From Acidobacteriota bacterium (GTDB lineage Bacteria; Acidobacteriota; Vicinamibacteria; Vicinamibacterales; UBA2999), in NCBI GenBank assembly GCA_023265015.1, contig JAHFUO010000003.1, forward strand, positions 2,866 to 66,865: a DNA stretch of 64,000 nucleotides, given 5' to 3'. The stretch's first letter is position 1, and every line of letters starts with the position of its first letter. A program made the translations under genes and the position numbers. Below, piece after piece: positions 1 to 64,000 of this stretch. A model generated the notes under the pieces. It did not search any database, had not been told where the DNA came from, and saw nothing but the letters and a program-made list of their open reading frames with translations.

Positions 1-622
1 GCCGTGAGACGCCTCGCAAGCCCACGAGGCGTGCCGCGACGACCACAACCCATACGAGCGGCCCGGAGTCGAGTGTCAGCGTCGCGACCACGAACAGGAC
101 CGCGGCGGCCGTGTCCGCGATGACTCCGCCGTGCGACTGGCACAGCAGGAGCGCGGCGATCGAGAACACGGCGATCTCGATGAAGTGATTGATCGCATAC
201 TCTTCCCACACCATTCCGAGGAACGTGTGCATCCCCGTCAGTACCACGAGCGCATACGTGAACGCGAGCGCGTCATTCTTCGTCCGTACGCGAGCGACGC
301 GGACAAAGACGAAGAACAACGCTGCAATGAACAGGACGTGGAACAATTTGTACGCGAGGTTGTAGTGTCCGCCGGATCCGTCGAGCAGGAGCTTGATCTG
401 CATGAACCGCAGCGGGCGGAAGAAACCGCCACTGTCGATCTTTCCCATCAGGACTTGCCACGCTGACATGTCCTGAACCTTCAGAATCGGCACGAGTGAG
501 TCAGTGATCTGAAGAGGATTCCTCACGACGGCGAGGCACACGACGAGCGCCGTCAGCGAGGCGGCACTCCACGCCATCCACGTCCAGCGCGTGGTTGTCG
601 CAGGTCGAGGGTCCATTCCCAT
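1..622 (-). CDS. Polytopic membrane protein, family D, N-terminal part (gene runs off the left edge); paralog of 46567..47982
   Basis: Not in the ORF track because it is truncated. Hand translation of the minus strand from ATG (complement of 620-622) stays open to position 2: MGMDPRPATTTRWTWMAWSAASLTALVVCLAVVRNPLQITDSLVPILKVQDMSAWQVLMGKIDSGGFFRPLRFMQIKLLLD...TGMHTFLGMVWEEYAINHF. Collinear with 46567..47982 (GIPIQLSDSFANLLQIQG...GGYLRPLLQVQLKIVYD...GIHTFTGTVREAFPINTF). Confidence 0.6.
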   Translation of the reverse strand, partial: MGMDPRPATTTRWTWMAWSAASLTALVVCLAVVRNPLQITDSLVPILKVQDMSAWQVLMGKIDSGGFFRPLRFMQIKLLLDGSGGHYNLAYKLFHVLFIAALFFVFVRVARVRTKNDALAFTYALVVLTGMHTFLGMVWEEYAINHFIEIAVFSIAALLLCQSHGGVIADTAAAVLFVVATLTLDSGPLVWVVVVAARLVGLRGVSR

Positions 623-694
623 ATCAGCGTGTCGTGGAGTTCTGTAACTATACTTATGTAACCACGCGCCATCAACGTGCACGGCGCCAATGTC

Positions 695-2284
695 TCACCT
701 CGCGAAGCACGGAAGTCCGGTCGCGCGATCGATTGCCGTATCCGGGGCCGCGCGCGGCAGCCAGACGCGAATACGCGAATCGATCGATGGGACCGCGTGC
801 TCTTCGAGCGCGCGCTCCCGCACCCATCGACCGAGGTCCGGCCACGAGCTCATGAAGACCGTCGAACCGTCGAGCATCACCGCGGCGCCGACCCGCTCGC
901 GATTCAGCTGCGCGATTGCCCGCGCCACGTCCGCGGGATCGTCGTAGTACCCGGGAATCCATGACGCGAGGCCGCTCGCGAACGGCCGGTGCGCGAGCAC
1001 GGGAATCTCGGGACCGAAGCCGCTCACCAGGACGCGATCGCTCGCCAGCGTGCAGCGCGCCAGGTAATCGACGAGCGGCGCGAGCGCGGGATTCGGCTGA
1101 ATGTCCGGCGACCCATTCTCGAGACGACGCGTCACGCGCACCGCCTGGCGCGCGACACCGGCAGGCGTCACGATCGTGGAACGAGCCGCGGCGGGCATCA
1201 CTGCAAGCACGATCACGACGGCAAGCCCCGCGCTCGCGGCCCTGTTCAGCACGCGCGTCGAGAAGAGATGTCCGGCCACGGCGGCGGCCGCGACCGCCAT
1301 CGGCGCCACGACGTCGGGCAGACGCGCGGCGAGGACATCGCGGAGAAAAACCACGGCAATGAGCAGGACGAGCGCGGACGCTGACGCCAGCTGTGCGCGC
1401 GACAGCCGCGGCCCTCGACTGTGCTCGGGCCGGGGTCCGTCGCGAAACGACAGGAGCACGCCAAGCGCGGGAATCGCGACGAGGACGTAGAAGAGCGCCG
1501 GCGGCGATCCGCCGGCGGTTCGTCGTCCTTCGGTGGCCACGAAGCGAAGCGCGGAGGCAAGGTACTCCGGCACGCCTTCGTACCACTGCACGTACAGCAG
1601 CCACGGGCTGATGAAGAGAAGTGAGAGCGCGGCGTACAGAGCAAGCGTACGCAGCGCCTCGCCGCGCGCATCGGCGTGCCGGACCGCGAGGAGCACGGCG
1701 CTCGAGATCGCGACGTACGCGATGTAGTCGTGCCGCAGCAGGAACGCAATCGCGGTCCATCCGGACAGCGCGACGAGCCGCCTCCTGCCGGGCGCGTCCG
1801 CGTACCCCCACGCGAGCCAGATCGCCACGACCGGCACGATGACCTTCGTCGTGTTGTACATCCGTGGAGAGATCAGGATCGTGATCGCGGCGGCGGCCAC
1901 ACCGGCGATCGCGCTGCCGCTCGCGCGCCGCACGAGCAGATACGTGACCGCCACGGTGGCGCTGAGGAACAGGAGGCAGAGCACGATGTTCACCAGCAGC
2001 GTCGGGCCGAAGATCGCCGCGGCCGCGGTGGAAACGAGATATGCGAGCGGCTGACCCGGATCGACGAAATCCCGCACGGGCCAGTCGCCGTAGAGCACCT
2101 GGTGCGCGCGCGCCAGCATCACGAAATGATCGTTTTCGATCGCGCCGGTGGTCACGTACCGGTACAGGAACGCCGCGCCGCCGAGGATTACCGCGGCTTG
2201 CCCCGAGCGAAGTCGAGGGGCCGCCGGTGAGAGCCGCAATCTCTCCACGCCTTCAGTCCACGGTTGCGACGAGGCCGACGACAT
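695..2284 (-). CDS. Polytopic membrane protein, family C (GT-C-like candidate); distant paralog of 40238..41845 and 41842..43548
   Basis: 529-aa ORF with many hydrophobic helices. NDHFVMLARAHQVLYGDWPVRDFVDPGQPLAY matches NDHFVYISGGRQMLFGEWPTRDFIDPGLPLMF of the other two. Shared C-terminal soluble part (RVLVSGFGPEIPVLAHRPFASG vs RILVGGFLPEIPFYAQRLFAGG; ends TGLPCFAR vs ETGWPCFR). Confidence 0.7.
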   Translation of the reverse strand: MSSASSQPWTEGVERLRLSPAAPRLRSGQAAVILGGAAFLYRYVTTGAIENDHFVMLARAHQVLYGDWPVRDFVDPGQPLAYLVSTAAAAIFGPTLLVNIVLCLLFLSATVAVTYLLVRRASGSAIAGVAAAAITILISPRMYNTTKVIVPVVAIWLAWGYADAPGRRRLVALSGWTAIAFLLRHDYIAYVAISSAVLLAVRHADARGEALRTLALYAALSLLFISPWLLYVQWYEGVPEYLASALRFVATEGRRTAGGSPPALFYVLVAIPALGVLLSFRDGPRPEHSRGPRLSRAQLASASALVLLIAVVFLRDVLAARLPDVVAPMAVAAAAVAGHLFSTRVLNRAASAGLAVVIVLAVMPAAARSTIVTPAGVARQAVRVTRRLENGSPDIQPNPALAPLVDYLARCTLASDRVLVSGFGPEIPVLAHRPFASGLASWIPGYYDDPADVARAIAQLNRERVGAAVMLDGSTVFMSSWPDLGRWVRERALEEHAVPSIDSRIRVWLPRAAPDTAIDRATGLPCFAR

Positions 2285-3215
2285 CGCCCAGGTTCAGCGG
2301 GACGCGCGCCCCGGGCGCCAGGCGGAGCGGCAGGGCAGCCGCATGCGCGGCGCGCAGCAGCAGGCTGCCGCGCGACAGCTCGCGAAGACGCCGTTCGATG
2401 TATGAAAAGCGGTAGCGCCGGCCCACAGTGCGGTGCTCGATGACGCTGAATCTGCACTCGCGCAGCAGCCTGGCGAGATTCGAGGCGCTGAACAGGGAAA
2501 TGTGCTGGGCAAGGTCGACGTAGTACCAGTGCGGGCCGAGAAGTCGGGCAATGGGACTTCCGGTGTCGGGGGTCGTGATGAACAGGTGTCCACCGCCGAC
2601 CAGGTACCGGCGACATCGCTCCAACGCAGCCCGCGGATCCGGCAGATGCTCGATGACATCGAACATCGTCACCGCATCGAACCGGCCGACGTATGCGGGA
2701 TGCTCTGCTTCAATCGATCCCGGTTCGAGGCAGACATTGAAATGCTCGCGGCCCCATGCGACGACGGTGGGACTCGGTTCGATGCCGATGGCCGTGTACC
2801 GTTGCTGCGCCTCGCGAATGAAGTGACCGAGGTTCGCGCCGACGTCGAGCAGCGCGCGTCCCGCCGGGAGGAACCGGCTCACCCATTCGAGCTTGTCACG
2901 GGCCGCTTCGACGGTGGCCGCGTCCTGGTAGTAATCCTTGTACACATCCGTGAAGAAGATCGGCTCGTCCGATTCGTAAATCGACTCTCCGGTACTCGTT
3001 CTTGACACACCCTGGGGCACCCACGCAAATCGGCACTGGCTGCAACGAAGGAGCTGACGTTCGCGGTGTGCCGTCCACAACGATCCCCTGCCGCCGCACA
3101 GCAGGCAGCGACTTGTCCGCCGAAGCTCGGAGAGCGAAGGCGGATCGCGTGGACGATCGCGATCAGGCGACATTCTGCGGCGCCGACTGAGGGCGCTTTC
3201 GGCGATCGGCTGCAA
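2253..3215 (-). CDS. Class I SAM-dependent methyltransferase with N-terminal zinc ribbon
   Basis: CLLCGG...CSQCRF cysteine pairs, then SAM motif I LLDVGANLGHF and FDAVTMFDVIEHLPDP...GGHLFITTPD. Start may be an internal Met (3173). Confidence 0.8.
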   Translation of the reverse strand: MQPIAESALSRRRRMSPDRDRPRDPPSLSELRRTSRCLLCGGRGSLWTAHRERQLLRCSQCRFAWVPQGVSRTSTGESIYESDEPIFFTDVYKDYYQDAATVEAARDKLEWVSRFLPAGRALLDVGANLGHFIREAQQRYTAIGIEPSPTVVAWGREHFNVCLEPGSIEAEHPAYVGRFDAVTMFDVIEHLPDPRAALERCRRYLVGGGHLFITTPDTGSPIARLLGPHWYYVDLAQHISLFSASNLARLLRECRFSVIEHRTVGRRYRFSYIERRLRELSRGSLLLRAAHAAALPLRLAPGARVPLNLGDVVGLVATVD

Positions 3216-6012
3216 TCAGCATCACGCCCACGAGAAGTCCGCAGGCGCTGAGAACCGTGCCGGCGCGCTTGGTCGTTGACGCGAACTCGAATGTGACCGT
3301 GTGGCGGCCGGCGGGAACAACGACTCCCTGCAGCGCGACATCGGTCCGGCGCACGGGCGCGATGCTGCCGTCGATCCGCGCGCGCCAACCGGGATAATCC
3401 GCCTCGCTCAGCACGAGGAACCCGCCGCCGCTTGTGGAGACATTGACGGTGATCCGACCGTCTGCGATCCGGTCGACCCTCGCGCTTCCCTGGCCGGGGC
3501 GAAACGGGCCAGGCACGCCGCCCTCCTCCGGGTCCACGATCGCCATCCGGCGCGGATCGAAGCGCGTGCCGCCGGGAAGCTGAGCGCGGCGCGCGGCTTC
3601 CAGCGCGTCGCTGTCCGGCAGCGCCTTCACGTCGGTCACCACCCACGCCCGTGGGAGGGCGCGCAAGTTTTCGTACACGACGTACGGAATCTCGTCCGCG
3701 ATCGGCTCATCCACGCCCCGGTCCGTGATCCGTGATGTCTCGAAGTGCCGGATTGCACGCCAGCGCGCCGAATCCGCAAGCCACATACCCGGCGCGCTCA
3801 TCGGGTGCGACATCCCGGCATCGTCGATCAGCGTGAGCCGATCAATGGTGAGCCATCCTCCGGTGCCCGGCGCGGTGAGCTCGAGATGGCCGCCGCGCGC
3901 CGGCGCCGGCAGCGGGATGCGCGTGATGAATCGCAATGCCTGACCGGCGTCGGGATCGTCGAATCGGTTCGGCGGTATCTGATGGCGCGCGCGCCGCAGC
4001 ACGCCGGGATCCGAGAGTCCGGTTTCCGCCGTTTCGATTCCGGCGCGCAGCTGCTGCTCGCCGATCGCTCCAGCGGGGACGGCCACGCGTATCGCACCCG
4101 CCTCGCCGCCCTGCGGCACGTTCTCCGAACACCGGAGGTGCGTGACGACCGCTATCTCGCGGACCGACACGTCCGGCGGGAGCGGAATAGTCGTCGACCG
4201 CGCATACTCCTTGCCGCAATCGGGACGGCCGATCGGCATGCCGAGCTCGCTGGCGTCCCACGTGACGCCGTCGCGTTCGATCGTGCCCGGCGGCGCGACG
4301 TCGTCACGCTGCACGAGGATGTACCGTACCGCCAGCAGATCCAGCGCGACATCGTCGGAGCCGAGAACGGCCGGCCGCACCGAGCCGTTGGTTCCCATGG
4401 TCGCGAGCTCGGAGTAGCGCTCCAGCAGCATCGGCCCGTAGCCGCCCGCGATAGGGACGTTCCAGAGCCGCGCGAACGCCGCGGGGATGACCGCGTCGAG
4501 GTGCGTGCCGCCGATGGCGAGTGCACGCTGGCGGAGCGGCTGCAGCTCGCGCGCGAGCCGCTGCGCGTGAACGCTCGGCGCGACTGCAGAGGATGGGATG
4601 GTGATCGGAACGAGTCCGGTGATCCCGACGGGGTACGGCAACGAGTAGAGGTTATCGGCGAACAGGATCGCCATGAGGATCGCGATCGATGCGACGAACC
4701 GCCGCCTCTGCGCCACCACGAACACGGCGGCAACGGTGATCGCCGCGATCGCGAGCTGCACCCACACGCCGTCGTTCCAGATCGGCAGGTGCCACGCCGG
4801 CGTGTAGCGGACTTCGTAGTTGAACGGCTGTGGCCACGCGGCAAGAATCGCCGCACCGGCGACCACGAGCGCCAGCAACGCGCTCGCTGCCGATCGAGCC
4901 CGGACGCGCCCGACCTCGGCGCGCTGGATGGCCGCAATCGCGAAGCCCGCGAGGAACGCCGCGCCGAATGCGGCAAGAAAGAGATGCCGCGCGCCGACGC
5001 GGAACTTCCGGTACAGCGGAACGATTGCGTAGAGCAGCTTCGGGATCGGAGTCGCGTCGCCGGCGCCGATCACGAGCGCAAGGATCGCGACGCACATCCA
5101 GAAGGCGACGCGCCAGTGGCGCCGGAAGAGCGACGCGCCGACGAACGCGAACACGAGCGTCGCGAGCCCGACGTAGGTGGGCGCTTCCCGTCCTTCGTGA
5201 AGGATCGTGGGAAACAGGATCGACAGCATCTGCGCCGGCGTGTTGCCGTGCGCGGTGAACTGTTCGACGTTCACCTGCTGCCTGGCCATCAGGAAGCTGG
5301 CCTCGACGAGCGGGATCGCTTTGATCGAGGCGAGGACGCCGCCAAGCACGAACATCGCGGCGACCGACAGGTAGTAACGCCGGTCCGACCGCTCTGCGAT
5401 TCCTCCGACGAGCGCGTACAACGCGGTGAAGTACACCGTGTAGACGGCCGGCTGCGGATGTCCCGACAGGAACGAGGCCGCGACTGCGACGCCGCCCACG
5501 GTGATCCATGTCCGGCGACGCTCGCCGTGCACGCCTTCGATCGACAGCAGGATCAACGGCAGCCACGCAAAGGAGTGCATCGTGCCGAGGTGCGGCAACC
5601 GCTCGACGAGCGCCTCCGACATGCCGTACGCCAGCCCGGCAAACGCGGCGGCGGTGCGCGACCGCGTGATGCCGTAGACGTACGCGTAGGTGAACGACGC
5701 CGCCAGGACGAACGCGCAGATCACGAAGCCGGTCCACGACCCGAGGATGCGAGCGAAGAAGAAGTGCGGGGGATAGGAGATGAAATCGCCCGGGTCGGCA
5801 AACGCCGGCAGGCCCGAGAACTCGAAGCTGGACCACGTCGTGATCGGCGCGAGAAAAATCGGCAAGTAGTACTCGTAGAGATCCGATTCCGAAAGATAGC
5901 GATGGCTGATGATCGATTGCGCGAACAACCAGGTGAACAGGATCGAGTACGCGGCGACGACGAGGAAGGCGTGAAGGGCGGCGGAGTATCGTGGCCGCGG
6001 CGCTGTGCTCAT
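3163..6012 (-). CDS. Large polytopic membrane protein, YfhO-like (GT-C-type glycosyltransferase candidate)
   Basis: 949-aa ORF. The first ~470 aa are highly hydrophobic, followed by a soluble domain and a last TM helix (TVLSACGLLVGVMLIAA). N-terminal SESDLYEYYLPIFLAPITTW...FADPGDFISYPPHFFF and C-terminal ADYPGWRARIDGSIAPVRRTDVALQGVVVPAGRHTVTFEF resemble YfhO-family proteins as I remember them. Confidence 0.55.
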   Translation of the reverse strand: MSTAPRPRYSAALHAFLVVAAYSILFTWLFAQSIISHRYLSESDLYEYYLPIFLAPITTWSSFEFSGLPAFADPGDFISYPPHFFFARILGSWTGFVICAFVLAASFTYAYVYGITRSRTAAAFAGLAYGMSEALVERLPHLGTMHSFAWLPLILLSIEGVHGERRRTWITVGGVAVAASFLSGHPQPAVYTVYFTALYALVGGIAERSDRRYYLSVAAMFVLGGVLASIKAIPLVEASFLMARQQVNVEQFTAHGNTPAQMLSILFPTILHEGREAPTYVGLATLVFAFVGASLFRRHWRVAFWMCVAILALVIGAGDATPIPKLLYAIVPLYRKFRVGARHLFLAAFGAAFLAGFAIAAIQRAEVGRVRARSAASALLALVVAGAAILAAWPQPFNYEVRYTPAWHLPIWNDGVWVQLAIAAITVAAVFVVAQRRRFVASIAILMAILFADNLYSLPYPVGITGLVPITIPSSAVAPSVHAQRLARELQPLRQRALAIGGTHLDAVIPAAFARLWNVPIAGGYGPMLLERYSELATMGTNGSVRPAVLGSDDVALDLLAVRYILVQRDDVAPPGTIERDGVTWDASELGMPIGRPDCGKEYARSTTIPLPPDVSVREIAVVTHLRCSENVPQGGEAGAIRVAVPAGAIGEQQLRAGIETAETGLSDPGVLRRARHQIPPNRFDDPDAGQALRFITRIPLPAPARGGHLELTAPGTGGWLTIDRLTLIDDAGMSHPMSAPGMWLADSARWRAIRHFETSRITDRGVDEPIADEIPYVVYENLRALPRAWVVTDVKALPDSDALEAARRAQLPGGTRFDPRRMAIVDPEEGGVPGPFRPGQGSARVDRIADGRITVNVSTSGGGFLVLSEADYPGWRARIDGSIAPVRRTDVALQGVVVPAGRHTVTFEFASTTKRAGTVLSACGLLVGVMLIAADRRKRPQSAPQNVA

Positions 6013-6048
6013 TGCGTGTGTGAGCCGCCATCGTACACCAGGGCACGT

Positions 6049-6113
6049 GGGGAACCAGGGAACCGGGGAACGAGGGAGCCCTTGTCCCGTCGTCCCCTAG
6101 TCCCCCTGTCCCC
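6049..6113. repeat. G-tract / C-tract imperfect palindrome filling the divergent intergenic region (G-quadruplex motif on both strands)
   Basis: GGGGaaccaGGGaaccGGGGaacgaGGGagcccttgtCCCgtcgtCCCCtagtCCCCCtgtCCCC. Four G-runs on the plus strand are followed by four C-runs. GGGGA blocks can pair with TCCCC blocks, separated by 3-4-nt bubbles. Confidence 0.6.
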
Positions 6114-6141
6114 TGGGTTACACTCGGATGTTCCCTCTCTC

Positions 6142-7683
6142 ATGAACGGTCGATTCCAACAGCTCGTGCAGCTCCCGAGAAGTGTGCTCTCGCTGTTCGT
6201 CCACGGCTCCGGACGGATCCAGCAGGTGGCCGACGACACGAGGCGCGCGTCGAAGATCGGCGCAGAGACCGCGAAGGTCACGGGCGAGATCGGCACGCGC
6301 ACGTTGAAGCTGGAATCGGAGGTCGGATCGCTCGCCAAGGACATGCGGGCGCTCATGGGCGAGCTGCGCCTGCTTCGCGAGGAGCTGCACGATCGGCTGC
6401 TGCAGTACAACCTTCAGCTCGGCCGGCTCTCGCGTATCGCGATCGAGGAGGAGGGCGACGCACCGCGCCTCTCGGCGCGCATCGTGTCGTACGACGTCGA
6501 GGACGAAGAGGCGCCCGACTGGGAAACGGTCGGCAATCAGCCGCATCCGGATCCCGAAGGACGCGAGTGGCTCGTGCTCGACGCGTGCCCGATGTGCCGC
6601 CACGCGGAGCGGACGATCGTCAACGAGTGGAACAAGCTCGTGCTGCTGCACAAGGCGCCCGATCCCGCATCTGCGCGATACGACTTCGCCGTCTGTCATG
6701 CGTGCGGCGTGACGTACGCGACGCGCCGCCCCATCGGCCAGCGCTACAAGTTTCTGAACCTGAATTTCGGAGAGGTGACCGCCAAGCACGGCGGCGATGC
6801 GGAGTTCACGAACCCGCTGCTGAATCCGTATCCGCTCACCGATGCCGATCGCGAGATCCTCAGGCGCCGCGCCGGGCGAGGCGTGTTCGTCTCGGAGCAC
6901 CTGGGACTGCGATCGAACGAGTACCTCGAAGGCTTGATCAAGGATCGATTCGAGAACAGCGTTCACCTCGATCTGATCGGGGCGCTGCTCTCGCCGACGG
7001 GCGCGCGCGTGCTCGAGATCCGGCCGAGGACGGGGATGATCTCCGAAGGGCTCCGCCGGCTGTACGGCGCCGACGTCCACACGATGCCGATCTGGGAGAG
7101 CCAGGAGTTTCTCCTGAAGGAGGTCTACGGCATCGAGTCCGACGGCCTCGTGGACTACGACCAGTTCGACATCCCCGGCGACGGCACCTTCGATCTCATC
7201 ATCTGCAATCACATGCTGACGCATGCCGTGCGGCCCGAGCGATTCTTCGCCGCGGTGCACCGGCGGCTGGCGCCGGGTGGCCACGTCTACTTCTACAACG
7301 AGCCCGACGATGCGGAATACCTGTCGGGGAACCAGTCGATGCTCGCCACGCTGAACCCGCTGCACATGCAGGCGTTCGATCAGAAGTCGTTCGCCCGCGC
7401 GCTCGGGGCGAACGGGTTCGAGATGGTGTTTCACAAGCGCCGCAACGAAAACCACATCTGCCTGGCGAAGATGACGGAGACATCCTGGACACCGATGACC
7501 GACAAGGAGCGCGGCAAGCGCATCCGCGCCTATCGCCGCGCGCGCGATCGGGCGATTCTCGGCCTGCGTGGAGACGTGCGCGCGCGCTTCGCCGACGAAT
7601 GGCAGCAGATCGTCGAGCGCAGCGTCGCCGAGGGGATCGCGGAGTTCGACGCCGAAGGGAACCTTCGTCTCATCGCGCGATGA
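6142..7683 (+). CDS. SAM-dependent methyltransferase with N-terminal coiled-coil region and zinc ribbon
   Basis: Only the 3' 1.5 kb of track ORF 3745..7683 is credible. In-frame ATG at 6142 (MNGRFQQLVQL). Heptad-like KLESEVGSLAKDMRALMGELRLLREELHDRLLQYNLQL; CPMC...CHAC; ARVLEIRPRTGMISEGL...FDLIICNHMLTHAVRPERFF...GGHVYFYNEPD. Confidence 0.7.
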   Translation: MNGRFQQLVQLPRSVLSLFVHGSGRIQQVADDTRRASKIGAETAKVTGEIGTRTLKLESEVGSLAKDMRALMGELRLLREELHDRLLQYNLQLGRLSRIAIEEEGDAPRLSARIVSYDVEDEEAPDWETVGNQPHPDPEGREWLVLDACPMCRHAERTIVNEWNKLVLLHKAPDPASARYDFAVCHACGVTYATRRPIGQRYKFLNLNFGEVTAKHGGDAEFTNPLLNPYPLTDADREILRRRAGRGVFVSEHLGLRSNEYLEGLIKDRFENSVHLDLIGALLSPTGARVLEIRPRTGMISEGLRRLYGADVHTMPIWESQEFLLKEVYGIESDGLVDYDQFDIPGDGTFDLIICNHMLTHAVRPERFFAAVHRRLAPGGHVYFYNEPDDAEYLSGNQSMLATLNPLHMQAFDQKSFARALGANGFEMVFHKRRNENHICLAKMTETSWTPMTDKERGKRIRAYRRARDRAILGLRGDVRARFADEWQQIVERSVAEGIAEFDAEGNLRLIAR

Positions 7684-7703
7684 CGCGCGTATCGGATTGA
7701 GAC

Positions 7704-8183
7704 GTGGCAGACAAAGACGAGCGCGAGAAGGCGCAGCGGCTCATCGCCGAGAACCGCAAGGCGCGCCACGACTATCACATCCTCGAGACCTTTGAAGCCG
7801 GTGTCGCGCTCCTCGGCACCGAGGTGAAAGCGATTCGCGAAGGACGCGTCAACCTGCGCGACAGCTACGCGCGCGCCGACAAGGGCGAGGTGTGGATGAT
7901 GAACGTCCACATCAGCTCGTACAGCCATCGGGGCTACGCCGACCACGCGGAGATGCGGCAGCGCAAGCTGCTCATGCACAGTCACGAGATACGCAAGCTG
8001 ATTGGACGCACCGCCGAAAAGGGGCTCACCCTTGTCCCACTGCAGCTGTACTTCAAGAAGGGGCGGGTGAAGGTGCTGCTCGGGCTCGCCAAGGGCAAGC
8101 AGGAACATGACAAGCGCGAGACGATCCGGCGCCGCGAGGTCGACCGCGAGACGCGCGCGGCCGTCAAAGCACGCCAGCGATGA
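7704..8183 (+). CDS. smpB: SsrA-binding protein SmpB
   Basis: 159 aa. IAENRKARHDYHILETFEAGVALLGTEVKAIREGRVNLRDSYA...LLMHSHEIRKLIGRTAEKGLTLVPLQLYFKKGRVKVLLGLAKGKQEHDKRE is the canonical SmpB pattern. Confidence 0.95.
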   Translation: MADKDEREKAQRLIAENRKARHDYHILETFEAGVALLGTEVKAIREGRVNLRDSYARADKGEVWMMNVHISSYSHRGYADHAEMRQRKLLMHSHEIRKLIGRTAEKGLTLVPLQLYFKKGRVKVLLGLAKGKQEHDKRETIRRREVDRETRAAVKARQR

Positions 8184-8205
8184 TACGATCTCGGCACCGT
8201 TACCC

Positions 8206-10761
<2,556 letters not shown>

Positions 10762-11832
10762 TCGAAGGCCGGCGAGGTCCTGACGAAGTCCACGAACCGG
10801 CGATAGGCGTCCAGCATCTCAGGGTTCCCCGAGAATCGGCGCTCGCAATGCGTCAACAGCATCACGACGCCGCGGGCGGCCGCGACCGCCCTGGCGTTCT
10901 GCTCCCACATCTCGCCGATGTCGCTCGGCTGATACCCGAGGAACCTCACGCTGCCGTCACGCCACATCGTGATCGGTATCTCCAGCGTCCGGCCGATCCT
11001 GAACGGTCGAACGCTTGCGCAGCCGTTGTTGAAGACCGGGAACGGCCCGCCGGAGGTCGGGATGCTCGAATCGTAGCGGTAGTAGCGTCCGAGGTCGTCG
11101 ATGAGCGGCGCGGTCCGCACGAGGGATGGCGCGCGATATCCCTGCGGCGAATACATCGCCAGCGCCTGGCGCCCTGCCGTCAGCCGGCGCTGCCGCTCTT
11201 CGGCGTCAAGAAATGCCGTGCGATTGGAATGGTCGTACCCGTGAACGCCGATGTCATGGCCTCGCGCGATCACTTCGCGCAGCAAACCGTGATCGAGTGG
11301 CCAGCCGGCGGGAACGACGTAGCTGGTCGATCGCGCACCAGCGGCCTCCTCCACCGGCAGGAACATCTCGACGAGGTTCCGGAGCCCCTCGGGGGATTCG
11401 ATGTCGTGCGTCAGGAGCGCCGGCGCACGGGACGACGACGGAAGCAGCTCGTCGCCGCTCGTCCAGTCGTTGACGAAGTCGGCGCTGAGGTCGAGCGGCC
11501 AGTCGGGATACCGCGACCACTCGGCGCGGCGCGCCCGAAGCCGCCGGCCGATCTGGCGCGCGATATACGAGCGCAACAGAGGGGGCACGCGCTGATAGTT
11601 GAAAGGGAGTTTCTTCGAGACGGGAGGCTGCGTGGTAAACGCCGCTCTCAGGCGAAGATCCTCCGCCAGGCCGTTCAACGACGGCGGTGGAATCACGCGG
11701 AGATCCAGGCTGGTGACGCCGGGCGACCCGGCGGCCGAGCCAAGCATCGCCGACGGGAGTGACACTTCTCGACCGACGGCCCACTCGAGGCGCGGCATGT
11801 GAACGGCGGTGATCCGAACCCGCCGGAGCTCG

Positions 11833-12810
11833 TTACCGGACATCCATTCCCACCGGCGTTCGGGCTTCCGTCGTCGCGCTGACGAAATACAGAGGCCGGC
11901 GTACGACCTCCGCATAAATCCGGTAGAGGTACTCGCCTGTCACCCCCATCATCAGGAACTGCAACCCGAAGAACAACGTCAGCGGGAGCATGACGCTGGT
12001 CCAGCCGGGAATCGGATGCCCAGCGAGGCGGTGATACAACACATACCCGGCGATCGGCAGCGTGAGCATCGACACGACCGCGCCGGCAATCGTCATCACG
12101 CGGATCGGCATCTGCGAAAAGCCGATGAATGTGTCGTACATCGTCTTGACCATCCGCCCGTAGGTCCAGCCGGATATGCCGAAGCGCCGCTGCTGCCGAT
12201 GATATTCGACGATCGCCTCGGAAAATCCCGCCCATGCCACCAGGGCGAACGTCACGCGGTTGTGCTCCTGGAACTGCGCGAAGCACTCGGCGACCTTCCG
12301 GTCGACGAGCAGGAAGCTGCCCGTCGTGAATCGCGATCCGGTCGGCATCGCGTACTTCCGGATGAGCGATTCGAAGATGCGGCTGGTCCACACCTTGAGA
12401 GACGATTCGTCACGCGAGACTCGCTTTCCCCAGACGATGTCCGCGCCGCGCTTCCACGTGTCGATGAACTGCGAGACGACCGCCGGTGGATCCTGCAGAT
12501 CACACGCGAGAGTGGCCACGGCATCGGCGTCGCCGATGTTCGCGAATCCGGCGCTCAGCGCGATGTGCGATCCGTAGTTGCGCGACAGGCGGATCCCGCG
12601 GACGCGCGGATCCCGTGCGGCAATCTCGCAGATCTTCTGCCAGCTGTCGTCGGCGCTGCCGTCCTCGATGAACAGGACGCGCACGCTGCAATCGGTCCGC
12701 GACAGCAGCGTCGTCCGCACGGCCTGCTCGTACGCCGCGAGGCCCGCCGTCTCGTTGTAGACGGGCGTGAGAATCAGGACGACCGGCGGGCGGCCTGGCT
12801 GAAGGCTCAC
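11833..12810 (-). CDS. GT2 polyprenyl-phosphate glycosyltransferase (ArnC/CsbB/GtrB-like)
   Basis: LILTPVYNETAGL, LFIEDGSADDS, LACDLQDPP, plus two C-terminal TM helices ending GLQFLMMGVTGEYLYRIYAEVVRRPLYFV. Confidence 0.8.
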   Translation of the reverse strand: MSLQPGRPPVVLILTPVYNETAGLAAYEQAVRTTLLSRTDCSVRVLFIEDGSADDSWQKICEIAARDPRVRGIRLSRNYGSHIALSAGFANIGDADAVATLACDLQDPPAVVSQFIDTWKRGADIVWGKRVSRDESSLKVWTSRIFESLIRKYAMPTGSRFTTGSFLLVDRKVAECFAQFQEHNRVTFALVAWAGFSEAIVEYHRQQRRFGISGWTYGRMVKTMYDTFIGFSQMPIRVMTIAGAVVSMLTLPIAGYVLYHRLAGHPIPGWTSVMLPLTLFFGLQFLMMGVTGEYLYRIYAEVVRRPLYFVSATTEARTPVGMDVR

Positions 12811-13571
12811 GGTTCATCCCACGTGGCGAATTCAGGCCCCAGGAGCTGCGCCAGCTGCCGCCCCGGCTCCCCGTAGCGCTCTCGCAGGCGATCGCGCACG
12901 GCGTCGGGCATCGAGTCGCCGCGGTTTTCCGACGGGTTCACGACGTCCAGTCCTTGTGCATCGTCTGGGCGCGGGGTGACGCCGATGAAGCGGTGAAGTC
13001 GCGACGCCAGCTCACCCGGCTTGTGGATGATAGCGTCGAATTTGAGGCACAACACGTGGTCGCGCGGAAAGAGCGCGAAATACGGACGCAGCATCGCCGC
13101 GTACAAACCGCGCGAAACGTAGGCGTGCGGCCGCGCGTATCGCAGCGTGGGCGGGAGCTGCCGCTCGCGCTCCTCTTCCATGGCGATGGCCGTGTCGAAG
13201 TCCTCGGTCTCCATTCCGTTCATCCGCGACCAAGCCCAGTTCGAGTACGCGCGCTCAGCCGGCTCGCGCAGGATGAACACGAGCTTCACATCGGGGAGAT
13301 CGTGGTGAATCCGCTGCGCGGCGGTCACGCTCTCGAGATAGTTCGTGGATTTCTCGCCAGAGGCGGGATACGACTCCGCGCCCGCGAACCACGTGTCGAC
13401 GTAATGCCGGATGCCGCGCGCGTACATCTCGTCGACGAGGAAGAACTTCGGCTCGGGCCGCGCCGGCTTCGCCATGTAGACATCCGGATGCCGATCGAGA
13501 AGCTGATACAGCCAGGTGGTTCCCGAGCGCGGCGCGCCGGCAATGATGAAGGTTGGGCCCTGTCGGCTCAT
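12807..13571 (-). CDS. PAPS-dependent sulfotransferase
   Basis: 5'-PSB loop IIAGAPRSGTTWLYQLL and 3'-PB-like LVFILREPAERAYSNW. 254 aa. Confidence 0.8.
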   Translation of the reverse strand: MSRQGPTFIIAGAPRSGTTWLYQLLDRHPDVYMAKPARPEPKFFLVDEMYARGIRHYVDTWFAGAESYPASGEKSTNYLESVTAAQRIHHDLPDVKLVFILREPAERAYSNWAWSRMNGMETEDFDTAIAMEEERERQLPPTLRYARPHAYVSRGLYAAMLRPYFALFPRDHVLCLKFDAIIHKPGELASRLHRFIGVTPRPDDAQGLDVVNPSENRGDSMPDAVRDRLRERYGEPGRQLAQLLGPEFATWDEP

Positions 13572-13714
13572 TCAGGAGGGAGGTTGGTTCGGATGAGGGA
13601 CTCGGTAGGTTATACAGCAAGCGGGTCCTCGATCGCCCGTTCGACGCCGCTCTGAACCTCGACAAATCTGCCCGGACGGGACGCAAAAACCCGTCGGAAC
13701 CCCCACTGTCCGCG

Positions 13715-13744
13715 TTGACCGGATCGAGCCAAATCACTTATTAT
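13715..13744 (+). promoter_or_regulatory. Candidate sigma70-type promoter for the plus-strand mega-operon
   Basis: TTGACC (13715-13720), 18-nt spacer, TATTAT (13739-13744), in the only AT-rich patch of the 404-bp gap. It would give a leader of roughly 230 nt before ATG 13976. Confidence 0.3.
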
Positions 13745-13975
13745 TCAATGCTTAAAGCCGCGCTTTGGCACACCACACCAACCTGGGTCTCAGCAACAGC
13801 CGACCTCCTTTTCCGGGGAACGTACGTCAGATACGGGCTGTCGAGCACATCAAGACCTAGTGCTCGCCCGGGCAAGGTGTGAAAGGCAGGCGCGGTAAAT
13901 CCGCCAAGTGGAGCGGTATTGCGCCTTGTCTTCGCCTGTCGTGTGGGTGAAAGGGCGAAGCTCTATCCGATCTTC

Positions 13976-16900
13976 ATGAGGATTCTCTTTTCAGTCGGCA
14001 GCTTCGGGTTCCTCCGGAACTTCGAGCCGGCTCTCCGCCTGCTCGCGGAGCGCGGTCATGACCTGCACCTCATGGCCGACCGCAAAGACAGCGTAGGCGG
14101 AACGAAGACGCTCGACCTGCTGCTGCGCGATTACCCGGATCGCATCCGCCACAGCTACGCACCTGCGCGCAAGGATTCGATGTGGCAGCCGCTCGCCACG
14201 CAGCTGCGCCTCACGCTCGACTACTGGCGGTATCTCGATCCCCGGTACGACCATTCGCCGAGTCTCCGCGCGCGCGGCTCGTCGCAGGCGCCGGCGCTTG
14301 CGTCGCGCCTCACGCGCAGTTCGTTGATGCGCTCGCGTCCCGCGCTTCGCGCCATGCGCGCAGTCGTGAGCACGCTCGAGCACGCGGCACCGCACGGGCA
14401 TCGCATCGAGGCGTTTCTGCGCAAGGAGAAGCCCGATCTCCTGCTCGTGACGCCGCTTTTGTATTTCGGATCGCAGCAGGTCGATTACGTGCGCGCGGCG
14501 CGGGCGCTCGGCATCCCGACCGTGCTTGGCGTCGGCAGTTGGGATCACCTCACGACGAAGGGGCTGATTCACGAGCAGCCGGACCGCGTGATGGTGTGGA
14601 ACGAAGCGCAGCGCGCGGAGGCAGGCGAGCTGCACGGCATCCCAGCCGAGCGCGTAACGGTGACCGGCGCCCAGGCCTACGACCACTGGTTCGTGCAGAG
14701 ACCGGCGCTGTCGCGCAAGGCGTTCTGCGCGAAGGTGGGCGTCCCGCACGATCGACCCCTGCTGCTGTATCTCTGCTCGTCGCCGTTCATCACCCCGCAC
14801 GAAGTTGGCTTCGTCCGCCGATGGATTGAAACGATTCGCGCCTCGTCTGATGAGGTCCTGCGCCGCGCGGCGATCCTGATCCGTCCGCATCCGCAGAACG
14901 CGGATCAGTGGCACGACTTCGACCCGGGCGAGTACGACGCCGTCGGCATCTGGCCGCGCGCGGGCGCGAATCCGGTCGACACCGAGGCGCGCGCCGACTA
15001 CTTCGACTCGATGTTCTACAGCGTCGCGGTCGTCGGCGTGAACACGAGCGCGCTGATCGAAGCCGGCATCGTCGGGCGTCCCGTCTATACCGTCCTCGCC
15101 GAGGAATTCGCGGGACAGCAGGAAGGCACCCTGCACTTTCAGCATCTGAAGAACGTCAATGGCGGGCTGCTGACCGTTGCGGCGTCGCTCCCGGAGCACG
15201 TCGCCCAGCTGGCGGACGCCGTGCGGCGCCGGCCGGAGCGTGACGAGAAGAGCCGCGCGTTCGTCGAATCGTTCGTGCGTCCCTACGGATTCGACGTGCC
15301 GGCCGCGGGCCGGTTCGTCGAGGCGATTGAAGCGCAGGTTGCGCAGCCGCGCCCTGCTCCGGTTCCACGCCGGCTGAGCCAGCGCGCGCTGACGTTCCTG
15401 ATGCGCCCGTTGGCGCTCGCCGCGGCGGCACGCGCGCGTCGGAGGCGCAGCGGGAGGGCGGCTGTTTCCACCGGCGCGCCGGGCCGGCCGGCGCGCTTCA
15501 TGTTCGCGGTCTCCTCGCCCGAGTTCCTCCGCTATTTCGACTCGACGATGGAGATGCTCGTGGAACGCGGGCATCACGTGAGCGTGGCGGTCAACTGGCT
15601 GCGCGAACGCAAGAAGGCGCGTCTCGACGAGTTGATCGGCGATCCACGCATCGAGGTCGTTGGCGTCATCCCGAAGCGCGGCGACATGTGGACGCCGATG
15701 GCGCGGGCGGTCCGCGGGACGATGGACTTCGTGCGGTACCTGGATCCCCGGTTTGCCGATACGCCTGCGCTGCGCGCCCGGATGGTGCGCAAGTCATTGC
15801 CGTCGCTGCTCGAGCCACTCGATCGTATCCGTTCGCTCAGCAGCGCGTCGGTCGAGAGGCTGCAGCGGGTTCTTCAGCGCGTCGAGCGCGCGATTCCGGT
15901 TGGCGAGCGCCTGCTGCTGTTCCTCGACACGCATCGACCGGATGTTGTCGTCGTGTCCCCGCTCGTCGATGCATCCTCCGACCAGGTCGATCTCGTGCGC
16001 GCATCGCACGCGGCGGGCATCCGCTCGGTCGCGGCCATCGCCAGCTGGGACAACTTGACGAACAAGGGCCACATGCGCGTCGTGCCGGATCTCGTGACGG
16101 TCTGGAACGAGCGCCAGCGCGAGGAGGCCACCGCGCTGCACGGCGTGCCGGCGGCGAACGTGGCCGTCACCGGAGCGCAGCTCTTCGACCGCTGGTTCGA
16201 GCGGCAGCCCAGCCAGCCGCGCGACGCGTTCTGCGCGATGGTCGGCCTGCCAACCGACCGCCCGATCGTGCTCTATACCGGATCGTCGGTGTTCATCGCG
16301 CGGTCTGAATTCGAAGTGCCGTTTGTTCGCCGCTGGATGGGCACGCTGCGCCGCAGCGGGCATCCGCTGCTGCGCGACGCGGCCATCCTCGTCCGGCCGC
16401 ATCCGTTCAACTGCGACGCGTGGGAGCACGCGGACTTCAGCGAGTTCGGGCCCGTGGCTGTCTGCCCGCGGCAGCGCTACACGCCGGCGGCGGAAAGCGC
16501 GCGTGCCTCGCTCTTCGACTCGCTCTTCTACAGCGCGGCGGTCGTCGGCATCAACACGAGCGCGATGATCGAGGCGGCGATTCTCGGCAAACCGGTCCTG
16601 TCGCTGATGACGGGCGACTTCGCCGGCACGCAGGAGGGCACGCTGCACTTCAGATACCTGCTGCCCGAGAACGGCGGATTCCTTCGCGTGGCGTCGACAC
16701 TCGAGCAGCACGCCGGGCAGCTCGCCGAGGTGCTGCGCGATCCGGACGTGACGCGCGCGCAGACGATGAACTTCGTGCGCCACTTCCTGCGGCCGCACGG
16801 GCTCGATCGGCCCTGCACGCCGATCCTCGTGGAGGCATTCGAGCGCGTCGCCGCAGCGGGGCCGCGGAGCGCGGAGGCCGACACATTCGGGACGAAATCT

Positions 16901-17137
16901 CTTCGGGTCGCGGTTGCTCCGCTGGCCGCGACGATGCGGGCCGCCGATCGTCTCGGGGGCGTGAACGCGGCGAAGGTGGCGCACGACGCCCGGCGGCGCA
17001 CGCGCAAGATCTTGTACGAAAGCTATTCGACCGTGCGGCGGGGCTCACGGCTCGCGTATTCACGGATGGTGAAGAAGCCGTCGCGCCGTGCCATCAAGGC
17101 GGTGCGCCTGATGCTGCGCGGCGAAGAATCCAGGTGA
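13976..17137 (+). CDS. Two-module family A protein (tandem internal duplication of a GT-B-like RPHP module)
   Basis: Module 1: MRILFSVGSFGFLRNFEPALRLLAERGHDLHL, SWDHLTTKG, VTGAQAYDHWF, ILIRPHPQNADQW, VVGVNTSALIEAGIVGRPV, EGTLHFQHL. Module 2 from ~15490: RFMFAVSSPEFLRYFDSTMEMLVERGHHVSV, SWDNLTNKG, VTGAQLFDRWF, ILVRPHPFNCDAW, VVGINTSAMIEAAILGKPV, EGTLHFRYL. Start moved to ATG 13976 by alignment with paralog N-termini. Confidence 0.75.
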   Translation: MRILFSVGSFGFLRNFEPALRLLAERGHDLHLMADRKDSVGGTKTLDLLLRDYPDRIRHSYAPARKDSMWQPLATQLRLTLDYWRYLDPRYDHSPSLRARGSSQAPALASRLTRSSLMRSRPALRAMRAVVSTLEHAAPHGHRIEAFLRKEKPDLLLVTPLLYFGSQQVDYVRAARALGIPTVLGVGSWDHLTTKGLIHEQPDRVMVWNEAQRAEAGELHGIPAERVTVTGAQAYDHWFVQRPALSRKAFCAKVGVPHDRPLLLYLCSSPFITPHEVGFVRRWIETIRASSDEVLRRAAILIRPHPQNADQWHDFDPGEYDAVGIWPRAGANPVDTEARADYFDSMFYSVAVVGVNTSALIEAGIVGRPVYTVLAEEFAGQQEGTLHFQHLKNVNGGLLTVAASLPEHVAQLADAVRRRPERDEKSRAFVESFVRPYGFDVPAAGRFVEAIEAQVAQPRPAPVPRRLSQRALTFLMRPLALAAAARARRRRSGRAAVSTGAPGRPARFMFAVSSPEFLRYFDSTMEMLVERGHHVSVAVNWLRERKKARLDELIGDPRIEVVGVIPKRGDMWTPMARAVRGTMDFVRYLDPRFADTPALRARMVRKSLPSLLEPLDRIRSLSSASVERLQRVLQRVERAIPVGERLLLFLDTHRPDVVVVSPLVDASSDQVDLVRASHAAGIRSVAAIASWDNLTNKGHMRVVPDLVTVWNERQREEATALHGVPAANVAVTGAQLFDRWFERQPSQPRDAFCAMVGLPTDRPIVLYTGSSVFIARSEFEVPFVRRWMGTLRRSGHPLLRDAAILVRPHPFNCDAWEHADFSEFGPVAVCPRQRYTPAAESARASLFDSLFYSAAVVGINTSAMIEAAILGKPVLSLMTGDFAGTQEGTLHFRYLLPENGGFLRVASTLEQHAGQLAEVLRDPDVTRAQTMNFVRHFLRPHGLDRPCTPILVEAFERVAAAGPRSAEADTFGTKSLRVAVAPLAATMRAADRLGGVNAAKVAHDARRRTRKILYESYSTVRRGSRLAYSRMVKKPSRRAIKAVRLMLRGEESR

Positions 17138-18834
17138 AGATCCTTTTCCTCGGGCGGCACTACACCTACTTCCGAAACTTCGAGTCGGTGCTGCGCGGTC
17201 TCGCCGGGCGCGGGCACACGATTCACCTGGCTGTGGAGCGTGACGAGACGCTTGGCGGGCTCAGCATGGTGCAGACGCTTGCCGCTGAATTCCCCTCGAT
17301 GACCCACGGCGAAGCGCCAGGTCGCGCAGACGACGACTGGTCGTGGGTGGTCGATCGGCTGCGCCTCGGGCTGGACTACCTGCGGTATCAGCATCCGGTG
17401 TTCGACACGGCGCGGAAGCTGCGCGATCGGTCCCGCGATCGAACGCCGGGCGCGTTCGTCGCGCTCGGCCGCGTGATCCGCGCTGCCGGCGGCTGGTCGC
17501 GGGGCATCGTGTCGGCCGTTGTGCGGCGGCTGGAGCGCGCGGTGCCGGAGGACCCGGCGATCCGCGAATACCTCGAGGCCGAGCGCCCCGACATCGTGCT
17601 GCTCACGCCGCTCATCGACCTCGGGTCGTCGCAGATCGAGTACCTGCGTGCCGCGCGCGCGCTGCGCATCCCGGCCGGCTTGTGCGTGTGGAGCTGGGAC
17701 CACCTGTCGAGCAAGGCGCTGATCCGCGAGACGCCGGATCGCGTATTCGTGTGGAACCTGACGCAGAAGCGCGAAGCGATCGAGCTGCACGGCGTGCCGG
17801 CGGATCGCGTCGTGGTGACCGGCGCGCAGTGCTTCGATCAATGGTTCAACCGGGAGCCGTCGCGCGATCGCGAGACGTTCTGCCGCCAGGCCGGCCTCCC
17901 CTCGTCACCGCCGTTCGTGCTGTACGTCTGCTCGGCGCTGTTCGCGGGGAGCCCGGTCGAAGCCGGGTTCGTCGTGAAGTGGATCCGCGCGCTTCGCGGC
18001 GGCGCATCGGCACGGCTTCGGTCGGCGCCGATTCTCGTGCGTCCGCATCCGTCGCGGCTGGCGGAATGGGAAGGCGTCGATTTGCGCGAGCTCAACGCCG
18101 TGCTGTGGGGCGGCAACCCCGTTGATGCGCAGTCGCGCGCCGACTACTTCGACACGCTCTATCACAGCGCCGCGGTCGTCGGCATCAACACCAGCGCCTT
18201 CATCGAGGCCGGCATCGTCGGGCGGCCGGTTCACACGATCGTCCTGCCCGAGATGGCGGACAACCAGACCGGCACCGTGCATTTCAACTACTTGCTGAAT
18301 GCCGGCGGCGGGCTGCTCGAGGTGGCGCACAGCGTCGATGAGCACGTCCGGCAGCTCGACGCCTCGCTCGCGAAGGCCGACGCGGGTGAGGTCAAGCCGT
18401 TTGTGCGCGAATTCGTGCGGCCTCACGGCCTGGATGTCGCGGCGACACCGCTCTTTGTCGAGCTCGTCGAGTCGATGCGCGATCTCAGAACATCGGCGCC
18501 CGACCGAGATCCGCTCGCGGCTGTCTGGCGCTGGCTGGCGGCGCGCGCGGCGCGCACCCGAGACGACGAGCGGTACGAGCCGTGGACGCTGTCGGAGCGT
18601 GAGCTCGCGTCGCTCCAGAAGCTGCGCGGGGCGCGGCAGGTCAAGGCGAGCCGTCGTGCCGAGGCGCGGCGGGCGCGCGAGGCCGAACGCGAGGCGAGCA
18701 TCCGCGATCGCGAACAGCGGCACCTGGCGGACGAGCAGCAGCGCGCGGAGAAGGCGGTGGAGAAGGCGAGGCGGCTTGCGGAAAAGCGCGAGCGCGTCGA
18801 TGCTGAACGGGCAGCCAGGCAGCGCGTCGGATAG
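17134..18834 (+). CDS. Family A protein (GT-B-like, RPHP motif) with charged C-terminal helix
   Basis: GTG 17134 overlaps the upstream TGA (GTGA). VKILFLGRHYTYFRNFESVLRGLAGRGHTIHL, SWDHLSSKALI, VTGAQCFDQWF, ILVRPHPSRLAEW, VVGINTSAFIEAGIVGRPV, TGTVHFNYLL. Tail RRAEARRAREAEREASIRDREQRHLADEQQRAEKAVEKARRLAEKRE. Confidence 0.75.
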   Translation: MKILFLGRHYTYFRNFESVLRGLAGRGHTIHLAVERDETLGGLSMVQTLAAEFPSMTHGEAPGRADDDWSWVVDRLRLGLDYLRYQHPVFDTARKLRDRSRDRTPGAFVALGRVIRAAGGWSRGIVSAVVRRLERAVPEDPAIREYLEAERPDIVLLTPLIDLGSSQIEYLRAARALRIPAGLCVWSWDHLSSKALIRETPDRVFVWNLTQKREAIELHGVPADRVVVTGAQCFDQWFNREPSRDRETFCRQAGLPSSPPFVLYVCSALFAGSPVEAGFVVKWIRALRGGASARLRSAPILVRPHPSRLAEWEGVDLRELNAVLWGGNPVDAQSRADYFDTLYHSAAVVGINTSAFIEAGIVGRPVHTIVLPEMADNQTGTVHFNYLLNAGGGLLEVAHSVDEHVRQLDASLAKADAGEVKPFVREFVRPHGLDVAATPLFVELVESMRDLRTSAPDRDPLAAVWRWLAARAARTRDDERYEPWTLSERELASLQKLRGARQVKASRRAEARRAREAEREASIRDREQRHLADEQQRAEKAVEKARRLAEKRERVDAERAARQRVG

Positions 18835-18845
18835 CCGGATACTTA

Positions 18846-18921
18846 AACCACGAAGAACACGAAGAACACGAAGGCAAAAACAAGAATGCTCTTCTTCGCG
18901 ACCTTCGCGTTTTTCGTGGTT
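18846..18921. repeat. CACGAAG-family intergenic palindrome, copy 1
   Basis: aaccacgaagaacacgaagaacacgaagg ... cttcttcgcgaccttcgcgtttttcgtggtt. The arms are about 80 percent complementary with a 9-nt periodicity. Confidence 0.8.
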
Positions 18922-18932
18922 CACAACGTCGA

Positions 18933-20087
18933 ATGAGAAAAGTCTGCGTCGTCGTCGGGTCGCGCGCCAATTACAGCAGCATCAAGTCCGTGATGTGCGC
19001 CGTCCGCGCGAATCCGGACCTGAAGCTGCAGCTCATCGTCGGCGCCTCGGCGCTGCTCGATCGGTTCGGATCGGTCGTGGACGTGATCGAGGCCGACGGG
19101 TTCGAGGCGGACGCCAAGGTCACGATGATCGTCGAAGGCGAAACGCCGGGGACGATGGCAAAGTCGACGGGCCTTGGCCTGCTCGAGCTTCCCACGATTT
19201 ACGGGATGCTCAAGCCGGACGTCGTCGTCAGCGTCGGCGATCGGTTCGAGACGATGGCGACCGCGGTGGCGGCGGCGTACATGAACATCCCGCTCGCGCA
19301 CACGATGGGCGGCGAGATCAGCGGCACGATCGACGAGAGCATTCGTCACGCGGTGACGAAGCTCTCGCATCTGCACTTCCCGGCGAACAGGCAGGCGGCG
19401 GAGCGGATCATCCGGATGGGCGAGGACCCAACGATGGTCCACGTGGTCGGATGTCCGCGCATCGACCTGGTGGCCGAGATCGCGAAAGGCGACGGCCACC
19501 TCGAGTCGCCCGACTGGCTCGAGCGCGAAGGCGCGGGCGCGCACATCACGCTCGACACGCCATTCCTTCTCGTGAGCCAGCATCCTGTGACGACCGAGTA
19601 CGGCCAGGGCGAGCCGCAGATCGTCGAGACGCTGGCGGCGCTCCACGATCTGCGGATGCCGACGATCATGCTCTGGCCGAACGCCGACGCCGGCTCCGAG
19701 GACGTCTCGCGCGGCATGCGGAAGTTCCGCGAGAAGTACCGGCCGGAGTACATCCGCTTCTACAAGAACTTTCCGATCGAGACCTACGCACGGCTGATGC
19801 TGAGTTGCGGGTGCGCTCTCGGCAACTCGAGCGCGCCGCTCCGCGAGGGCGCGTACATGGGGGTGCCGTCGGTGAACATCGGCACGCGCCAGCAGGGGCG
19901 TGACCGGGCGGACAACGTCGTGGACGTCCCGCACGAGCGGCGCGCGATCGTCGCGGCGGTGAAAAGCCAGCTCGCGCACGGCCGGTATCCGTCGAACCAC
20001 CTGTACGGCGACGGCGATGCCGGCGGCCGCATCGCGAAGATTCTCGTAGAGTCGCCGCTTCGCGTCCAGAAGCGGTTGGCCTACTAA
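18933..20087 (+). CDS. neuC: UDP-N-acetylglucosamine 2-epimerase, hydrolysing (NeuC/LegG-type), copy 1
   Basis: VCVVVGSRANYSSIKSV, VVSVGDRFETMATAVAAAYMNIPLAHTMGGEISGTIDESIRHAVTKLSHLHF. The GGE..G..DE..RH..TK motif marks the hydrolysing type rather than WecB. Confidence 0.85.
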   Translation: MRKVCVVVGSRANYSSIKSVMCAVRANPDLKLQLIVGASALLDRFGSVVDVIEADGFEADAKVTMIVEGETPGTMAKSTGLGLLELPTIYGMLKPDVVVSVGDRFETMATAVAAAYMNIPLAHTMGGEISGTIDESIRHAVTKLSHLHFPANRQAAERIIRMGEDPTMVHVVGCPRIDLVAEIAKGDGHLESPDWLEREGAGAHITLDTPFLLVSQHPVTTEYGQGEPQIVETLAALHDLRMPTIMLWPNADAGSEDVSRGMRKFREKYRPEYIRFYKNFPIETYARLMLSCGCALGNSSAPLREGAYMGVPSVNIGTRQQGRDRADNVVDVPHERRAIVAAVKSQLAHGRYPSNHLYGDGDAGGRIAKILVESPLRVQKRLAY

Positions 20088-20155
20088 AACCACGAAGGCC
20101 ACGAAGACCACGAAGGAACATTTGGGTCTTTCGTGTCCTTCGAGACTTCGTGGTT
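20088..20155. repeat. CACGAAG-family intergenic palindrome, copy 2
   Basis: aaccacgaaggccacgaagaccacgaagga acatttggg tctttcgtgtccttcgagacttcgtggtt. Starts directly after the neuC stop. Confidence 0.8.
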
Positions 20156-20166
20156 GATACAACACA

Positions 20167-20871
20167 TTGCAGATATTGGGTGTGATTCCGGCGCGCGGAG
20201 GCTCGAAGGGGATTCCCAACAAGAACCTCGCGACGGTGTGCGGACGTCCGCTGCTCGCGTACACGGCAGATGCCGTGAAGCAGAGCACGCGACTCACGCG
20301 CGCCATCGTCAGCACCGATGACGAGCGGATTGCGGACTGCGCCAGGTCGCTCGGCCTCGAGGTGCCGTTCATGCGTCCCGCCTCGCTCGCAGCGGACGAT
20401 ACGCCCATGCTTCCGGTGCTGCAGCACGCCCTCGGCACGTTGAAATCAGATGGGTTCGAGGCCGACATCGTCGTGCTGCTCCAGCCGACATCGCCGCTGC
20501 GACGAGGCGAGCACATCGACGCTGCCGTCGACTGGCTCCAGCGTGCCGGCGGCGAATCAGTGGTGTCAGTTGTCGAGGTGCCGCATCAGTTCAGTCCGGT
20601 ATCGGTCATGCGCGTTGACGATGGCTATTTGTTTCCGTTTCTCGACGGACCCCCGATCGTGCGCCGACAGGACAAACCGCGCCTCTATGCGCGTAACGGG
20701 CCTGCCGTTCTTGCGGTGCGGGCATCCGTGCTTGTCGGCGGGTCGCTCTACGGCAACAAGTCGTGGCCGCTCGTCATGAAGCAGGAAGAGTCGCTCGACG
20801 TCGATACGCCATGGGATCTGTCGCTGGTCGAATTCGCGCTGACCGCGCGCATCAATGCAAATTCCTTATAG
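20167..20871 (+). CDS. neuA: Acylneuraminate/nonulosonate cytidylyltransferase (NeuA/LegF/PseF-type), copy 1
   Basis: GVIPARGGSKGIPNKNLATVCGRPLLAYT...VSTDDERIADCARSLGLEVPFMRPASLAADDTPMLPVLQHAL...LLQPTSPLRR. TTG start, uncertain by a few codons. Confidence 0.85.
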   Translation: MQILGVIPARGGSKGIPNKNLATVCGRPLLAYTADAVKQSTRLTRAIVSTDDERIADCARSLGLEVPFMRPASLAADDTPMLPVLQHALGTLKSDGFEADIVVLLQPTSPLRRGEHIDAAVDWLQRAGGESVVSVVEVPHQFSPVSVMRVDDGYLFPFLDGPPIVRRQDKPRLYARNGPAVLAVRASVLVGGSLYGNKSWPLVMKQEESLDVDTPWDLSLVEFALTARINANSL

Positions 20872-21859
20872 GCGAGTGTCCGAGTATCAGCCGGTCGATG
20901 TCAGCCGGCTGCGCCCCGGGCGCTCGTACAAGAGCCTGATCGAGAAGCGCACGCACCCGATCGACGATCTCGTCGCGCGGTTCGGCCGCATTCCCGAGCA
21001 GCTGCTCACGCGCCGCGCATGTCCCACGTGCGGCAGCACGGACGAGTCGCTCGAGCTCGAGAAGGATCACATGCGGATCGTCCGCTGCAAGGCGTGCGAT
21101 CTCGTGTACGTGAATCCCACGTTCGACGAGGCGCACTACAAGGAGGTCTACGCGTCACAGGCGTACCAGGACATCGTTCGCGATCTCGGCATCACCAGCC
21201 ACGAGTATCGCGCGGGACGATTCGGAACCGAGCGCGTCGGCCTGATGGCAGAGCACCTCCGCATGCCCAACGGCAGCACGCCGCGCTATCTCGACGTCGG
21301 ATGCAGCACCGGGTTCGTCGTGGAAGCGGCGCGCGACAAGGGGTGGGATGCGATCGGCATCGATCTCAATCCATCTGCGATTGAGTACGGCCGCACCCGG
21401 GGTCTCGATCTTCGCACCGTCGCACTCGAGGATGCGGGTTTCGCACCGGCCAGCTTCGACGCCGTGTCGCTCTTCGATGTGCTCGAGCATCTGCTCGATC
21501 CGCGGCGAACGCTCCGCGCGTGCGCGGATCTGCTGGCGCCGGGCGGCATCCTGTTTCTCTATGTGCCGAACTTCGACTCCGCATCGCGACTGCTGATGGG
21601 CGCCAACGCGCACTTCATCTGGCCGACGCATCACCTGAACTACTACACGCCCACGACGATCCGCGACCTGATGCTGCGCCACGGCCTCACGCCGGAGCTG
21701 ATCGTCACCGAGGGGCTCGATATCGAGGACTACCTCTGGTACCGCCGCGAGGTCCTCAATCGCAGCGACGATGGGATGGCGGAGATCGCGGACGTGCTGC
21801 AGTTCCTCGCGAACGCCGGCTGCTACGGGAAAAACCTGAGGGTGATCGCGCGCAAATGA
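20855..21859 (+). CDS. SAM-dependent methyltransferase with N-terminal zinc ribbon
   Basis: CPTCGS...CKACDLVYVNP; YLDVGCSTGFVVEAA...FDAVSLFDVLEHLLDP...GGILFLYVPN...HHLNYYT. Confidence 0.8.
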   Translation: MQIPYRRVSEYQPVDVSRLRPGRSYKSLIEKRTHPIDDLVARFGRIPEQLLTRRACPTCGSTDESLELEKDHMRIVRCKACDLVYVNPTFDEAHYKEVYASQAYQDIVRDLGITSHEYRAGRFGTERVGLMAEHLRMPNGSTPRYLDVGCSTGFVVEAARDKGWDAIGIDLNPSAIEYGRTRGLDLRTVALEDAGFAPASFDAVSLFDVLEHLLDPRRTLRACADLLAPGGILFLYVPNFDSASRLLMGANAHFIWPTHHLNYYTPTTIRDLMLRHGLTPELIVTEGLDIEDYLWYRREVLNRSDDGMAEIADVLQFLANAGCYGKNLRVIARK

Positions 21860-23604
21860 AGTTTCTCTTTACCGCGCTGCATTTTGCGAACTACCGGAAC
21901 TTCGAGTCGGTGATCCGCGATCTTGCGTCGCGCGGCCACGAAGTGCACCTCCTGGCCGACGAGGAGGAGAGCTTTGGCGGACAGGCGCTCGTCGAGCGGC
22001 TCGCGGCCGAGTACCCGGCCGTCACGTGGGGCTGGACGCCGTCGCCGGCGGAGGAGCCGTGGTTTCCCGTCGCGCAGAAGCTCCGGTTCGCGCTCGACTA
22101 CGTCCGCTACCTCGATCCGCAGTACGCCGAAGCAAGAAAACTGCGGCTGCGCAACATCGAGCGCACGCCGCGCATCGTGCGCTGGATGACGTCAGGCATC
22201 GGTGGCGCCGTTGTCGGACACCGTGCCATCGCGGGCGTCCTCAAGGCCGCGGAGCGGATGCTGCCGCGCAGTCGCGCGATCACGCGGATGCTCGAAGAGC
22301 AACGTCCCGACGCCGTGCTGCTGACGTCGCTCACGTTCTCGCGCTCGCTCGCGATGGACCAGTTGAAAGCGGCACGCGCGCTCGGCATTCCGACCGCGGC
22401 ATGCATCATGAGCTGGGACCATCTCTCGAGCAAGGCGCTTGTGCACATTCCGCCCGACAAGACGATCGTCTGGAACGACGTGCAGAAGCGCGAGGCGTCG
22501 GAGATGCACGGCATCCGCGACGACAGCGTCGTCGTCACCGGCGCGCAGTGTTACGACCAGTGGTTCGAGAAGAAGCCTGCGCGCTCGCGCGAGGAGTTCT
22601 GCCGGGCGGTGGGCCTCGATCCGTCGAAGCCGTTTGTGCTCTACGTCTGCTCGGCCATGAGTCCGGTGCCGGATCCGGTCGAACCCGTGTTCGTGAAGGA
22701 GTGGATCGAGGCGGTGCGCGCGAGCGGCGATCCGGCGCTGCGGACCGCGGGCGTGCTCGTCCGCCCGCACCCCGAGCGGGTCCGCGAGTGGAGCGGCGTC
22801 AGCCTCGACGGTCTCGAGCACGTCGTCGTGCACGGGCGCACGCCGATCGACAGCGACGCCAAGGCCGATTATTTCGACTCGCTGTACTACAGCAGCGCGG
22901 TCGTGGGTCTGTGCACCAGCGTGTTTGTCGAGGCGGCGATCGTCGGTCGTCCCGTGCTGACAATGCTGTTGCCCGCGTATCGCATGCACCAGGACGGCAT
23001 GGCGCACTTCCGCTACCTGCTGAACGTCGAAGGCGGATTGCTTCACACGGCGCCCGACGTCCCCGCGCACCTCGCGCAGCTGGCTGACGCGATGAAGGAC
23101 GCCGGCTCGCGCGATGCGCGCAATCGCCGCTTCCTCACCGCGTTCGTCCGCCCGCAGGGGCTCGACATGCCATCTACGCCGCGCTTCGTTGAAGCGGCGG
23201 AGCAGCTGGCACGAAGCGGCCGCCGCGATCCGGATCCACTGTTGACGCGCCCATCGCCGATCCGCGCGATCGTCGGGCGTCTTGCCGTCGCCGGAACAAG
23301 CGGCATCGGCGCATGGCTGCTGATGGACAGCTTCGACGAGCAGCGTGCCATGAGCGAGCGCGAGCGGGAGCAGCAGAAGCGCGCGGTCCTTGACGAGCGC
23401 GCGGCGCGCTGGGAAGCCGAGCGGCGCGAACGCGACGAGAAGCTGCGGCGCAAGCAGGCGCAGCGCGACGCGAAGACGCGGATCCAGACGAAGAGAGAGC
23501 ACAAGCAGCAGTGGCGGCGCTGGCGCTACGCGCTCGGGACGAGCGGAGCCGTGGCGCGGTTGAAGGGCGGCCTCAAGCTGCTGATCGGGGCGCGCCACCA
23601 GTGA
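21856..23604 (+). CDS. Family A protein (GT-B-like, RPHP motif) with charged C-terminal helix
   Basis: ATGA overlap with the upstream gene. MKFLFTALHFANYRNFESVIRDLASRGHEVHL, SWDHLSSKALV, VTGAQCYDQWF, VLVRPHPERVREW, VVGLCTSVFVEAAIVGRPV, DGMAHFRYLL. Tail SEREREQQKRAVLDERAARWEAERRERDEKLRRKQAQRDAK. Confidence 0.75.
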   Translation: MKFLFTALHFANYRNFESVIRDLASRGHEVHLLADEEESFGGQALVERLAAEYPAVTWGWTPSPAEEPWFPVAQKLRFALDYVRYLDPQYAEARKLRLRNIERTPRIVRWMTSGIGGAVVGHRAIAGVLKAAERMLPRSRAITRMLEEQRPDAVLLTSLTFSRSLAMDQLKAARALGIPTAACIMSWDHLSSKALVHIPPDKTIVWNDVQKREASEMHGIRDDSVVVTGAQCYDQWFEKKPARSREEFCRAVGLDPSKPFVLYVCSAMSPVPDPVEPVFVKEWIEAVRASGDPALRTAGVLVRPHPERVREWSGVSLDGLEHVVVHGRTPIDSDAKADYFDSLYYSSAVVGLCTSVFVEAAIVGRPVLTMLLPAYRMHQDGMAHFRYLLNVEGGLLHTAPDVPAHLAQLADAMKDAGSRDARNRRFLTAFVRPQGLDMPSTPRFVEAAEQLARSGRRDPDPLLTRPSPIRAIVGRLAVAGTSGIGAWLLMDSFDEQRAMSEREREQQKRAVLDERAARWEAERRERDEKLRRKQAQRDAKTRIQTKREHKQQWRRWRYALGTSGAVARLKGGLKLLIGARHQ

Positions 23605-24626
23605 CGCCGCGCACCGTGCTCGGCATGACGCTCTACAACAACGCAGGGCATCTGCGCGAAGCAACCGACTCGATCCTCGCCCAGACGAACGCCGACTTCG
23701 CGCTGTTGATGCTCGACGATGGATCGAGCGACGAGGCGGAGGCGATCGCGCGCGAATACGAGCGGCGCGATGCACGCGTGCGCTACCGGCGGCATGGGCA
23801 GCGGCAGGGGATGGTGCCCACCTGGAAGGAAGTGGTCGAGATCGCCCGCCGGGAATATCCGCACGCCGAGTATTTCTCGTGGGTCAGCGATCACGATCGC
23901 TGGAATCCGCAGTGGCTCGCGCGCATGGTTGCGGAGCTCGACGCGCATCCTGCGGTGGTGCTCGCGTACCCGTTCACGCTGCGCATCGATGAACACGGAG
24001 AGCTGACGGATAAGGAGCCGCGAGTGTTCGACACGGCAGGCGTTGCGGATCAACGCGAACGCTGGCGCCGCTTCTGCTGGAACGGCTTCGGTTCGGGCGA
24101 CATGGTGTACGGCCTGATGCGCCTTCGAGCGCTGGAAGCGGCCGGCATCTTTCGTCCCGTGCTCAACCCCGATCGCCTGCTCATCGCGGAGCTCACGCTT
24201 CAGGGCGAGGTTCGGCAGGTCGCGGAGCCGCTGTGGTCGCGCAGGCAATCGAGCGTCGGCAGCGTGACGCGTCAGGGCGCCTCGCTCTTCGCCGGCGAGA
24301 CGCCGCCGCGCTTCGCGTGGCCTCCCTCACTCCAGCACGCCGTGATCCTGCGGCGCGGGGGCGTTGGGGCGTCGATGATTGCGACCTACGTCGTTGCCTC
24401 GGCCTGGCGCGCCACGCGCAAGACCGACACGTCGAAGAGCATCGGCCGCGGCGCCGACCACGCGCACTTCGTGAAGAAGGTCGTCAAGAAGGCCTTTCGC
24501 CACGCCGTCTACTGCACGCTGGTCGGTGCGCGCATGCTGGCCGGACGCAGCCGCCGCATCGGCCGCAAGGTCGTCTACGAAATCCTGATGTTCACGCACC
24601 GCACGGGGCTGCGCGGCAACAAGTGA
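23601..24626 (+). CDS. GT2-family glycosyltransferase
   Basis: LGMTLYNNAGHLREATDSILAQTNADFALLMLDDGSSDEAEAIAREY...WVSDHDRW. Start placed at GTG 23601 (GTGA overlap). Confidence 0.7.
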   Translation: MTPRTVLGMTLYNNAGHLREATDSILAQTNADFALLMLDDGSSDEAEAIAREYERRDARVRYRRHGQRQGMVPTWKEVVEIARREYPHAEYFSWVSDHDRWNPQWLARMVAELDAHPAVVLAYPFTLRIDEHGELTDKEPRVFDTAGVADQRERWRRFCWNGFGSGDMVYGLMRLRALEAAGIFRPVLNPDRLLIAELTLQGEVRQVAEPLWSRRQSSVGSVTRQGASLFAGETPPRFAWPPSLQHAVILRRGGVGASMIATYVVASAWRATRKTDTSKSIGRGADHAHFVKKVVKKAFRHAVYCTLVGARMLAGRSRRIGRKVVYEILMFTHRTGLRGNK

Positions 24627-26185
24627 AGGTCCTGTTCGCCGCGCTGCATTACGGCTACTTCCGGAACCTCGAGTCGGTGGTCGACGAGCTCGCGCGGCGC
24701 GGGCACGACATTCATCTGACCGCCGAGCGCCCCGACTCGGCGTTGGGCGGGCGCTCGATCGTCGAGCGGCTGGCGGCCAGCCACGGACACGTCACGTTCG
24801 GCATGATGCCGCGGCGCGAGCGCGCGTATTTCTTTCTTGCCTCGAAGCTTCGACTCTCGCTCGACTACCTCCGCTACCTGCAGCCCGCCTACGCGAAAAC
24901 ACCGGCGCTTCGCCGCCGCGCGCGCGTGCGGACGCCCCGCGGCCTGCTCCGGGTGCTGCGCCTGCCGCTGCTGGCGACGCCCGGCGGCCGGCGGCTCGTG
25001 TCGCGCGCGCTCGACAGCGTCGATCACGCGATTCCGCCAAGCCCCGCCATCGATCGGTTCGTCGACGAGCAGCGTCCCGACCTCGTGATCATCACCCCGC
25101 TCGTCGGCGTCGTCGCCTCGTCGCAGCTCGACCTGCTGCGCAGCGTGCAGGCGCGACGCGTGCCTGCGGCCGTCTGCGTGTGGAGCTGGGATCACCTCTC
25201 GAGCAAGGCGATCATCCGCGACCTTCCCGATCGCCTGCTCGTCTGGAACGACGTGCAGAAGCGAGAAGCGATCGAGATGCACGGCGTTCCCCCCGATCGC
25301 GTCGTCGTCACCGGCGCCCAGTGTTTCGATCGCTGGTTCGATCGGCAGCCGGCGCGCGGTCGCGCGGAGTTCGCGCGCCGCGTCGGGTTTCCCGACGATC
25401 GGCCCTACGTGCTGTGGGTGTGTTCAGCGCTCTTTCCCGGGAGCCCGTCGGAAGCGGAGTTCGTGATGAAGTGGGCCGCGCACCTGCGCGCCTCGTCCGA
25501 TCCGCGCATCCACGGGGCGGCGATTCTGATTCGCCCGCATCCCTCGCGTGCGCGCGAGTGGGAGTCCGTTGACTGGCGCAGCGTCAGCGGCGTGGCGTTC
25601 CGGGGAGGCAACCCGATAGACGAGGAGTCGCGCGGGGACTACTACGATTCGCTGCACCACAGCGCCGCCGTTGTGGGCCTCAACACCAGCGCGTTCATCG
25701 AGGCCGGCATCGCGCAGCGTCCGGTGATGGCGATTCTCCCCGCGGAGTTCAAGGCAAACCAGGAAGGGACGCTGCACTTCCGCTACCTGACTGAAGGCGG
25801 ATTGCTGACCACGTCGCGATCGCTCGACGAGCACGAGCGTCAGCTTGCCGCGATTCTCGCGGGCCCGCCGACCTCCGTCATGCAGCGGCAGCGGGGATTC
25901 ATCGAGTCGTTCGTGCGGCCGCGAGGCCTGACCGTGTCGGCGACGACGGTCATGGCCGACGAGCTGGAGCAGCTGGCAGCGGCCGGGCCGGCGCGCGCGC
26001 CGAGCGCCGTGCCGCTGACCGGCAGGCTCGGGCTCGCGATGCTTCGCGCGTTCGCGCGCGTCCCGGTGGGACGCCGGCTGCTGCTCGACGAGCGCGAGGT
26101 CAAGGCCAGGAAGCGGCGCGCCGAAGAGGAAGGACGAAGCGCCAAGAAAGAAGAGCCGCGCGGAGCCGCCGACATCGCCCGATGA
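24623..26185 (+). CDS. Family A protein (GT-B-like, RPHP motif)
   Basis: GTG 24623 (GTGA overlap). VKVLFAALHYGYFRNLESVVDELARRGHDIHL, SWDHLSSKAII, VTGAQCFDRWF, ILIRPHPSRAREW, VVGLNTSAFIEAGIAQRPV, EGTLHFRYL. Basic tail KARKRRAEEEGRSAKKEE. Confidence 0.75.
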   Translation: MKVLFAALHYGYFRNLESVVDELARRGHDIHLTAERPDSALGGRSIVERLAASHGHVTFGMMPRRERAYFFLASKLRLSLDYLRYLQPAYAKTPALRRRARVRTPRGLLRVLRLPLLATPGGRRLVSRALDSVDHAIPPSPAIDRFVDEQRPDLVIITPLVGVVASSQLDLLRSVQARRVPAAVCVWSWDHLSSKAIIRDLPDRLLVWNDVQKREAIEMHGVPPDRVVVTGAQCFDRWFDRQPARGRAEFARRVGFPDDRPYVLWVCSALFPGSPSEAEFVMKWAAHLRASSDPRIHGAAILIRPHPSRAREWESVDWRSVSGVAFRGGNPIDEESRGDYYDSLHHSAAVVGLNTSAFIEAGIAQRPVMAILPAEFKANQEGTLHFRYLTEGGLLTTSRSLDEHERQLAAILAGPPTSVMQRQRGFIESFVRPRGLTVSATTVMADELEQLAAAGPARAPSAVPLTGRLGLAMLRAFARVPVGRRLLLDEREVKARKRRAEEEGRSAKKEEPRGAADIAR

Positions 26186-28857
26186 AGATCCTCCTTTTCG
26201 TGCGGCACTATTCGTACCTGCGGCTGTTCGAGTCGGGGATCACCGAGCTCGCGCGGCGCGGGCATCGGATCCATCTCTCCGCCGATCGCGAAGAGTCGAT
26301 GGGCGGCCGCCGCATGGCCGAGCGCCTCGCGGAGACGCATCCGAACATCACGCTCGGGACGACCCCGGGCCGGGCGCCGGGCGCGTGGGCGGAGTTCGCG
26401 AGGCGCCTGCGCCTCGGGATTGATTACCTCCGGTATCTCGATCCGCGGTACGACAACACGCCGCACCTCAAGGCGCGGGCGCGCGATCGCGCGCCGCGCA
26501 GTGTCGTGGCGATTGCGGAGCACCTCCAGGGCACACACGCGCGTGACCTGCTCGCGCGCGTGCTGCGCACGCTCGAGCGTGGGGTGCCGCCGAGCGCGCA
26601 TCTCGAGAACTGCATCCGGCAGCAGGCGCCCGACATCGTGCTGATCACACCGCTCGTGGAGCTCGGGTCCCCGCAGATGGATCATCTGGCGGCCGCCAAG
26701 GCGCTCGGTGTGCGCACCGCGCTGCCGGTGGCGAGCTGGGATCACCTGTCGAGCAAGGCGGTCGTGCGGAACCATCCCGACATGCTGCTGGTCTGGAACG
26801 ACATCCAGAAGCAGGAAGCGATCGAGATGCACGGCGTGGCGCCTGAGCGGGTCGTCGTCACCGGCGCGCATTGCTACGACCAGTGGTTCGACCGCGCGCC
26901 CTCGTGCAGCCGCGAGAGCTTCTGCTCGCGCGTGGGCCTGCGGTCCGACCGCCCGTTCGTGTTGTATCTCTGCTCGTCGCTGTTCCGCGGCACCGCGAGC
27001 GAGGCGGCGTTTGTCGAGCGATGGGTCGAGGCGATCCGCACGAGCGCCGATCCGCGGCTGAAGGACATCGGCATCCTGATCCGGCCGCATCCGGTGCGCC
27101 TCGACGAGTGGAAGGAGATCGACCTCTCCGGATACAGAAACATCGCATTCTGGGGCGCGCACCCGGTCGATGACGAGGCGAAGAACGACTACTTCGACTC
27201 GATGTATTACAGCGCCGGCGTCGTCGGCCTGAACACGAGCGCCTTCCTCGAAGCGGCCGTCGTCGAGAAGCCTGTCCACACGGTGCTCGTCGACGACATC
27301 TCGCGGCACAACCAGGAAGGGACGATTCACTTCCACTATCTGCTCGACGTGAACGGCGGCCTGCTGCGCGTGGCGCGCACGCTCGATGAGCACGTGCGCC
27401 TGCTTGCGGATTCGCTCGCGCCGGAAGGCGGCGGCGATACGAAGGCGCACCGCTTCGTCGAAGGCTTCATCCGTCCGTTCGGCGCGACCGTGCCGGCGAC
27501 GCCGCGCTTCGCGGACGCGCTCGAGACGCTCGGCGCATCGCCGTCGCCTCGTCCTGTCGGCGACGGGCTGACCGAGCGCGTCCTGCGCCTCGTGTTGTAT
27601 CCAGCGGTTGGCGCGCTGCAATTGCTCCTGGTGACGCAGCCGCATCGGAAGCGGGTGCGGCTGCAGCTTCGCAAGTGGTTCCAGGATGGCCGCCGCCGCG
27701 TGTTCGTGACGCTGAAGCAGTTCGCCCAGAACCAGCTTGGCGAAAAGGAGCTGACCGCGGCGCCGCTCGGACCGCCGTCGGCGCTCACGCCGAAGCCTGG
27801 CCGACCGCGCGATCCCGCGAAGAAGCTCGCCGGCTGGAACCTGCCGGAGGCCGAAGAGACGCGCGAGCTGATCACCGCCCTCGGTCGAAGCGGCCGGCCG
27901 ATCCTGATCGGGCCGTGGCTCTCGGAGGCGGGATTCGAGCTGCTCTACTGGATTCCGTTCCTCGCCTGGGCGAAGGCGTACGGCAATCTCGATCCGTCAC
28001 AGCTCGTCGTGATCTCGCGCGGCGGCGCCTCGTCCTGGTATCGCGACGTCACGACCAACTACGAAGACGTCCTGTCGTTCTACACGCCCGACCAGTTCCG
28101 CGCGCGCAACGAGGCGCGCATCATCGAGCAGCGCGGCCGGATGAAGCACGTTGAGATCTCGAGCTTCGACCGCGAGATCATCGCGAAGGTCACCGAGAAG
28201 CGCGGGCTGAGCGGCGTCCGCCTGCTGCATCCGTCGACGATGTACCGGTTGTTCGATCATTTCTGGTTCCAGCGTGTGCCGGTGACGCTGATCGAGGCGT
28301 TCACGTCGTTCGGCCCGCTGCCGCCGGTCGAGATCGGCGACCTTCGAGGCCGCCTGCCGGAGCGCTACGTGGCCGCGAAGTTCTACGGCAACACGGCGCT
28401 GCCCGACACCCCGGAAAACCATGCGTTCGTCGCGTCGTACCTCGAGGAGCTGACACGGCACATCGACGTCGTGCTGCTCAACACCGGGCACCGGTTCGAT
28501 GACCACGAGGACATGCCGCGCGTGAATCGAAGCCGGATTCACACGGTTGATCACCTGATGACGCCGGCGACGAACCTCGACGTGCAGACGCGGATCATCG
28601 CGGGCGCCGAGGCATACGTCGGCACGTATGGCGGCTTCTCGTACGTGGCGCCGCTCGCCGGCACGCACGCGCTCACGTTCTACTCGCACATCACCGGCTT
28701 CCGCTTCGACCACCTCGAGGTGGCCAAGCGCGTCTTCTCCGGCCTGAAGCAGGGGAGCTTCGTCGAGGTCGATCTGCGGTCGGTCGATCTGCTGCGCCTC
28801 GGGTTTGGCGGCGGTTCTCCTGTGACCGATGCCCTGGCTGGGGTGACTCGAGGGTGA
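26182..28857 (+). CDS. Family A - family B fusion protein (891 aa)
   Basis: A module, ~26182-27560: MKILLFVRHYSYLRLFESGITELARRGHRIHL, SWDHLSSKAVV, VTGAHCYDQWF, ILIRPHPVRLDEW, EGTIHFHYLL. B module, ~27830-28857: ILIGPWLSEAGFELLYWIPFLAWA, VISRGGASSWY, LLHPSTMYRL, ERYVAAKFYG, AYVGTYGGFSYVAPLAGT. One uninterrupted ORF. Confidence 0.8.
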   Translation: MKILLFVRHYSYLRLFESGITELARRGHRIHLSADREESMGGRRMAERLAETHPNITLGTTPGRAPGAWAEFARRLRLGIDYLRYLDPRYDNTPHLKARARDRAPRSVVAIAEHLQGTHARDLLARVLRTLERGVPPSAHLENCIRQQAPDIVLITPLVELGSPQMDHLAAAKALGVRTALPVASWDHLSSKAVVRNHPDMLLVWNDIQKQEAIEMHGVAPERVVVTGAHCYDQWFDRAPSCSRESFCSRVGLRSDRPFVLYLCSSLFRGTASEAAFVERWVEAIRTSADPRLKDIGILIRPHPVRLDEWKEIDLSGYRNIAFWGAHPVDDEAKNDYFDSMYYSAGVVGLNTSAFLEAAVVEKPVHTVLVDDISRHNQEGTIHFHYLLDVNGGLLRVARTLDEHVRLLADSLAPEGGGDTKAHRFVEGFIRPFGATVPATPRFADALETLGASPSPRPVGDGLTERVLRLVLYPAVGALQLLLVTQPHRKRVRLQLRKWFQDGRRRVFVTLKQFAQNQLGEKELTAAPLGPPSALTPKPGRPRDPAKKLAGWNLPEAEETRELITALGRSGRPILIGPWLSEAGFELLYWIPFLAWAKAYGNLDPSQLVVISRGGASSWYRDVTTNYEDVLSFYTPDQFRARNEARIIEQRGRMKHVEISSFDREIIAKVTEKRGLSGVRLLHPSTMYRLFDHFWFQRVPVTLIEAFTSFGPLPPVEIGDLRGRLPERYVAAKFYGNTALPDTPENHAFVASYLEELTRHIDVVLLNTGHRFDDHEDMPRVNRSRIHTVDHLMTPATNLDVQTRIIAGAEAYVGTYGGFSYVAPLAGTHALTFYSHITGFRFDHLEVAKRVFSGLKQGSFVEVDLRSVDLLRLGFGGGSPVTDALAGVTRG

Positions 28858-29981
28858 GCGGCTTTCTTCACACGCTGAGGCGGCCGATTCGCGACATGCT
28901 GCGCCATCGCGCGGAGCTGCGCGAGCAGCGTCAGTGGTCGCGCGTCGCATGGCAGGTCGAGCGCGAGATCGAGGATGTGGTCGGCAGGGGCCGCACGCTG
29001 GTCGTCGGCCCGTGGCTCTCCGAGGTCGGCTACGAAGCGCTCTACTGGATTCCGTTTCTGCGCTGGGTCACGGCGGCGTTCCGTCTCGATCCCGGTCGCG
29101 TCGTCGCGGTGTCGCGCGGCGGGGTCGGCTCGTGGTACGACGGGATTGCCGGACGCTACGTTGAAATCTGGGACGAAGTCGATCCGGCCGAGTTCGCGCG
29201 GCGCGGGGCCGAGCGTGGTGCGGCCAAGCAGCTCGAGATCTCCGCGTTCGATCGTGAAGTCATAGCCGCGGTGGAGCGGCGCATCGGCGCGCCGGTCGAC
29301 GTGCTGCACCCGTCGCTCATGTACCGACTGTTCTCGCTGTTCTGGTCGGGGCAGCGGCCGCTCAGCTTTCTCGACAGCCACACGCGGTTCGAGCCGATCG
29401 CGCCGCCGCGGATCCTCGATCCAGGCCGTCTGCCGCGCGAGTACGTCGCGGTGAAGTTCTACGCCGCGCGGTCGCTGCCCGATACGCCGGACATCAGGCG
29501 GGTGCTCGCGTGGTTTGTCGAGAGCCTGGCCGAGCGCACGAATGTCGTGCTGCTCGATACCGGCCTTGCCCTGGATGAGCACACCGATTACGCGTTCGGT
29601 CCCGCCTACGCGTCGGAGACGCTACGGCGCGGCGAGCCGTCAAGCCGCGTGATCAGCGCGAAGCCGTGGATGACGCCGTCGAACAATCTCGGGGTGCAGA
29701 CGCAGATTATCGCCGGCGCGCAGGCGTTCGTCGGCACCTGCGGCAGCGTCGCGTGGCTGGCGCCGATGCTGGGCGTCAACACCTCCGCGGTGTACGTCGA
29801 CCCGAAGTGGCTGCATGCGCACCTTGGCGTGGAGCTTCGCGCGTGCCACCGCGCGGGCGCCGGGCGGTTTGCGGCGCTCGACCTGCGTGCGCTCGAACCG
29901 TTGGCCGTTGCGCCACACGTCGGCTCAAGGCTCACGGCTCAAGCCTCAGGCGGCTTTAGCCTTAGGCCCCTTGAGCCCTAA
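28854..29981 (+). CDS. Family B protein, copy B3
   Basis: GTGA overlap. LVVGPWLSEVGYEALYWIPFLRWV, AVSRGGVGSWY, VLHPSLMYRL, REYVAVKFYA, AFVGTCGSVAWLAPMLGV. The last ~20 codons are encoded by the GGCTCAAG repeat. Confidence 0.75.
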   Translation: MSGFLHTLRRPIRDMLRHRAELREQRQWSRVAWQVEREIEDVVGRGRTLVVGPWLSEVGYEALYWIPFLRWVTAAFRLDPGRVVAVSRGGVGSWYDGIAGRYVEIWDEVDPAEFARRGAERGAAKQLEISAFDREVIAAVERRIGAPVDVLHPSLMYRLFSLFWSGQRPLSFLDSHTRFEPIAPPRILDPGRLPREYVAVKFYAARSLPDTPDIRRVLAWFVESLAERTNVVLLDTGLALDEHTDYAFGPAYASETLRRGEPSSRVISAKPWMTPSNNLGVQTQIIAGAQAFVGTCGSVAWLAPMLGVNTSAVYVDPKWLHAHLGVELRACHRAGAGRFAALDLRALEPLAVAPHVGSRLTAQASGGFSLRPLEP

Positions 29982-29998
29982 GCCTTGGGCCCTGAGCC
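29922..29998. repeat. GGCTCAAG/GAGCC-family palindrome, copy 1
   Basis: ggctcaaggctcacggctcaagcctcaggcgg cttt agccttaggccccttgagccctaagccttgggccctgagcc. About 8-nt periodicity. Overlaps the 3' end of the upstream CDS and ends 4 nt before ATG 30003. Confidence 0.8.
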
Positions 29999-30002
29999 TT
30001 CC

Positions 30003-31061
30003 ATGACGTCCAACGCACATCCCGCGCTGACTGGTCTTGGATCCGGACGGTGCCTGATCATCGGCGAGGTTGCGCTCACGCACGATGGAAGCGTGGGTCT
30101 CGCGCACGCGTTCGTCGACGCGATCGCGAGCGCTGGCGCGGACGCGGTGAAGTTTCAGACGCACATTGCGGCGGCGGAGAGCACGCCGTCAGAGCCGTTC
30201 CGCGTGAAGTTCAGCAAGCAGGAGGAGACACGCTACGACTACTGGAAGCGGATGGAGTTCACCGAGGAGCAGTGGCGCGGCCTCGCAGATCACGCGCGCG
30301 AGCGCGGCATCCTCTTCCTGTCGTCGCCGTTCTCGATCGAGGCGATCGAGCTGCTCGACCGCCTCGGGATGCCGCTCTGGAAGATTGCGTCCGGCGAGAC
30401 CTCGAACGCGATGCTGCTCGACCGCATCCTCGACACGCGCGCGCCGGTGCTGCTCTCCACGGGCATGAGCCCGATCGAGGAGGTTGACGCCGCCGTCGCC
30501 CGTGTGCGCGCGCGCACGGTGGACGTCGGCGTGTTTCAGTGCACGACCGCGTATCCGTGCCCGCCGGACAAAATCGGCCTCAACCTGATCCCGTTCTACC
30601 GCGAGCGGTACGGGTGCTGGGTGGGCCTCTCTGATCATTCGGCGACGATCTATCCGGGGCTTGCCGGCGCGGCGCTCGGCATGGACATGCTCGAGGTGCA
30701 CGTCGCGCTGTCGCGCGAGCAGTTCGGGCCGGACGTGATCGCGTCGGTGACGACCGCGGAGCTTCGCCAGCTGGTCGACGGCGTCCGCTTCATCGAGCGG
30801 ATGCGCGCCAACCCGATCGACAAGAACGCCTCGGCGCAGGAAACCGCGCCGCTACGAAACCTGTTTACCCGCAGCCTGGTGGCGAGCGCCGACCTGCCCG
30901 CCGGCACCGTCATCACGCGCGACCATGTCGCGATCAAGAAGCCGGGGACCGGCCTGCCGCCCGGTCGGCTCGAGGACATCATCGGCCGCCGCCTGGCGCG
31001 GCCCGTTGCCGCGGATCAACTTCTGGCCGTGGAGGACATCGAGGGACTCGCCCGCTCGTGA
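30003..31061 (+). CDS. neuB: Nonulosonic acid synthase, bacterial NeuB/LegI/PseI-type, with C-terminal SAF domain
   Basis: CLIIGEVALTHDGSVGLAHAFVDAIASAGADAVKFQTH, LFLSSPFSIEAIELLDRLGMPLWKIASGE, GLSDHS, SLVASADLPAGTVITRDHVAIKKPGTGL. Confidence 0.85.
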   Translation: MTSNAHPALTGLGSGRCLIIGEVALTHDGSVGLAHAFVDAIASAGADAVKFQTHIAAAESTPSEPFRVKFSKQEETRYDYWKRMEFTEEQWRGLADHARERGILFLSSPFSIEAIELLDRLGMPLWKIASGETSNAMLLDRILDTRAPVLLSTGMSPIEEVDAAVARVRARTVDVGVFQCTTAYPCPPDKIGLNLIPFYRERYGCWVGLSDHSATIYPGLAGAALGMDMLEVHVALSREQFGPDVIASVTTAELRQLVDGVRFIERMRANPIDKNASAQETAPLRNLFTRSLVASADLPAGTVITRDHVAIKKPGTGLPPGRLEDIIGRRLARPVAADQLLAVEDIEGLARS

Positions 31062-32215
31062 GCACACGAAAAATCTGCGTCGTGGTCACCGCCCGCCCGA
31101 GCTACTCGCGTATCCGCACGGCGCTCACAGCCATCAACGCGCATCCCGATCTCGAGCTGCAGCTCGTGGTTGCCGCGTCGGCGCTGCTCGATCGCTACGG
31201 CAACGCCGTCCAGGCGATCGAGCGCGACGGGTTTCCGATCGCCGCGCGCGTCTACATGGTGCTCGAGGGAGAGAACCTCGTCACGTCCGCGAAGTCCACG
31301 GGCCTTGGGCTCGTGGAGCTCGCCACGGTGTTCGACAACCTCAAGCCGGACGCCGTGGTGACGGTCGCGGATCGATACGAGACGCTCGCGACGGCCGTGG
31401 CCGCGTCGTACATGAACATTCCAGTCGTGCACGTGCAGGGCGGCGAGGTCACGGGATCGATCGACGAGAAGGTCCGTCACGCGGTGACCAAGCTCGCCAA
31501 CCTGCACCTCGTCTCGACGAAGCGTGCCGCGGAGCGCGTCCGCCGATTGGGTGAGGAAGCGGACAGCGTCCACGTCACGGGCTGCCCGTCGATCGACATC
31601 GCGGCAGAGGTTGCCGCCAGCCAGAAGATGGATTTCGATCCGTTCGTGAAGTACGGCGGCGTCGGCCCGATGACCGACCTGTCGCGCGGCTACCTCGTCG
31701 TGATGCAGCATCCCGTGACGACGGAATACGAAGAGGCGCGGCAGCAGATCGACGAGACGCTGTATGCAGCGAAGGATTTCGGGCTGCCCGTGCTCTGGTT
31801 CTGGCCGAACGTCGATGCCGGCTCCGACGGGACGTCGAAAGGCATCCGCGTCTTCCGCGAGAAGGAGGACCCGGCGAACTTCCACCTGTTCCGCAACATG
31901 TTTCCCGAAGACTTCCTCCGGCTGCTGTGCGGCGCCACCGCGATCGTCGGCAACTCGAGCGTCGCGATCCGCGAGTGCTCGTATCTCGGCGTGCCGGCCG
32001 TCAACATCGGCAGCCGTCAGCTGGGACGCGAGCGCGGGCAGAACGTCATCGACGTCGGTCACGACCGGAAGGAGATTGCCGACGCGGTCCGTACGCACGT
32101 CACGCGCGGCAGGCCGGCGCGCGATCTGCTCTACGGCGACGGCAAGGCGGGCGCGCGAATCGCGGATTGTCTCTCGAGTGCGGAGTTGAAGATCGAGAAG
32201 AGGTTGACCTATTAG
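31058..32215 (+). CDS. neuC: UDP-N-acetylglucosamine 2-epimerase, hydrolysing (NeuC/LegG-type), copy 2
   Basis: ICVVVTARPSYSRIRTAL, VVTVADRYETLATAVAASYMNIPVVHVQGGEVTGSIDEKVRHAVTKLANLHL. GTGA overlap with neuB. Confidence 0.85.
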   Translation: MSTRKICVVVTARPSYSRIRTALTAINAHPDLELQLVVAASALLDRYGNAVQAIERDGFPIAARVYMVLEGENLVTSAKSTGLGLVELATVFDNLKPDAVVTVADRYETLATAVAASYMNIPVVHVQGGEVTGSIDEKVRHAVTKLANLHLVSTKRAAERVRRLGEEADSVHVTGCPSIDIAAEVAASQKMDFDPFVKYGGVGPMTDLSRGYLVVMQHPVTTEYEEARQQIDETLYAAKDFGLPVLWFWPNVDAGSDGTSKGIRVFREKEDPANFHLFRNMFPEDFLRLLCGATAIVGNSSVAIRECSYLGVPAVNIGSRQLGRERGQNVIDVGHDRKEIADAVRTHVTRGRPARDLLYGDGKAGARIADCLSSAELKIEKRLTY

Positions 32216-32282
32216 GGCCGGCTAAAGCCGGCCCCTACGAGCCGGCCCCTACGAGCCGGCCCCTACGAGCCGGCCCCTACGT
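32216..32282. repeat. Hairpin-CCTACG family: hairpin plus 4 tandem copies of a 14-bp unit
   Basis: ggccggc-taaa-gccggcc hairpin, then gccggcccctacga at 32227, 32241, 32255 and 32269 (last copy ends cgt). Confidence 0.9.
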
Positions 32283-32311
32283 ACGAATGGTGAATACGCG
32301 CGAATGTCCCG

Positions 32312-33235
32312 ATGGTAACCACGTCCGCTGATCGCCGAGAGCGCATCGCCGCGCTCGACTATGACTACGCGTCGCAGCCGAAGCAGGCGCTCACCGCCTG
32401 CAACCTGTGCGGCGCGTCTGAGTTCGTCGTGCTCACGCACCGCGATCGCTACGGCTATCCCGCGCAGGCGCATGCGTGCCGGCGCTGCGGGCTCGTGTTT
32501 CTCAACCCGCGCATGGACGCAGAGGCCTACGGCCGCTTCTACAACGGCATCTATCGCCCGCTCGTAAGCGCGTTCCACGGCCGCCTGATCGATGCGCGCA
32601 CGATCCAGGACGAGCAGCGCGACTACGCCGCAGAGCGGGCGGAGTTCATCCGCCCATTCGTCGGGAAGAGCGGCGGGCAGACGATGCTCGACATCGGCGG
32701 ATCGACCGGCGTCGTGGCGCATCACTTCGCCCGCGAGTTCGGCCTGAGCGGCACGGTGATCGATCCGGCCCCGCTCGAAGTCGAGCAGGCGCGGGGCCTC
32801 GGGCTCGAGACGATCACCGGCCTCGTCGAAGAGCACGACTTCGACACGCGCCGGTTCGACGTCGTGATCATCTGTCAGACCGTCGACCATCTGCTCGACG
32901 TCGCCGGCACGCTCGCGCGCGTGCGCCAGTTGCTGGCGAAGGGCGGCCTCCTCTTCATCGACATCGTCGACTTCCGCGCGGCGTACCTTCGCCACTGGTC
33001 GGTCGAGGACGCCGTGAAGATCGATCATCCGTACTACCTGACGGAGCCGACGATGGCCGCGTACTTGAGGATGTCGGGCTTCGAGGTGCTGCGGAGCGAT
33101 TTCGCGGCGGACCATCTGCACGTGAGCTACGTGTGCCGCCCGGTTGTCGCGCACGCCGACGGTCTGCCGCATGCGGCATCGGTGGAAGCGCTGCTGCGCG
33201 AAGTGCGCGAAGTGCAAAGCCGGCTCAAGGCTTAG
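32312..33235 (+). CDS. SAM-dependent methyltransferase with N-terminal zinc ribbon
   Basis: CNLCGA...CRRCGLVFLNP; MLDIGGSTGVVAHHF...FDVVIICQTVDHLLD...GGLLFIDIVD...HPYYLT. Confidence 0.8.
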   Translation: MVTTSADRRERIAALDYDYASQPKQALTACNLCGASEFVVLTHRDRYGYPAQAHACRRCGLVFLNPRMDAEAYGRFYNGIYRPLVSAFHGRLIDARTIQDEQRDYAAERAEFIRPFVGKSGGQTMLDIGGSTGVVAHHFAREFGLSGTVIDPAPLEVEQARGLGLETITGLVEEHDFDTRRFDVVIICQTVDHLLDVAGTLARVRQLLAKGGLLFIDIVDFRAAYLRHWSVEDAVKIDHPYYLTEPTMAAYLRMSGFEVLRSDFAADHLHVSYVCRPVVAHADGLPHAASVEALLREVREVQSRLKA

Positions 33236-33310
33236 GTCTCAAGGCTCAAGCCCAAAGCCCCTTAGGCCCCGAGCCCCGAGCCCTGAGCCCTAAGCCCTGA
33301 GCCCTAAGCC
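33222..33310. repeat. GGCTCAAG/GAGCC-family palindrome, copy 2
   Basis: ggctcaaggcttaggtctcaaggctcaagccc aaa gccccttaggccccgagccccgagccctgagccctaagccctgagccctaagcc. Contains the upstream stop codon and ends 1 nt before ATG 33312. Confidence 0.8.
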
Positions 33311-33311
33311 A

Positions 33312-34001
33312 ATGCTTGTTCTCGGCATCGTTCCGGCGCGCGGTGGATCGAAGGGTGTGCCCGGGAAGAACGTGCGGCCGCTCGCGGGTCACACGCTCCT
33401 CGAGTACACGGCGCGCGCGGCGCGCGAGTCCGGCGTGCTCGATCGCGTCATCCTGAGCACCGACTCGCCGGACATTGCCGACGCGGGGCGGCGGGCCGGG
33501 CTCGAGGTGCCGTTCATGCGGCCCGTGACGCTGGCGGCAGACGACACGCCGATGCTGCCCGTGATCCAGCACGCCCTCGATGCGGTGGCGCGCGGCGGCT
33601 GGTCGCCGGACATCGTCGTCCTGCTGCAGCCGACGTCCCCGCTGCGACGGTCCGACCACATCCGCGACGCGGTCGCCACGCTCTGCGAGACGAAGGCGGA
33701 TTCGGTCGTGACGGTCGTGGAGATCCCACGCCATCTCTCGCCGGATTACGTGATGCGGGTCGAGGGCGGCCGCCTGCAGCCGTTCCTGTCGGACGCGGTG
33801 CGCGCGACCCGTCGCCAGGATGCGCGGCCGGCGTACTCACGCGACGGCACGGTCTACGCCTGCTGGCGCGCGACGGTCGAGCGGTTCGGCAACATCTACG
33901 GCGACGACTGCCGGCCGCTGCTGATCGACGCGCGCGAATCGCTCAGCATCGATTCACCGGCGGATTGGGATGCGGCGGAGCGTCTGCTGGCCGGACGGTA
34001 G
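33312..34001 (+). CDS. neuA: Acylneuraminate/nonulosonate cytidylyltransferase (NeuA-type), copy 2
   Basis: LGIVPARGGSKGVPGKNVRPLAGHTLLEYT...LSTDSPDIADAGRRAGLEVPFMRPVTLAADDTPMLPVIQHAL...LLQPTSPLRR. Confidence 0.85.
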   Translation: MLVLGIVPARGGSKGVPGKNVRPLAGHTLLEYTARAARESGVLDRVILSTDSPDIADAGRRAGLEVPFMRPVTLAADDTPMLPVIQHALDAVARGGWSPDIVVLLQPTSPLRRSDHIRDAVATLCETKADSVVTVVEIPRHLSPDYVMRVEGGRLQPFLSDAVRATRRQDARPAYSRDGTVYACWRATVERFGNIYGDDCRPLLIDARESLSIDSPADWDAAERLLAGR

Positions 34002-34004
34002 ATC

Positions 34005-34084
34005 AACCACGAAAACACGAAGGTCGCGAAGTTCACGAAAGACTTTTTTTGGAAAAAGGTGTGATCTTCGTGTCCTTCGTGGTT
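34005..34084. repeat. CACGAAG-family intergenic palindrome, copy 3
   Basis: aaccacgaaaacacgaaggtcgcgaagttcacgaaaga ctttttttggaaaaaggtgtga tcttcgtgtccttcgtggtt. The left arm is longer than the right, and there is an inner T/A palindrome. Confidence 0.75.
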
Positions 34085-34099
34085 AAGAGGTCTTGAGTT

Positions 34100-35119
34100 T
34101 TGAGCTACTCATCGCTTCGCCGCGTCGTGCCGCGGCCGCTTCGGCTGGCGGCCCGCGCGTTCCTCGCGCGGCGCGGCAGCGCGCAGCTGCAGCGGGACCT
34201 CACGGCGATGGCCGCGCGGCCTGCGCCGATCGTCGCTGGGCCGTGGCTCGGCGAGGTCGGCTTCGAGCTCCTCTACTGGGTTCCGTTCCTCCGATGGTTC
34301 GCCGAGCGCTTCCAGGTGAGCGCGGAGCGGCTCATCGTCATGTCGCGCGGCGGCACCGCGTCGTGGTACCGGCCGTGTGCGGCGCGCTACGTTGACGTCT
34401 TCGACGAGGTGACGCCCGACACGTTTCGCGATCAGCACGATGCGCGCGTGCGGGATCTCGGCGAGCAGAAGCAGACGCGCGTGACCGCGTTCGATCGCAC
34501 GCTCGTCGATGCGGCGGCGCGGCGGGCAAGTGCCCCGGAGTCGTCGCGGCTGCATCCGTCGCGGATGTACGAGCTGTTCAACCCGTACTGGTGGGGCCAC
34601 CTCTCGAGCGACTGGGTGCATGCGCACGCGCGCTACGCGCGTCTGCCGGAGCCGGACCTCGTCGGCGTCGGCGGCCTGCCGGCCCGTTACGTCGCGGTGA
34701 AGTTCTACTTCAACGACTGCTTTCCCGCGACGGATCGCAATCGCACGTTCGTGCGCGATGTGCTGCGGACGCTGGCGGAGCGGGGATCGGTCGTGGCGCT
34801 CTCGACCGGGTTGAACATCGACGACCATGGCGGCGTACGCGTGGACGAGTTCGGCGTGCGCCATCTGCCCGAGGGGATCGACCCGGCGCACAACCTTCAC
34901 GTGCAGAGCGCCGTCGTCTCGCGCGCGCAGGCGTTGGTCGGCACCTACGGCGGGTTTTCGTACATGGCGCCCTTCTACGGGGTGAGATCGCTGGCTTTCT
35001 ACAGCGAACCGGGCGGGTTTTCGCAGAAGCATCTCCACATGGCGCGCTCGGCGTTCGAGACGATCAGCGCGGACGGCCTCTTCGATGTCCGCGACGCAGG
35101 AAATGGGCCCCTTGACTGA
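34100..35119 (+). CDS. Family B protein, copy B4
   Basis: PIVAGPWLGEVGFELLYWVPFLRWF, VMSRGGTASWY, RLHPSRMYEL, ARYVAVKFYF, ALVGTYGGFSYMAPFYGV. TTG start. Confidence 0.7.
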   Translation: MSYSSLRRVVPRPLRLAARAFLARRGSAQLQRDLTAMAARPAPIVAGPWLGEVGFELLYWVPFLRWFAERFQVSAERLIVMSRGGTASWYRPCAARYVDVFDEVTPDTFRDQHDARVRDLGEQKQTRVTAFDRTLVDAAARRASAPESSRLHPSRMYELFNPYWWGHLSSDWVHAHARYARLPEPDLVGVGGLPARYVAVKFYFNDCFPATDRNRTFVRDVLRTLAERGSVVALSTGLNIDDHGGVRVDEFGVRHLPEGIDPAHNLHVQSAVVSRAQALVGTYGGFSYMAPFYGVRSLAFYSEPGGFSQKHLHMARSAFETISADGLFDVRDAGNGPLD

Positions 35120-36314
35120 GCGAGGCTGGGCAGCGGTCGATGCACGCGCCCGTACCGCCAAGCGGGCCGCGTTCGCGGAGACGAAGCGCGGCGTCAAGCT
35201 CGTGCGCGAGCGGATCCGCAACGCCGGCATCGCCGCATTGAACCTGTCCGCAAAACAGCTTCGACGCATGTCATGGCTTGGATCGCGCGTGCAGAAGCAG
35301 GCGCACGAGCTTGGTGAAACGAAGAAGCGCTTCGACACCTATCGCACCGAATGGGTCGTCGAGCGCGACATCGCGCGGGTCGCCTCCGGCTCCGATCCGA
35401 TCATCGTCGGGCCGTGGCTGTCCGAGGTCGGATACGAAGTCCTCTACTGGATCCCGTTTGTGCGCTGGGTCCAGTCGCAGTTCAGCATCGATCCCTCGCG
35501 TCTCGTGGTCGTGACACGCGGCGGCGCGGCGTCGTGGTACGGAGACAGCGCGACGAACGCCGTGGAGCTGTTCGATCTGATGTCGCCGGAGGAGTACGCC
35601 GCGCGCAACGCGCGGCGCAGCGCCGACGATCGCGGCACGCTGAAACAGTTTGGCATCTCACCGATGGATCGGGAGATCGTGGCCGACGTCGAGCGGCGGA
35701 TCGGCGCCCGACGCACGAACGTGCTGCATCCATCGCTGATGTATACGCTCTTTCACCAGTTCTGGCTTGGGCATCGGCCCGCGTCATTCCTCGAGAAGCG
35801 GACGAAGTACAGGCTGGTGTCCGCGCCTGACGTGGCGCTGCCGCCGCTCCCGCCGTCGTACGTCGCGGTGAAGTTCTACACCGCCGCGTCGCTGCCGCCG
35901 ACCGATGAGGTGCGCCGGGCGCTTCAATCGATCGTCCTCGGCATCGCGGAGCGGACACCGGTCGTGATGCTCGACACGGGCCTGGCGCTGGACGATCACG
36001 AGGACTACTCGTTCGAAGACGCGTCGCGCATCCACAGCGTGCGCGCCTCGCTTCAGCCGCGCGACAACCTGGCGGCGCAGGCGGCCATCATCAGCCGCGC
36101 CTCGTCGTTTGTCGGCACGTGCGGAGCGCTCGCGTGGCTCGCGCCGATGCTCGGCGTCGACACGACCGCGGTGCTGGCCGACGCGCGCTTCCTGCACGGG
36201 CACCTGCAGGTCGCGCGCCGCGTGTACCAGGTGATCGGCGGCGGACGATTCTCGCCGCTCGACATCTCCGCGTTCGACCAGCTCGGGCTGTCGTTTATGA
36301 GATTGACGAATTGA
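35085..36314 (+). CDS. Family B protein, copy B5
   Basis: IIVGPWLSEVGYEVLYWIPFVRWV, VVTRGGAASWY, VLHPSLMYTL, PSYVAVKFYT, SFVGTCGALAWLAPMLGV. 35-nt overlap with B4, so the start is uncertain. The last 5 codons lie in the TTGACGAA repeat. Confidence 0.7.
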   Translation: MSATQEMGPLTERGWAAVDARARTAKRAAFAETKRGVKLVRERIRNAGIAALNLSAKQLRRMSWLGSRVQKQAHELGETKKRFDTYRTEWVVERDIARVASGSDPIIVGPWLSEVGYEVLYWIPFVRWVQSQFSIDPSRLVVVTRGGAASWYGDSATNAVELFDLMSPEEYAARNARRSADDRGTLKQFGISPMDREIVADVERRIGARRTNVLHPSLMYTLFHQFWLGHRPASFLEKRTKYRLVSAPDVALPPLPPSYVAVKFYTAASLPPTDEVRRALQSIVLGIAERTPVVMLDTGLALDDHEDYSFEDASRIHSVRASLQPRDNLAAQAAIISRASSFVGTCGALAWLAPMLGVDTTAVLADARFLHGHLQVARRVYQVIGGGRFSPLDISAFDQLGLSFMRLTN

Positions 36315-36390
36315 CGAATTTACGAATCGACACATTTATTGCGTCAATTGCAAATCCGAATTCGTCAATTCGCAGATTCGTCAATTCGAC
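36302..36390. repeat. TTGACGAA-unit intergenic palindrome
   Basis: attgacgaattgacgaatttacgaatcgac acatttatt gcgtcaattgcaaatccgaattcgtcaattcgcagattcgtcaattcgac. 8-nt periodicity. Contains the upstream stop and ends 9 nt before ATG 36400. Confidence 0.8.
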
Positions 36391-36399
36391 AACTCACGC

Positions 36400-37536
<1,137 letters not shown>

Positions 37537-37546
37537 GCCCGAACTT

Positions 37547-37620
37547 CCAACGACCAACGTCCAACTCCCAGGCGTTGGGGTTTGGGATTTGGGATTTGGG
37601 ATAATTTGGGATTTGGGTTT
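37547..37620. repeat. CCAAC/TTGGG-unit intergenic palindrome
   Basis: ccaacgaccaacgtccaactcccagg cgttggggtttgggatttgggatttgggataatttgggatttgggttt. The right arm has about twice as many 7-nt units as the left. Confidence 0.75.
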
Positions 37621-38072
37621 TGCCTGTGATCCTGGAATTCGAGCAGCTGAAGCACTACCGGAAAAAGGTTGCGATGGTGGACGGCGCGTTCGACCCGCTG
37701 CACCGCGGCCACATCGAGCATTTCCGCGCAGCGGCAGCGCGGCTCGACGTGCCGCTCCTCTGCAACCTGGCGTCCGATCACTACGTCAGCACCAAGCATG
37801 CGCCGCTGCTGCCCGAGGATCAGCGCGCGGCCGTGGTCGATGCCATCCGCTACATCAGCTTCACGCACATCAACCGGTTCGACACCGAGACGATCCTCCG
37901 CGAGCTGCAGCCGAAGTACTACGTGAAGGGGCGGGACTGGGACGGCCGCCTCCCACCGGACCAGGTGCGCATCTGCGGCGAGCTGGGCATCGAGGTCGTG
38001 TACCTCGACACCGTCGTCGATTCCTCGAGCCGCATTCTCAAGAGCTACACGGAGCAACAGAGCCAGCGATGA
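37620..38072 (+). CDS. Cytidylyltransferase-family nucleotidyltransferase (TagD / RfaE domain II-like)
   Basis: KKVAMVDGAFDPLHRGHIEHFRAAA (HxGH motif); 150 aa. Start TTG 37620 or GTG 37626. Confidence 0.7.
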   Translation: MPVILEFEQLKHYRKKVAMVDGAFDPLHRGHIEHFRAAAARLDVPLLCNLASDHYVSTKHAPLLPEDQRAAVVDAIRYISFTHINRFDTETILRELQPKYYVKGRDWDGRLPPDQVRICGELGIEVVYLDTVVDSSSRILKSYTEQQSQR

Positions 38073-38752
38073 ACATTACCGAGTTCGAGCAGCGCATCAT
38101 CGACCAGAAGCCGGTCGGATCCGGCCACTACGATTCCGAGTACTTCACCGGCGACTGGCGGGCGGAAGGCAACAACTACAACCTCGAGACGCGGCGGCAG
38201 ATCGAGGCGAAGAATCCATCCCTCATCAGGGACGTGTTTCACCCGAAGAAAGCGCTGGATCTCGGATGCGGTCCTGGCGCGCTGATGCACCTGCTCTGGG
38301 AGCTTGGCGTCGACGTCGAGGGGATCGATTTCGCCGAGAGCAGCAGGCAGCTCGCGACGCCGCAGGTGCGCGATCGTATGACCGTCGGCGTCGTCACCGA
38401 CCAGACGCTGAAGCCCGCGAACGCGTACGACCTCGTGATCTGCCGCGAGGTGCTCGAGCACCTCACGGTGCTGCAGGTGCGGCAGACCGTCTCGAACATG
38501 GTGCGGATGACATCGAAGTTCATCTACGCCACCACGCGTTTCCATCCGAGCCCGGCGAACCTGCTGGACTTCACGACGCAGTTCGATGTCGATCCAACCC
38601 ACATCACGCTGCTCAACAAGGACATGCTCCGCCTGATGTTCGTGCTCGAAGGCTGCCGCTCGCGCCCGGACCTCGAGGCACGCATGGACTGGGGGAACAA
38701 GGGGCGCGTGCTGGTGCTCGAGAAGCTCGGAAGCCGCGATGCCGATCGCTGA
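38069..38752 (+). CDS. Class I SAM-dependent methyltransferase
   Basis: ATGA overlap. ALDLGCGPGALMHLLWELGVDVEGIDF...YDLVICREVLEHL. In frame within track ORF 37277..38752. Confidence 0.75.
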   Translation: MNITEFEQRIIDQKPVGSGHYDSEYFTGDWRAEGNNYNLETRRQIEAKNPSLIRDVFHPKKALDLGCGPGALMHLLWELGVDVEGIDFAESSRQLATPQVRDRMTVGVVTDQTLKPANAYDLVICREVLEHLTVLQVRQTVSNMVRMTSKFIYATTRFHPSPANLLDFTTQFDVDPTHITLLNKDMLRLMFVLEGCRSRPDLEARMDWGNKGRVLVLEKLGSRDADR

Positions 38753-39209
38753 CAGCGTGCGGCTCGGTCGTGACGTCGTGATTCATCATCCGGGTCTCGT
38801 CAACCTGTACGGCTGCGCGATTGGCGACGGCACGAAGATTGGCGCGTTTGTCGAGATCCAGAAGCACGCGTCGATCGGGCGGCTCTGCAAAATCTCGTCG
38901 CACACGTTCGTGTGCGAGGGTGTCGCCATCGAGGATGAAGTGTTCGTGGGACATGGCGTGATGTTCATCAACGATCGCTACCCTCGCGCCACGGCCGCCG
39001 GGGGCCTGCAGACCGAGGCCGACTGGCAGGTTGTGCCAACACGGGTCCGCACGGGCGCGTCGATCGGCAGCGGCGCGGTGATCATGTGCGGCGTCACCAT
39101 CGGCGAGCGCGCGACGGTCGGCGCGGGCGCTGTCGTCACGCACGATGTTCCGGACGATGCGGTCGTGGCGGGCGTGCCGGCGCGCGTCCGCGCGCAGGAG
39201 GCACGATGA
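38739..39209 (+). CDS. Left-handed beta-helix N-acetyltransferase (WbpD/WlbB-like sugar 3-N-acetyltransferase)
   Basis: Hexapeptide repeats throughout: IGDGTKIGAFVEIQKHASIGRLCKISSHTFVCEGVAIEDEVFVGHGVMFINDRYPRA...TGASIGSGAVIMCGVTIGERATVGAGAVVTHDVP. Confidence 0.75.
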   Translation: MPIADSVRLGRDVVIHHPGLVNLYGCAIGDGTKIGAFVEIQKHASIGRLCKISSHTFVCEGVAIEDEVFVGHGVMFINDRYPRATAAGGLQTEADWQVVPTRVRTGASIGSGAVIMCGVTIGERATVGAGAVVTHDVPDDAVVAGVPARVRAQEAR

Positions 39210-40234
39210 TCACCGTCGGCGTGATCGGGTACGGCTACTGGGGACCGAACCTGGTGCGGAATTTCGCGGACACCGCGGGCGCGCGCGTGGGCTTCGTCAC
39301 CGATATGCGGCCGGCGCGCCTCTCCCAGGTGACGTCACGGTATCCGGCGACGAAGGTGTCGACCGATTACCGGGAGCTCATCAACGACCCGTCCGTTGAC
39401 GCCGTCGCGATCGCGACGGCGGTCTCATCGCATTTCGACCTGGCGATGGCGACGCTTCGCGCGGGCAAGCACGTGCTGGTCGAGAAGCCGATGACCTCGA
39501 CGTCGGAGCAGGCGGCTGTGCTGATCGAAGAAGCCGATCGGCGCGGGCTCGTGCTGATGGTCGACCACACGTTCGTCTACACGGACGCGGTCGCGAAGAT
39601 CCGGGAGCTGACGCAGGGCGGAGACCTTGGCGAGATTTACTACTACGACTCCGTGCGGATCAACCTCGGGCTGTTCCAGCACGACGTCAACGTACTCTGG
39701 GATCTCGCCGTTCACGATCTCTCGATCATGGACTACGTCCTGTCGCAGTCGCCCTCCGCCGTGTCGGCGACCGGCCTCGCGCATGTGGCCGGTCAGCCGG
39801 AGAACATCGCGTACATGACGATGTTCTTCGACGGACGGCTGATTGCACACGTGCACGTGAACTGGCTGGCGCCGGTGAAGGTGCGGCGCACGCTGCTCGG
39901 CGGCAGCCGCCGCATGATCGTGTTCGATGACCTCGAGGCCAGCGAGAAGGTCAAGGTGTACGACCGCGGGATCTCCGTGAACCCAAGCCCCGAGAACGTG
40001 TACCAGATGCTTGTCGGCTACCGCGCCGGCGACATGTGGGCGCCGCAGCTTGGCATCAGCGAGGCGCTGCACACCGAAGCACAGCACTTCGTCGAATGCA
40101 TCGAGCAGAAGCGGACACCGCGCACCGACGGTCGTGCCGGCCTTCGCGTGGTGCGGCTGCTCGAGGCCGCCACTCAATCGATGGCGCAGCAGGGACGTCT
40201 CGTCTCGCTCGCGGCATCAACACCCGTGCTGTAG
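39206..40234 (+). CDS. Gfo/Idh/MocA-family oxidoreductase (WbpB/WlbA-like sugar 3-dehydrogenase candidate)
   Basis: ATGA overlap. MITVGVIGYGYWGPNLVRNF...VDAVAIATAVSSHFDLAMATLRAGKHVLVEKPM. Confidence 0.75.
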   Translation: MITVGVIGYGYWGPNLVRNFADTAGARVGFVTDMRPARLSQVTSRYPATKVSTDYRELINDPSVDAVAIATAVSSHFDLAMATLRAGKHVLVEKPMTSTSEQAAVLIEEADRRGLVLMVDHTFVYTDAVAKIRELTQGGDLGEIYYYDSVRINLGLFQHDVNVLWDLAVHDLSIMDYVLSQSPSAVSATGLAHVAGQPENIAYMTMFFDGRLIAHVHVNWLAPVKVRRTLLGGSRRMIVFDDLEASEKVKVYDRGISVNPSPENVYQMLVGYRAGDMWAPQLGISEALHTEAQHFVECIEQKRTPRTDGRAGLRVVRLLEAATQSMAQQGRLVSLAASTPVL

Positions 40235-40237
40235 CAC

Positions 40238-41845
40238 GTGCGACGATGGCCCGCCGCGGTATACGTCGCGTTGTTCGCGCTGACGGCGGCGTTCCGGTTC
40301 CTCGCGCTGAAGAACGGGTTCGTCAACGATCACTTCGTCTACATCAGCGGCGGCCGGCAGATGCTGTTCGGCGAGTGGCCGACGCGCGACTTCATCGACC
40401 CGGGCCTGCCGCTCATGTTCGCGGCCTCCGCGCTGGCGCAGAAGATCTTCGGGCAGACGCTCTTCGCCGAAGCGATGCTAATTTCGGTCGCCTTCGGCCT
40501 CGCCGCGGCGTTCACGGCGGCTGCGGTTCGATCGCTGACCGGATCGATGACGCTGGTGATCGCCGCCGCGCTCATCGAGATCGCCGTCTTCCCGCGGACC
40601 TACAGCTATCCGAAGATCCTCGCCTATGCGATCGAGTTCTGGCTGTACGGGAGATACCTGGCCCGGCCCGGCATCGGCCGCGCGCTCGCGATGGCGGCGG
40701 GCGTGGCGATGGCGTTCATGTTCCGCCACGATCACGGCCTGTTCCTGTGGGGTGGTGGCGTGCTGACGACGATGCTCGATCGCGAGGCGACGACGTGGAA
40801 GGCGTCGCTGCGCGCAGCGGCGGGCTTCAGCGCGTTCGTCATGCTCCTGCTGCTTCCATACCTGCTCTACGTCCAGGTGAACGGCGGGCTCTGGCTGTAC
40901 ATCCAGAACGGCATCCAGTTCAGCGAGCGCGAGGCGGGCCGGCAGTGGCACGTCTGGCCGAGGGTGTTCGGCGACGAGCGGCCGCTTGAATCGGCGCTTG
41001 TCTACGAGCTCCATCTGCTCCCGCTCGTCGCGATCGCGGTCCTGCTGGCGCGAAGAGCGCGTGAGGACTTCCGTGCCGCGGCCGCGAGCCTGCTTCCGCT
41101 TGCTGCGGTTGCCGTGGCGGTGAACGTCAGCTTCATCCGCGATCCGCTGAACACGCGCCTTGCGGACGCGATTGTGCCGGCGGTGATGCTCGGCGCGTGG
41201 CTGGTCTCGCGCGCGTTCGAGTCGTCGAGCCGTCGCGCGCTCACGATTCCGATCGCCTGCGTGTTCACGCTGCTGCTCGGTGCGTCGGTGCTGGCCGTCG
41301 GGTTCACGCACGAAGAGATCAATCGCGCAGGCCTGCTCGGGCGGCGGCAGCAGATTCCAGGCCGGTTTGTCGAGCGCACCGCGGATCTGCAATCGCGCTT
41401 CACCGATTACCAGATGCCGACGCCCGCCGCGCGCCGCCTCGTCCCGTTCTTCAGGTACGTCGATCGCTGCACCGCGCCAACCGATCGGATCCTCGTGGGC
41501 GGCTTTCTGCCCGAGATTCCGTTCTACGCGCAGCGGCTGTTCGCGGGCGGGCAGGGCTATTTCGGCGCCTACTTCGGCTCCGAGGCGAACGAACGGTTCG
41601 CCTTCGACCATCTTCGGCAGCAGCGCGTGCCGTTCGCGATCGTGCCCAGCGATGGTGAGACCGAATTCAACAAGCGATTTCCACTCGTCGCCGGCTACGT
41701 CCGTGCCCGCTATGCACCGCTGGCGGACGTGCCGATTGACGACGAGCAGACGATCCATATCCTCGTGAACCGCGAGATGCCGGCCGCGTCACGGGATCCC
41801 GAAACCGGCTGGCCCTGTTCCCCTCACACGTCGCGAAGCTCATGA
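40238..41845 (+). CDS. Polytopic membrane protein, family C, tandem copy 1 (GT-C-like candidate)
   Basis: 535 aa, GTG start. NDHFVYISGGRQMLFGEWPTRDFIDPGLPLMF just after TM1, then about 11 more hydrophobic helices and a C-terminal soluble domain. Roughly 75-80 percent identical by eye to 41842..43548. Confidence 0.75.
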   Translation: MRRWPAAVYVALFALTAAFRFLALKNGFVNDHFVYISGGRQMLFGEWPTRDFIDPGLPLMFAASALAQKIFGQTLFAEAMLISVAFGLAAAFTAAAVRSLTGSMTLVIAAALIEIAVFPRTYSYPKILAYAIEFWLYGRYLARPGIGRALAMAAGVAMAFMFRHDHGLFLWGGGVLTTMLDREATTWKASLRAAAGFSAFVMLLLLPYLLYVQVNGGLWLYIQNGIQFSEREAGRQWHVWPRVFGDERPLESALVYELHLLPLVAIAVLLARRAREDFRAAAASLLPLAAVAVAVNVSFIRDPLNTRLADAIVPAVMLGAWLVSRAFESSSRRALTIPIACVFTLLLGASVLAVGFTHEEINRAGLLGRRQQIPGRFVERTADLQSRFTDYQMPTPAARRLVPFFRYVDRCTAPTDRILVGGFLPEIPFYAQRLFAGGQGYFGAYFGSEANERFAFDHLRQQRVPFAIVPSDGETEFNKRFPLVAGYVRARYAPLADVPIDDEQTIHILVNREMPAASRDPETGWPCSPHTSRSS

Positions 41846-43548
41846 GTCCATTCGTTGACCTTCGGACGCAGTACCACAGCATCAAGACCGAGATCGACGA
41901 CGCCAGTCTCGCGGGTGTGCCGCCGCGTGAGCGCGTCGTGCCGGTACGGTGGCCGGGCATCCAGGCACGGACAGCCGGGATGCTCGTTCTTCTGTTCGTG
42001 CTGACCGCCGCGTTCCGCTTTCTCGCGCTGAAGTTCGGATTCGTCAACGATCACTTTGAGTACATCAGCGGTGGAAGGCAGATGCTGTTCGGGGAGTGGC
42101 CCACCCGCGATTTCATCGACCCGGGCGAGCCGCTCATGTTCGCCGCGTCGGCGCTGGCGCAGACGGTATTTGGCCAGACGCTGTTCGCGGAAGCGATGCT
42201 CGTGGCGATCGCATTCGGCCTGGCGGCGGCGTTCACGGCGGCCGCGGTTCGCCAGTTGACCGGATCGATTGCGTTGGCGATCCTCGCGGCGCTCTTCGAG
42301 ATCGCCGTGTACCCGCGAACGTACAGCTACCCGAAGATTCTCGCGTATGCGTTCGAGTTCTGGCTGTACGGGAGATACCTCGCGCGTCCGGATCTGCGGC
42401 GCCTGTTCGCGATCGCGGCGGGCGTCGCGATCGCCTTCCTGTTTCGCCACGACCACGGCCTTTTCCTCTGGGCCGGAGGCGTGCTGACGGTGGCGCTGAA
42501 TCGGGAGTCAACATCGTGGAAACGGCCGGCTCGAGCGGCGGCGGTCTTCACCGCGTTGGTGGTGCTGCTGCTCCTTCCGTATCTGATGTACGCGCAGGTG
42601 CACGGCGGCTTGTGGCAGTACTTCCGCACCGGCGTGGAGTACGGGGCACGTGAAGCGAGCCGACAGTGGCACGTCTGGCCTCGGATCGTCGGCGACGCCC
42701 GCCCGCTCGAATCGGCGCTCGTGTACGAGCTGTATCTGCTGCCCGCGATCGCCATTGCGGTAGTCCTGGCTGGACGGGCGCGTGAGGATGCTCGAGCCGT
42801 CGCCGTCCGCGTGCTGCCGCTTGCGGTCGTGGCTCTGCTCGTGAACGTCACCTTCATTCGCGATCCGCTGAACACGCGCCTCGCCGACGCCATCGTGCCC
42901 GCGGTGATGCTTGGCGCCTGGCTGCTCGCCCGCACGCGGAATGCGTCAGCGAGCCGCGCGCTCGCGATCCCGATCGCGATCGTGTGCACGGGGCTGATGG
43001 GCGCCTCGGTACTCGCGGTGGGGCACACGCGCGATGAGATCGATCGCGCAGGACTGCTCGGCCACACTGAGGAAATCCCGGGGCGCTTCGTGGAGCGGAC
43101 TGCCGATCTCCGCGCACGCTTCACGGACTACCAGCTGCCATCGCGGGCCGCACGGCGCCTGATCCCGTTCTTTCGATACGTGGATCGGTGCACCTCGACG
43201 ACAGATCGAATACTCGTTGGCGGATATCTGCCGGAAATTCCCTTCTACGCGCAGCGCTTGTTTGCCGCCGGGCAGGAATATTTCGGCGGGTACTACAGCT
43301 CGGATGCGAACCAGCGGTTTGCGTACGATCACTTTCGGCGCCAGAGTGTTCCGCTCGTCATCATCCCCACTGATTACCAGCAGGAATTCGACAGGCGCTT
43401 TCTACTCGTCGCCGGCTACGTTCACGCCCGGTATGCACCCCTGACGGATGTCCCCGTCGACGATGGGCTGACAATCCATATTCTCGTGAGCCGCGACATG
43501 CCAGCCGCCGCGCGGGATCCCGAGACAGGCTGGCCCTGTTTTCGATGA
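41842..43548 (+). CDS. Polytopic membrane protein, family C, tandem copy 2; the annotated start is a duplicated degT 5' fragment
   Basis: The ORF opens with MSPFVDLRTQYHSIKTEIDDA, matching MIPFADLQSQYRSIKSEIDAA of degT at 43553. Homology to copy 1 begins at MLVLLFVLTAAFRFLALKFGFVNDHFEYISGGRQ (~41977). The true start may therefore be internal. Confidence 0.7.
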   Translation: MSPFVDLRTQYHSIKTEIDDASLAGVPPRERVVPVRWPGIQARTAGMLVLLFVLTAAFRFLALKFGFVNDHFEYISGGRQMLFGEWPTRDFIDPGEPLMFAASALAQTVFGQTLFAEAMLVAIAFGLAAAFTAAAVRQLTGSIALAILAALFEIAVYPRTYSYPKILAYAFEFWLYGRYLARPDLRRLFAIAAGVAIAFLFRHDHGLFLWAGGVLTVALNRESTSWKRPARAAAVFTALVVLLLLPYLMYAQVHGGLWQYFRTGVEYGAREASRQWHVWPRIVGDARPLESALVYELYLLPAIAIAVVLAGRAREDARAVAVRVLPLAVVALLVNVTFIRDPLNTRLADAIVPAVMLGAWLLARTRNASASRALAIPIAIVCTGLMGASVLAVGHTRDEIDRAGLLGHTEEIPGRFVERTADLRARFTDYQLPSRAARRLIPFFRYVDRCTSTTDRILVGGYLPEIPFYAQRLFAAGQEYFGGYYSSDANQRFAYDHFRRQSVPLVIIPTDYQQEFDRRFLLVAGYVHARYAPLTDVPVDDGLTIHILVSRDMPAAARDPETGWPCFR

Positions 43549-43552
43549 CCTC

Positions 43553-44653
43553 ATGATTCCATTTGCCGACCTTCAGTCGCAGTACCGCAGCATCAAAAGC
43601 GAGATCGATGCCGCGATCGGCCGCGTGCTCGAGAGCGCGCAGTTCGTCCTCGGCGAGGAGGTCGCGGGGTTCGAGGGCGACTTCGCGCAGTATTGCCAGG
43701 CGTCGGAGTGCGTGGCGGTGAACTCGGGCACGAGCGCGCTGCACCTGGCGCTGCTGGCCGCCGGCATCGGGCCGGGCGATGAAGTGATCACGGTTCCGTT
43801 CACGTTCGTCGCGACCGTCTCCGCCATCGGCTACACGGGTGCCCGGGCGGTGTTGGTCGACATCGAGCCCGAGTACTTCACGATCGATCCTTCGAAGATC
43901 GAAGCGGCCATCACGCCGCGGACGCGTGCGATCATGCCGGTGCACCTGTACGGCCAGCCGGCCGACATGGATCCGATCCTCGACATCGCGCGCCACCACC
44001 GGCTGACGGTCATCGAGGATGCGGCGCAGGCGCACGGCGCGGAGTATCACGGCCGTCGCTGCGGATCGCTCGCCGAGATTGCCGGCTTCAGCTTCTATCC
44101 GGGCAAGAACCTCGGCGCGTACGGCGAAGGTGGCGCGGTGACGACCGCCCGCGCCGACGTTGCGCCGACCTGCCGCACGTTGCGCGACTGGGGACAGGAG
44201 AAGCGGTACGAGCACCGCGTGAAGGGCTTCAACTACCGGATGGACGGCATCCAGGGCGCGGTTCTCCGTGTCAAGCTGCGCCACCTCGAAGAGTGGACGG
44301 AGAAGCGGCGGCAGGTGGCTTCGTGGTACGCCGAGACGCTGGCTCCGGAGAGCGTGAGGCTGCCGAAGGCGCGGCCCGGATGCCGCCACGTCTATCACGT
44401 CTTCGCCGTGCGCACCGGCGATCGCGACCGGCTGCGCGACGTGCTGGGCAAGGAGGGCATACAGACGGGCATTCACTATCCGATCCCCGTGCACCTGCAG
44501 CCGGCCCACGCGGACCTTGGGTACCGCGCCGGCGATTTTCCGAACGCCGAGGCCGCCGCGCGCGACGTGCTGTCGCTTCCGATGTTTCCAGAAATGACTC
44601 GCGCGCAGGTCGAGCAGGTCGCTTCCGTCATCTCCACGGCGGTTCGCGTGTGA
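43553..44653 (+). CDS. DegT/DnrJ/EryC1/StrS-family PLP-dependent sugar aminotransferase (WbpE-like)
   Basis: FADLQSQYRSIKSEID, AVNSGTSALHLALLAAGIGPGDEVITVPFTFVAT, FSFYPGKNLGAYGEGGAV (PLP lysine). Confidence 0.85.
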   Translation: MIPFADLQSQYRSIKSEIDAAIGRVLESAQFVLGEEVAGFEGDFAQYCQASECVAVNSGTSALHLALLAAGIGPGDEVITVPFTFVATVSAIGYTGARAVLVDIEPEYFTIDPSKIEAAITPRTRAIMPVHLYGQPADMDPILDIARHHRLTVIEDAAQAHGAEYHGRRCGSLAEIAGFSFYPGKNLGAYGEGGAVTTARADVAPTCRTLRDWGQEKRYEHRVKGFNYRMDGIQGAVLRVKLRHLEEWTEKRRQVASWYAETLAPESVRLPKARPGCRHVYHVFAVRTGDRDRLRDVLGKEGIQTGIHYPIPVHLQPAHADLGYRAGDFPNAEAAARDVLSLPMFPEMTRAQVEQVASVISTAVRV

Positions 44654-44666
44654 GCACCAGCGCGAT

Positions 44667-45359
44667 ATGACGTCATCCGGCGCGCGGATCGTCCCGGCTG
44701 TCCACGGCGTGAAGCCAATTGAGCGCGACCCGGACGCCGAGCTGGCGCTCAGCGAGGACCTTCGCCGCCTCAACTCGACTGACGAGCTGCTGGAGCTCGC
44801 GGCCCGTCACGCGCTCGGTGAGGGCGAGATCGCCGCATCGATGCGCCGTGCGGTCTGGCGCGTGCTCGCCCGCCGGTTCGGCCACGGCGTGCGCATCGGC
44901 CGAGGCGCCATCGCCGCGCATCTGGAGACGTTCGAGATTGGCGACGGCGTCTTCATCGGCGAGCAGGCATTCATCCAGGGACGCGTGGGCGGCCGCTGCG
45001 TGATCGGCGACCACGCCTGGATTGGGCCTCAGAGCTATCTCGATGCGCGCGACCTTGTCATCGAGACGTACGTCGGGTGGGGCCCCGGCGCGAGGGCGCT
45101 CGGGTCGCAGCACACCGGGCGGCCGCCAGACGTGCCGATCATCCAGACGGATCTCGTGATCAAGCCGACGCGCATCGGCGAGTGGGCCGACATCGGTGTG
45201 AACGCCGTGATTCTTCCGGGCGTCACCGTCGGCAGGGGCGCGATCGTCGGCGCCGGAGCCGTCGTGACGCGGGACGTCGATCCGTTTTCGATCGTCGTCG
45301 GCGTGCCCGCGAAATTCCTGCGGTGGCGGGACGGCCACGAGCCTTCGCCTACCTTATGA
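44667..45359 (+). CDS. Left-handed beta-helix acyl/acetyltransferase
   Basis: IGDGVFIGEQAFIQGRVGGRCVIGDHAWIGPQSYL...IGEWADIGVNAVILPGVTVGRGAIVGAGAVVTRDV. Confidence 0.7.
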   Translation: MTSSGARIVPAVHGVKPIERDPDAELALSEDLRRLNSTDELLELAARHALGEGEIAASMRRAVWRVLARRFGHGVRIGRGAIAAHLETFEIGDGVFIGEQAFIQGRVGGRCVIGDHAWIGPQSYLDARDLVIETYVGWGPGARALGSQHTGRPPDVPIIQTDLVIKPTRIGEWADIGVNAVILPGVTVGRGAIVGAGAVVTRDVDPFSIVVGVPAKFLRWRDGHEPSPTL

Positions 45360-46582
45360 GTATTTCCATCGCCGCCCAGAATCTCGCGCGGGTCGTCTGG
45401 AACCGTACGGCGAAGCTCTATCGCCGCGGCAGACACTGGACGCTGCGGCACCGGAAGGACGTGCGTGAATCGGGCAAGCATGCGCGCGCGCAAGTGAAGC
45501 AGAGCGGCGAACGCGGCCGCGATGCGGCGCAGAACGCCTACGCCGGCATCGTGCGGACGTCACGGTACTGGGATCGGCTGCGCCGGCGCACGTGGCCCGC
45601 GATCTCGCGTGACGTGTCGGTGCGGCGCACGTTGCGCGCGGTGGCGGCCGGCTCGGGGCCCATCATCCTCGGGCCCTGGCTGTCGGAAGTGGGCTACGAG
45701 GCGCTCTACTGGGTGCCGTTCGTGCGGTGGTTTACCCGCCAATACGACGTCGATCCCGATCGGGTCATCGCGCTGTCGCGAGGCGGCGTGTCAGCGTGGT
45801 ACGGCGGCATTTCGTCCGGGTACGTCGAGCAGTTCGAGTTATTCACGCCGCAGGAGTTTGCAGCACACAACGACGCGCGCCGTGGCGATGCCGATCAGAA
45901 GCAACTCGCGCTGTCGGCCTTCGATCGGGAGATCCTGTCGCGCGCCCGGGCGCGGCTCGGGATCGACGGAGCAACGGTCTGCCATCCGTCGGCGATGTTC
46001 GGGCTCCTTCGCCAGTTCTGGCTCGGCAATGACTCACTGCAGTACGTCCTCGACTACACCGAGTACGCGCCGATCCGGACGATCGCGCCCGTGGAGCTTC
46101 CGGCGCTTCCCGACGAGTTCGTCGCGGTGAAGTTCTATACCGGCCGCGCGCTGATGGACACGCCCGCTCACCGCGACATGCTTCGCGGCCTGGTCGGGCG
46201 CATCGCGCGGAAGTATCCCGTCGTGACGCTCAACACGAACCTGTCGCTCGACGAGCACGAGGACTACGTCTTCCAGGACATTCCCGGGGTCATCACGCTC
46301 GATCGCTGGATGACGCCGCAGAACAATCTCGCCATCCAGACCGAAGTGATCCGCCGGGCGTCGCGGTTTGTCGGCACCTGCGGCAGCCTGGCCTGGCTTG
46401 CCCCGATGCTCGGGACCGACACGCTCGCCGTGTACGCCGACGATCATTTCCTCACGCCGCACCTCTACGCGGCGCGCCACGCGTACGCGTCGATGGAGGC
46501 TGCGCGTTTTACCGCGGTGGATCTCGCCGTCCTCGACCAGATTGACGTCCTCGACCCTGCGGAGCGATGGGTGTCACGGTGA
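45356..46582 (+). CDS. Family B protein, copy B6
   Basis: ATGA overlap. IILGPWLSEVGYEALYWVPFVRWF, ALSRGGVSAWY, VCHPSAMFGL, DEFVAVKFYT, RFVGTCGSLAWLAPMLGT. Basic N-terminal extension of about 95 aa. Confidence 0.75.
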   Translation: MSISIAAQNLARVVWNRTAKLYRRGRHWTLRHRKDVRESGKHARAQVKQSGERGRDAAQNAYAGIVRTSRYWDRLRRRTWPAISRDVSVRRTLRAVAAGSGPIILGPWLSEVGYEALYWVPFVRWFTRQYDVDPDRVIALSRGGVSAWYGGISSGYVEQFELFTPQEFAAHNDARRGDADQKQLALSAFDREILSRARARLGIDGATVCHPSAMFGLLRQFWLGNDSLQYVLDYTEYAPIRTIAPVELPALPDEFVAVKFYTGRALMDTPAHRDMLRGLVGRIARKYPVVTLNTNLSLDEHEDYVFQDIPGVITLDRWMTPQNNLAIQTEVIRRASRFVGTCGSLAWLAPMLGTDTLAVYADDHFLTPHLYAARHAYASMEAARFTAVDLAVLDQIDVLDPAERWVSR

Positions 46583-47982
46583 CATCGACGCCGCGCTGGC
46601 GCCTGGCGGCGTACGCATACGCGCTGGTGCTTGGCTGCGTGACGAGCTATTTCCTCCTGGGTATTCCGATCCAGCTCAGCGACAGCTTTGCCAACCTGCT
46701 GCAGATACAGGGCACGCCGGTATCGCAGGTGTTCGTGCACGAGCTTCGCGGGGGCGGCTACCTGCGGCCGCTGCTCCAGGTGCAGCTCAAGATCGTGTAC
46801 GACCTGGCGCGCGGCGATTACTTCGAGTGGTATCGCGGAATCCAGGCGCTGCAGGTGATCGTCGCGCTGCTCCTGTCGGTCCACCTCCTTCGAATCCGCA
46901 CCGCGACCGAGGCTGCGGTCGTGCCTGTCTGCCTCGCCATCCTGCTTGGCATTCATACGTTCACCGGAACGGTGCGCGAGGCGTTTCCCATCAACACGTT
47001 CCTGACGCTTGTGCTCTGCTGTCTCGCGGCGGCGTGTCTCTCGCAGTCCCGCGGGGGCCGAATCGTCGATCTGCTGTCGGTGCTGCTCCTCGTGTTTTCG
47101 CTCCTGACGCTCGAGACGGGGCTGCTCGTGTGGGTGGTGTTCGTGGCAGCCTATCTACTCCGATATCCGGGCACGTCGCGGCGCGCGGCCATCGCGTGCA
47201 CCGCGATCGTCGCAGCATACGTGCTGGTGCGCTTCCTTGTTCTGCGCGTGGGTACGCCCGGACTGACCGAACGATCGTCCGGCTTCGGCTTCAGCACGCT
47301 CGAACCGGGGGAACTGGTCGCGCGCTTCGGAGCCAACCCGCTCCCCTTCTACGCCTACAACGTCGCGAGTGCCGCGCTGGGACTGCTGTTCGCCGAGCCT
47401 CGAGGCGGCGTCTGGGTATTCGGCGCATTGCAGCCGTGGCACGTTATCAACATCCTGTCGTCCGCGCTCACGACGATTCTCATCGGGTATTACATCGCGC
47501 AGCGATTCGTCGCGTGGCGCCGCAACGAGATCACCGACAACGATCGTCTGGTGCTGCTGTTCCTCGCCGTGCTCCCGGCAAACGCCTTCTTGTGTTTCGC
47601 CTATTCGAAGGAAGTGATCATGAGCCCCGCCGGCGTGTTTTACGCGCTCGCGGCATTCGTGGCGTTCCGCCATCTGCTCGTGGCGCCGCCGGCGTGGTGG
47701 TCGTCTTCACGAGGCGCCGCCGCCGCCGTGCTCATCACGGTGGTTGCGGCCGGCTGGAGTGTGCGTCTCGTCGGGATTCATTACGTGCTTCGTTCGACGG
47801 CTGGAACGGTCCGCACCGAGTGGGCGTTTGTCGACGATTGGCAAGAGCGGAACAGGATCACCATCGCGTCTCCCGAACGGCGACGGCTGAAACAGACCCT
47901 CTACGATGATGCCATCTGGCGGCGGCCGGAACCGCCGCGCGTCGCCCTGCGCTGGGCCGATCGAGTGTTCGACACGCAATGA
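46567..47982 (+). CDS. Polytopic membrane protein, family D (GT-C/polymerase-like candidate)
   Basis: 471 aa, about 12 hydrophobic helices. Paralog of the truncated gene at 1..622. Short C-terminal soluble tail. Confidence 0.7.
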   Translation: MGVTVTSTPRWRLAAYAYALVLGCVTSYFLLGIPIQLSDSFANLLQIQGTPVSQVFVHELRGGGYLRPLLQVQLKIVYDLARGDYFEWYRGIQALQVIVALLLSVHLLRIRTATEAAVVPVCLAILLGIHTFTGTVREAFPINTFLTLVLCCLAAACLSQSRGGRIVDLLSVLLLVFSLLTLETGLLVWVVFVAAYLLRYPGTSRRAAIACTAIVAAYVLVRFLVLRVGTPGLTERSSGFGFSTLEPGELVARFGANPLPFYAYNVASAALGLLFAEPRGGVWVFGALQPWHVINILSSALTTILIGYYIAQRFVAWRRNEITDNDRLVLLFLAVLPANAFLCFAYSKEVIMSPAGVFYALAAFVAFRHLLVAPPAWWSSSRGAAAAVLITVVAAGWSVRLVGIHYVLRSTAGTVRTEWAFVDDWQERNRITIASPERRRLKQTLYDDAIWRRPEPPRVALRWADRVFDTQ

Positions 47983-48509
47983 CCGTCGCAGCCTCGGACA
48001 CGCGATCACGCATTCCCGCGCGCGGCGAGCAGCCGCCGGTCGTGGCGATGGTCGCGATGCTGTCGCCGCCGCTGCTCGCGACTGCGCTTCTCCTCGGCCT
48101 CATCGTCTCGGAAGCTGCCGGCGTTCGAATCGGCACCTTTCCGCAGCCGACGACGGTCTCGGGAGCGCTTGCGCTCGGCGACGCGGCGGCCGCCGTCGCG
48201 ATGATCCGGGCCGGCCGCGATCCGAACGAACGATCGGTCGTGGGCACAGGATTGCTCGATTCGCATCGGAGCGTTCGCGTGACGCCGCTGCAGGCGGCTG
48301 TGCTGGCTCGACGCCCCGAGTTCATTGGGCTGATGCTGCGCCACGGCGCGCGGGTTGACGAGTCGCAGCGCCTTGCGTGCCTCGTTCGCGCGGTCGGCAT
48401 CGTGAAGGATGTGCCGCCCGGAATCATCGCCGTCATCGACAGTCACACTGATGAGGTCCGGGCCGACGGCATCGAGGCGCTCGAGCGCTGCGGCCTTCCG
48501 TCGGAGTGA
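47979..48509 (+). CDS. Small membrane-anchored protein with ankyrin-like repeat(s)
   Basis: ATGA overlap. TM/signal segment VVAMVAMLSPPLLATALLLGLIV. RVTPLQAAVLARRPEFIGLMLRHGARVD fits the ANK consensus TPLhxAxxxxxxxxxxxLLxxGAxxD. Confidence 0.45.
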   Translation: MTVAASDTRSRIPARGEQPPVVAMVAMLSPPLLATALLLGLIVSEAAGVRIGTFPQPTTVSGALALGDAAAAVAMIRAGRDPNERSVVGTGLLDSHRSVRVTPLQAAVLARRPEFIGLMLRHGARVDESQRLACLVRAVGIVKDVPPGIIAVIDSHTDEVRADGIEALERCGLPSE

Positions 48510-48516
48510 GGATCGA

Positions 48517-49533
48517 GTGAGCACACGAGGACTGACGATCGTGACCGGCGGCGCCGGCTTTATCGGATCCGAGCTGGTGCGCCAGCTCGCCGATCACGAC
48601 GCGCGCGTCGCGGTCATCGACAACCTCGTCAACGGAAAGCGCGAGAATCTCGGCGGTCTGACGGGTGACCGCGTCACCCTCCTCGAGCGCGACGTCCGCG
48701 ACGTGTCGGCGTACGCCTCGCTCCTGCGCGAGGCCGACCTGGTCTATCACCTCGCGTGCCTCGGTGTTCGACACTCCGTGCATTCGCCGGTCGAGAATCA
48801 CGAGGTCAACGCGACCGCGACATTGCGGCTGCTCGAGGCGAGCCGCGCTGCCGGCGTGCCGAAGTTCGTCTACGTCTCGAGCTCCGAGGTGTACGGCACG
48901 GCGCGCTGGGCGCCGATGAGCGAGGATCACCCGACGTTTCCCTGTACCGTCTACGGCGGCTCGAAGCTCGCGGGCGAGGCGTACACGCGCGCGTTTCACC
49001 GCACGTACGGCTATCCGACCGTCGTCGTGCGTCCGTTCAACACGTACGGGCCGCGCAGCCATCACGAGGGGGACAGCGGAGAGGTGATCCCGAAGTTCCT
49101 GCTGCGCTGCCTTGCGGGAAAGCCGATGGTGATCTTCGGCGATGGGACGCAGACGCGCGACTTCACCTACGTATCCGATTCCGCGCGCGGCATCATCCTC
49201 GCCGGCACCAGTCCCGCCGCGATCGGACGGACGATCAACCTCGGGAGCGGTCACGAGGTCACGATCAATGATCTCGCGCGCGCGGTCGCGCAGATTGCCG
49301 GACGCCCAGACGCAGCGGTCGTTCACGACGATCCGCGACCCGGCGATGTGCTGCGCCTCTGCGCCGACACGTCGCAGGCACGCACGCTGCTCGACTACGA
49401 CGTGCGCGTGCCGCTCGCCGAAGGGCTGGCGCAGCTGCTTGCCTGGTATCGAGCCGAGGGGACGCCGCCGGAGCAGCTGCTGCAGAACGAAGTGGTTCGC
49501 AACTGGGACGTGAAGCCCGTGGTCGCCCGATGA
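48517..49533 (+). CDS. NAD-dependent epimerase/dehydratase (extended SDR; sugar 4,6-dehydratase / ArnA-C-terminal-like)
   Basis: GTG 48517. LTIVTGGAGFIGSELVRQL, SSSEVYG, YGGSKLAGE (YxxxK), NTYGPRS. Confidence 0.8.
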   Translation: MSTRGLTIVTGGAGFIGSELVRQLADHDARVAVIDNLVNGKRENLGGLTGDRVTLLERDVRDVSAYASLLREADLVYHLACLGVRHSVHSPVENHEVNATATLRLLEASRAAGVPKFVYVSSSEVYGTARWAPMSEDHPTFPCTVYGGSKLAGEAYTRAFHRTYGYPTVVVRPFNTYGPRSHHEGDSGEVIPKFLLRCLAGKPMVIFGDGTQTRDFTYVSDSARGIILAGTSPAAIGRTINLGSGHEVTINDLARAVAQIAGRPDAAVVHDDPRPGDVLRLCADTSQARTLLDYDVRVPLAEGLAQLLAWYRAEGTPPEQLLQNEVVRNWDVKPVVAR

Positions 49534-50693
49534 CCGTCAACACGATGATCCCTGTCGCGCGCCCCTGGATGGACGAGCGCGAAGCCGAAGCGGCGCGCCG
49601 CGCGATCCTCTCCGGCTGGGTGACGCAGGGGCCGGAGGTGGCCGCCTTCGAGCGGGAGTTCGCGGCCGCGGTCGGCGCGCCCCACGCATGCGCCGTGTCG
49701 AGCTGCACCACCGCCTTGCACCTCGCGCTGCTGGCGGCCGGCGTGGGCGCAGGTGACGAGGTCATCACCGTCACTCACTCGTTCATCGCCACCGCGAACG
49801 CGATCCGCTACTGCGGCGCAACACCGGTGTTCGTTGACATCCAGCTCGAGACATTCAACATCGATCCCGCGCTCGTCGAGGCGGCGATATCCGCCCGCAC
49901 GAAGGCGATTCTTGCCGTGCATCAGCTCGGGATGCCGTGCGACCTCGCGTCGCTCATCGAGGTCGCCGGCCGCCGCGGGATTCCTGTTGTCGAGGATGCC
50001 GCGTGCGCGATCGGCAGCGAGATCAGCTGGCAGGGCGCGTGGGAGCGGATCGGCGCGCCGCGCGGCGACATCGCGTGCTTCTCGTTTCATCCGCGCAAGC
50101 TGGTGTCGACCGGCGACGGCGGCATGCTCACGACGAGCGATCCGGCGCTCGACCGGAAGTTCAGGCTGCGTCGACAGCACGGCATGAGCGTGCCGGACTC
50201 CGTGCGCCACGCGTCGAACCAGGTCATCTTCGAGGACTACCCGGTGCTCGGCTACAACTACAGGATGACCGACATCCAGGCGGCGATCGGCCGCGAGCAG
50301 CTGAAGCGCCTTCCGGCGATCGTCGCGCGCCGCCGTGAGCTGGCCGCGCGGTACCAGGCCGGGCTGGAATCGCTCGACGGCATCATCGTGCCGCGCGAGC
50401 CGGCGTGGGCCCGCAGCAACTGGCAGAGCTACGCGGTGCGCATCGGCGCGTGGATCGATCAGCGCACGGTGATGCAGCGGATGCTCGACGCCGGCGTGTC
50501 GACGCGCAGGGGCGCGACGAACGTCCATCGAGAGGCGGCCTATCCGCCGGAGGCCTGGCGCGCGGCGGGCACGCTCGCGCTGAGCGACGAAGCGCTGGAG
50601 ACGGCAATCGTGCTGCCGCTTTACCATCAGCTCACCGAAGAAGATCAGGACAGAGTGATCGACAGTCTCAAATCAGCGGTGCATTCTTCCTGA
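49530..50693 (+). CDS. DegT-family PLP-dependent sugar aminotransferase (ArnB/LegC/PglE-like)
   Basis: ATGA overlap. IPVARPWMDEREAEAARRAILSGWVTQGPEVAAFE, AVSSCTTALHLALLAAGVGAGDEVI, FSFHPRKLVSTGDGGML. Confidence 0.85.
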   Translation: MTVNTMIPVARPWMDEREAEAARRAILSGWVTQGPEVAAFEREFAAAVGAPHACAVSSCTTALHLALLAAGVGAGDEVITVTHSFIATANAIRYCGATPVFVDIQLETFNIDPALVEAAISARTKAILAVHQLGMPCDLASLIEVAGRRGIPVVEDAACAIGSEISWQGAWERIGAPRGDIACFSFHPRKLVSTGDGGMLTTSDPALDRKFRLRRQHGMSVPDSVRHASNQVIFEDYPVLGYNYRMTDIQAAIGREQLKRLPAIVARRRELAARYQAGLESLDGIIVPREPAWARSNWQSYAVRIGAWIDQRTVMQRMLDAGVSTRRGATNVHREAAYPPEAWRAAGTLALSDEALETAIVLPLYHQLTEEDQDRVIDSLKSAVHSS

Positions 50694-50710
50694 GCCCTGA
50701 GCCCCGAGCC
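50691..50710. repeat. Solo GAGCC-unit array (right-arm type of the GGCTCAAG/GAGCC family)
   Basis: tgagccctgagccccgagcc. Begins with the upstream stop codon and ends 3 nt before ATG 50714. No complementary left arm seen. Confidence 0.6.
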
Positions 50711-50713
50711 GAC

Positions 50714-51646
50714 ATGCTTTCCATTCTGACTCCTGCGTTCAACGAGGCCGCCAATCTGCCGGCGCTGTACGACCGCCTGGTCGAGACGATGGGCGTGGTG
50801 GGCGGTGAATGGGAATGGGTCATCGTCGACGATCATTCGCGCGACGAGACGTTCGCGGTCATCGAGCACCTGGCGATGCGCGACGCGCGTGTCCGCGGCG
50901 TGAGGCTGGCGCGCAACTCCGGCTCGCACGTCGCGATCACGTGCGGCCTGCATCACGTGGACGGCCGTGCGGCGGTGATGCTGGCGGCCGATCTCCAGGA
51001 TCCACCGGAGACGCTGACCGCGATGCTCGACAAGTGGCGCCATGGCGCGCAGGTCGTCTGGGCGGTCCGCCGCGAGCGCCCCGGCGAGAAATCGCACGCG
51101 GGGTTTGCCGCGCTGTATTACTGGATCATGCGGCGCGTCGTGGGCATGACGGAGATGCCGGCGCGCGGAACCGACTGTTTCCTCGTCGATCGCGCGGTGA
51201 TCGACGCGTTCCGGCGCTTCCCGGAGCGGAACGTCAGCGTGCTTGCGTTGATCACCTGGCTTGGCTTCCGCCAGGAGCAGGTCGAGTACGACAAGCAGCC
51301 GCGCGCGGGGGGCCAGTCGGGGTGGACGCTGGCGCGCAAGATCACGCTGGTTCTTGATTCGGTCGCGTCGTTCTCCGAGTTTCCGATCCGCCTCTGCTCG
51401 TACGCTGGTGTGGGGCTGATGGTGGTCGCGTGTGTGATCTTCGTTGCGTCGATCATCCTTCTGCCCAGCCTGGGCGGCGGCATCCTGTTCCTCATTGCCC
51501 TGATGATTGGATTGGCCGGGCTTCAGCTCCTGGCTCTCGGCATCGTCGGCGAATATGTCTGGCGGGCGCTCGATGAGGCGCGGCGCCGTCCGGCCTACGT
51601 GATCGAGGCGGTCGCCGGACAGCGCGAACCCGCCAAGCTGCAGTAG
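50714..51646 (+). CDS. GT2 polyprenyl-phosphate glycosyltransferase (ArnC/CsbB/GtrB-like)
   Basis: ILTPAFNEAANLPALYDRL, VIVDDHSRDETF, LAADLQDPPE. Two C-terminal TM helices ending GLQLLALGIVGEYVWRALDEARRRPAYVIE. Confidence 0.8.
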   Translation: MLSILTPAFNEAANLPALYDRLVETMGVVGGEWEWVIVDDHSRDETFAVIEHLAMRDARVRGVRLARNSGSHVAITCGLHHVDGRAAVMLAADLQDPPETLTAMLDKWRHGAQVVWAVRRERPGEKSHAGFAALYYWIMRRVVGMTEMPARGTDCFLVDRAVIDAFRRFPERNVSVLALITWLGFRQEQVEYDKQPRAGGQSGWTLARKITLVLDSVASFSEFPIRLCSYAGVGLMVVACVIFVASIILLPSLGGGILFLIALMIGLAGLQLLALGIVGEYVWRALDEARRRPAYVIEAVAGQREPAKLQ

Positions 51647-51647
51647 A

Positions 51648-52595
51648 ATGACGATTTCCGGTTCGCCCATTTTGATCGACTGTGTCGCCGGGTATCACCT
51701 GAATCCGTTGACGTGCGGCATCGCGAAGTTCAACGCGATTCTCGCGCGTCGTCTCGAGCTGCCCGTCGTGGGGATCCGGTCGGTGGAGCTCGAGGGTTAC
51801 ACACGGCCGCTGCTGTCGCTCAAGATGAACGAGTTCACGGCGGAGGACGCGCTGGCGCTCGACACGTGGATCGATCGTCACGCGGGGCAGTTCGAGCTGT
51901 TCCTGCACGCCTTTGACGACACGGCGCTCGAGAAGCGGATGCTGGCGGCCGCCGCGCGGGTCTGCTGCGGCAATCGCGAGCTGTTCGAGCAGTTGAAGCC
52001 GGCGCGCCCCGATATCGTCGAGGCCTTCTGTCCGGGCACGCTGCTCAACCCGCAGCGGTTCCAGCAGACGGAGCTGTCGGTCTTCACCTTCGGCATGGCG
52101 CACAAGATCCGCGTGCCGCTCTATCGACGGCTCCGCGATCTGCTCGAGGCGACGGGGAAGACCTACTCCGTGTTCGTCTCGACGGCGCTCCACGAGAACA
52201 CCAGCTTTGACGACTCGTTCGTCGTGCGCTTCGAGGAGCTGCAGTCGATCTTCAACGGGCAGGTCTACTTCATGGGGTACCTGTCGGACACGGCGGTGTT
52301 CAATCACCTCGTCGACTGCACGTTCCTGGCGGCGTTCTTCGAGAAGGGACTGCGCGCGAACAACACCACGGTGAACGCCGCGATGGAATGCGGGTGCGCG
52401 GTGATCACGAACCTGGACGAGCATTCGCCCGACGGGCTCATGCACATGAAGAACGTGATCGACATCAATCGATGCGATCGGCTGCCGGACGTGGCGCAGG
52501 CGGAGACGATCGGCCGCGCGGCGCGCGACATCGCGCACGCGGACTACGGCTGGGACCAGCTCGTCGCGCAGCTGCGCCCGGTCGTCCGGACGTAG
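51648..52595 (+). CDS. Hypothetical protein with GT-B (GT1/GT4-like) C-terminal half
   Basis: 315 aa. VYFMGYLSDTAVFNHLVDCTFLAAFFEKGLRANNTTVNAAMECGCAVITN resembles the Glycos_transf_1 donor-binding segment. Confidence 0.45.
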   Translation: MTISGSPILIDCVAGYHLNPLTCGIAKFNAILARRLELPVVGIRSVELEGYTRPLLSLKMNEFTAEDALALDTWIDRHAGQFELFLHAFDDTALEKRMLAAAARVCCGNRELFEQLKPARPDIVEAFCPGTLLNPQRFQQTELSVFTFGMAHKIRVPLYRRLRDLLEATGKTYSVFVSTALHENTSFDDSFVVRFEELQSIFNGQVYFMGYLSDTAVFNHLVDCTFLAAFFEKGLRANNTTVNAAMECGCAVITNLDEHSPDGLMHMKNVIDINRCDRLPDVAQAETIGRAARDIAHADYGWDQLVAQLRPVVRT

Positions 52596-52620
52596 GCGGG
52601 GCGTAAAGCCCCGCCCTACG
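52591..52620. repeat. Hairpin-CCTACG family element (near-perfect palindrome)
   Basis: cgtaggcggggc gtaaa gccccgccctacg. Contains the upstream TAG stop. Confidence 0.8.
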
Positions 52621-52636
52621 ACGTCGGAACATCTGC

Positions 52637-52710
52637 ACGTAGGGCGCCCCTTTACGGGGCGCCATCGGGAATCCAGACGTAGGGCGCCCCTTTACGGGGC
52701 GCCATCGGGA
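52637..52710. repeat. Two identical 34-bp hairpin-CCTACG elements in opposite orientation to 32216, 40-bp period
   Basis: acgtagggcgcccctttacggggcgccatcggga at 52637-52670 and again at 52677-52710. Each carries the hairpin ggcgcccc-tttac-ggggcgcc. Ends 3 nt before ATG 52714. Confidence 0.9.
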
Positions 52711-52713
52711 GAA

Positions 52714-53796
52714 ATGGAATTGGCAGCGACCATCACGATCGGCACGCATGACATCGGCGACCACACGAAGTGCTACGTGATCGCCGAGATCGGCCACAAC
52801 CACCAGGGCAGCGTCGAGAAGGCGCGCGAGCTGTTCCGCGAGGCGAAGCTCGCGGGCGCCAACGCCGTGAAGCTGCAGAAGCGCGAGAACCGCGGTCTCT
52901 ACACGCGCGCGGCGTACAACAAGCCGTACGACAACGAGAACAGCTTCGGCTCCACCTACGGCGAGCATCGCGAGTTTCTCGAGTTCGGCCTCAGGGAATA
53001 CCGCGAGCTGCAGGCGTACGCGCGCGAGCTGGACGTCGACTTCTTCTCGACCGCGTTCGATCTCGCGAGCGCGGAATTCCTGAGACAGCTGGACCTTCCG
53101 GCGTACAAGATCGCCTCCGGCGATCTGAAGAGCACGCCGCTGCTGAAGCACGTGGCCGCCTTCGGCAAGCCGATCATCGTCTCCACCGGCGGCGCGGAGA
53201 TGGCCGACGTGCAGCGCGCGTACGACGCGATCATGCCGATCAACCAGCAGCTCGCGATCCTGCAGTGCACGGCCGGGTATCCCGCGGCGTTCGACGAGCT
53301 CGACCTGCGCGTGATCGGCACGTTCCGCGACCGCTTCCCGGGCGCCGTCATCGGCTTTTCCGGTCACGACAACGGCATCGCGATGCCGGTCGCCGCGTAC
53401 ATGCTCGGCGCGCGCATTGTCGAGAAGCACTTCACGCTGAATCGGGCGATGAAGGGCACCGACCACGCGTTCTCGCTCGAGCCGGTCGGCCTCCGCAAGT
53501 TGGTTCGCGACCTCGAGCGCACGCACAAGGCGCTTGGCAACGGCGTCAAGAAGATCTACGACAGCGAGAGGGCGCCGATCATCAAGATGGGCAAGAGCCT
53601 CGTCGTCGCGCGCGATCTTCCGGCCGGACACGTGATTGGACCGAAGGACATCATGATGAAGTCGCCCGGCGGCGGCATTCCCCCGTACGAGCTGGAGAAG
53701 GTGATCGGCTGCATAACGCTCAAGCCCCTGGTCGAGGATGATTTCCTCACCTTCGACGTCTTGAGCAAGCCGAACGCCGCGCTCGCCCGTTCGTGA
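52714..53796 (+). CDS. neuB: Nonulosonic acid synthase, NANS-like (possible sugar-phosphate-utilising Neu5Ac-9-P/Kdn-9-P synthase type) with SAF domain
   Basis: CYVIAEIGHNHQGSVEKARELFREAKLAGANAVKLQK, SFGSTYGEHREFLEFGLREYRELQAYARELDVDFFSTAFD, YKIASGD, GFSGHDNG, KGTDHAFSLEP, SLVVARDLPAGHVIGPKDIMMKSPG. Confidence 0.8.
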   Translation: MELAATITIGTHDIGDHTKCYVIAEIGHNHQGSVEKARELFREAKLAGANAVKLQKRENRGLYTRAAYNKPYDNENSFGSTYGEHREFLEFGLREYRELQAYARELDVDFFSTAFDLASAEFLRQLDLPAYKIASGDLKSTPLLKHVAAFGKPIIVSTGGAEMADVQRAYDAIMPINQQLAILQCTAGYPAAFDELDLRVIGTFRDRFPGAVIGFSGHDNGIAMPVAAYMLGARIVEKHFTLNRAMKGTDHAFSLEPVGLRKLVRDLERTHKALGNGVKKIYDSERAPIIKMGKSLVVARDLPAGHVIGPKDIMMKSPGGGIPPYELEKVIGCITLKPLVEDDFLTFDVLSKPNAALARS

Positions 53797-54602
53797 ACGA
53801 CGGTTTCCGTCTCGACAGCCAGATCGCCGTTGTCACCGGCGCCTGCGGCAAGCTTGGCCCGATCTGGGTCGAGGCGCTGCTCGGGGCCGGCGCGCGCGTG
53901 GCGGCCCTCGATCTGCCGGGCGCCCCCGTGTCGTCCGCGTTCCGGGCGCTGGCGGATGGCGCCCGCGAGCGGCTTCAGCGCTTCGATTGCGACATCACGA
54001 ACCGGCAGTCGATTGAAGGCGCGGCCGCGGCTGTCGCGACGCGGATGGGATCGCCGGCCGTGCTCGTCAACAACGCCGGCGTCGATCAGCCGCCGGACTC
54101 CAGCGGCAGCCGGTCGCGCATCGACGAGCTTCCGCTCGACCAGTTCCGGAAGATGATCGACGTGAACCTGCTCGGCACGTTCCAGGTCACGCAGGTGTTC
54201 GGCGCGCAGATGGCGAAGCGGGGCAGCGGCTCGATCATCAACATCGGCTCGCTGTACGCGTCGGTCTCGCCCGATCAGCGCCTCTACGATCACCTGGCGG
54301 GCGATCTGCCGTTCCTGAAGTCGCCCGCCTACGGCGCGTCGAAGGCGGCGGTCGTCAACATGACGAAATACTTTGCGACGCTGTGGGGCCGGCAGGGCGT
54401 CCGCGTGAACACGTTGTCGCCCGGCGGCGTGCTTGGCGGCCAGGACGAACAGTTCAAGGCGAAGTACGGCGCACGCGTGCCGCTGGGGCGGATGGCGCAG
54501 GCCGAGGACTTGACGGGACCGCTCGTGTTCCTCGCGTCGCCTGCCTCGTCGTACGTGACTGGACACGAGCTTCGCGTCGATGGAGGGTTTACGGCTTGGT
54601 GA
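53793..54602 (+). CDS. Classical short-chain dehydrogenase/reductase (SDR)
   Basis: GTGA overlap. AVVTGACGKLG, NNAGV, YGASKAAVVNMTKY (YxxxK), LSPGGV. Confidence 0.8.
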   Translation: MNDGFRLDSQIAVVTGACGKLGPIWVEALLGAGARVAALDLPGAPVSSAFRALADGARERLQRFDCDITNRQSIEGAAAAVATRMGSPAVLVNNAGVDQPPDSSGSRSRIDELPLDQFRKMIDVNLLGTFQVTQVFGAQMAKRGSGSIINIGSLYASVSPDQRLYDHLAGDLPFLKSPAYGASKAAVVNMTKYFATLWGRQGVRVNTLSPGGVLGGQDEQFKAKYGARVPLGRMAQAEDLTGPLVFLASPASSYVTGHELRVDGGFTAW

Positions 54603-54608
54603 ACACGA

Positions 54609-54644
54609 TCAACGCCCAACGCCAAACTTTCAACTCCCAAGGCG
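54609..54644. repeat. Solo CCAAC-unit half element (left-arm type of the 37547 palindrome)
   Basis: tcaacgcccaacgccaaactttcaactcccaaggcg vs tccaacgaccaacgtccaactcccaggcg at 37546-37574. No TTGGG arm follows. Confidence 0.6.
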
Positions 54645-54697
54645 CAATCCTCTCAGCGATTCCGTCGACAATCCCGAACCAGATCGGCAGCGACGAT

Positions 54698-56116
54698 ATG
54701 GGGCCGCTCGAGGGCCGCCTGTTCACGAAGATGGATCCGGCAACGGGCCGGGCGCTGTGCCAGGTGGCACGCTCGAGCGCGGCGGACGTGGATCTCGCGG
54801 TCGGCAAAGCAAAGGCGGCGCAGCCTGCCTGGGCGGCGACGACCGTCGTCAAGCGCGGAGACATCCTCAGGCAGATTGCGCTGCTGATGCGCGAGCACCG
54901 CGACGCGATTGCCATGCTCGTCTCGAAGGAGACAGGCAAGTCGAAGAAGGACGCGCTCGGCGAGACCGACGCCGCGATCGAGATGGGTTTTTTCGTCGCC
55001 GGCGAGGGACGCCGTTTCTACGGCCAGACGACCACGAGCGCGGTGCCGAACAAGTCGGCGATGGTGATTCGCCAGCCGCTCGGCGTCGCCGGCCTCATCA
55101 TTGCCGCCAACACGCCGATCGCCAACGTCGCGTGGAAAGCGTTTCCGGCGCTGCTGTGCGGCAACGCGGCGATCCTCAAGGCGGCCGAAGACACGCCGCT
55201 CTCGGCGTGGGCGTTTGGCGTGCTCGCGCGCCAGGCCGGCGTGCCCGACGGCGTCTACACGACGCTGCACGGTCTCGGCAAGGAAGCGGGCGCGCCGCTC
55301 GTCGAGCATCCGGACGTGGCGGTCATCAGCTTCACGGGCTCGTGCGAGGTGGGACGCTGGATCGCCGAGACCGCGGGCCGTCGTCTCGCGAAAGTCTGCC
55401 TCGAGCTTGGCGGCAAGAACCCGTTGATCGTCTGCGACGATGCGGATCTGCAGAATGCGGTGACGTGGACGCTCGGATCGGCGTTCAGCAACGCCGGGCA
55501 GCGGTGCGCGGCCGGCAGTCGGATCATCGTGTTCGACGCTGTGTACGATCGCTTCAGGAACATGCTTGTCGACGCGACGAAGAAGCTGAAGGTCGGCGCC
55601 GGCGATACCGATGATTACGGCCCGGTGATCAATGAAGAGCAGATGACGAACATGCTTGGCGCCGTCGAGCGCGCGAAGCAGTCGGGCGCGGCGGTGCTCA
55701 CCGGCGGCGAGCGGCTGAAGGGCGACCGGTACGGCGACGGGTATTTCATGGCGCCGACCATCGTGGAGCCTGTCGACCCGAACGACGAGATCACGCGCAG
55801 CGAGCTCTTCGGCCCGATCACATGCCTCTATCGCGTGAAGGATTTCGAGGAGGCGATCGCGCTGGCGAACGATTCGCCGTTCGGCCTGACCGCCGCGATT
55901 CACACGCAGAACATCAACCGCGCGATGACCTTCATCGGACGCATCCAGTCGGGCGTCGCCGTGGTGAACGGCGGCACGTACGGCAGCGAGCCGCACATGC
56001 CGTTCGGCGGCCTGCGGCAGTCGGGGAACGGCTGGCGCGAAGCCGGCACGCAGGCGCTCGACGTGTACTCGGATCTCAAGACCGTGTACATCAATCACAA
56101 CCCCAATCTGACGTAA
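54698..56116 (+). CDS. NAD(P)-dependent aldehyde dehydrogenase family protein
   Basis: In frame within track ORF 54383..56116. ISFTGSCEVGRWI, CLELGGKNP, FSNAGQRCAAGSR (catalytic Cys), ELFGPI. Start ATG 54698 chosen because the upstream in-frame stretch is a repeat element. Confidence 0.8.
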   Translation: MGPLEGRLFTKMDPATGRALCQVARSSAADVDLAVGKAKAAQPAWAATTVVKRGDILRQIALLMREHRDAIAMLVSKETGKSKKDALGETDAAIEMGFFVAGEGRRFYGQTTTSAVPNKSAMVIRQPLGVAGLIIAANTPIANVAWKAFPALLCGNAAILKAAEDTPLSAWAFGVLARQAGVPDGVYTTLHGLGKEAGAPLVEHPDVAVISFTGSCEVGRWIAETAGRRLAKVCLELGGKNPLIVCDDADLQNAVTWTLGSAFSNAGQRCAAGSRIIVFDAVYDRFRNMLVDATKKLKVGAGDTDDYGPVINEEQMTNMLGAVERAKQSGAAVLTGGERLKGDRYGDGYFMAPTIVEPVDPNDEITRSELFGPITCLYRVKDFEEAIALANDSPFGLTAAIHTQNINRAMTFIGRIQSGVAVVNGGTYGSEPHMPFGGLRQSGNGWREAGTQALDVYSDLKTVYINHNPNLT

Positions 56117-56197
56117 GGGGTCGGGAGTCATTACAAGAATCGAAATCGAGGTCAGTTGGCGTCGTTTATTTCGATTCTCGTAATGACTCCCGACCCC
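56117..56197. repeat. 30-bp-stem hairpin (1 mismatch, 21-nt loop)
   Basis: ggggtcgggagtcattacaagaatcgaaat (56117-56146) pairs with atttcgattctcgtaatgactcccgacccc (56168-56197). Starts right after the TAA stop and ends 6 nt before ATG 56204. Confidence 0.9.
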
Positions 56198-56203
56198 ATC
56201 ACA

Positions 56204-57010
56204 ATGCCATCCGCAGTCGCACTCATCCCAGCACGCCAGGGTTCCAAGCGCGTTCCGGGCAAGAACGTCCGCGTGCTGCAGGGGCATCCGATGCTCGCGT
56301 ACACGATCGCGCCGGCGCTCGAGAGCGGCGTGTTCACGTCGGTGATCGTGTCGACCGACTCGGAGGAGATCGCAGGAATCGCACGGCACTACGGCGCCGA
56401 GGTCCCGTTTCTGCGGCCGGCCGAGTTCGCCGGCGACACGTCGCCCGATATCGAGTGGGTCGACTACACGCTCGGCGAGCTGAAGCGCCGCGGCCGGACG
56501 TGGGACGGCTTTTCGCTGCTGCGCCCGACGAGCCCGTTCCGCACCGCCGACACGATCCGCCGGGCGTGGGCGCGATTCATCGCGCACGATGGCGCCGATT
56601 CGCTGCGCGCCATCGAGAAATGCGGGCAGCATCCCGCCAAGATGTGGGTGCTGCAGGGCGACCGGATGATTCCATTGATGAAGCCGTCGGATCCGGGCGC
56701 GCCGCCGTGGCACAGCATGCCGTACCAGGCGCTCCCGCCCATTTACGTGCAGAACGCGTCGCTCGAGATCGCCTGGACGCGCGTCGTCCCGGAGACGCAC
56801 ACGATCGCCGGCGCTGTGCTCGTCCCGTTCCTCACGGAAGGCTACGAGGGATTCGATATCAACGATCCGCACGACTGGATGATTGCCGAGCGGCTGCTCG
56901 CCGACGGTGCGGTGACGTTGCCGCGCGTCGCGCAGGAACCGTACGGCGCTGTCCGCCTCTACGACGCGTCGCACGACGATGAAGAACGGCCGAGACACCA
57001 GCGACCGTAG
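56204..57010 (+). CDS. neuA: Acylneuraminate/nonulosonate cytidylyltransferase (NeuA-type), copy 3
   Basis: MPSAVALIPARQGSKRVPGKNVRVLQGHPMLAYT...VSTDSEEIAGIARHYGAEVPFLRPAEFAGDTSPDIEWV...LLRPTSPFR. Track start 56156 lies inside the hairpin. Confidence 0.8.
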   Translation: MPSAVALIPARQGSKRVPGKNVRVLQGHPMLAYTIAPALESGVFTSVIVSTDSEEIAGIARHYGAEVPFLRPAEFAGDTSPDIEWVDYTLGELKRRGRTWDGFSLLRPTSPFRTADTIRRAWARFIAHDGADSLRAIEKCGQHPAKMWVLQGDRMIPLMKPSDPGAPPWHSMPYQALPPIYVQNASLEIAWTRVVPETHTIAGAVLVPFLTEGYEGFDINDPHDWMIAERLLADGAVTLPRVAQEPYGAVRLYDASHDDEERPRHQRP

Positions 57011-57042
57011 AGGCGGCTCTTCAGACCCGCCTGGGAAAACGA

Positions 57043-59016
57043 ATGGGTGACCTGCAGACAGAACAGGGCGAGAGCTTAGAGCTCCGATACGTACCCGTCT
57101 CGGAATTCACGCGCGTGCTCGGCGCGAAGGCGGACGCCGCGGCACGTGCCGAAGCCTTCGCGGCGCTCGCGCGGATCAACACGCTGTACATGATCGCGGG
57201 CGCGTGGTCGGGTCACATCGGCACGAGCTTCAGCTCGCTCGAGATCATGAGCTGGCTGTTTCTCAACGAGCTTCGCGATCTCGACAAGGGGCCTGACGAC
57301 TGCGACGTGTTCTTCTCGTCGAAGGGTCACGACGCTCCAGCGCTCTATTCGGTCCTGATCGGTCTCGGCCTGCTTCCCGGAGACAAGCTGCACCAGCTCC
57401 GCCGCCTCGGCGGATTGCCGGGACATCCGCACGTCGAGACCCCGTTCGTCCAGGCGAACACGGGGTCGCTCGGCATGGGCATCTCCAAGGCAAAGGGGAT
57501 GGCGCTGGCAAACCGGTTGGCGAGCGCCCCGCGCCGCATCTTCGTGCTCACCGGCGACGGCGAGCTGCAGGAAGGCCAGTTCTGGGAGTCGCTCGGATCG
57601 GCGGCGAACATGGGTCTCGGCGAGATCGTCGCGATCGTCGATCACAACAAGATTCAGTCGGACACATGGGTCAAGACAGTCAGCGACCTCGGCGATGTCG
57701 AGGCAAAGCTGCGCGCGTTCGGCTGGCACGTGAGCCGGTGTGACGGCCACGACATGCGCGCGATCGAGCGCGCGTTCCGCGCCCTCGATGCGGTGAAGGA
57801 TCGGCCGAAGGTCATCGTCGCCGACACCGTCAAGGGCCGCGGCGTGTCGTTCATGGAGGGACCGAACGCCCTGAAGAAGGAGAGCGACCTCTACCTGTTT
57901 CATTCGGGCGCGCCGCCGGAGCAGCAGTACATCGACGGCCTGAAGGAGCTGCTCGACGCCGCGGGACGGGCACTCGAGGAGCTCGGCCTCGGATCGCTCA
58001 CGACCGAGACGCGCACGCGCAACCCGCGCCGCGAGCCGCGCGACACGCACAACCTGGTCGCGGCCTACGGCAAGGCGCTCGTGCAGCAGGCGGAGCGCCA
58101 TCCGCATCTCATCGTCCTCGATGCGGATCTGATCAAGGACTGCGGCCTGCTGGACTTTGCCGCGAAGTTCCCCGAGCGGTTTGTCGAGTGCGGCATCGCG
58201 GAGCAGGACATGGCGTCGATGGCGTGCGGCATGGCGCGCCGCGGCGCGCTGCCGATCGCTCATTCGTTCGCGTGCTTCCTGTCCACGCGGCCGAACGAGC
58301 AGATCTATAACCAGTGCAGCGAGGGATCGAAGGCGATCTACGTCGGCTCGCTTGCCGGTGTGCTCCCGGGCGGACCCGGCCACTCGCACCAGTCCGTGCG
58401 CGACATCAGCGCGCTGAGCGCCGTGCCCAACCTGCTGATGGCGGAGCCGGCGGCCGAAGGCGAGGTGCACGCGCTGGTCGATTACCTCGTCAACGACGCG
58501 GCGGAGAGCGCGTACCTGCGCCTCGTGTCGGTGAAGTGGCCGCTGCCGTTCACGTATCCCATCAACACCCGCGTGCAGCCGGGCAGGGGCTGGATCGTGC
58601 GGCCGGGCAACGACGCGGTCGTGTTCGGGTACGGGCCGTGGCTGCTGTCGAACGCATGGCACGCCGCGGAGGACATCGAGACGACGACGGGAGCGCGTCT
58701 CCGGATCGTCGACCTGCCGTGGCTGAATCGCGTGGACGCCGTCTGGCTGCGCGACACGATCGGCTCCACCCGCACGATCATCACCCTCGACAATCATTAC
58801 GTGCACGGTGGACAGGGAGAGATGCTGGGCGCGGCGATCGCGGAGCTCAGCCTCGAGCCGGCCGCGCGCGTCTCGCGCATCGGCGTCACCGGGCTGCCCG
58901 AGTGCGGCACCAATGACGAGGTGCTCGCGTACCACGGTCTCGACGTGGCCGGGCTGGTGACGCAGTTCCGCGCGGCGCTCGGGCGGAAGGCGGGCACGGT
59001 CTCGCAGATTGCGTGA
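57043..59016 (+). CDS. Transketolase-family ThDP enzyme; N-terminal (PP) and C-terminal (Pyr + TKC) parts in one 657-aa chain
   Basis: GHIGTSFSSLEIM, FFSSKGHDAPALYSVL, GSLGMGISKAKGMA, LTGDGELQEGQFWESL...IVDHNKIQSD, then FVECGIAEQDMASMACGMA. Confidence 0.8.
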   Translation: MGDLQTEQGESLELRYVPVSEFTRVLGAKADAAARAEAFAALARINTLYMIAGAWSGHIGTSFSSLEIMSWLFLNELRDLDKGPDDCDVFFSSKGHDAPALYSVLIGLGLLPGDKLHQLRRLGGLPGHPHVETPFVQANTGSLGMGISKAKGMALANRLASAPRRIFVLTGDGELQEGQFWESLGSAANMGLGEIVAIVDHNKIQSDTWVKTVSDLGDVEAKLRAFGWHVSRCDGHDMRAIERAFRALDAVKDRPKVIVADTVKGRGVSFMEGPNALKKESDLYLFHSGAPPEQQYIDGLKELLDAAGRALEELGLGSLTTETRTRNPRREPRDTHNLVAAYGKALVQQAERHPHLIVLDADLIKDCGLLDFAAKFPERFVECGIAEQDMASMACGMARRGALPIAHSFACFLSTRPNEQIYNQCSEGSKAIYVGSLAGVLPGGPGHSHQSVRDISALSAVPNLLMAEPAAEGEVHALVDYLVNDAAESAYLRLVSVKWPLPFTYPINTRVQPGRGWIVRPGNDAVVFGYGPWLLSNAWHAAEDIETTTGARLRIVDLPWLNRVDAVWLRDTIGSTRTIITLDNHYVHGGQGEMLGAAIAELSLEPAARVSRIGVTGLPECGTNDEVLAYHGLDVAGLVTQFRAALGRKAGTVSQIA

Positions 59017-59026
59017 CAGCGTCGTG

Positions 59027-59815
59027 ATGACCGTTCTCTTCTGGGACATCGACGGCACGCTGCTGACGACCGGCAGGGCCGGGGTGCCGGCGTGGGAAGC
59101 CGCGGTTCGCGAGACGACGGGGAAGGACTTCGAGCTGTCGTCGATTCGCGTGCCGGGGCTCACCGATTATCAGATCGCGGTGCAGACGTTCGAGCTTCTC
59201 GGCGTGACGGCGACCGCCGAGCTGCTCGCGCGGATGGTCACGCGTTACGAGGAGATGCTGCCGTCGACGCTGCCGCTCAAGCAGGGACGCGTGCTGCCGA
59301 ACGTGCGCGAGGTTCTCGAGGCGCTGCGGGACCGCGACGATGTGCGGTCGTACCTGCTGACCGGCAACACGCGCGCCGGCGCGCGCGCGAAGCTGACACA
59401 CTACGACCTGTTCCAGTATTTTCCTGACGGGGCGTTTGCCGAGGACCAGGGGAACCGGGCGTCGATCGCGACGCGCGCGCTGGAGCTGGCGCGGCGCGGC
59501 GGCCCGGTTGCCGGCGATCGGATCTTCGTGATCGGCGACACGCCGCACGACATCGAGTGCGCGGCCGCCATCGACGCGCGCACGATCGCCGTCGCGACCG
59601 GCGGCTACACGGTGGAGGAGCTGTCGACGCATCAACCCTGGCGCGTGTGTGCCGAGCTTCCGCCTCCCTCCGAGTTTCTGCCGATGATCGACGAGCCGCG
59701 ATCGGCATCCGCTCGGGAGATGGGCCGGCTGTCCGCCTCCGCGCGAGGCGCTACGGACGGACCGGCCGAAGCACAGGGCGAAGGCGGGAAGCCCGCCCCT
59801 ACGGTGCGCGGATGA
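59027..59815 (+). CDS. HAD-superfamily hydrolase (phosphatase candidate)
   Basis: MTVLFWDIDGTLL (DxDGT), LLTGNTR, FVIGDTPHDIECA. Low-complexity C-terminal tail. Confidence 0.75.
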   Translation: MTVLFWDIDGTLLTTGRAGVPAWEAAVRETTGKDFELSSIRVPGLTDYQIAVQTFELLGVTATAELLARMVTRYEEMLPSTLPLKQGRVLPNVREVLEALRDRDDVRSYLLTGNTRAGARAKLTHYDLFQYFPDGAFAEDQGNRASIATRALELARRGGPVAGDRIFVIGDTPHDIECAAAIDARTIAVATGGYTVEELSTHQPWRVCAELPPPSEFLPMIDEPRSASAREMGRLSASARGATDGPAEAQGEGGKPAPTVRG

Positions 59816-61530
59816 GGCATGTCATCCGGAACTTTCCGGCGCTCTGGCGGGCGAGCCGCCTCGCACGGCGTTGGTACTACGCGCGATGGAACGCCTATCC
59901 GGACTGGCGGGAGCCGCTGGCGGCCGATCGCGGGCTGTGGGACTCCGCGCGCACCGCGGCGCAGGGCGGGCCGCGCGTGCTGATGGCGACGTCGATCGGC
60001 TCGTACGCGCACGCGGTGACGCTCGAGAGCGCGCTCGCGGCAGCGCTCACGTTCCGCGGCGCCGAGGTCCACGCACTCCTCTGCGACGGCGCGATGACCG
60101 CCTGCGCGGAATGCGAAGCGTCGCTCTATCCGAACCTGAAGCACTTCGCCGACCACGGCCCGTCGCGCGATTTGTGCCGTGACTGCCGGTGGCCCGCCGA
60201 GCGCGTCTACGCGCAGCTTGGCCTCAAGGTCCATCGCTTCGGCGACTGGCTCACCCCCGCCGATCGAGCAGACGCGCATCGCATCGCGTCGACGCTGGCT
60301 GTCGGCGAGGTCGAACACTTCAGCCTCGACGGCCTCGCGATTGGCGAGCACGCGCATGCCGGCGCGCTTCGGTTCTTCGCGACCGGCTCGCTGGATCAGG
60401 AACCCTACTCCGAGGCCATCCAGCGCCGTTACCTCGAATCGGCCCTGCTGACCGCCTCCGCCACGAGGCGGCTCATGCGCGAAGTCGGGTTCTCCTCGGC
60501 GGTCTTCACGCACGGCATCTACGTGCCGTGGGGGATTGTCGGCGAGGTGGCGCGTCGCGAGGGCGTGCGCGTCTCCAACTGGAACGTCGCCTATCGGAAG
60601 CGCCGCTTCATCTTCAGCCACGGCGACACGTACCATCACACGCTGCTGAGCGAGCCGCGCGAGCACTGGGAGCAGCTCGAGATCTCCCCGGCGCAGGAGC
60701 GCGAGCTGATGCAGTACCTCGCAAGCCGCCGCGAGGGGATGTTCGACTGGATCGTCTTCCATCGGCCGACGAAACAGGACCCGCAGGAGATCGCCCGGGC
60801 AATCGGACTCGACCCGTCGAAGCCGGCGATCGGCCTGCTGACCAACGTGTCGTGGGACGCGCAGCTGCATTATCCCGCCAACGCGTTCCCGAACATGCTC
60901 GAGTGGCTCGTGCAGACATGCGAGTACTTCGCGACGCGTCCGGACCTGCAGCTGCTCATTCGCGTGCACCCGGCGGAGATCAGCGGCTTCCCGCCGTCGC
61001 GCCAGCCGATCCTCGCGGAGCTGCGCACGCGCCTCCCGCGCCTCTCGCCGAACATCATCGTCGTGCCGCCGGAGAGCGGCTTGAGCACGTACGCGCTCAT
61101 GTCGCTGTGCAATTCGGCGATCATCTATGGCACCAAGATGGGCGTGGAGCTGACGAGCGTCGGGCTGCCGGTGATCGTGGCGGGCGAAGCGTGGATCCGC
61201 AACAAGGGGATCACGCTCGATGCGACCACGCCTGAGGAATATTTCCGGCTGCTGTCGCAGCTCCCGTGTGCCGATCGCCTCGCCTCGGCGCAGCTGGCTC
61301 GCGCGCGCCGCTACGCGTATCACTTCTTCTTCAACCGCATGATTCCGCTGCCGTTCATCGAGCCGAAGGCCGGATATCCGATCTACCGCCTGAAGCTCGA
61401 TCGGCTGCAGCAGCTGCTGCCGGGCGCGTCCCCGGGGCTCGACACGATCTGCAACGGCATCCTCGCCAGCGCGCCGTTCGTGCTGCGCGACAAGGGGAGC
61501 AGGACGCCGGAGCTTACCGCCGCCCGTTGA
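59812..61530 (+). CDS. Cys-rich GT-B-like protein with HP motif (capsule-biosynthesis KpsS/KpsC-like candidate; distant relative of family A)
   Basis: ATGA overlap. VLMATSIGSYAHAVTLESALAAALTFRGAEVHALLCDGAMTACAECEA...CRDCRW; LLIRVHPAEISGF; CNSAIIYGTKMGVELTSVGLPVIVAG. Confidence 0.5.
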   Translation: MRHVIRNFPALWRASRLARRWYYARWNAYPDWREPLAADRGLWDSARTAAQGGPRVLMATSIGSYAHAVTLESALAAALTFRGAEVHALLCDGAMTACAECEASLYPNLKHFADHGPSRDLCRDCRWPAERVYAQLGLKVHRFGDWLTPADRADAHRIASTLAVGEVEHFSLDGLAIGEHAHAGALRFFATGSLDQEPYSEAIQRRYLESALLTASATRRLMREVGFSSAVFTHGIYVPWGIVGEVARREGVRVSNWNVAYRKRRFIFSHGDTYHHTLLSEPREHWEQLEISPAQERELMQYLASRREGMFDWIVFHRPTKQDPQEIARAIGLDPSKPAIGLLTNVSWDAQLHYPANAFPNMLEWLVQTCEYFATRPDLQLLIRVHPAEISGFPPSRQPILAELRTRLPRLSPNIIVVPPESGLSTYALMSLCNSAIIYGTKMGVELTSVGLPVIVAGEAWIRNKGITLDATTPEEYFRLLSQLPCADRLASAQLARARRYAYHFFFNRMIPLPFIEPKAGYPIYRLKLDRLQQLLPGASPGLDTICNGILASAPFVLRDKGSRTPELTAAR

Positions 61531-63314
61531 TATATCTCCCAATCGCGTTCCTCATCTCGCTGGCTGCCAGCGTCGCTCTGTGCGCGATCGTTCGCCGCGC
61601 GGCGCCGGCGATCGGGGCGATCGTTCCGCCCAGCGCCGACCGCTGGCACAGCGAGCCGACGCCGACGATGGGCGGCCTGGCGATCGCGGCGGCGACGGTG
61701 CTTGGGTTCGGCGCGGTGGTGGCGCGCGTGGACGTGACGGCGGTGCCCGCCGCATGGCTGCCGATTCCGCTTGCCGCGGTTGCCATGTTCATCGTCGGCG
61801 TGCTCGACGATCGCCTGCAGCTGTCGCCGCTGGCGAAGCTCGTGTCGTCGCTCATCATCGGGGCGTTTCTCGTGTTCTCGATGGCGACGAGACCGGACGC
61901 GGCGCTGCCATGGACCCACACCCTCGTCGCGACGATCTGGTTTGCAGGTGTGTGCCACGCGCTGAACTTGCTGGACAACATGGACGGGCTTGCCGCCGGC
62001 GTGGCGCTGATTGCCGCGGCGTTCCTGGCGTGGCTGCTCGCGCCGGCGCTCGGCGGCCCGCTCGTGCTGCTGCTCGTCGGCCTGTGCGGCGCGCTCCTGG
62101 GATTTCTGTACTGGAACCGTCCCCCGGCGCGCCTGTTCATGGGCGATTGCGGGAGCCTGTTCATCGGCGCCGTGCTCGCGGGAGCGTCGCTGACGCCGGC
62201 CCTGCAGGAGCGAAGCAGCTTTCCGTGGACGTCGGTGCTCGTCGTGGTCGTCCTGGTCGTGCCGCTGTTCGACACCGGGTTCGTGCTCGTGCTCCGGCGC
62301 TTCGCCGGCCGCAGCGCCACGCGCGGCGGCACCGATCACGTGTCGCATCGGCTCGTGTCGCTCGGCTTCTCGGAGCGAAGCGCCGTCCGCATCCTGTATC
62401 TCGTGGGAATCGTCGGCGGATTGACCGCGTGGGGGCTCGTGCTCGGCGGCATCGATCAGATGCTGCCGCTGGCGGCGCTTTTCGCCGTCGTCGTGACGCT
62501 GGTGGGAGTCTATCTCGCACGGGTGCAGGCGTACAACGCGCAGGACTTCGCGGCGCTCGAGAGCTCGTCGTTCGCGCCGCTCCTCAAGGACCTGACGTTC
62601 CGGTGGCACGCGGGCGAGGTGATGCTCGACCTGGTGCTGATCGCCGCGTGCTACTACTTCGCGTACCGCCTCCGCTTCGAGGGCGAGAGCCTCGACCACT
62701 TCCTCCCGTACTTCACCGCATCCCTGCCGGTCGTGCTCGGCTGCAAGCTCGCGTCGCTGTATGGCTCCGGACTGTACCAACGCTCGTGGGAGACCTTCGG
62801 CCTGCGCGACGTGGCGGTCGTGCTGCGGGGGGTGTTCATGGGTTCGCTGCTCTCGATCCTCGCCGCGGCCTATTTCTACCGCCTCGAGGGCTTCTCGCGC
62901 GTGGTCTTCATGCTCGATGCGCTGCTGCTGACGGTGGCGATCATCGGCACGCGCGCCTCGTTTCGCAGCATGAGCCTTGTCGCCGCATCGCGGAACAAGA
63001 GGAGCCGCCGCGTGCTCGTGTACGGCGCGGGCGCGTTCGGCCAGATGATCGTGCGCGAGATGCGCGCCAACACCGAGTGGGCGATGAACCCGGTCGCGTT
63101 CATCGACGACGACCCGACGAAGGCGCATCGCTGGATCATGGGCGTGCCGGTGCGCGGCGCGCTCGGCGAGCTCGAGGCGACGATGCGCCGCTACTCGGTG
63201 GACGAAGTGATCCTGAGCAGCCCGTCGATCAACGGCACGATCGAGCACCGGATTCGTGAAGTCTGCCTGGAGCTCGAGTGTCCCGTGCGCCGGCTTCACA
63301 TGGACATTCAGTGA
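61527..63314 (+). CDS. WecA/MraY-family polyprenyl-phosphate HexNAc-1-phosphate transferase fused to a C-terminal TM + Rossmann (CoA-binding-like) module
   Basis: VLDDRLQLSPLAKL, NLLDNMDGLAAG, LFMGDCGSLFIG. C-terminal RVLVYGAGAFGQMIVREM...AFIDDDPTKAHRWIMGVPVRG...VDEVILSSP resembles the N-terminal module of WbaP/PglF/CapD-type proteins. TTG 61527 start inferred (TTGA overlap). Confidence 0.7.
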   Translation: MIYLPIAFLISLAASVALCAIVRRAAPAIGAIVPPSADRWHSEPTPTMGGLAIAAATVLGFGAVVARVDVTAVPAAWLPIPLAAVAMFIVGVLDDRLQLSPLAKLVSSLIIGAFLVFSMATRPDAALPWTHTLVATIWFAGVCHALNLLDNMDGLAAGVALIAAAFLAWLLAPALGGPLVLLLVGLCGALLGFLYWNRPPARLFMGDCGSLFIGAVLAGASLTPALQERSSFPWTSVLVVVVLVVPLFDTGFVLVLRRFAGRSATRGGTDHVSHRLVSLGFSERSAVRILYLVGIVGGLTAWGLVLGGIDQMLPLAALFAVVVTLVGVYLARVQAYNAQDFAALESSSFAPLLKDLTFRWHAGEVMLDLVLIAACYYFAYRLRFEGESLDHFLPYFTASLPVVLGCKLASLYGSGLYQRSWETFGLRDVAVVLRGVFMGSLLSILAAAYFYRLEGFSRVVFMLDALLLTVAIIGTRASFRSMSLVAASRNKRSRRVLVYGAGAFGQMIVREMRANTEWAMNPVAFIDDDPTKAHRWIMGVPVRGALGELEATMRRYSVDEVILSSPSINGTIEHRIREVCLELECPVRRLHMDIQ

Positions 63315-63324
63315 TGCAGGTCAT

Positions 63325-63403
63325 GCCAAATGCAACATTCAAGATGCGAACACTGAGGCCGCAACCACGTCCTGTTTGCATTTTGCATTTTGCGTCTTGA
63401 ATT
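63325..63403. repeat. TTTGCAT-unit imperfect palindrome
   Basis: gccaaatgcaacattcaagatgcgaacac ... tgtttgcattttgcattttgcgtcttgaatt. Partial complementarity (attcaagatgcgaa / ttgcgtcttgaat) and three 7-nt tgcattt-like units. Confidence 0.55.
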
Positions 63404-64000
63404 ACGCGCGCAGACTTCGCGTTGGTTTCGATGGCCGCGCGTTCTCGTCTCCAGCCGCCGGCATCCGGCGCTACTCCACCGAGCTGGTGGGCGCGCTCCT
63501 CTCGCTCGGCGAGCCGATTGAGATCGTGGCGCTCGGCGGCAGCCCGGACGCGCTTCCCGGCGGTCTCGAGCGGCTGTCGGAATCCGCGCATCTTCCGACC
63601 AACGCCGGCTGGACGCTGATCGGCCTCCCGCGCACCGCCGCTCGCGCCAGGGTCGATCTGATTCACGCCCCCGCCTACACCGCTCCCTTCTGGGCCGGCG
63701 TTCCCGTCGTGCTCACCATCCACGACGTCAGCTACGAAACCCATCCCGAGTGGTATCCGTATCGCCGCGACTGGCTGCGGCGGTACTTCTACCGCCGGAG
63801 CGCGCGCTCGGCGGCGCGGGTGCTGACCGTCTCCGCGTTTTCGGCCGCGGAGATCGCGAAGGCGTACGGCATCCCGCGGTCGCGCATCATCGTCACGCCG
63901 CCGGGCGTCCGCTCGACCTTCGGCGCCGGCGATCCGGACGTGCCAGCGGATCTGCCCTCGAACGTCACCGAGCCGTTCCTGCTTCATGTCGGCGATCTGC
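63397..64000 (+). CDS. GT4-family (GT-B) glycosyltransferase, N-terminal part (runs off the right edge)
   Basis: Hand translation: LNYARRLRVGFDGRAFSSPAAGIRRYSTELVGALLSLG...DLIHAPAYTAPFWAGVPVVLTIHDVSYETHPEWY...ARVLTVSAFSAAEIAKAYGIPRSRIIVTPPGV. This is the typical Glyco_trans_4 N-domain. The only upstream in-frame start candidate is TTG 63397. Confidence 0.6.
   Translation, partial: MNYARRLRVGFDGRAFSSPAAGIRRYSTELVGALLSLGEPIEIVALGGSPDALPGGLERLSESAHLPTNAGWTLIGLPRTAARARVDLIHAPAYTAPFWAGVPVVLTIHDVSYETHPEWYPYRRDWLRRYFYRRSARSAARVLTVSAFSAAEIAKAYGIPRSRIIVTPPGVRSTFGAGDPDVPADLPSNVTEPFLLHVGDL

Follow-up and report, generated by a model that had tools for sequence, protein, structure and literature searches.

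The genes between positions 52714 and 59815 of the 64-kb stretch of DNA analysed here (the window) may form a single operon that makes an ulosonic acid with a modified tail, activates it with CMP and transfers it into a surface polysaccharide, the product being a 3-deoxy-heptulosaric acid similar to Dha. Judging from gene families and comparative genomics, we give this reading a probability of roughly 45%. We hold slightly more tentatively that the cassette would encode the first pathway for the synthesis of an ulosaric acid: a specialised transketolase (TK) that has lost its sugar-phosphate site would trim a C2 unit from an 8-keto-nonulosonic acid and, together with an SDR and an aldehyde dehydrogenase (ALDH), would convert Kdn (or Neu5Ac) into a CMP-activated C7 dicarboxylic "Dha-like" sugar.

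Gene layout and conservation of the cassette

The block had initially been annotated as six co-directional genes. Indeed, it comprises six intact open reading frames, all on the + strand and translationally coupled, with strong family matches and with coordinates at or near those first assigned. Genes of the block overlap by 4 bp; the ALDH gene, for instance, most likely starts at a GTG at 54599 that overlaps the stop of the SDR gene. Other modules are also present in the 64-kb window.

The core order synthase-SDR-ALDH-CMP synthetase-TK was found to be colinear in 37 of the 61 loci whose flanks were complete, in more than 10 phyla. Individually, the synthase was present in 51 of these loci, the SDR in 55, the ALDH in 56 and the CMP synthetase in 51. 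The phyla include Acidobacteriota, Nitrospirota, Gemmatimonadota, several classes of Proteobacteria, Chloroflexota and Planctomycetota, as well as Myxococcota, Desulfobacterota, Verrucomicrobiota, Cyanobacteria and Actinomycetota. The cassette genes stay adjacent while the flanking genes change. Because dozens of genomes, drawn from many phyla, share this gene order, the juxtaposition is not due to chance. The initial annotation had regarded an SDR, an ALDH and a TK among nonulosonic acid (NulO) genes as an undescribed combination; our literature search found no published description of the cassette, and the combination proves to be conserved as well. We also searched the surroundings of the cassette loci for a further conserved enzyme (precursor supply, isomerase, kinase or GNE-type) and found none to be conserved, so that the pathway must draw on a central metabolite.

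Several loci depart from this arrangement. Four loci of Vicinamibacterales (L008, L018, L022 and L054) keep ALDH-CMP synthetase-TK-HAD, with synthase and SDR absent within 10 kb. An actinomycete variant (L006 and L087) associates synthase-SDR-TK with an RraA-like aldolase and is devoid of the CMP synthetase. Finally, a SIS+CBS sugar-phosphate isomerase lies near the cassette of L004.

Enzymes of the block and its flanks

The synthase (52714..53796, + strand) presents NeuB and SAF domains (PF03102, 4e-77; PF08666, 2e-9) and contains the peptide SFGSTYGEHREFLEFGLREYRELQAYARELDVDFFSTAFD, quoted in the initial annotation when a NANS/Kdn-9-P type was suggested. Alignment supports this suggestion: the protein scored 264 bits against human NANS (39% identity over the full length with a single gap; for the human sequence used, verification against PDB 1wvo covers the C-terminus) versus 134 bits against N. 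meningitidis NeuB and 128-160 bits against NeuB, PseI and SpsE of the PDB. It also differs, as had been stated, from the other NeuB of the window (29982-31061; 31% identity, 154 bits). Its 150 nearest clusters, all scoring at least 232 bits, include P0219, which is 57% identical to the same human NANS sequence, and its relatives carry the JGI name "sialic acid synthase". Orthologous synthases adjoin, or are fused to, KdsC-type phosphatases. A PDB search for a NANS catalytic domain with bound substrate returned no such structure. By these comparisons, the synthase is of the NANS/Kdn-9-P-synthase type, putatively specific for a sugar 6-phosphate, and not NeuB/PseI-like.

The product of a NANS-type synthase is phosphorylated, and a dedicated phosphatase is accordingly expected beside the enzyme. 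In the window, the predicted phosphatase is a HAD-IA protein (59027..59815, + strand; matches to HAD families) whose translation reads the motifs DIDGT and GDTPHD. Among 55 related loci, the HAD-IA gene was found in 31, where it is syntenic, and a KdsC/Kdn-9-P-phosphatase-type gene replaces it in 10; no locus had both. In addition, P0122 is a fusion of the synthase with a KdsC domain. Since the two phosphatase types are mutually exclusive and synthase-KdsC fusions exist, the phosphatase step is, on comparative grounds, integral to the pathway. The role of pathway phosphatase initially suggested for the HAD protein is thus well supported, and we propose that it acts as an ulosonate-9-phosphate phosphatase. 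An assignment to a subfamily with an unrelated known substrate had been named as the finding that would speak against this role; every NCBIfam match of the window protein fell far below its cut-off, and its best match in the PDB was 2hcf, an uncharacterised HAD. Membership in the KdsC/YrbI (HAD-IIIA) family is ruled out for this HAD-IA protein, which did not match the KdsC or Kdn-9-P phosphatase models; its role would be analogous.

The CMP-ulosonic acid synthetase (56204..57010, + strand, with an alternative start at 56183) belongs to the NeuA/PseF/KdsB superfamily. The cytidylyltransferase motif PARxGSKRxPxKN is readable in its translation, and CTP_transf_3 (4e-20) matches the N-terminal part only; the C-terminal half is divergent and the PseF model scored 131 bits, below its cut-off. 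The gene lies directly upstream of the TK gene in 51 of the 61 full-flank loci.

A gene for a 572-aa protein (59812..61530, + strand) follows TK/HAD in 41 of these 61 loci. Its family has no database name and its relatives are all called "hypothetical protein". The window protein scored 14.3 bits against PF05159 (cut-off 20), a model weakly matched by 19 of 21 orthologues (best 2.7e-5), and one relative has a precomputed PF05159 match. A sequence search of the PDB gave no match. Its AF2 model is of low confidence (pLDDT 59, pTM 0.56), and Foldseek matched it exclusively to GT-B folds with TM of at most 0.37; these were UDP-GlcNAc 2-epimerases, GT1 enzymes and one polysialyltransferase, a generic GT-B likeness. 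Probably, the protein is a distant GT-B relative of the beta-Kdo glycosyltransferases KpsC/KpsS (Pfam Capsule_synth, CAZy GT107). The stop of its gene overlaps the start of a gene for a WecA/MraY-type polyprenyl-phosphate sugar-phosphate transferase of the GT4 family (61527..63314, + strand; Glycos_transf_4, 2e-29; C-terminal CoA_binding_3, 3e-15), which is kept downstream in the Vicinamibacterales loci. On the other side of the block, a 315-aa protein, possibly a glycosyltransferase (51648..52595, + strand), matched no family in Pfam or NCBIfam. It is conserved upstream of the synthase in Acidobacteriota, and its orthologues (49-89% identity), found in 32 of the 61 loci, immediately precede the synthase gene in each of them.

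The TK (57043..59016, + strand) is a divergent, fused enzyme with three TK domains and the motif GDGELQEG...DHN. Among structures, it is closest to human TK (216 bits) and to a split TK, and it presents weaker matches to DXS models. Besides the three domains, it retains the ThDP/metal signature GDG...N, the cofactor-activating Glu and the catalytic His residues (H37, H77, H110 and H258) of canonical TKs; across the family, H37, K75, H77, H110, D155, N185, K244, H258 and E366 (human numbering) are kept in at least 81 of 82 members, so that the cofactor site and the residues for catalysis at the donor C1-OH are preserved. In the established TK literature, as in the residue list that we used (PMC8016368), human Arg318, Ser345, His416 and Arg474 form the phosphate site and Asp424 contacts the acceptor C2-OH or donor C4-OH. 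Neither feature is found in the family of the window TK. R318 has no aligned counterpart (the window TK has an Asn two residues upstream), and the substitutions S345D, H416L, D424P and R474S each occur in at least 80 of 82 members (81 for D424P), with the motif PGHSHQ in place of DGPTHQ or DGPSQM. Human residues could be read directly in the PDB alignment, and an E. coli TK sequence served as a provisional second reference. Scanning GTDB species genomes for the motifs [FY]FSSKGHD and GMGISKAK yielded at least 534 relatives. For Rhizobium and Sinorhizobium, the search covered plasmids, and its matches were ordinary TKs with ~33% identity. On this evidence, the TK belongs to a specialised family and is not a housekeeping enzyme.

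The SDR (53793..54602, + strand; adh_short_C2, 5e-45; motifs TGxxxGxG, NNAG and YxxxK) is placed after the synthase in 55 of the 61 full-flank loci and its gene lies directly 3' of the synthase gene in L004, L005, L006 and L087. Its nearest NCBIfam models, all below cut-off, are mannonate oxidoreductase, gluconate 5-dehydrogenase and KduD, and its best PDB matches include sorbitol dehydrogenase (4npc) and gluconate 5-dehydrogenase (1vl8). Polyols and sugar acids are the substrates of these relatives; gluconate 5-dehydrogenase and sorbitol dehydrogenase oxidise the carbon adjoining a terminal CH2OH. The predicted NAD(P)-dependent ALDH (54599..56116, + strand; PF00171 (Aldedh), 5e-153; motifs ELGGKNP and GQRC) is nearest to the models for alpha-ketoglutaric semialdehyde dehydrogenase, whose product is a 2-keto-dicarboxylate, and 2,5-dioxovalerate dehydrogenase (413 bits, below cut-off). 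Its gene is missing from five otherwise complete loci (L052, L084, L086, L083 and L067), so that an ulosaric acid cannot be the end product in every case.

Proposed pathway and alternatives

The steps leading to a transferable CMP-sugar have strong comparative support. The synthase would condense PEP with a central sugar 6-phosphate, most parsimoniously Man-6-P to give Kdn-9-P, or alternatively ManNAc-6-P to give Neu5Ac-9-P. The HAD-IA enzyme would remove the 9-phosphate, and the NeuA-like enzyme would form a CMP-sugar for the probable KpsC/KpsS-like GT-B transferase. We infer three further steps. Before or after CMP activation, the SDR may oxidise the C8 hydroxyl, a penultimate-carbon regiochemistry suggested by its distant, sub-threshold likenesses, to create a CH2OH-CO-CHOH tail with the D-threo configuration of fructose. 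Comparing Kdn with fructose in Fischer projection, we derived that C7 and C6 of 8-keto-Kdn correspond to the 3S,4R centres of TK donors. This tail could then serve as ketol donor for the divergent TK, which we propose to cut between C7 and C8, carrying off the C2 unit and leaving a C7 aldehyde. The ALDH, again by distant and sub-threshold likeness, would turn this aldehyde into a carboxylate. A 3-deoxy-hept-2-ulosaric acid would result, either a stereoisomer of Dha or an analogue (C7H10O8 if derived from Kdn); the Man-6-P-derived compound is predicted to be the L-arabino isomer, as opposed to natural D-lyxo Dha.

The initial annotation had instead considered that the SDR, ALDH and TK supply or modify the sugar-phosphate precursor, which our results do not support as written. 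Tailoring of the dephosphorylated ulosonic acid fits better because the TK phosphate site is replaced, because the SDR resembles enzymes that oxidise polyols or sugar acids at the penultimate carbon and the ALDH is similar to 2-keto-acid semialdehyde dehydrogenases, and because no precursor-supply gene is conserved. It is nevertheless conceivable, if unlikely, that the three enzymes precede the synthase in the pathway and provide it with an unusual aldose phosphate to condense with PEP, for instance from a polyol or aldonate phosphate through a ketose that the TK cleaves. An aldose released by a TK is what a NeuB-family synthase needs, a precursor of AHBA biosynthesis comes from a dedicated TK, and the isomerase near the L004 cassette would fit such a supply. 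However, the product must retain a terminal phosphate since the phosphatase is integral to the pathway, and the TK has no aligned Arg318 while its three other phosphate-binding residues are invariantly replaced. The ALDH has no logical substrate before condensation because the aldose would be destroyed, neither an isomerase nor a kinase is conserved in the cassette, and both SDR and ALDH resemble acid-sugar enzymes. Less likely again is the reverse use of the TK, in which the SDR would make an aldehyde or ketone and the TK would add a C2 ketol from hydroxypyruvate or a ketose, giving a C11 or branched acid. The TK keeps all that is needed for dihydroxyethyl-ThDP transfer, ThDP enzymes of the YerE and AviB type add C2 branches to sugars, and some loci miss the ALDH. 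Yet this scheme leaves no role for an ALDH that 56 of 61 loci encode, a ketose phosphate could serve as donor only with the phosphate site that the TK has lost, and SDRs of the gluconate-5-dehydrogenase/sorbitol dehydrogenase type act on secondary alcohols and not on the primary C9 alcohol.

Two other explanations appear improbable. The TK-like enzyme could act on the C1-C2 alpha-keto acid in the manner of DXS or a 2-oxoacid decarboxylase, with the ALDH converting the resulting 2-deoxy-aldose into a 2-deoxy-aldonic acid. This would provide the ALDH with an aldehyde and agrees with the weaker DXS matches, DXS being a TK relative that decarboxylates an alpha-keto acid, and with the actinomycete variant that is devoid of the CMP synthetase. 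It would, however, destroy the anomeric keto acid that the conserved NeuA-like synthetase and the probable KpsC/KpsS-like transferase need, and leave the SDR without a role. Very improbable, and the least likely of all in our estimate, is an ordinary CMP-Kdn or CMP-Neu5Ac pathway in which the SDR, ALDH and TK serve unrelated sugar or housekeeping functions and merely share the locus. Synthase, phosphatase and CMP synthetase alone do make a complete known pathway (PMC6200933), and polysaccharide loci are mosaics, with other modules in the window. Although three genes would suffice for plain CMP-Kdn or CMP-sialic acid, the SDR, ALDH and TK are interleaved with them and co-conserved. Five genes remain colinear and adjacent over more than 10 phyla while the flanks change, genes overlap by 4 bp, and the TK is of a specialised family rather than a housekeeping one.

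Implications and comparison with known systems

Bacterial surfaces are recognised to a large extent through their nonulosonic acids. To our knowledge, the described NulO pathways all differ in the hexose precursor, and none alters the skeleton of nine carbons. If the tailoring pathway proposed here is correct, the skeleton would be re-cut after condensation, so that the resulting acidic surface sugars would form a class of their own and a TK family would gain a new reaction type; by motif scan, the cassette is present in at least 534 GTDB species genomes. Hundreds of species from more than 10 phyla would bear such a sugar on their surface. Standard surveys of NulO genes would overlook it, as might DMB-HPLC standards. 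Dominant soil Acidobacteriota (Vicinamibacterales) are among the carriers, so the sugar may be plentiful in the extracellular polymers of soil. Bacterial Dha could be explained by the same logic, which would offer a testable lead on the unsolved biosynthesis of heptulosaric acids, such as Dha, in bacterial LPS.

Among the closest known systems is the CMP-Kdn pathway of Bacteroides thetaiotaomicron (Kdn-9-P synthase BT1714, Kdn-9-P phosphatase BT1713 and a CMP-Kdn synthetase), also described in Prymnesium parvum (PMC6200933). Like this pathway, the cassette combines a NANS-type synthase predicted to use a sugar 6-phosphate with a phosphatase that the route cannot do without and with a CMP synthetase, and many orthologous cassettes also have the KdsC/BT1713-type phosphatase. 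In contrast, the window has a HAD-IA enzyme in this position, and its SDR, specialised TK and ALDH have no counterpart in the CMP-Kdn pathway. The animal NANS-NANP-CMAS pathway is similar in its synthase, given the 39% identity and single gap relative to human NANS. The window phosphatase is presumably a C1-capped HAD-IA protein, of the same class as NANP. Unlike the animal pathway, however, the cassette has no conserved GNE-type supply of ManNAc-6-P, encodes additional tailoring enzymes and lies in a bacterial polysaccharide operon.

Dha (3-deoxy-D-lyxo-hept-2-ulosaric acid) occurs in plant RG-II, prasinophyte thecae and the LPS core of Rhizobiaceae, and neither its biosynthesis nor its activated form is known (PMC3355719, PMC12168206; Russa et al. 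1991 cited in PMC5713287). In constitution, the predicted product is identical to it, a 2-keto-3-deoxy dicarboxylic pyranose of C7H10O8, but would be L-arabino rather than D-lyxo when derived from Man-6-P, and no cassette carrier is known to contain Dha. Tail-end oxidation of a finished ulosonic acid before CMP activation has a parallel in Kdo8N of Shewanella, where the alcohol oxidoreductase KdnB and the aminotransferase KdnA act on C8 of Kdo; that route uses other enzyme families and involves no carbon-carbon cleavage. A chemical precedent for the cleavage itself is the proposed route to tartaric acid, in which L-idonate 5-dehydrogenase yields 5-keto-D-gluconate, a TK cleaves it into C4 and C2 units and tartaric semialdehyde dehydrogenase forms tartrate (PMC7970118, PMC12016104). 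In both cases, the penultimate carbon of a sugar acid would be oxidised, a C2 unit cut off by a TK and the new aldehyde converted into a second carboxylate. This is an analogy only and not pathway homology: the tartaric route is catabolic, relies on promiscuous housekeeping or engineered TKs and includes plant steps that are only proposed, whereas the cassette would devote a TK family of its own to a biosynthetic operon.

Layout and conservation of the cassette

The window represents a polysaccharide locus of high GC content (about 67%), and the nearest relatives of this locus are MAGs of Vicinamibacterales, phylum Acidobacteriota. Every gene that the initial annotation had listed between 52714 and 59815 was found on the plus strand as an intact ORF. 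These genes encode a NeuB+SAF synthase (52714-53796), a short-chain dehydrogenase (SDR, 53793-54602), an aldehyde dehydrogenase (ALDH, 54599-56116), a NeuA-like cytidylyltransferase (56204-57010), a fused, three-domain transketolase (57043-59016) and a HAD-IA hydrolase (59027-59815). For the ALDH gene, the likeliest start is the GTG at 54599, which overlaps the SDR stop codon. The catalytic motifs of all six enzymes are readable in the translations. The operon extends 3' of the HAD gene into the genes of a 572-aa protein (59812-61530) and a WecA/MraY-type transferase (61527-63314), both on the plus strand and each starting on the stop codon of the preceding gene. Just 5' of the synthase lies the gene of a conserved 315-aa protein (51648-52595, plus strand) that matches no family.

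Two motifs of the transketolase family, scanned against GTDB species genomes, yielded at least 534 confirmed relatives. We mapped the window proteins by tblastn in the best 80 of these at least 534 loci, 61 of which have full flanks. Among these 61, the synthase was detected in 51, the SDR in 55, the ALDH in 56 and the CMP synthetase in 51, and the five core genes were colinear within 7 kb in 37. The cassette is conserved far beyond its source organism: carriers include Acidobacteriota, Nitrospirota, Gemmatimonadales, Gamma- and Alphaproteobacteria, Sideroxyarcus, Polaromonas, Chloroflexaceae, SAR202, Planctomycetota, Myxococcota, Verrucomicrobiota, Obscuribacterales, Moorena, a Streptomyces plasmid and, among Desulfobacterota, Desulfosediminicola flagellatus (complete genome). 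Carriers available in culture include Desulfosediminicola flagellatus IMCC35005 (L078), Geminicoccus flavidas CPCC 101082 (L082), Moorena bouillonii PNG5-198 (L060) and Streptomyces sp. NBC_01237 (L087). When ORFs from 45 distant loci were clustered all against all, no further conserved enzyme emerged, and in particular no gene for ManNAc-6-P supply, isomerase or kinase, which implies that the input must be a central sugar phosphate together with PEP.

Synthase type and phosphatase step

The synthase aligned over its full length, with a single gap, to human NANS (39% identity, 264 bits). In comparison, it scored 154 bits (31%) against the other NeuB of the window (29982-31061), and solved structures of bacterial NeuB, PseI and SpsE gave 128-160 bits. 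The C-terminal domain of the human sequence used here matched PDB 1wvo, human sialic acid synthase, with 129 bits over 67 residues, and the 150 clusters (50% identity) closest to the synthase include a representative 57% identical to that human sequence. Close relatives of the synthase carry the JGI label 'sialic acid synthase'. By sequence, the synthase is of the NANS type, and the earlier claim of a NANS-like enzyme stands after this grouping.

The phosphatase was followed across 55 related loci with synthase, SDR and transketolase. An orthologue of the HAD-IA gene was found in 31 of them; in 10 others it is replaced by a KdsC-type gene (about 170 aa) that sits between those for synthase and SDR and matches models of KdsC/YrbI and of the B. 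thetaiotaomicron Kdn-9-P phosphatase. The two genes never occurred together (0/55). Based on a 1.5-kb spacing, we had considered a synthase-phosphatase fusion in the loci lacking HAD, and this was ruled out by the separate KdsC-type gene found there. Such a fusion was observed in P0122, a synthase relative (59% identity) whose KdsC domain scores above the TIGR01670 cut-off. In the known Kdn and animal sialic acid pathways (PMC6200933), the synthase makes a phosphorylated ulosonate; if this holds here too, non-orthologous displacement of this kind is to be expected, and it marks the phosphatase step as integral to the pathway. For the HAD protein itself, every NCBIfam score was far below cut-off and no match to a family assigned an unrelated substrate was seen, in agreement with its initial assignment as the pathway phosphatase.

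Transketolase family and proposed tailoring route

The closest structures to the window transketolase are human transketolase and a split transketolase. Across 82 members of its family, the ThDP/metal motif, the cofactor-activating Glu and the catalytic residues H37, K75, H77, H110, K244 and H258 (human numbering) are kept in at least 81. D424, which binds the acceptor 2-OH and the donor 4-OH, is Pro in 81 members. The residues holding the phosphate in the human enzyme are exchanged in at least 80 members (S345 to D, H416 to L, R474 to S), and R318 has no aligned counterpart in the family. All these residue roles follow the active-site list in PMC8016368 and the established transketolase literature. 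Because an E. coli transketolase was placed out of register by MAFFT near some motifs, the residue calls rest on the human alignment and visual inspection. Conservation of this kind indicates a specialised family. With its catalytic residues kept and its phosphate site changed, the enzyme should cleave or transfer a ketol unit on a substrate other than an ordinary sugar phosphate. Four family-specific basic residues, K149, H407, H447 and R453 (window numbering), are present in at least 80 of the 82 members and absent from human transketolase; if the substrate is an acid sugar, they are candidate contacts for its carboxylate.

The nearest characterised relatives of the SDR are gluconate 5-dehydrogenase, sorbitol dehydrogenase, mannonate oxidoreductase and KduD, enzymes with polyols and sugar acids as substrates. 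Of these, gluconate 5-dehydrogenase and sorbitol dehydrogenase oxidise the secondary alcohol beside a terminal CH2OH to give a CH2OH-CO- end. Acting on dephosphorylated Kdn or Neu5Ac, the SDR would thus produce an 8-keto acid. Counted from C9, the tail of this acid would show the left/right pattern of fructose C3/C4, as Kdn has its C7-OH on the right and its C6-O on the left and a 180-degree rotation of the Fischer projection inverts both. This tail would be 3S,4R, the configuration demanded of transketolase donors, and the pyranose ring oxygen would stand as the donor '4-OH', a possible reason why the Asp has been lost. The transketolase would then cut C7-C8, releasing a C2 unit and leaving a C7 aldehyde. 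The nearest models to the ALDH are alpha-ketoglutaric semialdehyde dehydrogenase and 2,5-dioxovalerate dehydrogenase, both of which convert a 2-keto-acid semialdehyde to a 2-keto-diacid; on the C7 aldehyde, the ALDH would yield a 3-deoxy-hept-2-ulosaric acid. The requirement for a free C9-OH would explain both why the phosphatase acts first and why the transketolase no longer needs a phosphate site.

Against the NeuA, PseF and KdsB models, the cytidylyltransferase remained below cut-off, and its Pfam match covers the N-terminal part only; this divergence is compatible with an unusual sugar substrate. Relatives of the 572-aa protein are all named 'hypothetical protein', and a profile search against PDB sequences gave no match. 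Independently of one another, 19 of its 21 orthologues match Pfam Capsule_synth, the KpsC/KpsS family (best E-value 2.7e-5); the window protein scores 14.3 bits, below cut-off, and Foldseek found only a generic GT-B resemblance for its low-confidence AF2 model. Tentatively, it is read as a probable CMP-ulosonate-dependent transferase.

Variant loci, neighbouring modules and known pathways

Several loci depart from this arrangement. The ALDH is absent from the otherwise complete cassettes L052, L084, L086, L083 and L067, whose end product may be the aldehyde or a reduced 7-carbon acid. In the Vicinamibacterales loci L008, L018, L022 and L054, synthase and SDR are cleanly absent within 10 kb, and the 315-aa protein, ALDH, CMP synthetase, transketolase, HAD and 572-aa protein are kept in order. 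In Moorena, the CMP synthetase, transketolase and HAD genes are located apart from the remaining cassette genes. An actinomycete variant consists of synthase, SDR and transketolase (L006, 1281-6489; L087, Streptomyces sp. NBC_01237 plasmid NZ_CP108509, 7135-10884), followed in L006 by an RraA-like protein (HMG/CHA aldolase family) and an RmlD-like reductase. Neither ALDH nor cytidylyltransferase was found near these two loci, and this variant may be part of a natural-product pathway instead of a glycan pathway. In L004 (7216-8181), whose synthase is 66% identical to that of the window, the genes just upstream encode a SIS+CBS (KpsF/KdsD-like) sugar-phosphate isomerase and also a Wzy polymerase; the contig stops after the SDR.

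Directly 5' of the window cassette (48520-51646, plus strand) are genes for an NDP-sugar 4,6-dehydratase-like SDR (nearest LegB), a DegT aminotransferase (nearest PseC, ArnB and LegC) and an ArnC/PgfS-like GT2. This trio looks like a module that loads undecaprenyl phosphate with an amino sugar; its conservation is limited to some Vicinamibacterales loci, and it lies outside the cassette core. An Arn pathway for the whole block was considered on account of a formyltransferase inserted between SDR and ALDH in a relative (L001, 11901-12812). It was rejected, as this gene is confined to one closely related lineage (L001-L003 and L007), absent from the window and from every other locus compared, and as the dehydratase and aminotransferase of the trio, with LegB and PseC/ArnB as their nearest models, lie outside the conserved core. 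The formyltransferase probably belongs with the upstream amino-sugar module. Weak PhnX-like and PhnY-like matches raised a phosphonate pathway, which was dismissed in turn: these matches are far below cut-off, and no PEP mutase occurs among the conserved genes of the cassette.

Elsewhere in the window, a separate, conventional NulO module (29982-34001, plus strand) comprises a NeuB-type synthase (29982-31061), a NeuC-type hydrolysing UDP-GlcNAc 2-epimerase (about 31100-32215; TIGR03568, 354 bits, above cut-off), a methyltransferase (32294-33235) and a PseF-like cytidylyltransferase (33294-34001). Also on the plus strand are a second UDP-GlcNAc 2-epimerase (18807-20087), a short ORF (20176-20526) with 46% identity to the cassette cytidylyltransferase over 117 aa, and a methyltransferase (20843-21859). 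Beside these genes, no synthase of the NeuB family was detected, and this 'first NulO module' (18807-21859) may therefore be incomplete. Two very large plus-strand ORFs of 1084 aa (13883-17137) and 1020 aa (25795-28857) have gene-like GC3 and no Pfam match at all, and several additional ORFs (400-600 aa) between 34 and 48 kb are likewise without family. On the opposite strand, a sulfotransferase, a GT2 and a polysaccharide deacetylase (10722-13571) suggest a sulfated polysaccharide.

The 7-carbon diacid 3-deoxy-D-lyxo-hept-2-ulosaric acid (Dha) occurs in plant RG-II and green algae (PMC3355719, PMC12168206) and, according to Russa et al. 1991 as cited in PMC5713287, in the LPS core of Rhizobiaceae. 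How it is made and in which form it is activated were still listed as unknown in 2025 (PMC3355719, PMC12168206). The Streptomyces plasmid was the one relevant match in a search of a plasmid collection; the Rhizobium and Sinorhizobium matches were ordinary split transketolases (about 33% identity) and so provide no link to the Dha-containing Rhizobiaceae. With Man-6-P as the input, the predicted product of the cassette would be the L-arabino isomer, in contrast to the D-lyxo configuration of natural Dha. There is a substantial chance that with this cassette transketolases gain a new reaction class, and bacterial surface sugars a new class. Literature searches on this set of genes, or on ulosaric acids in connection with transketolase, returned nothing relevant; in the searchable literature, the SDR-transketolase-ALDH tailoring is without described counterpart among nonulosonic acid pathways. 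By its synthase, phosphatase and CMP synthetase, the cassette is a member of the known NANS/Kdn-9-P type of pathway; its tailoring part shares an equivalent three-step logic with the formation of tartrate from 5-keto-D-gluconate, itself a proposal (PMC7970118, PMC12016104).
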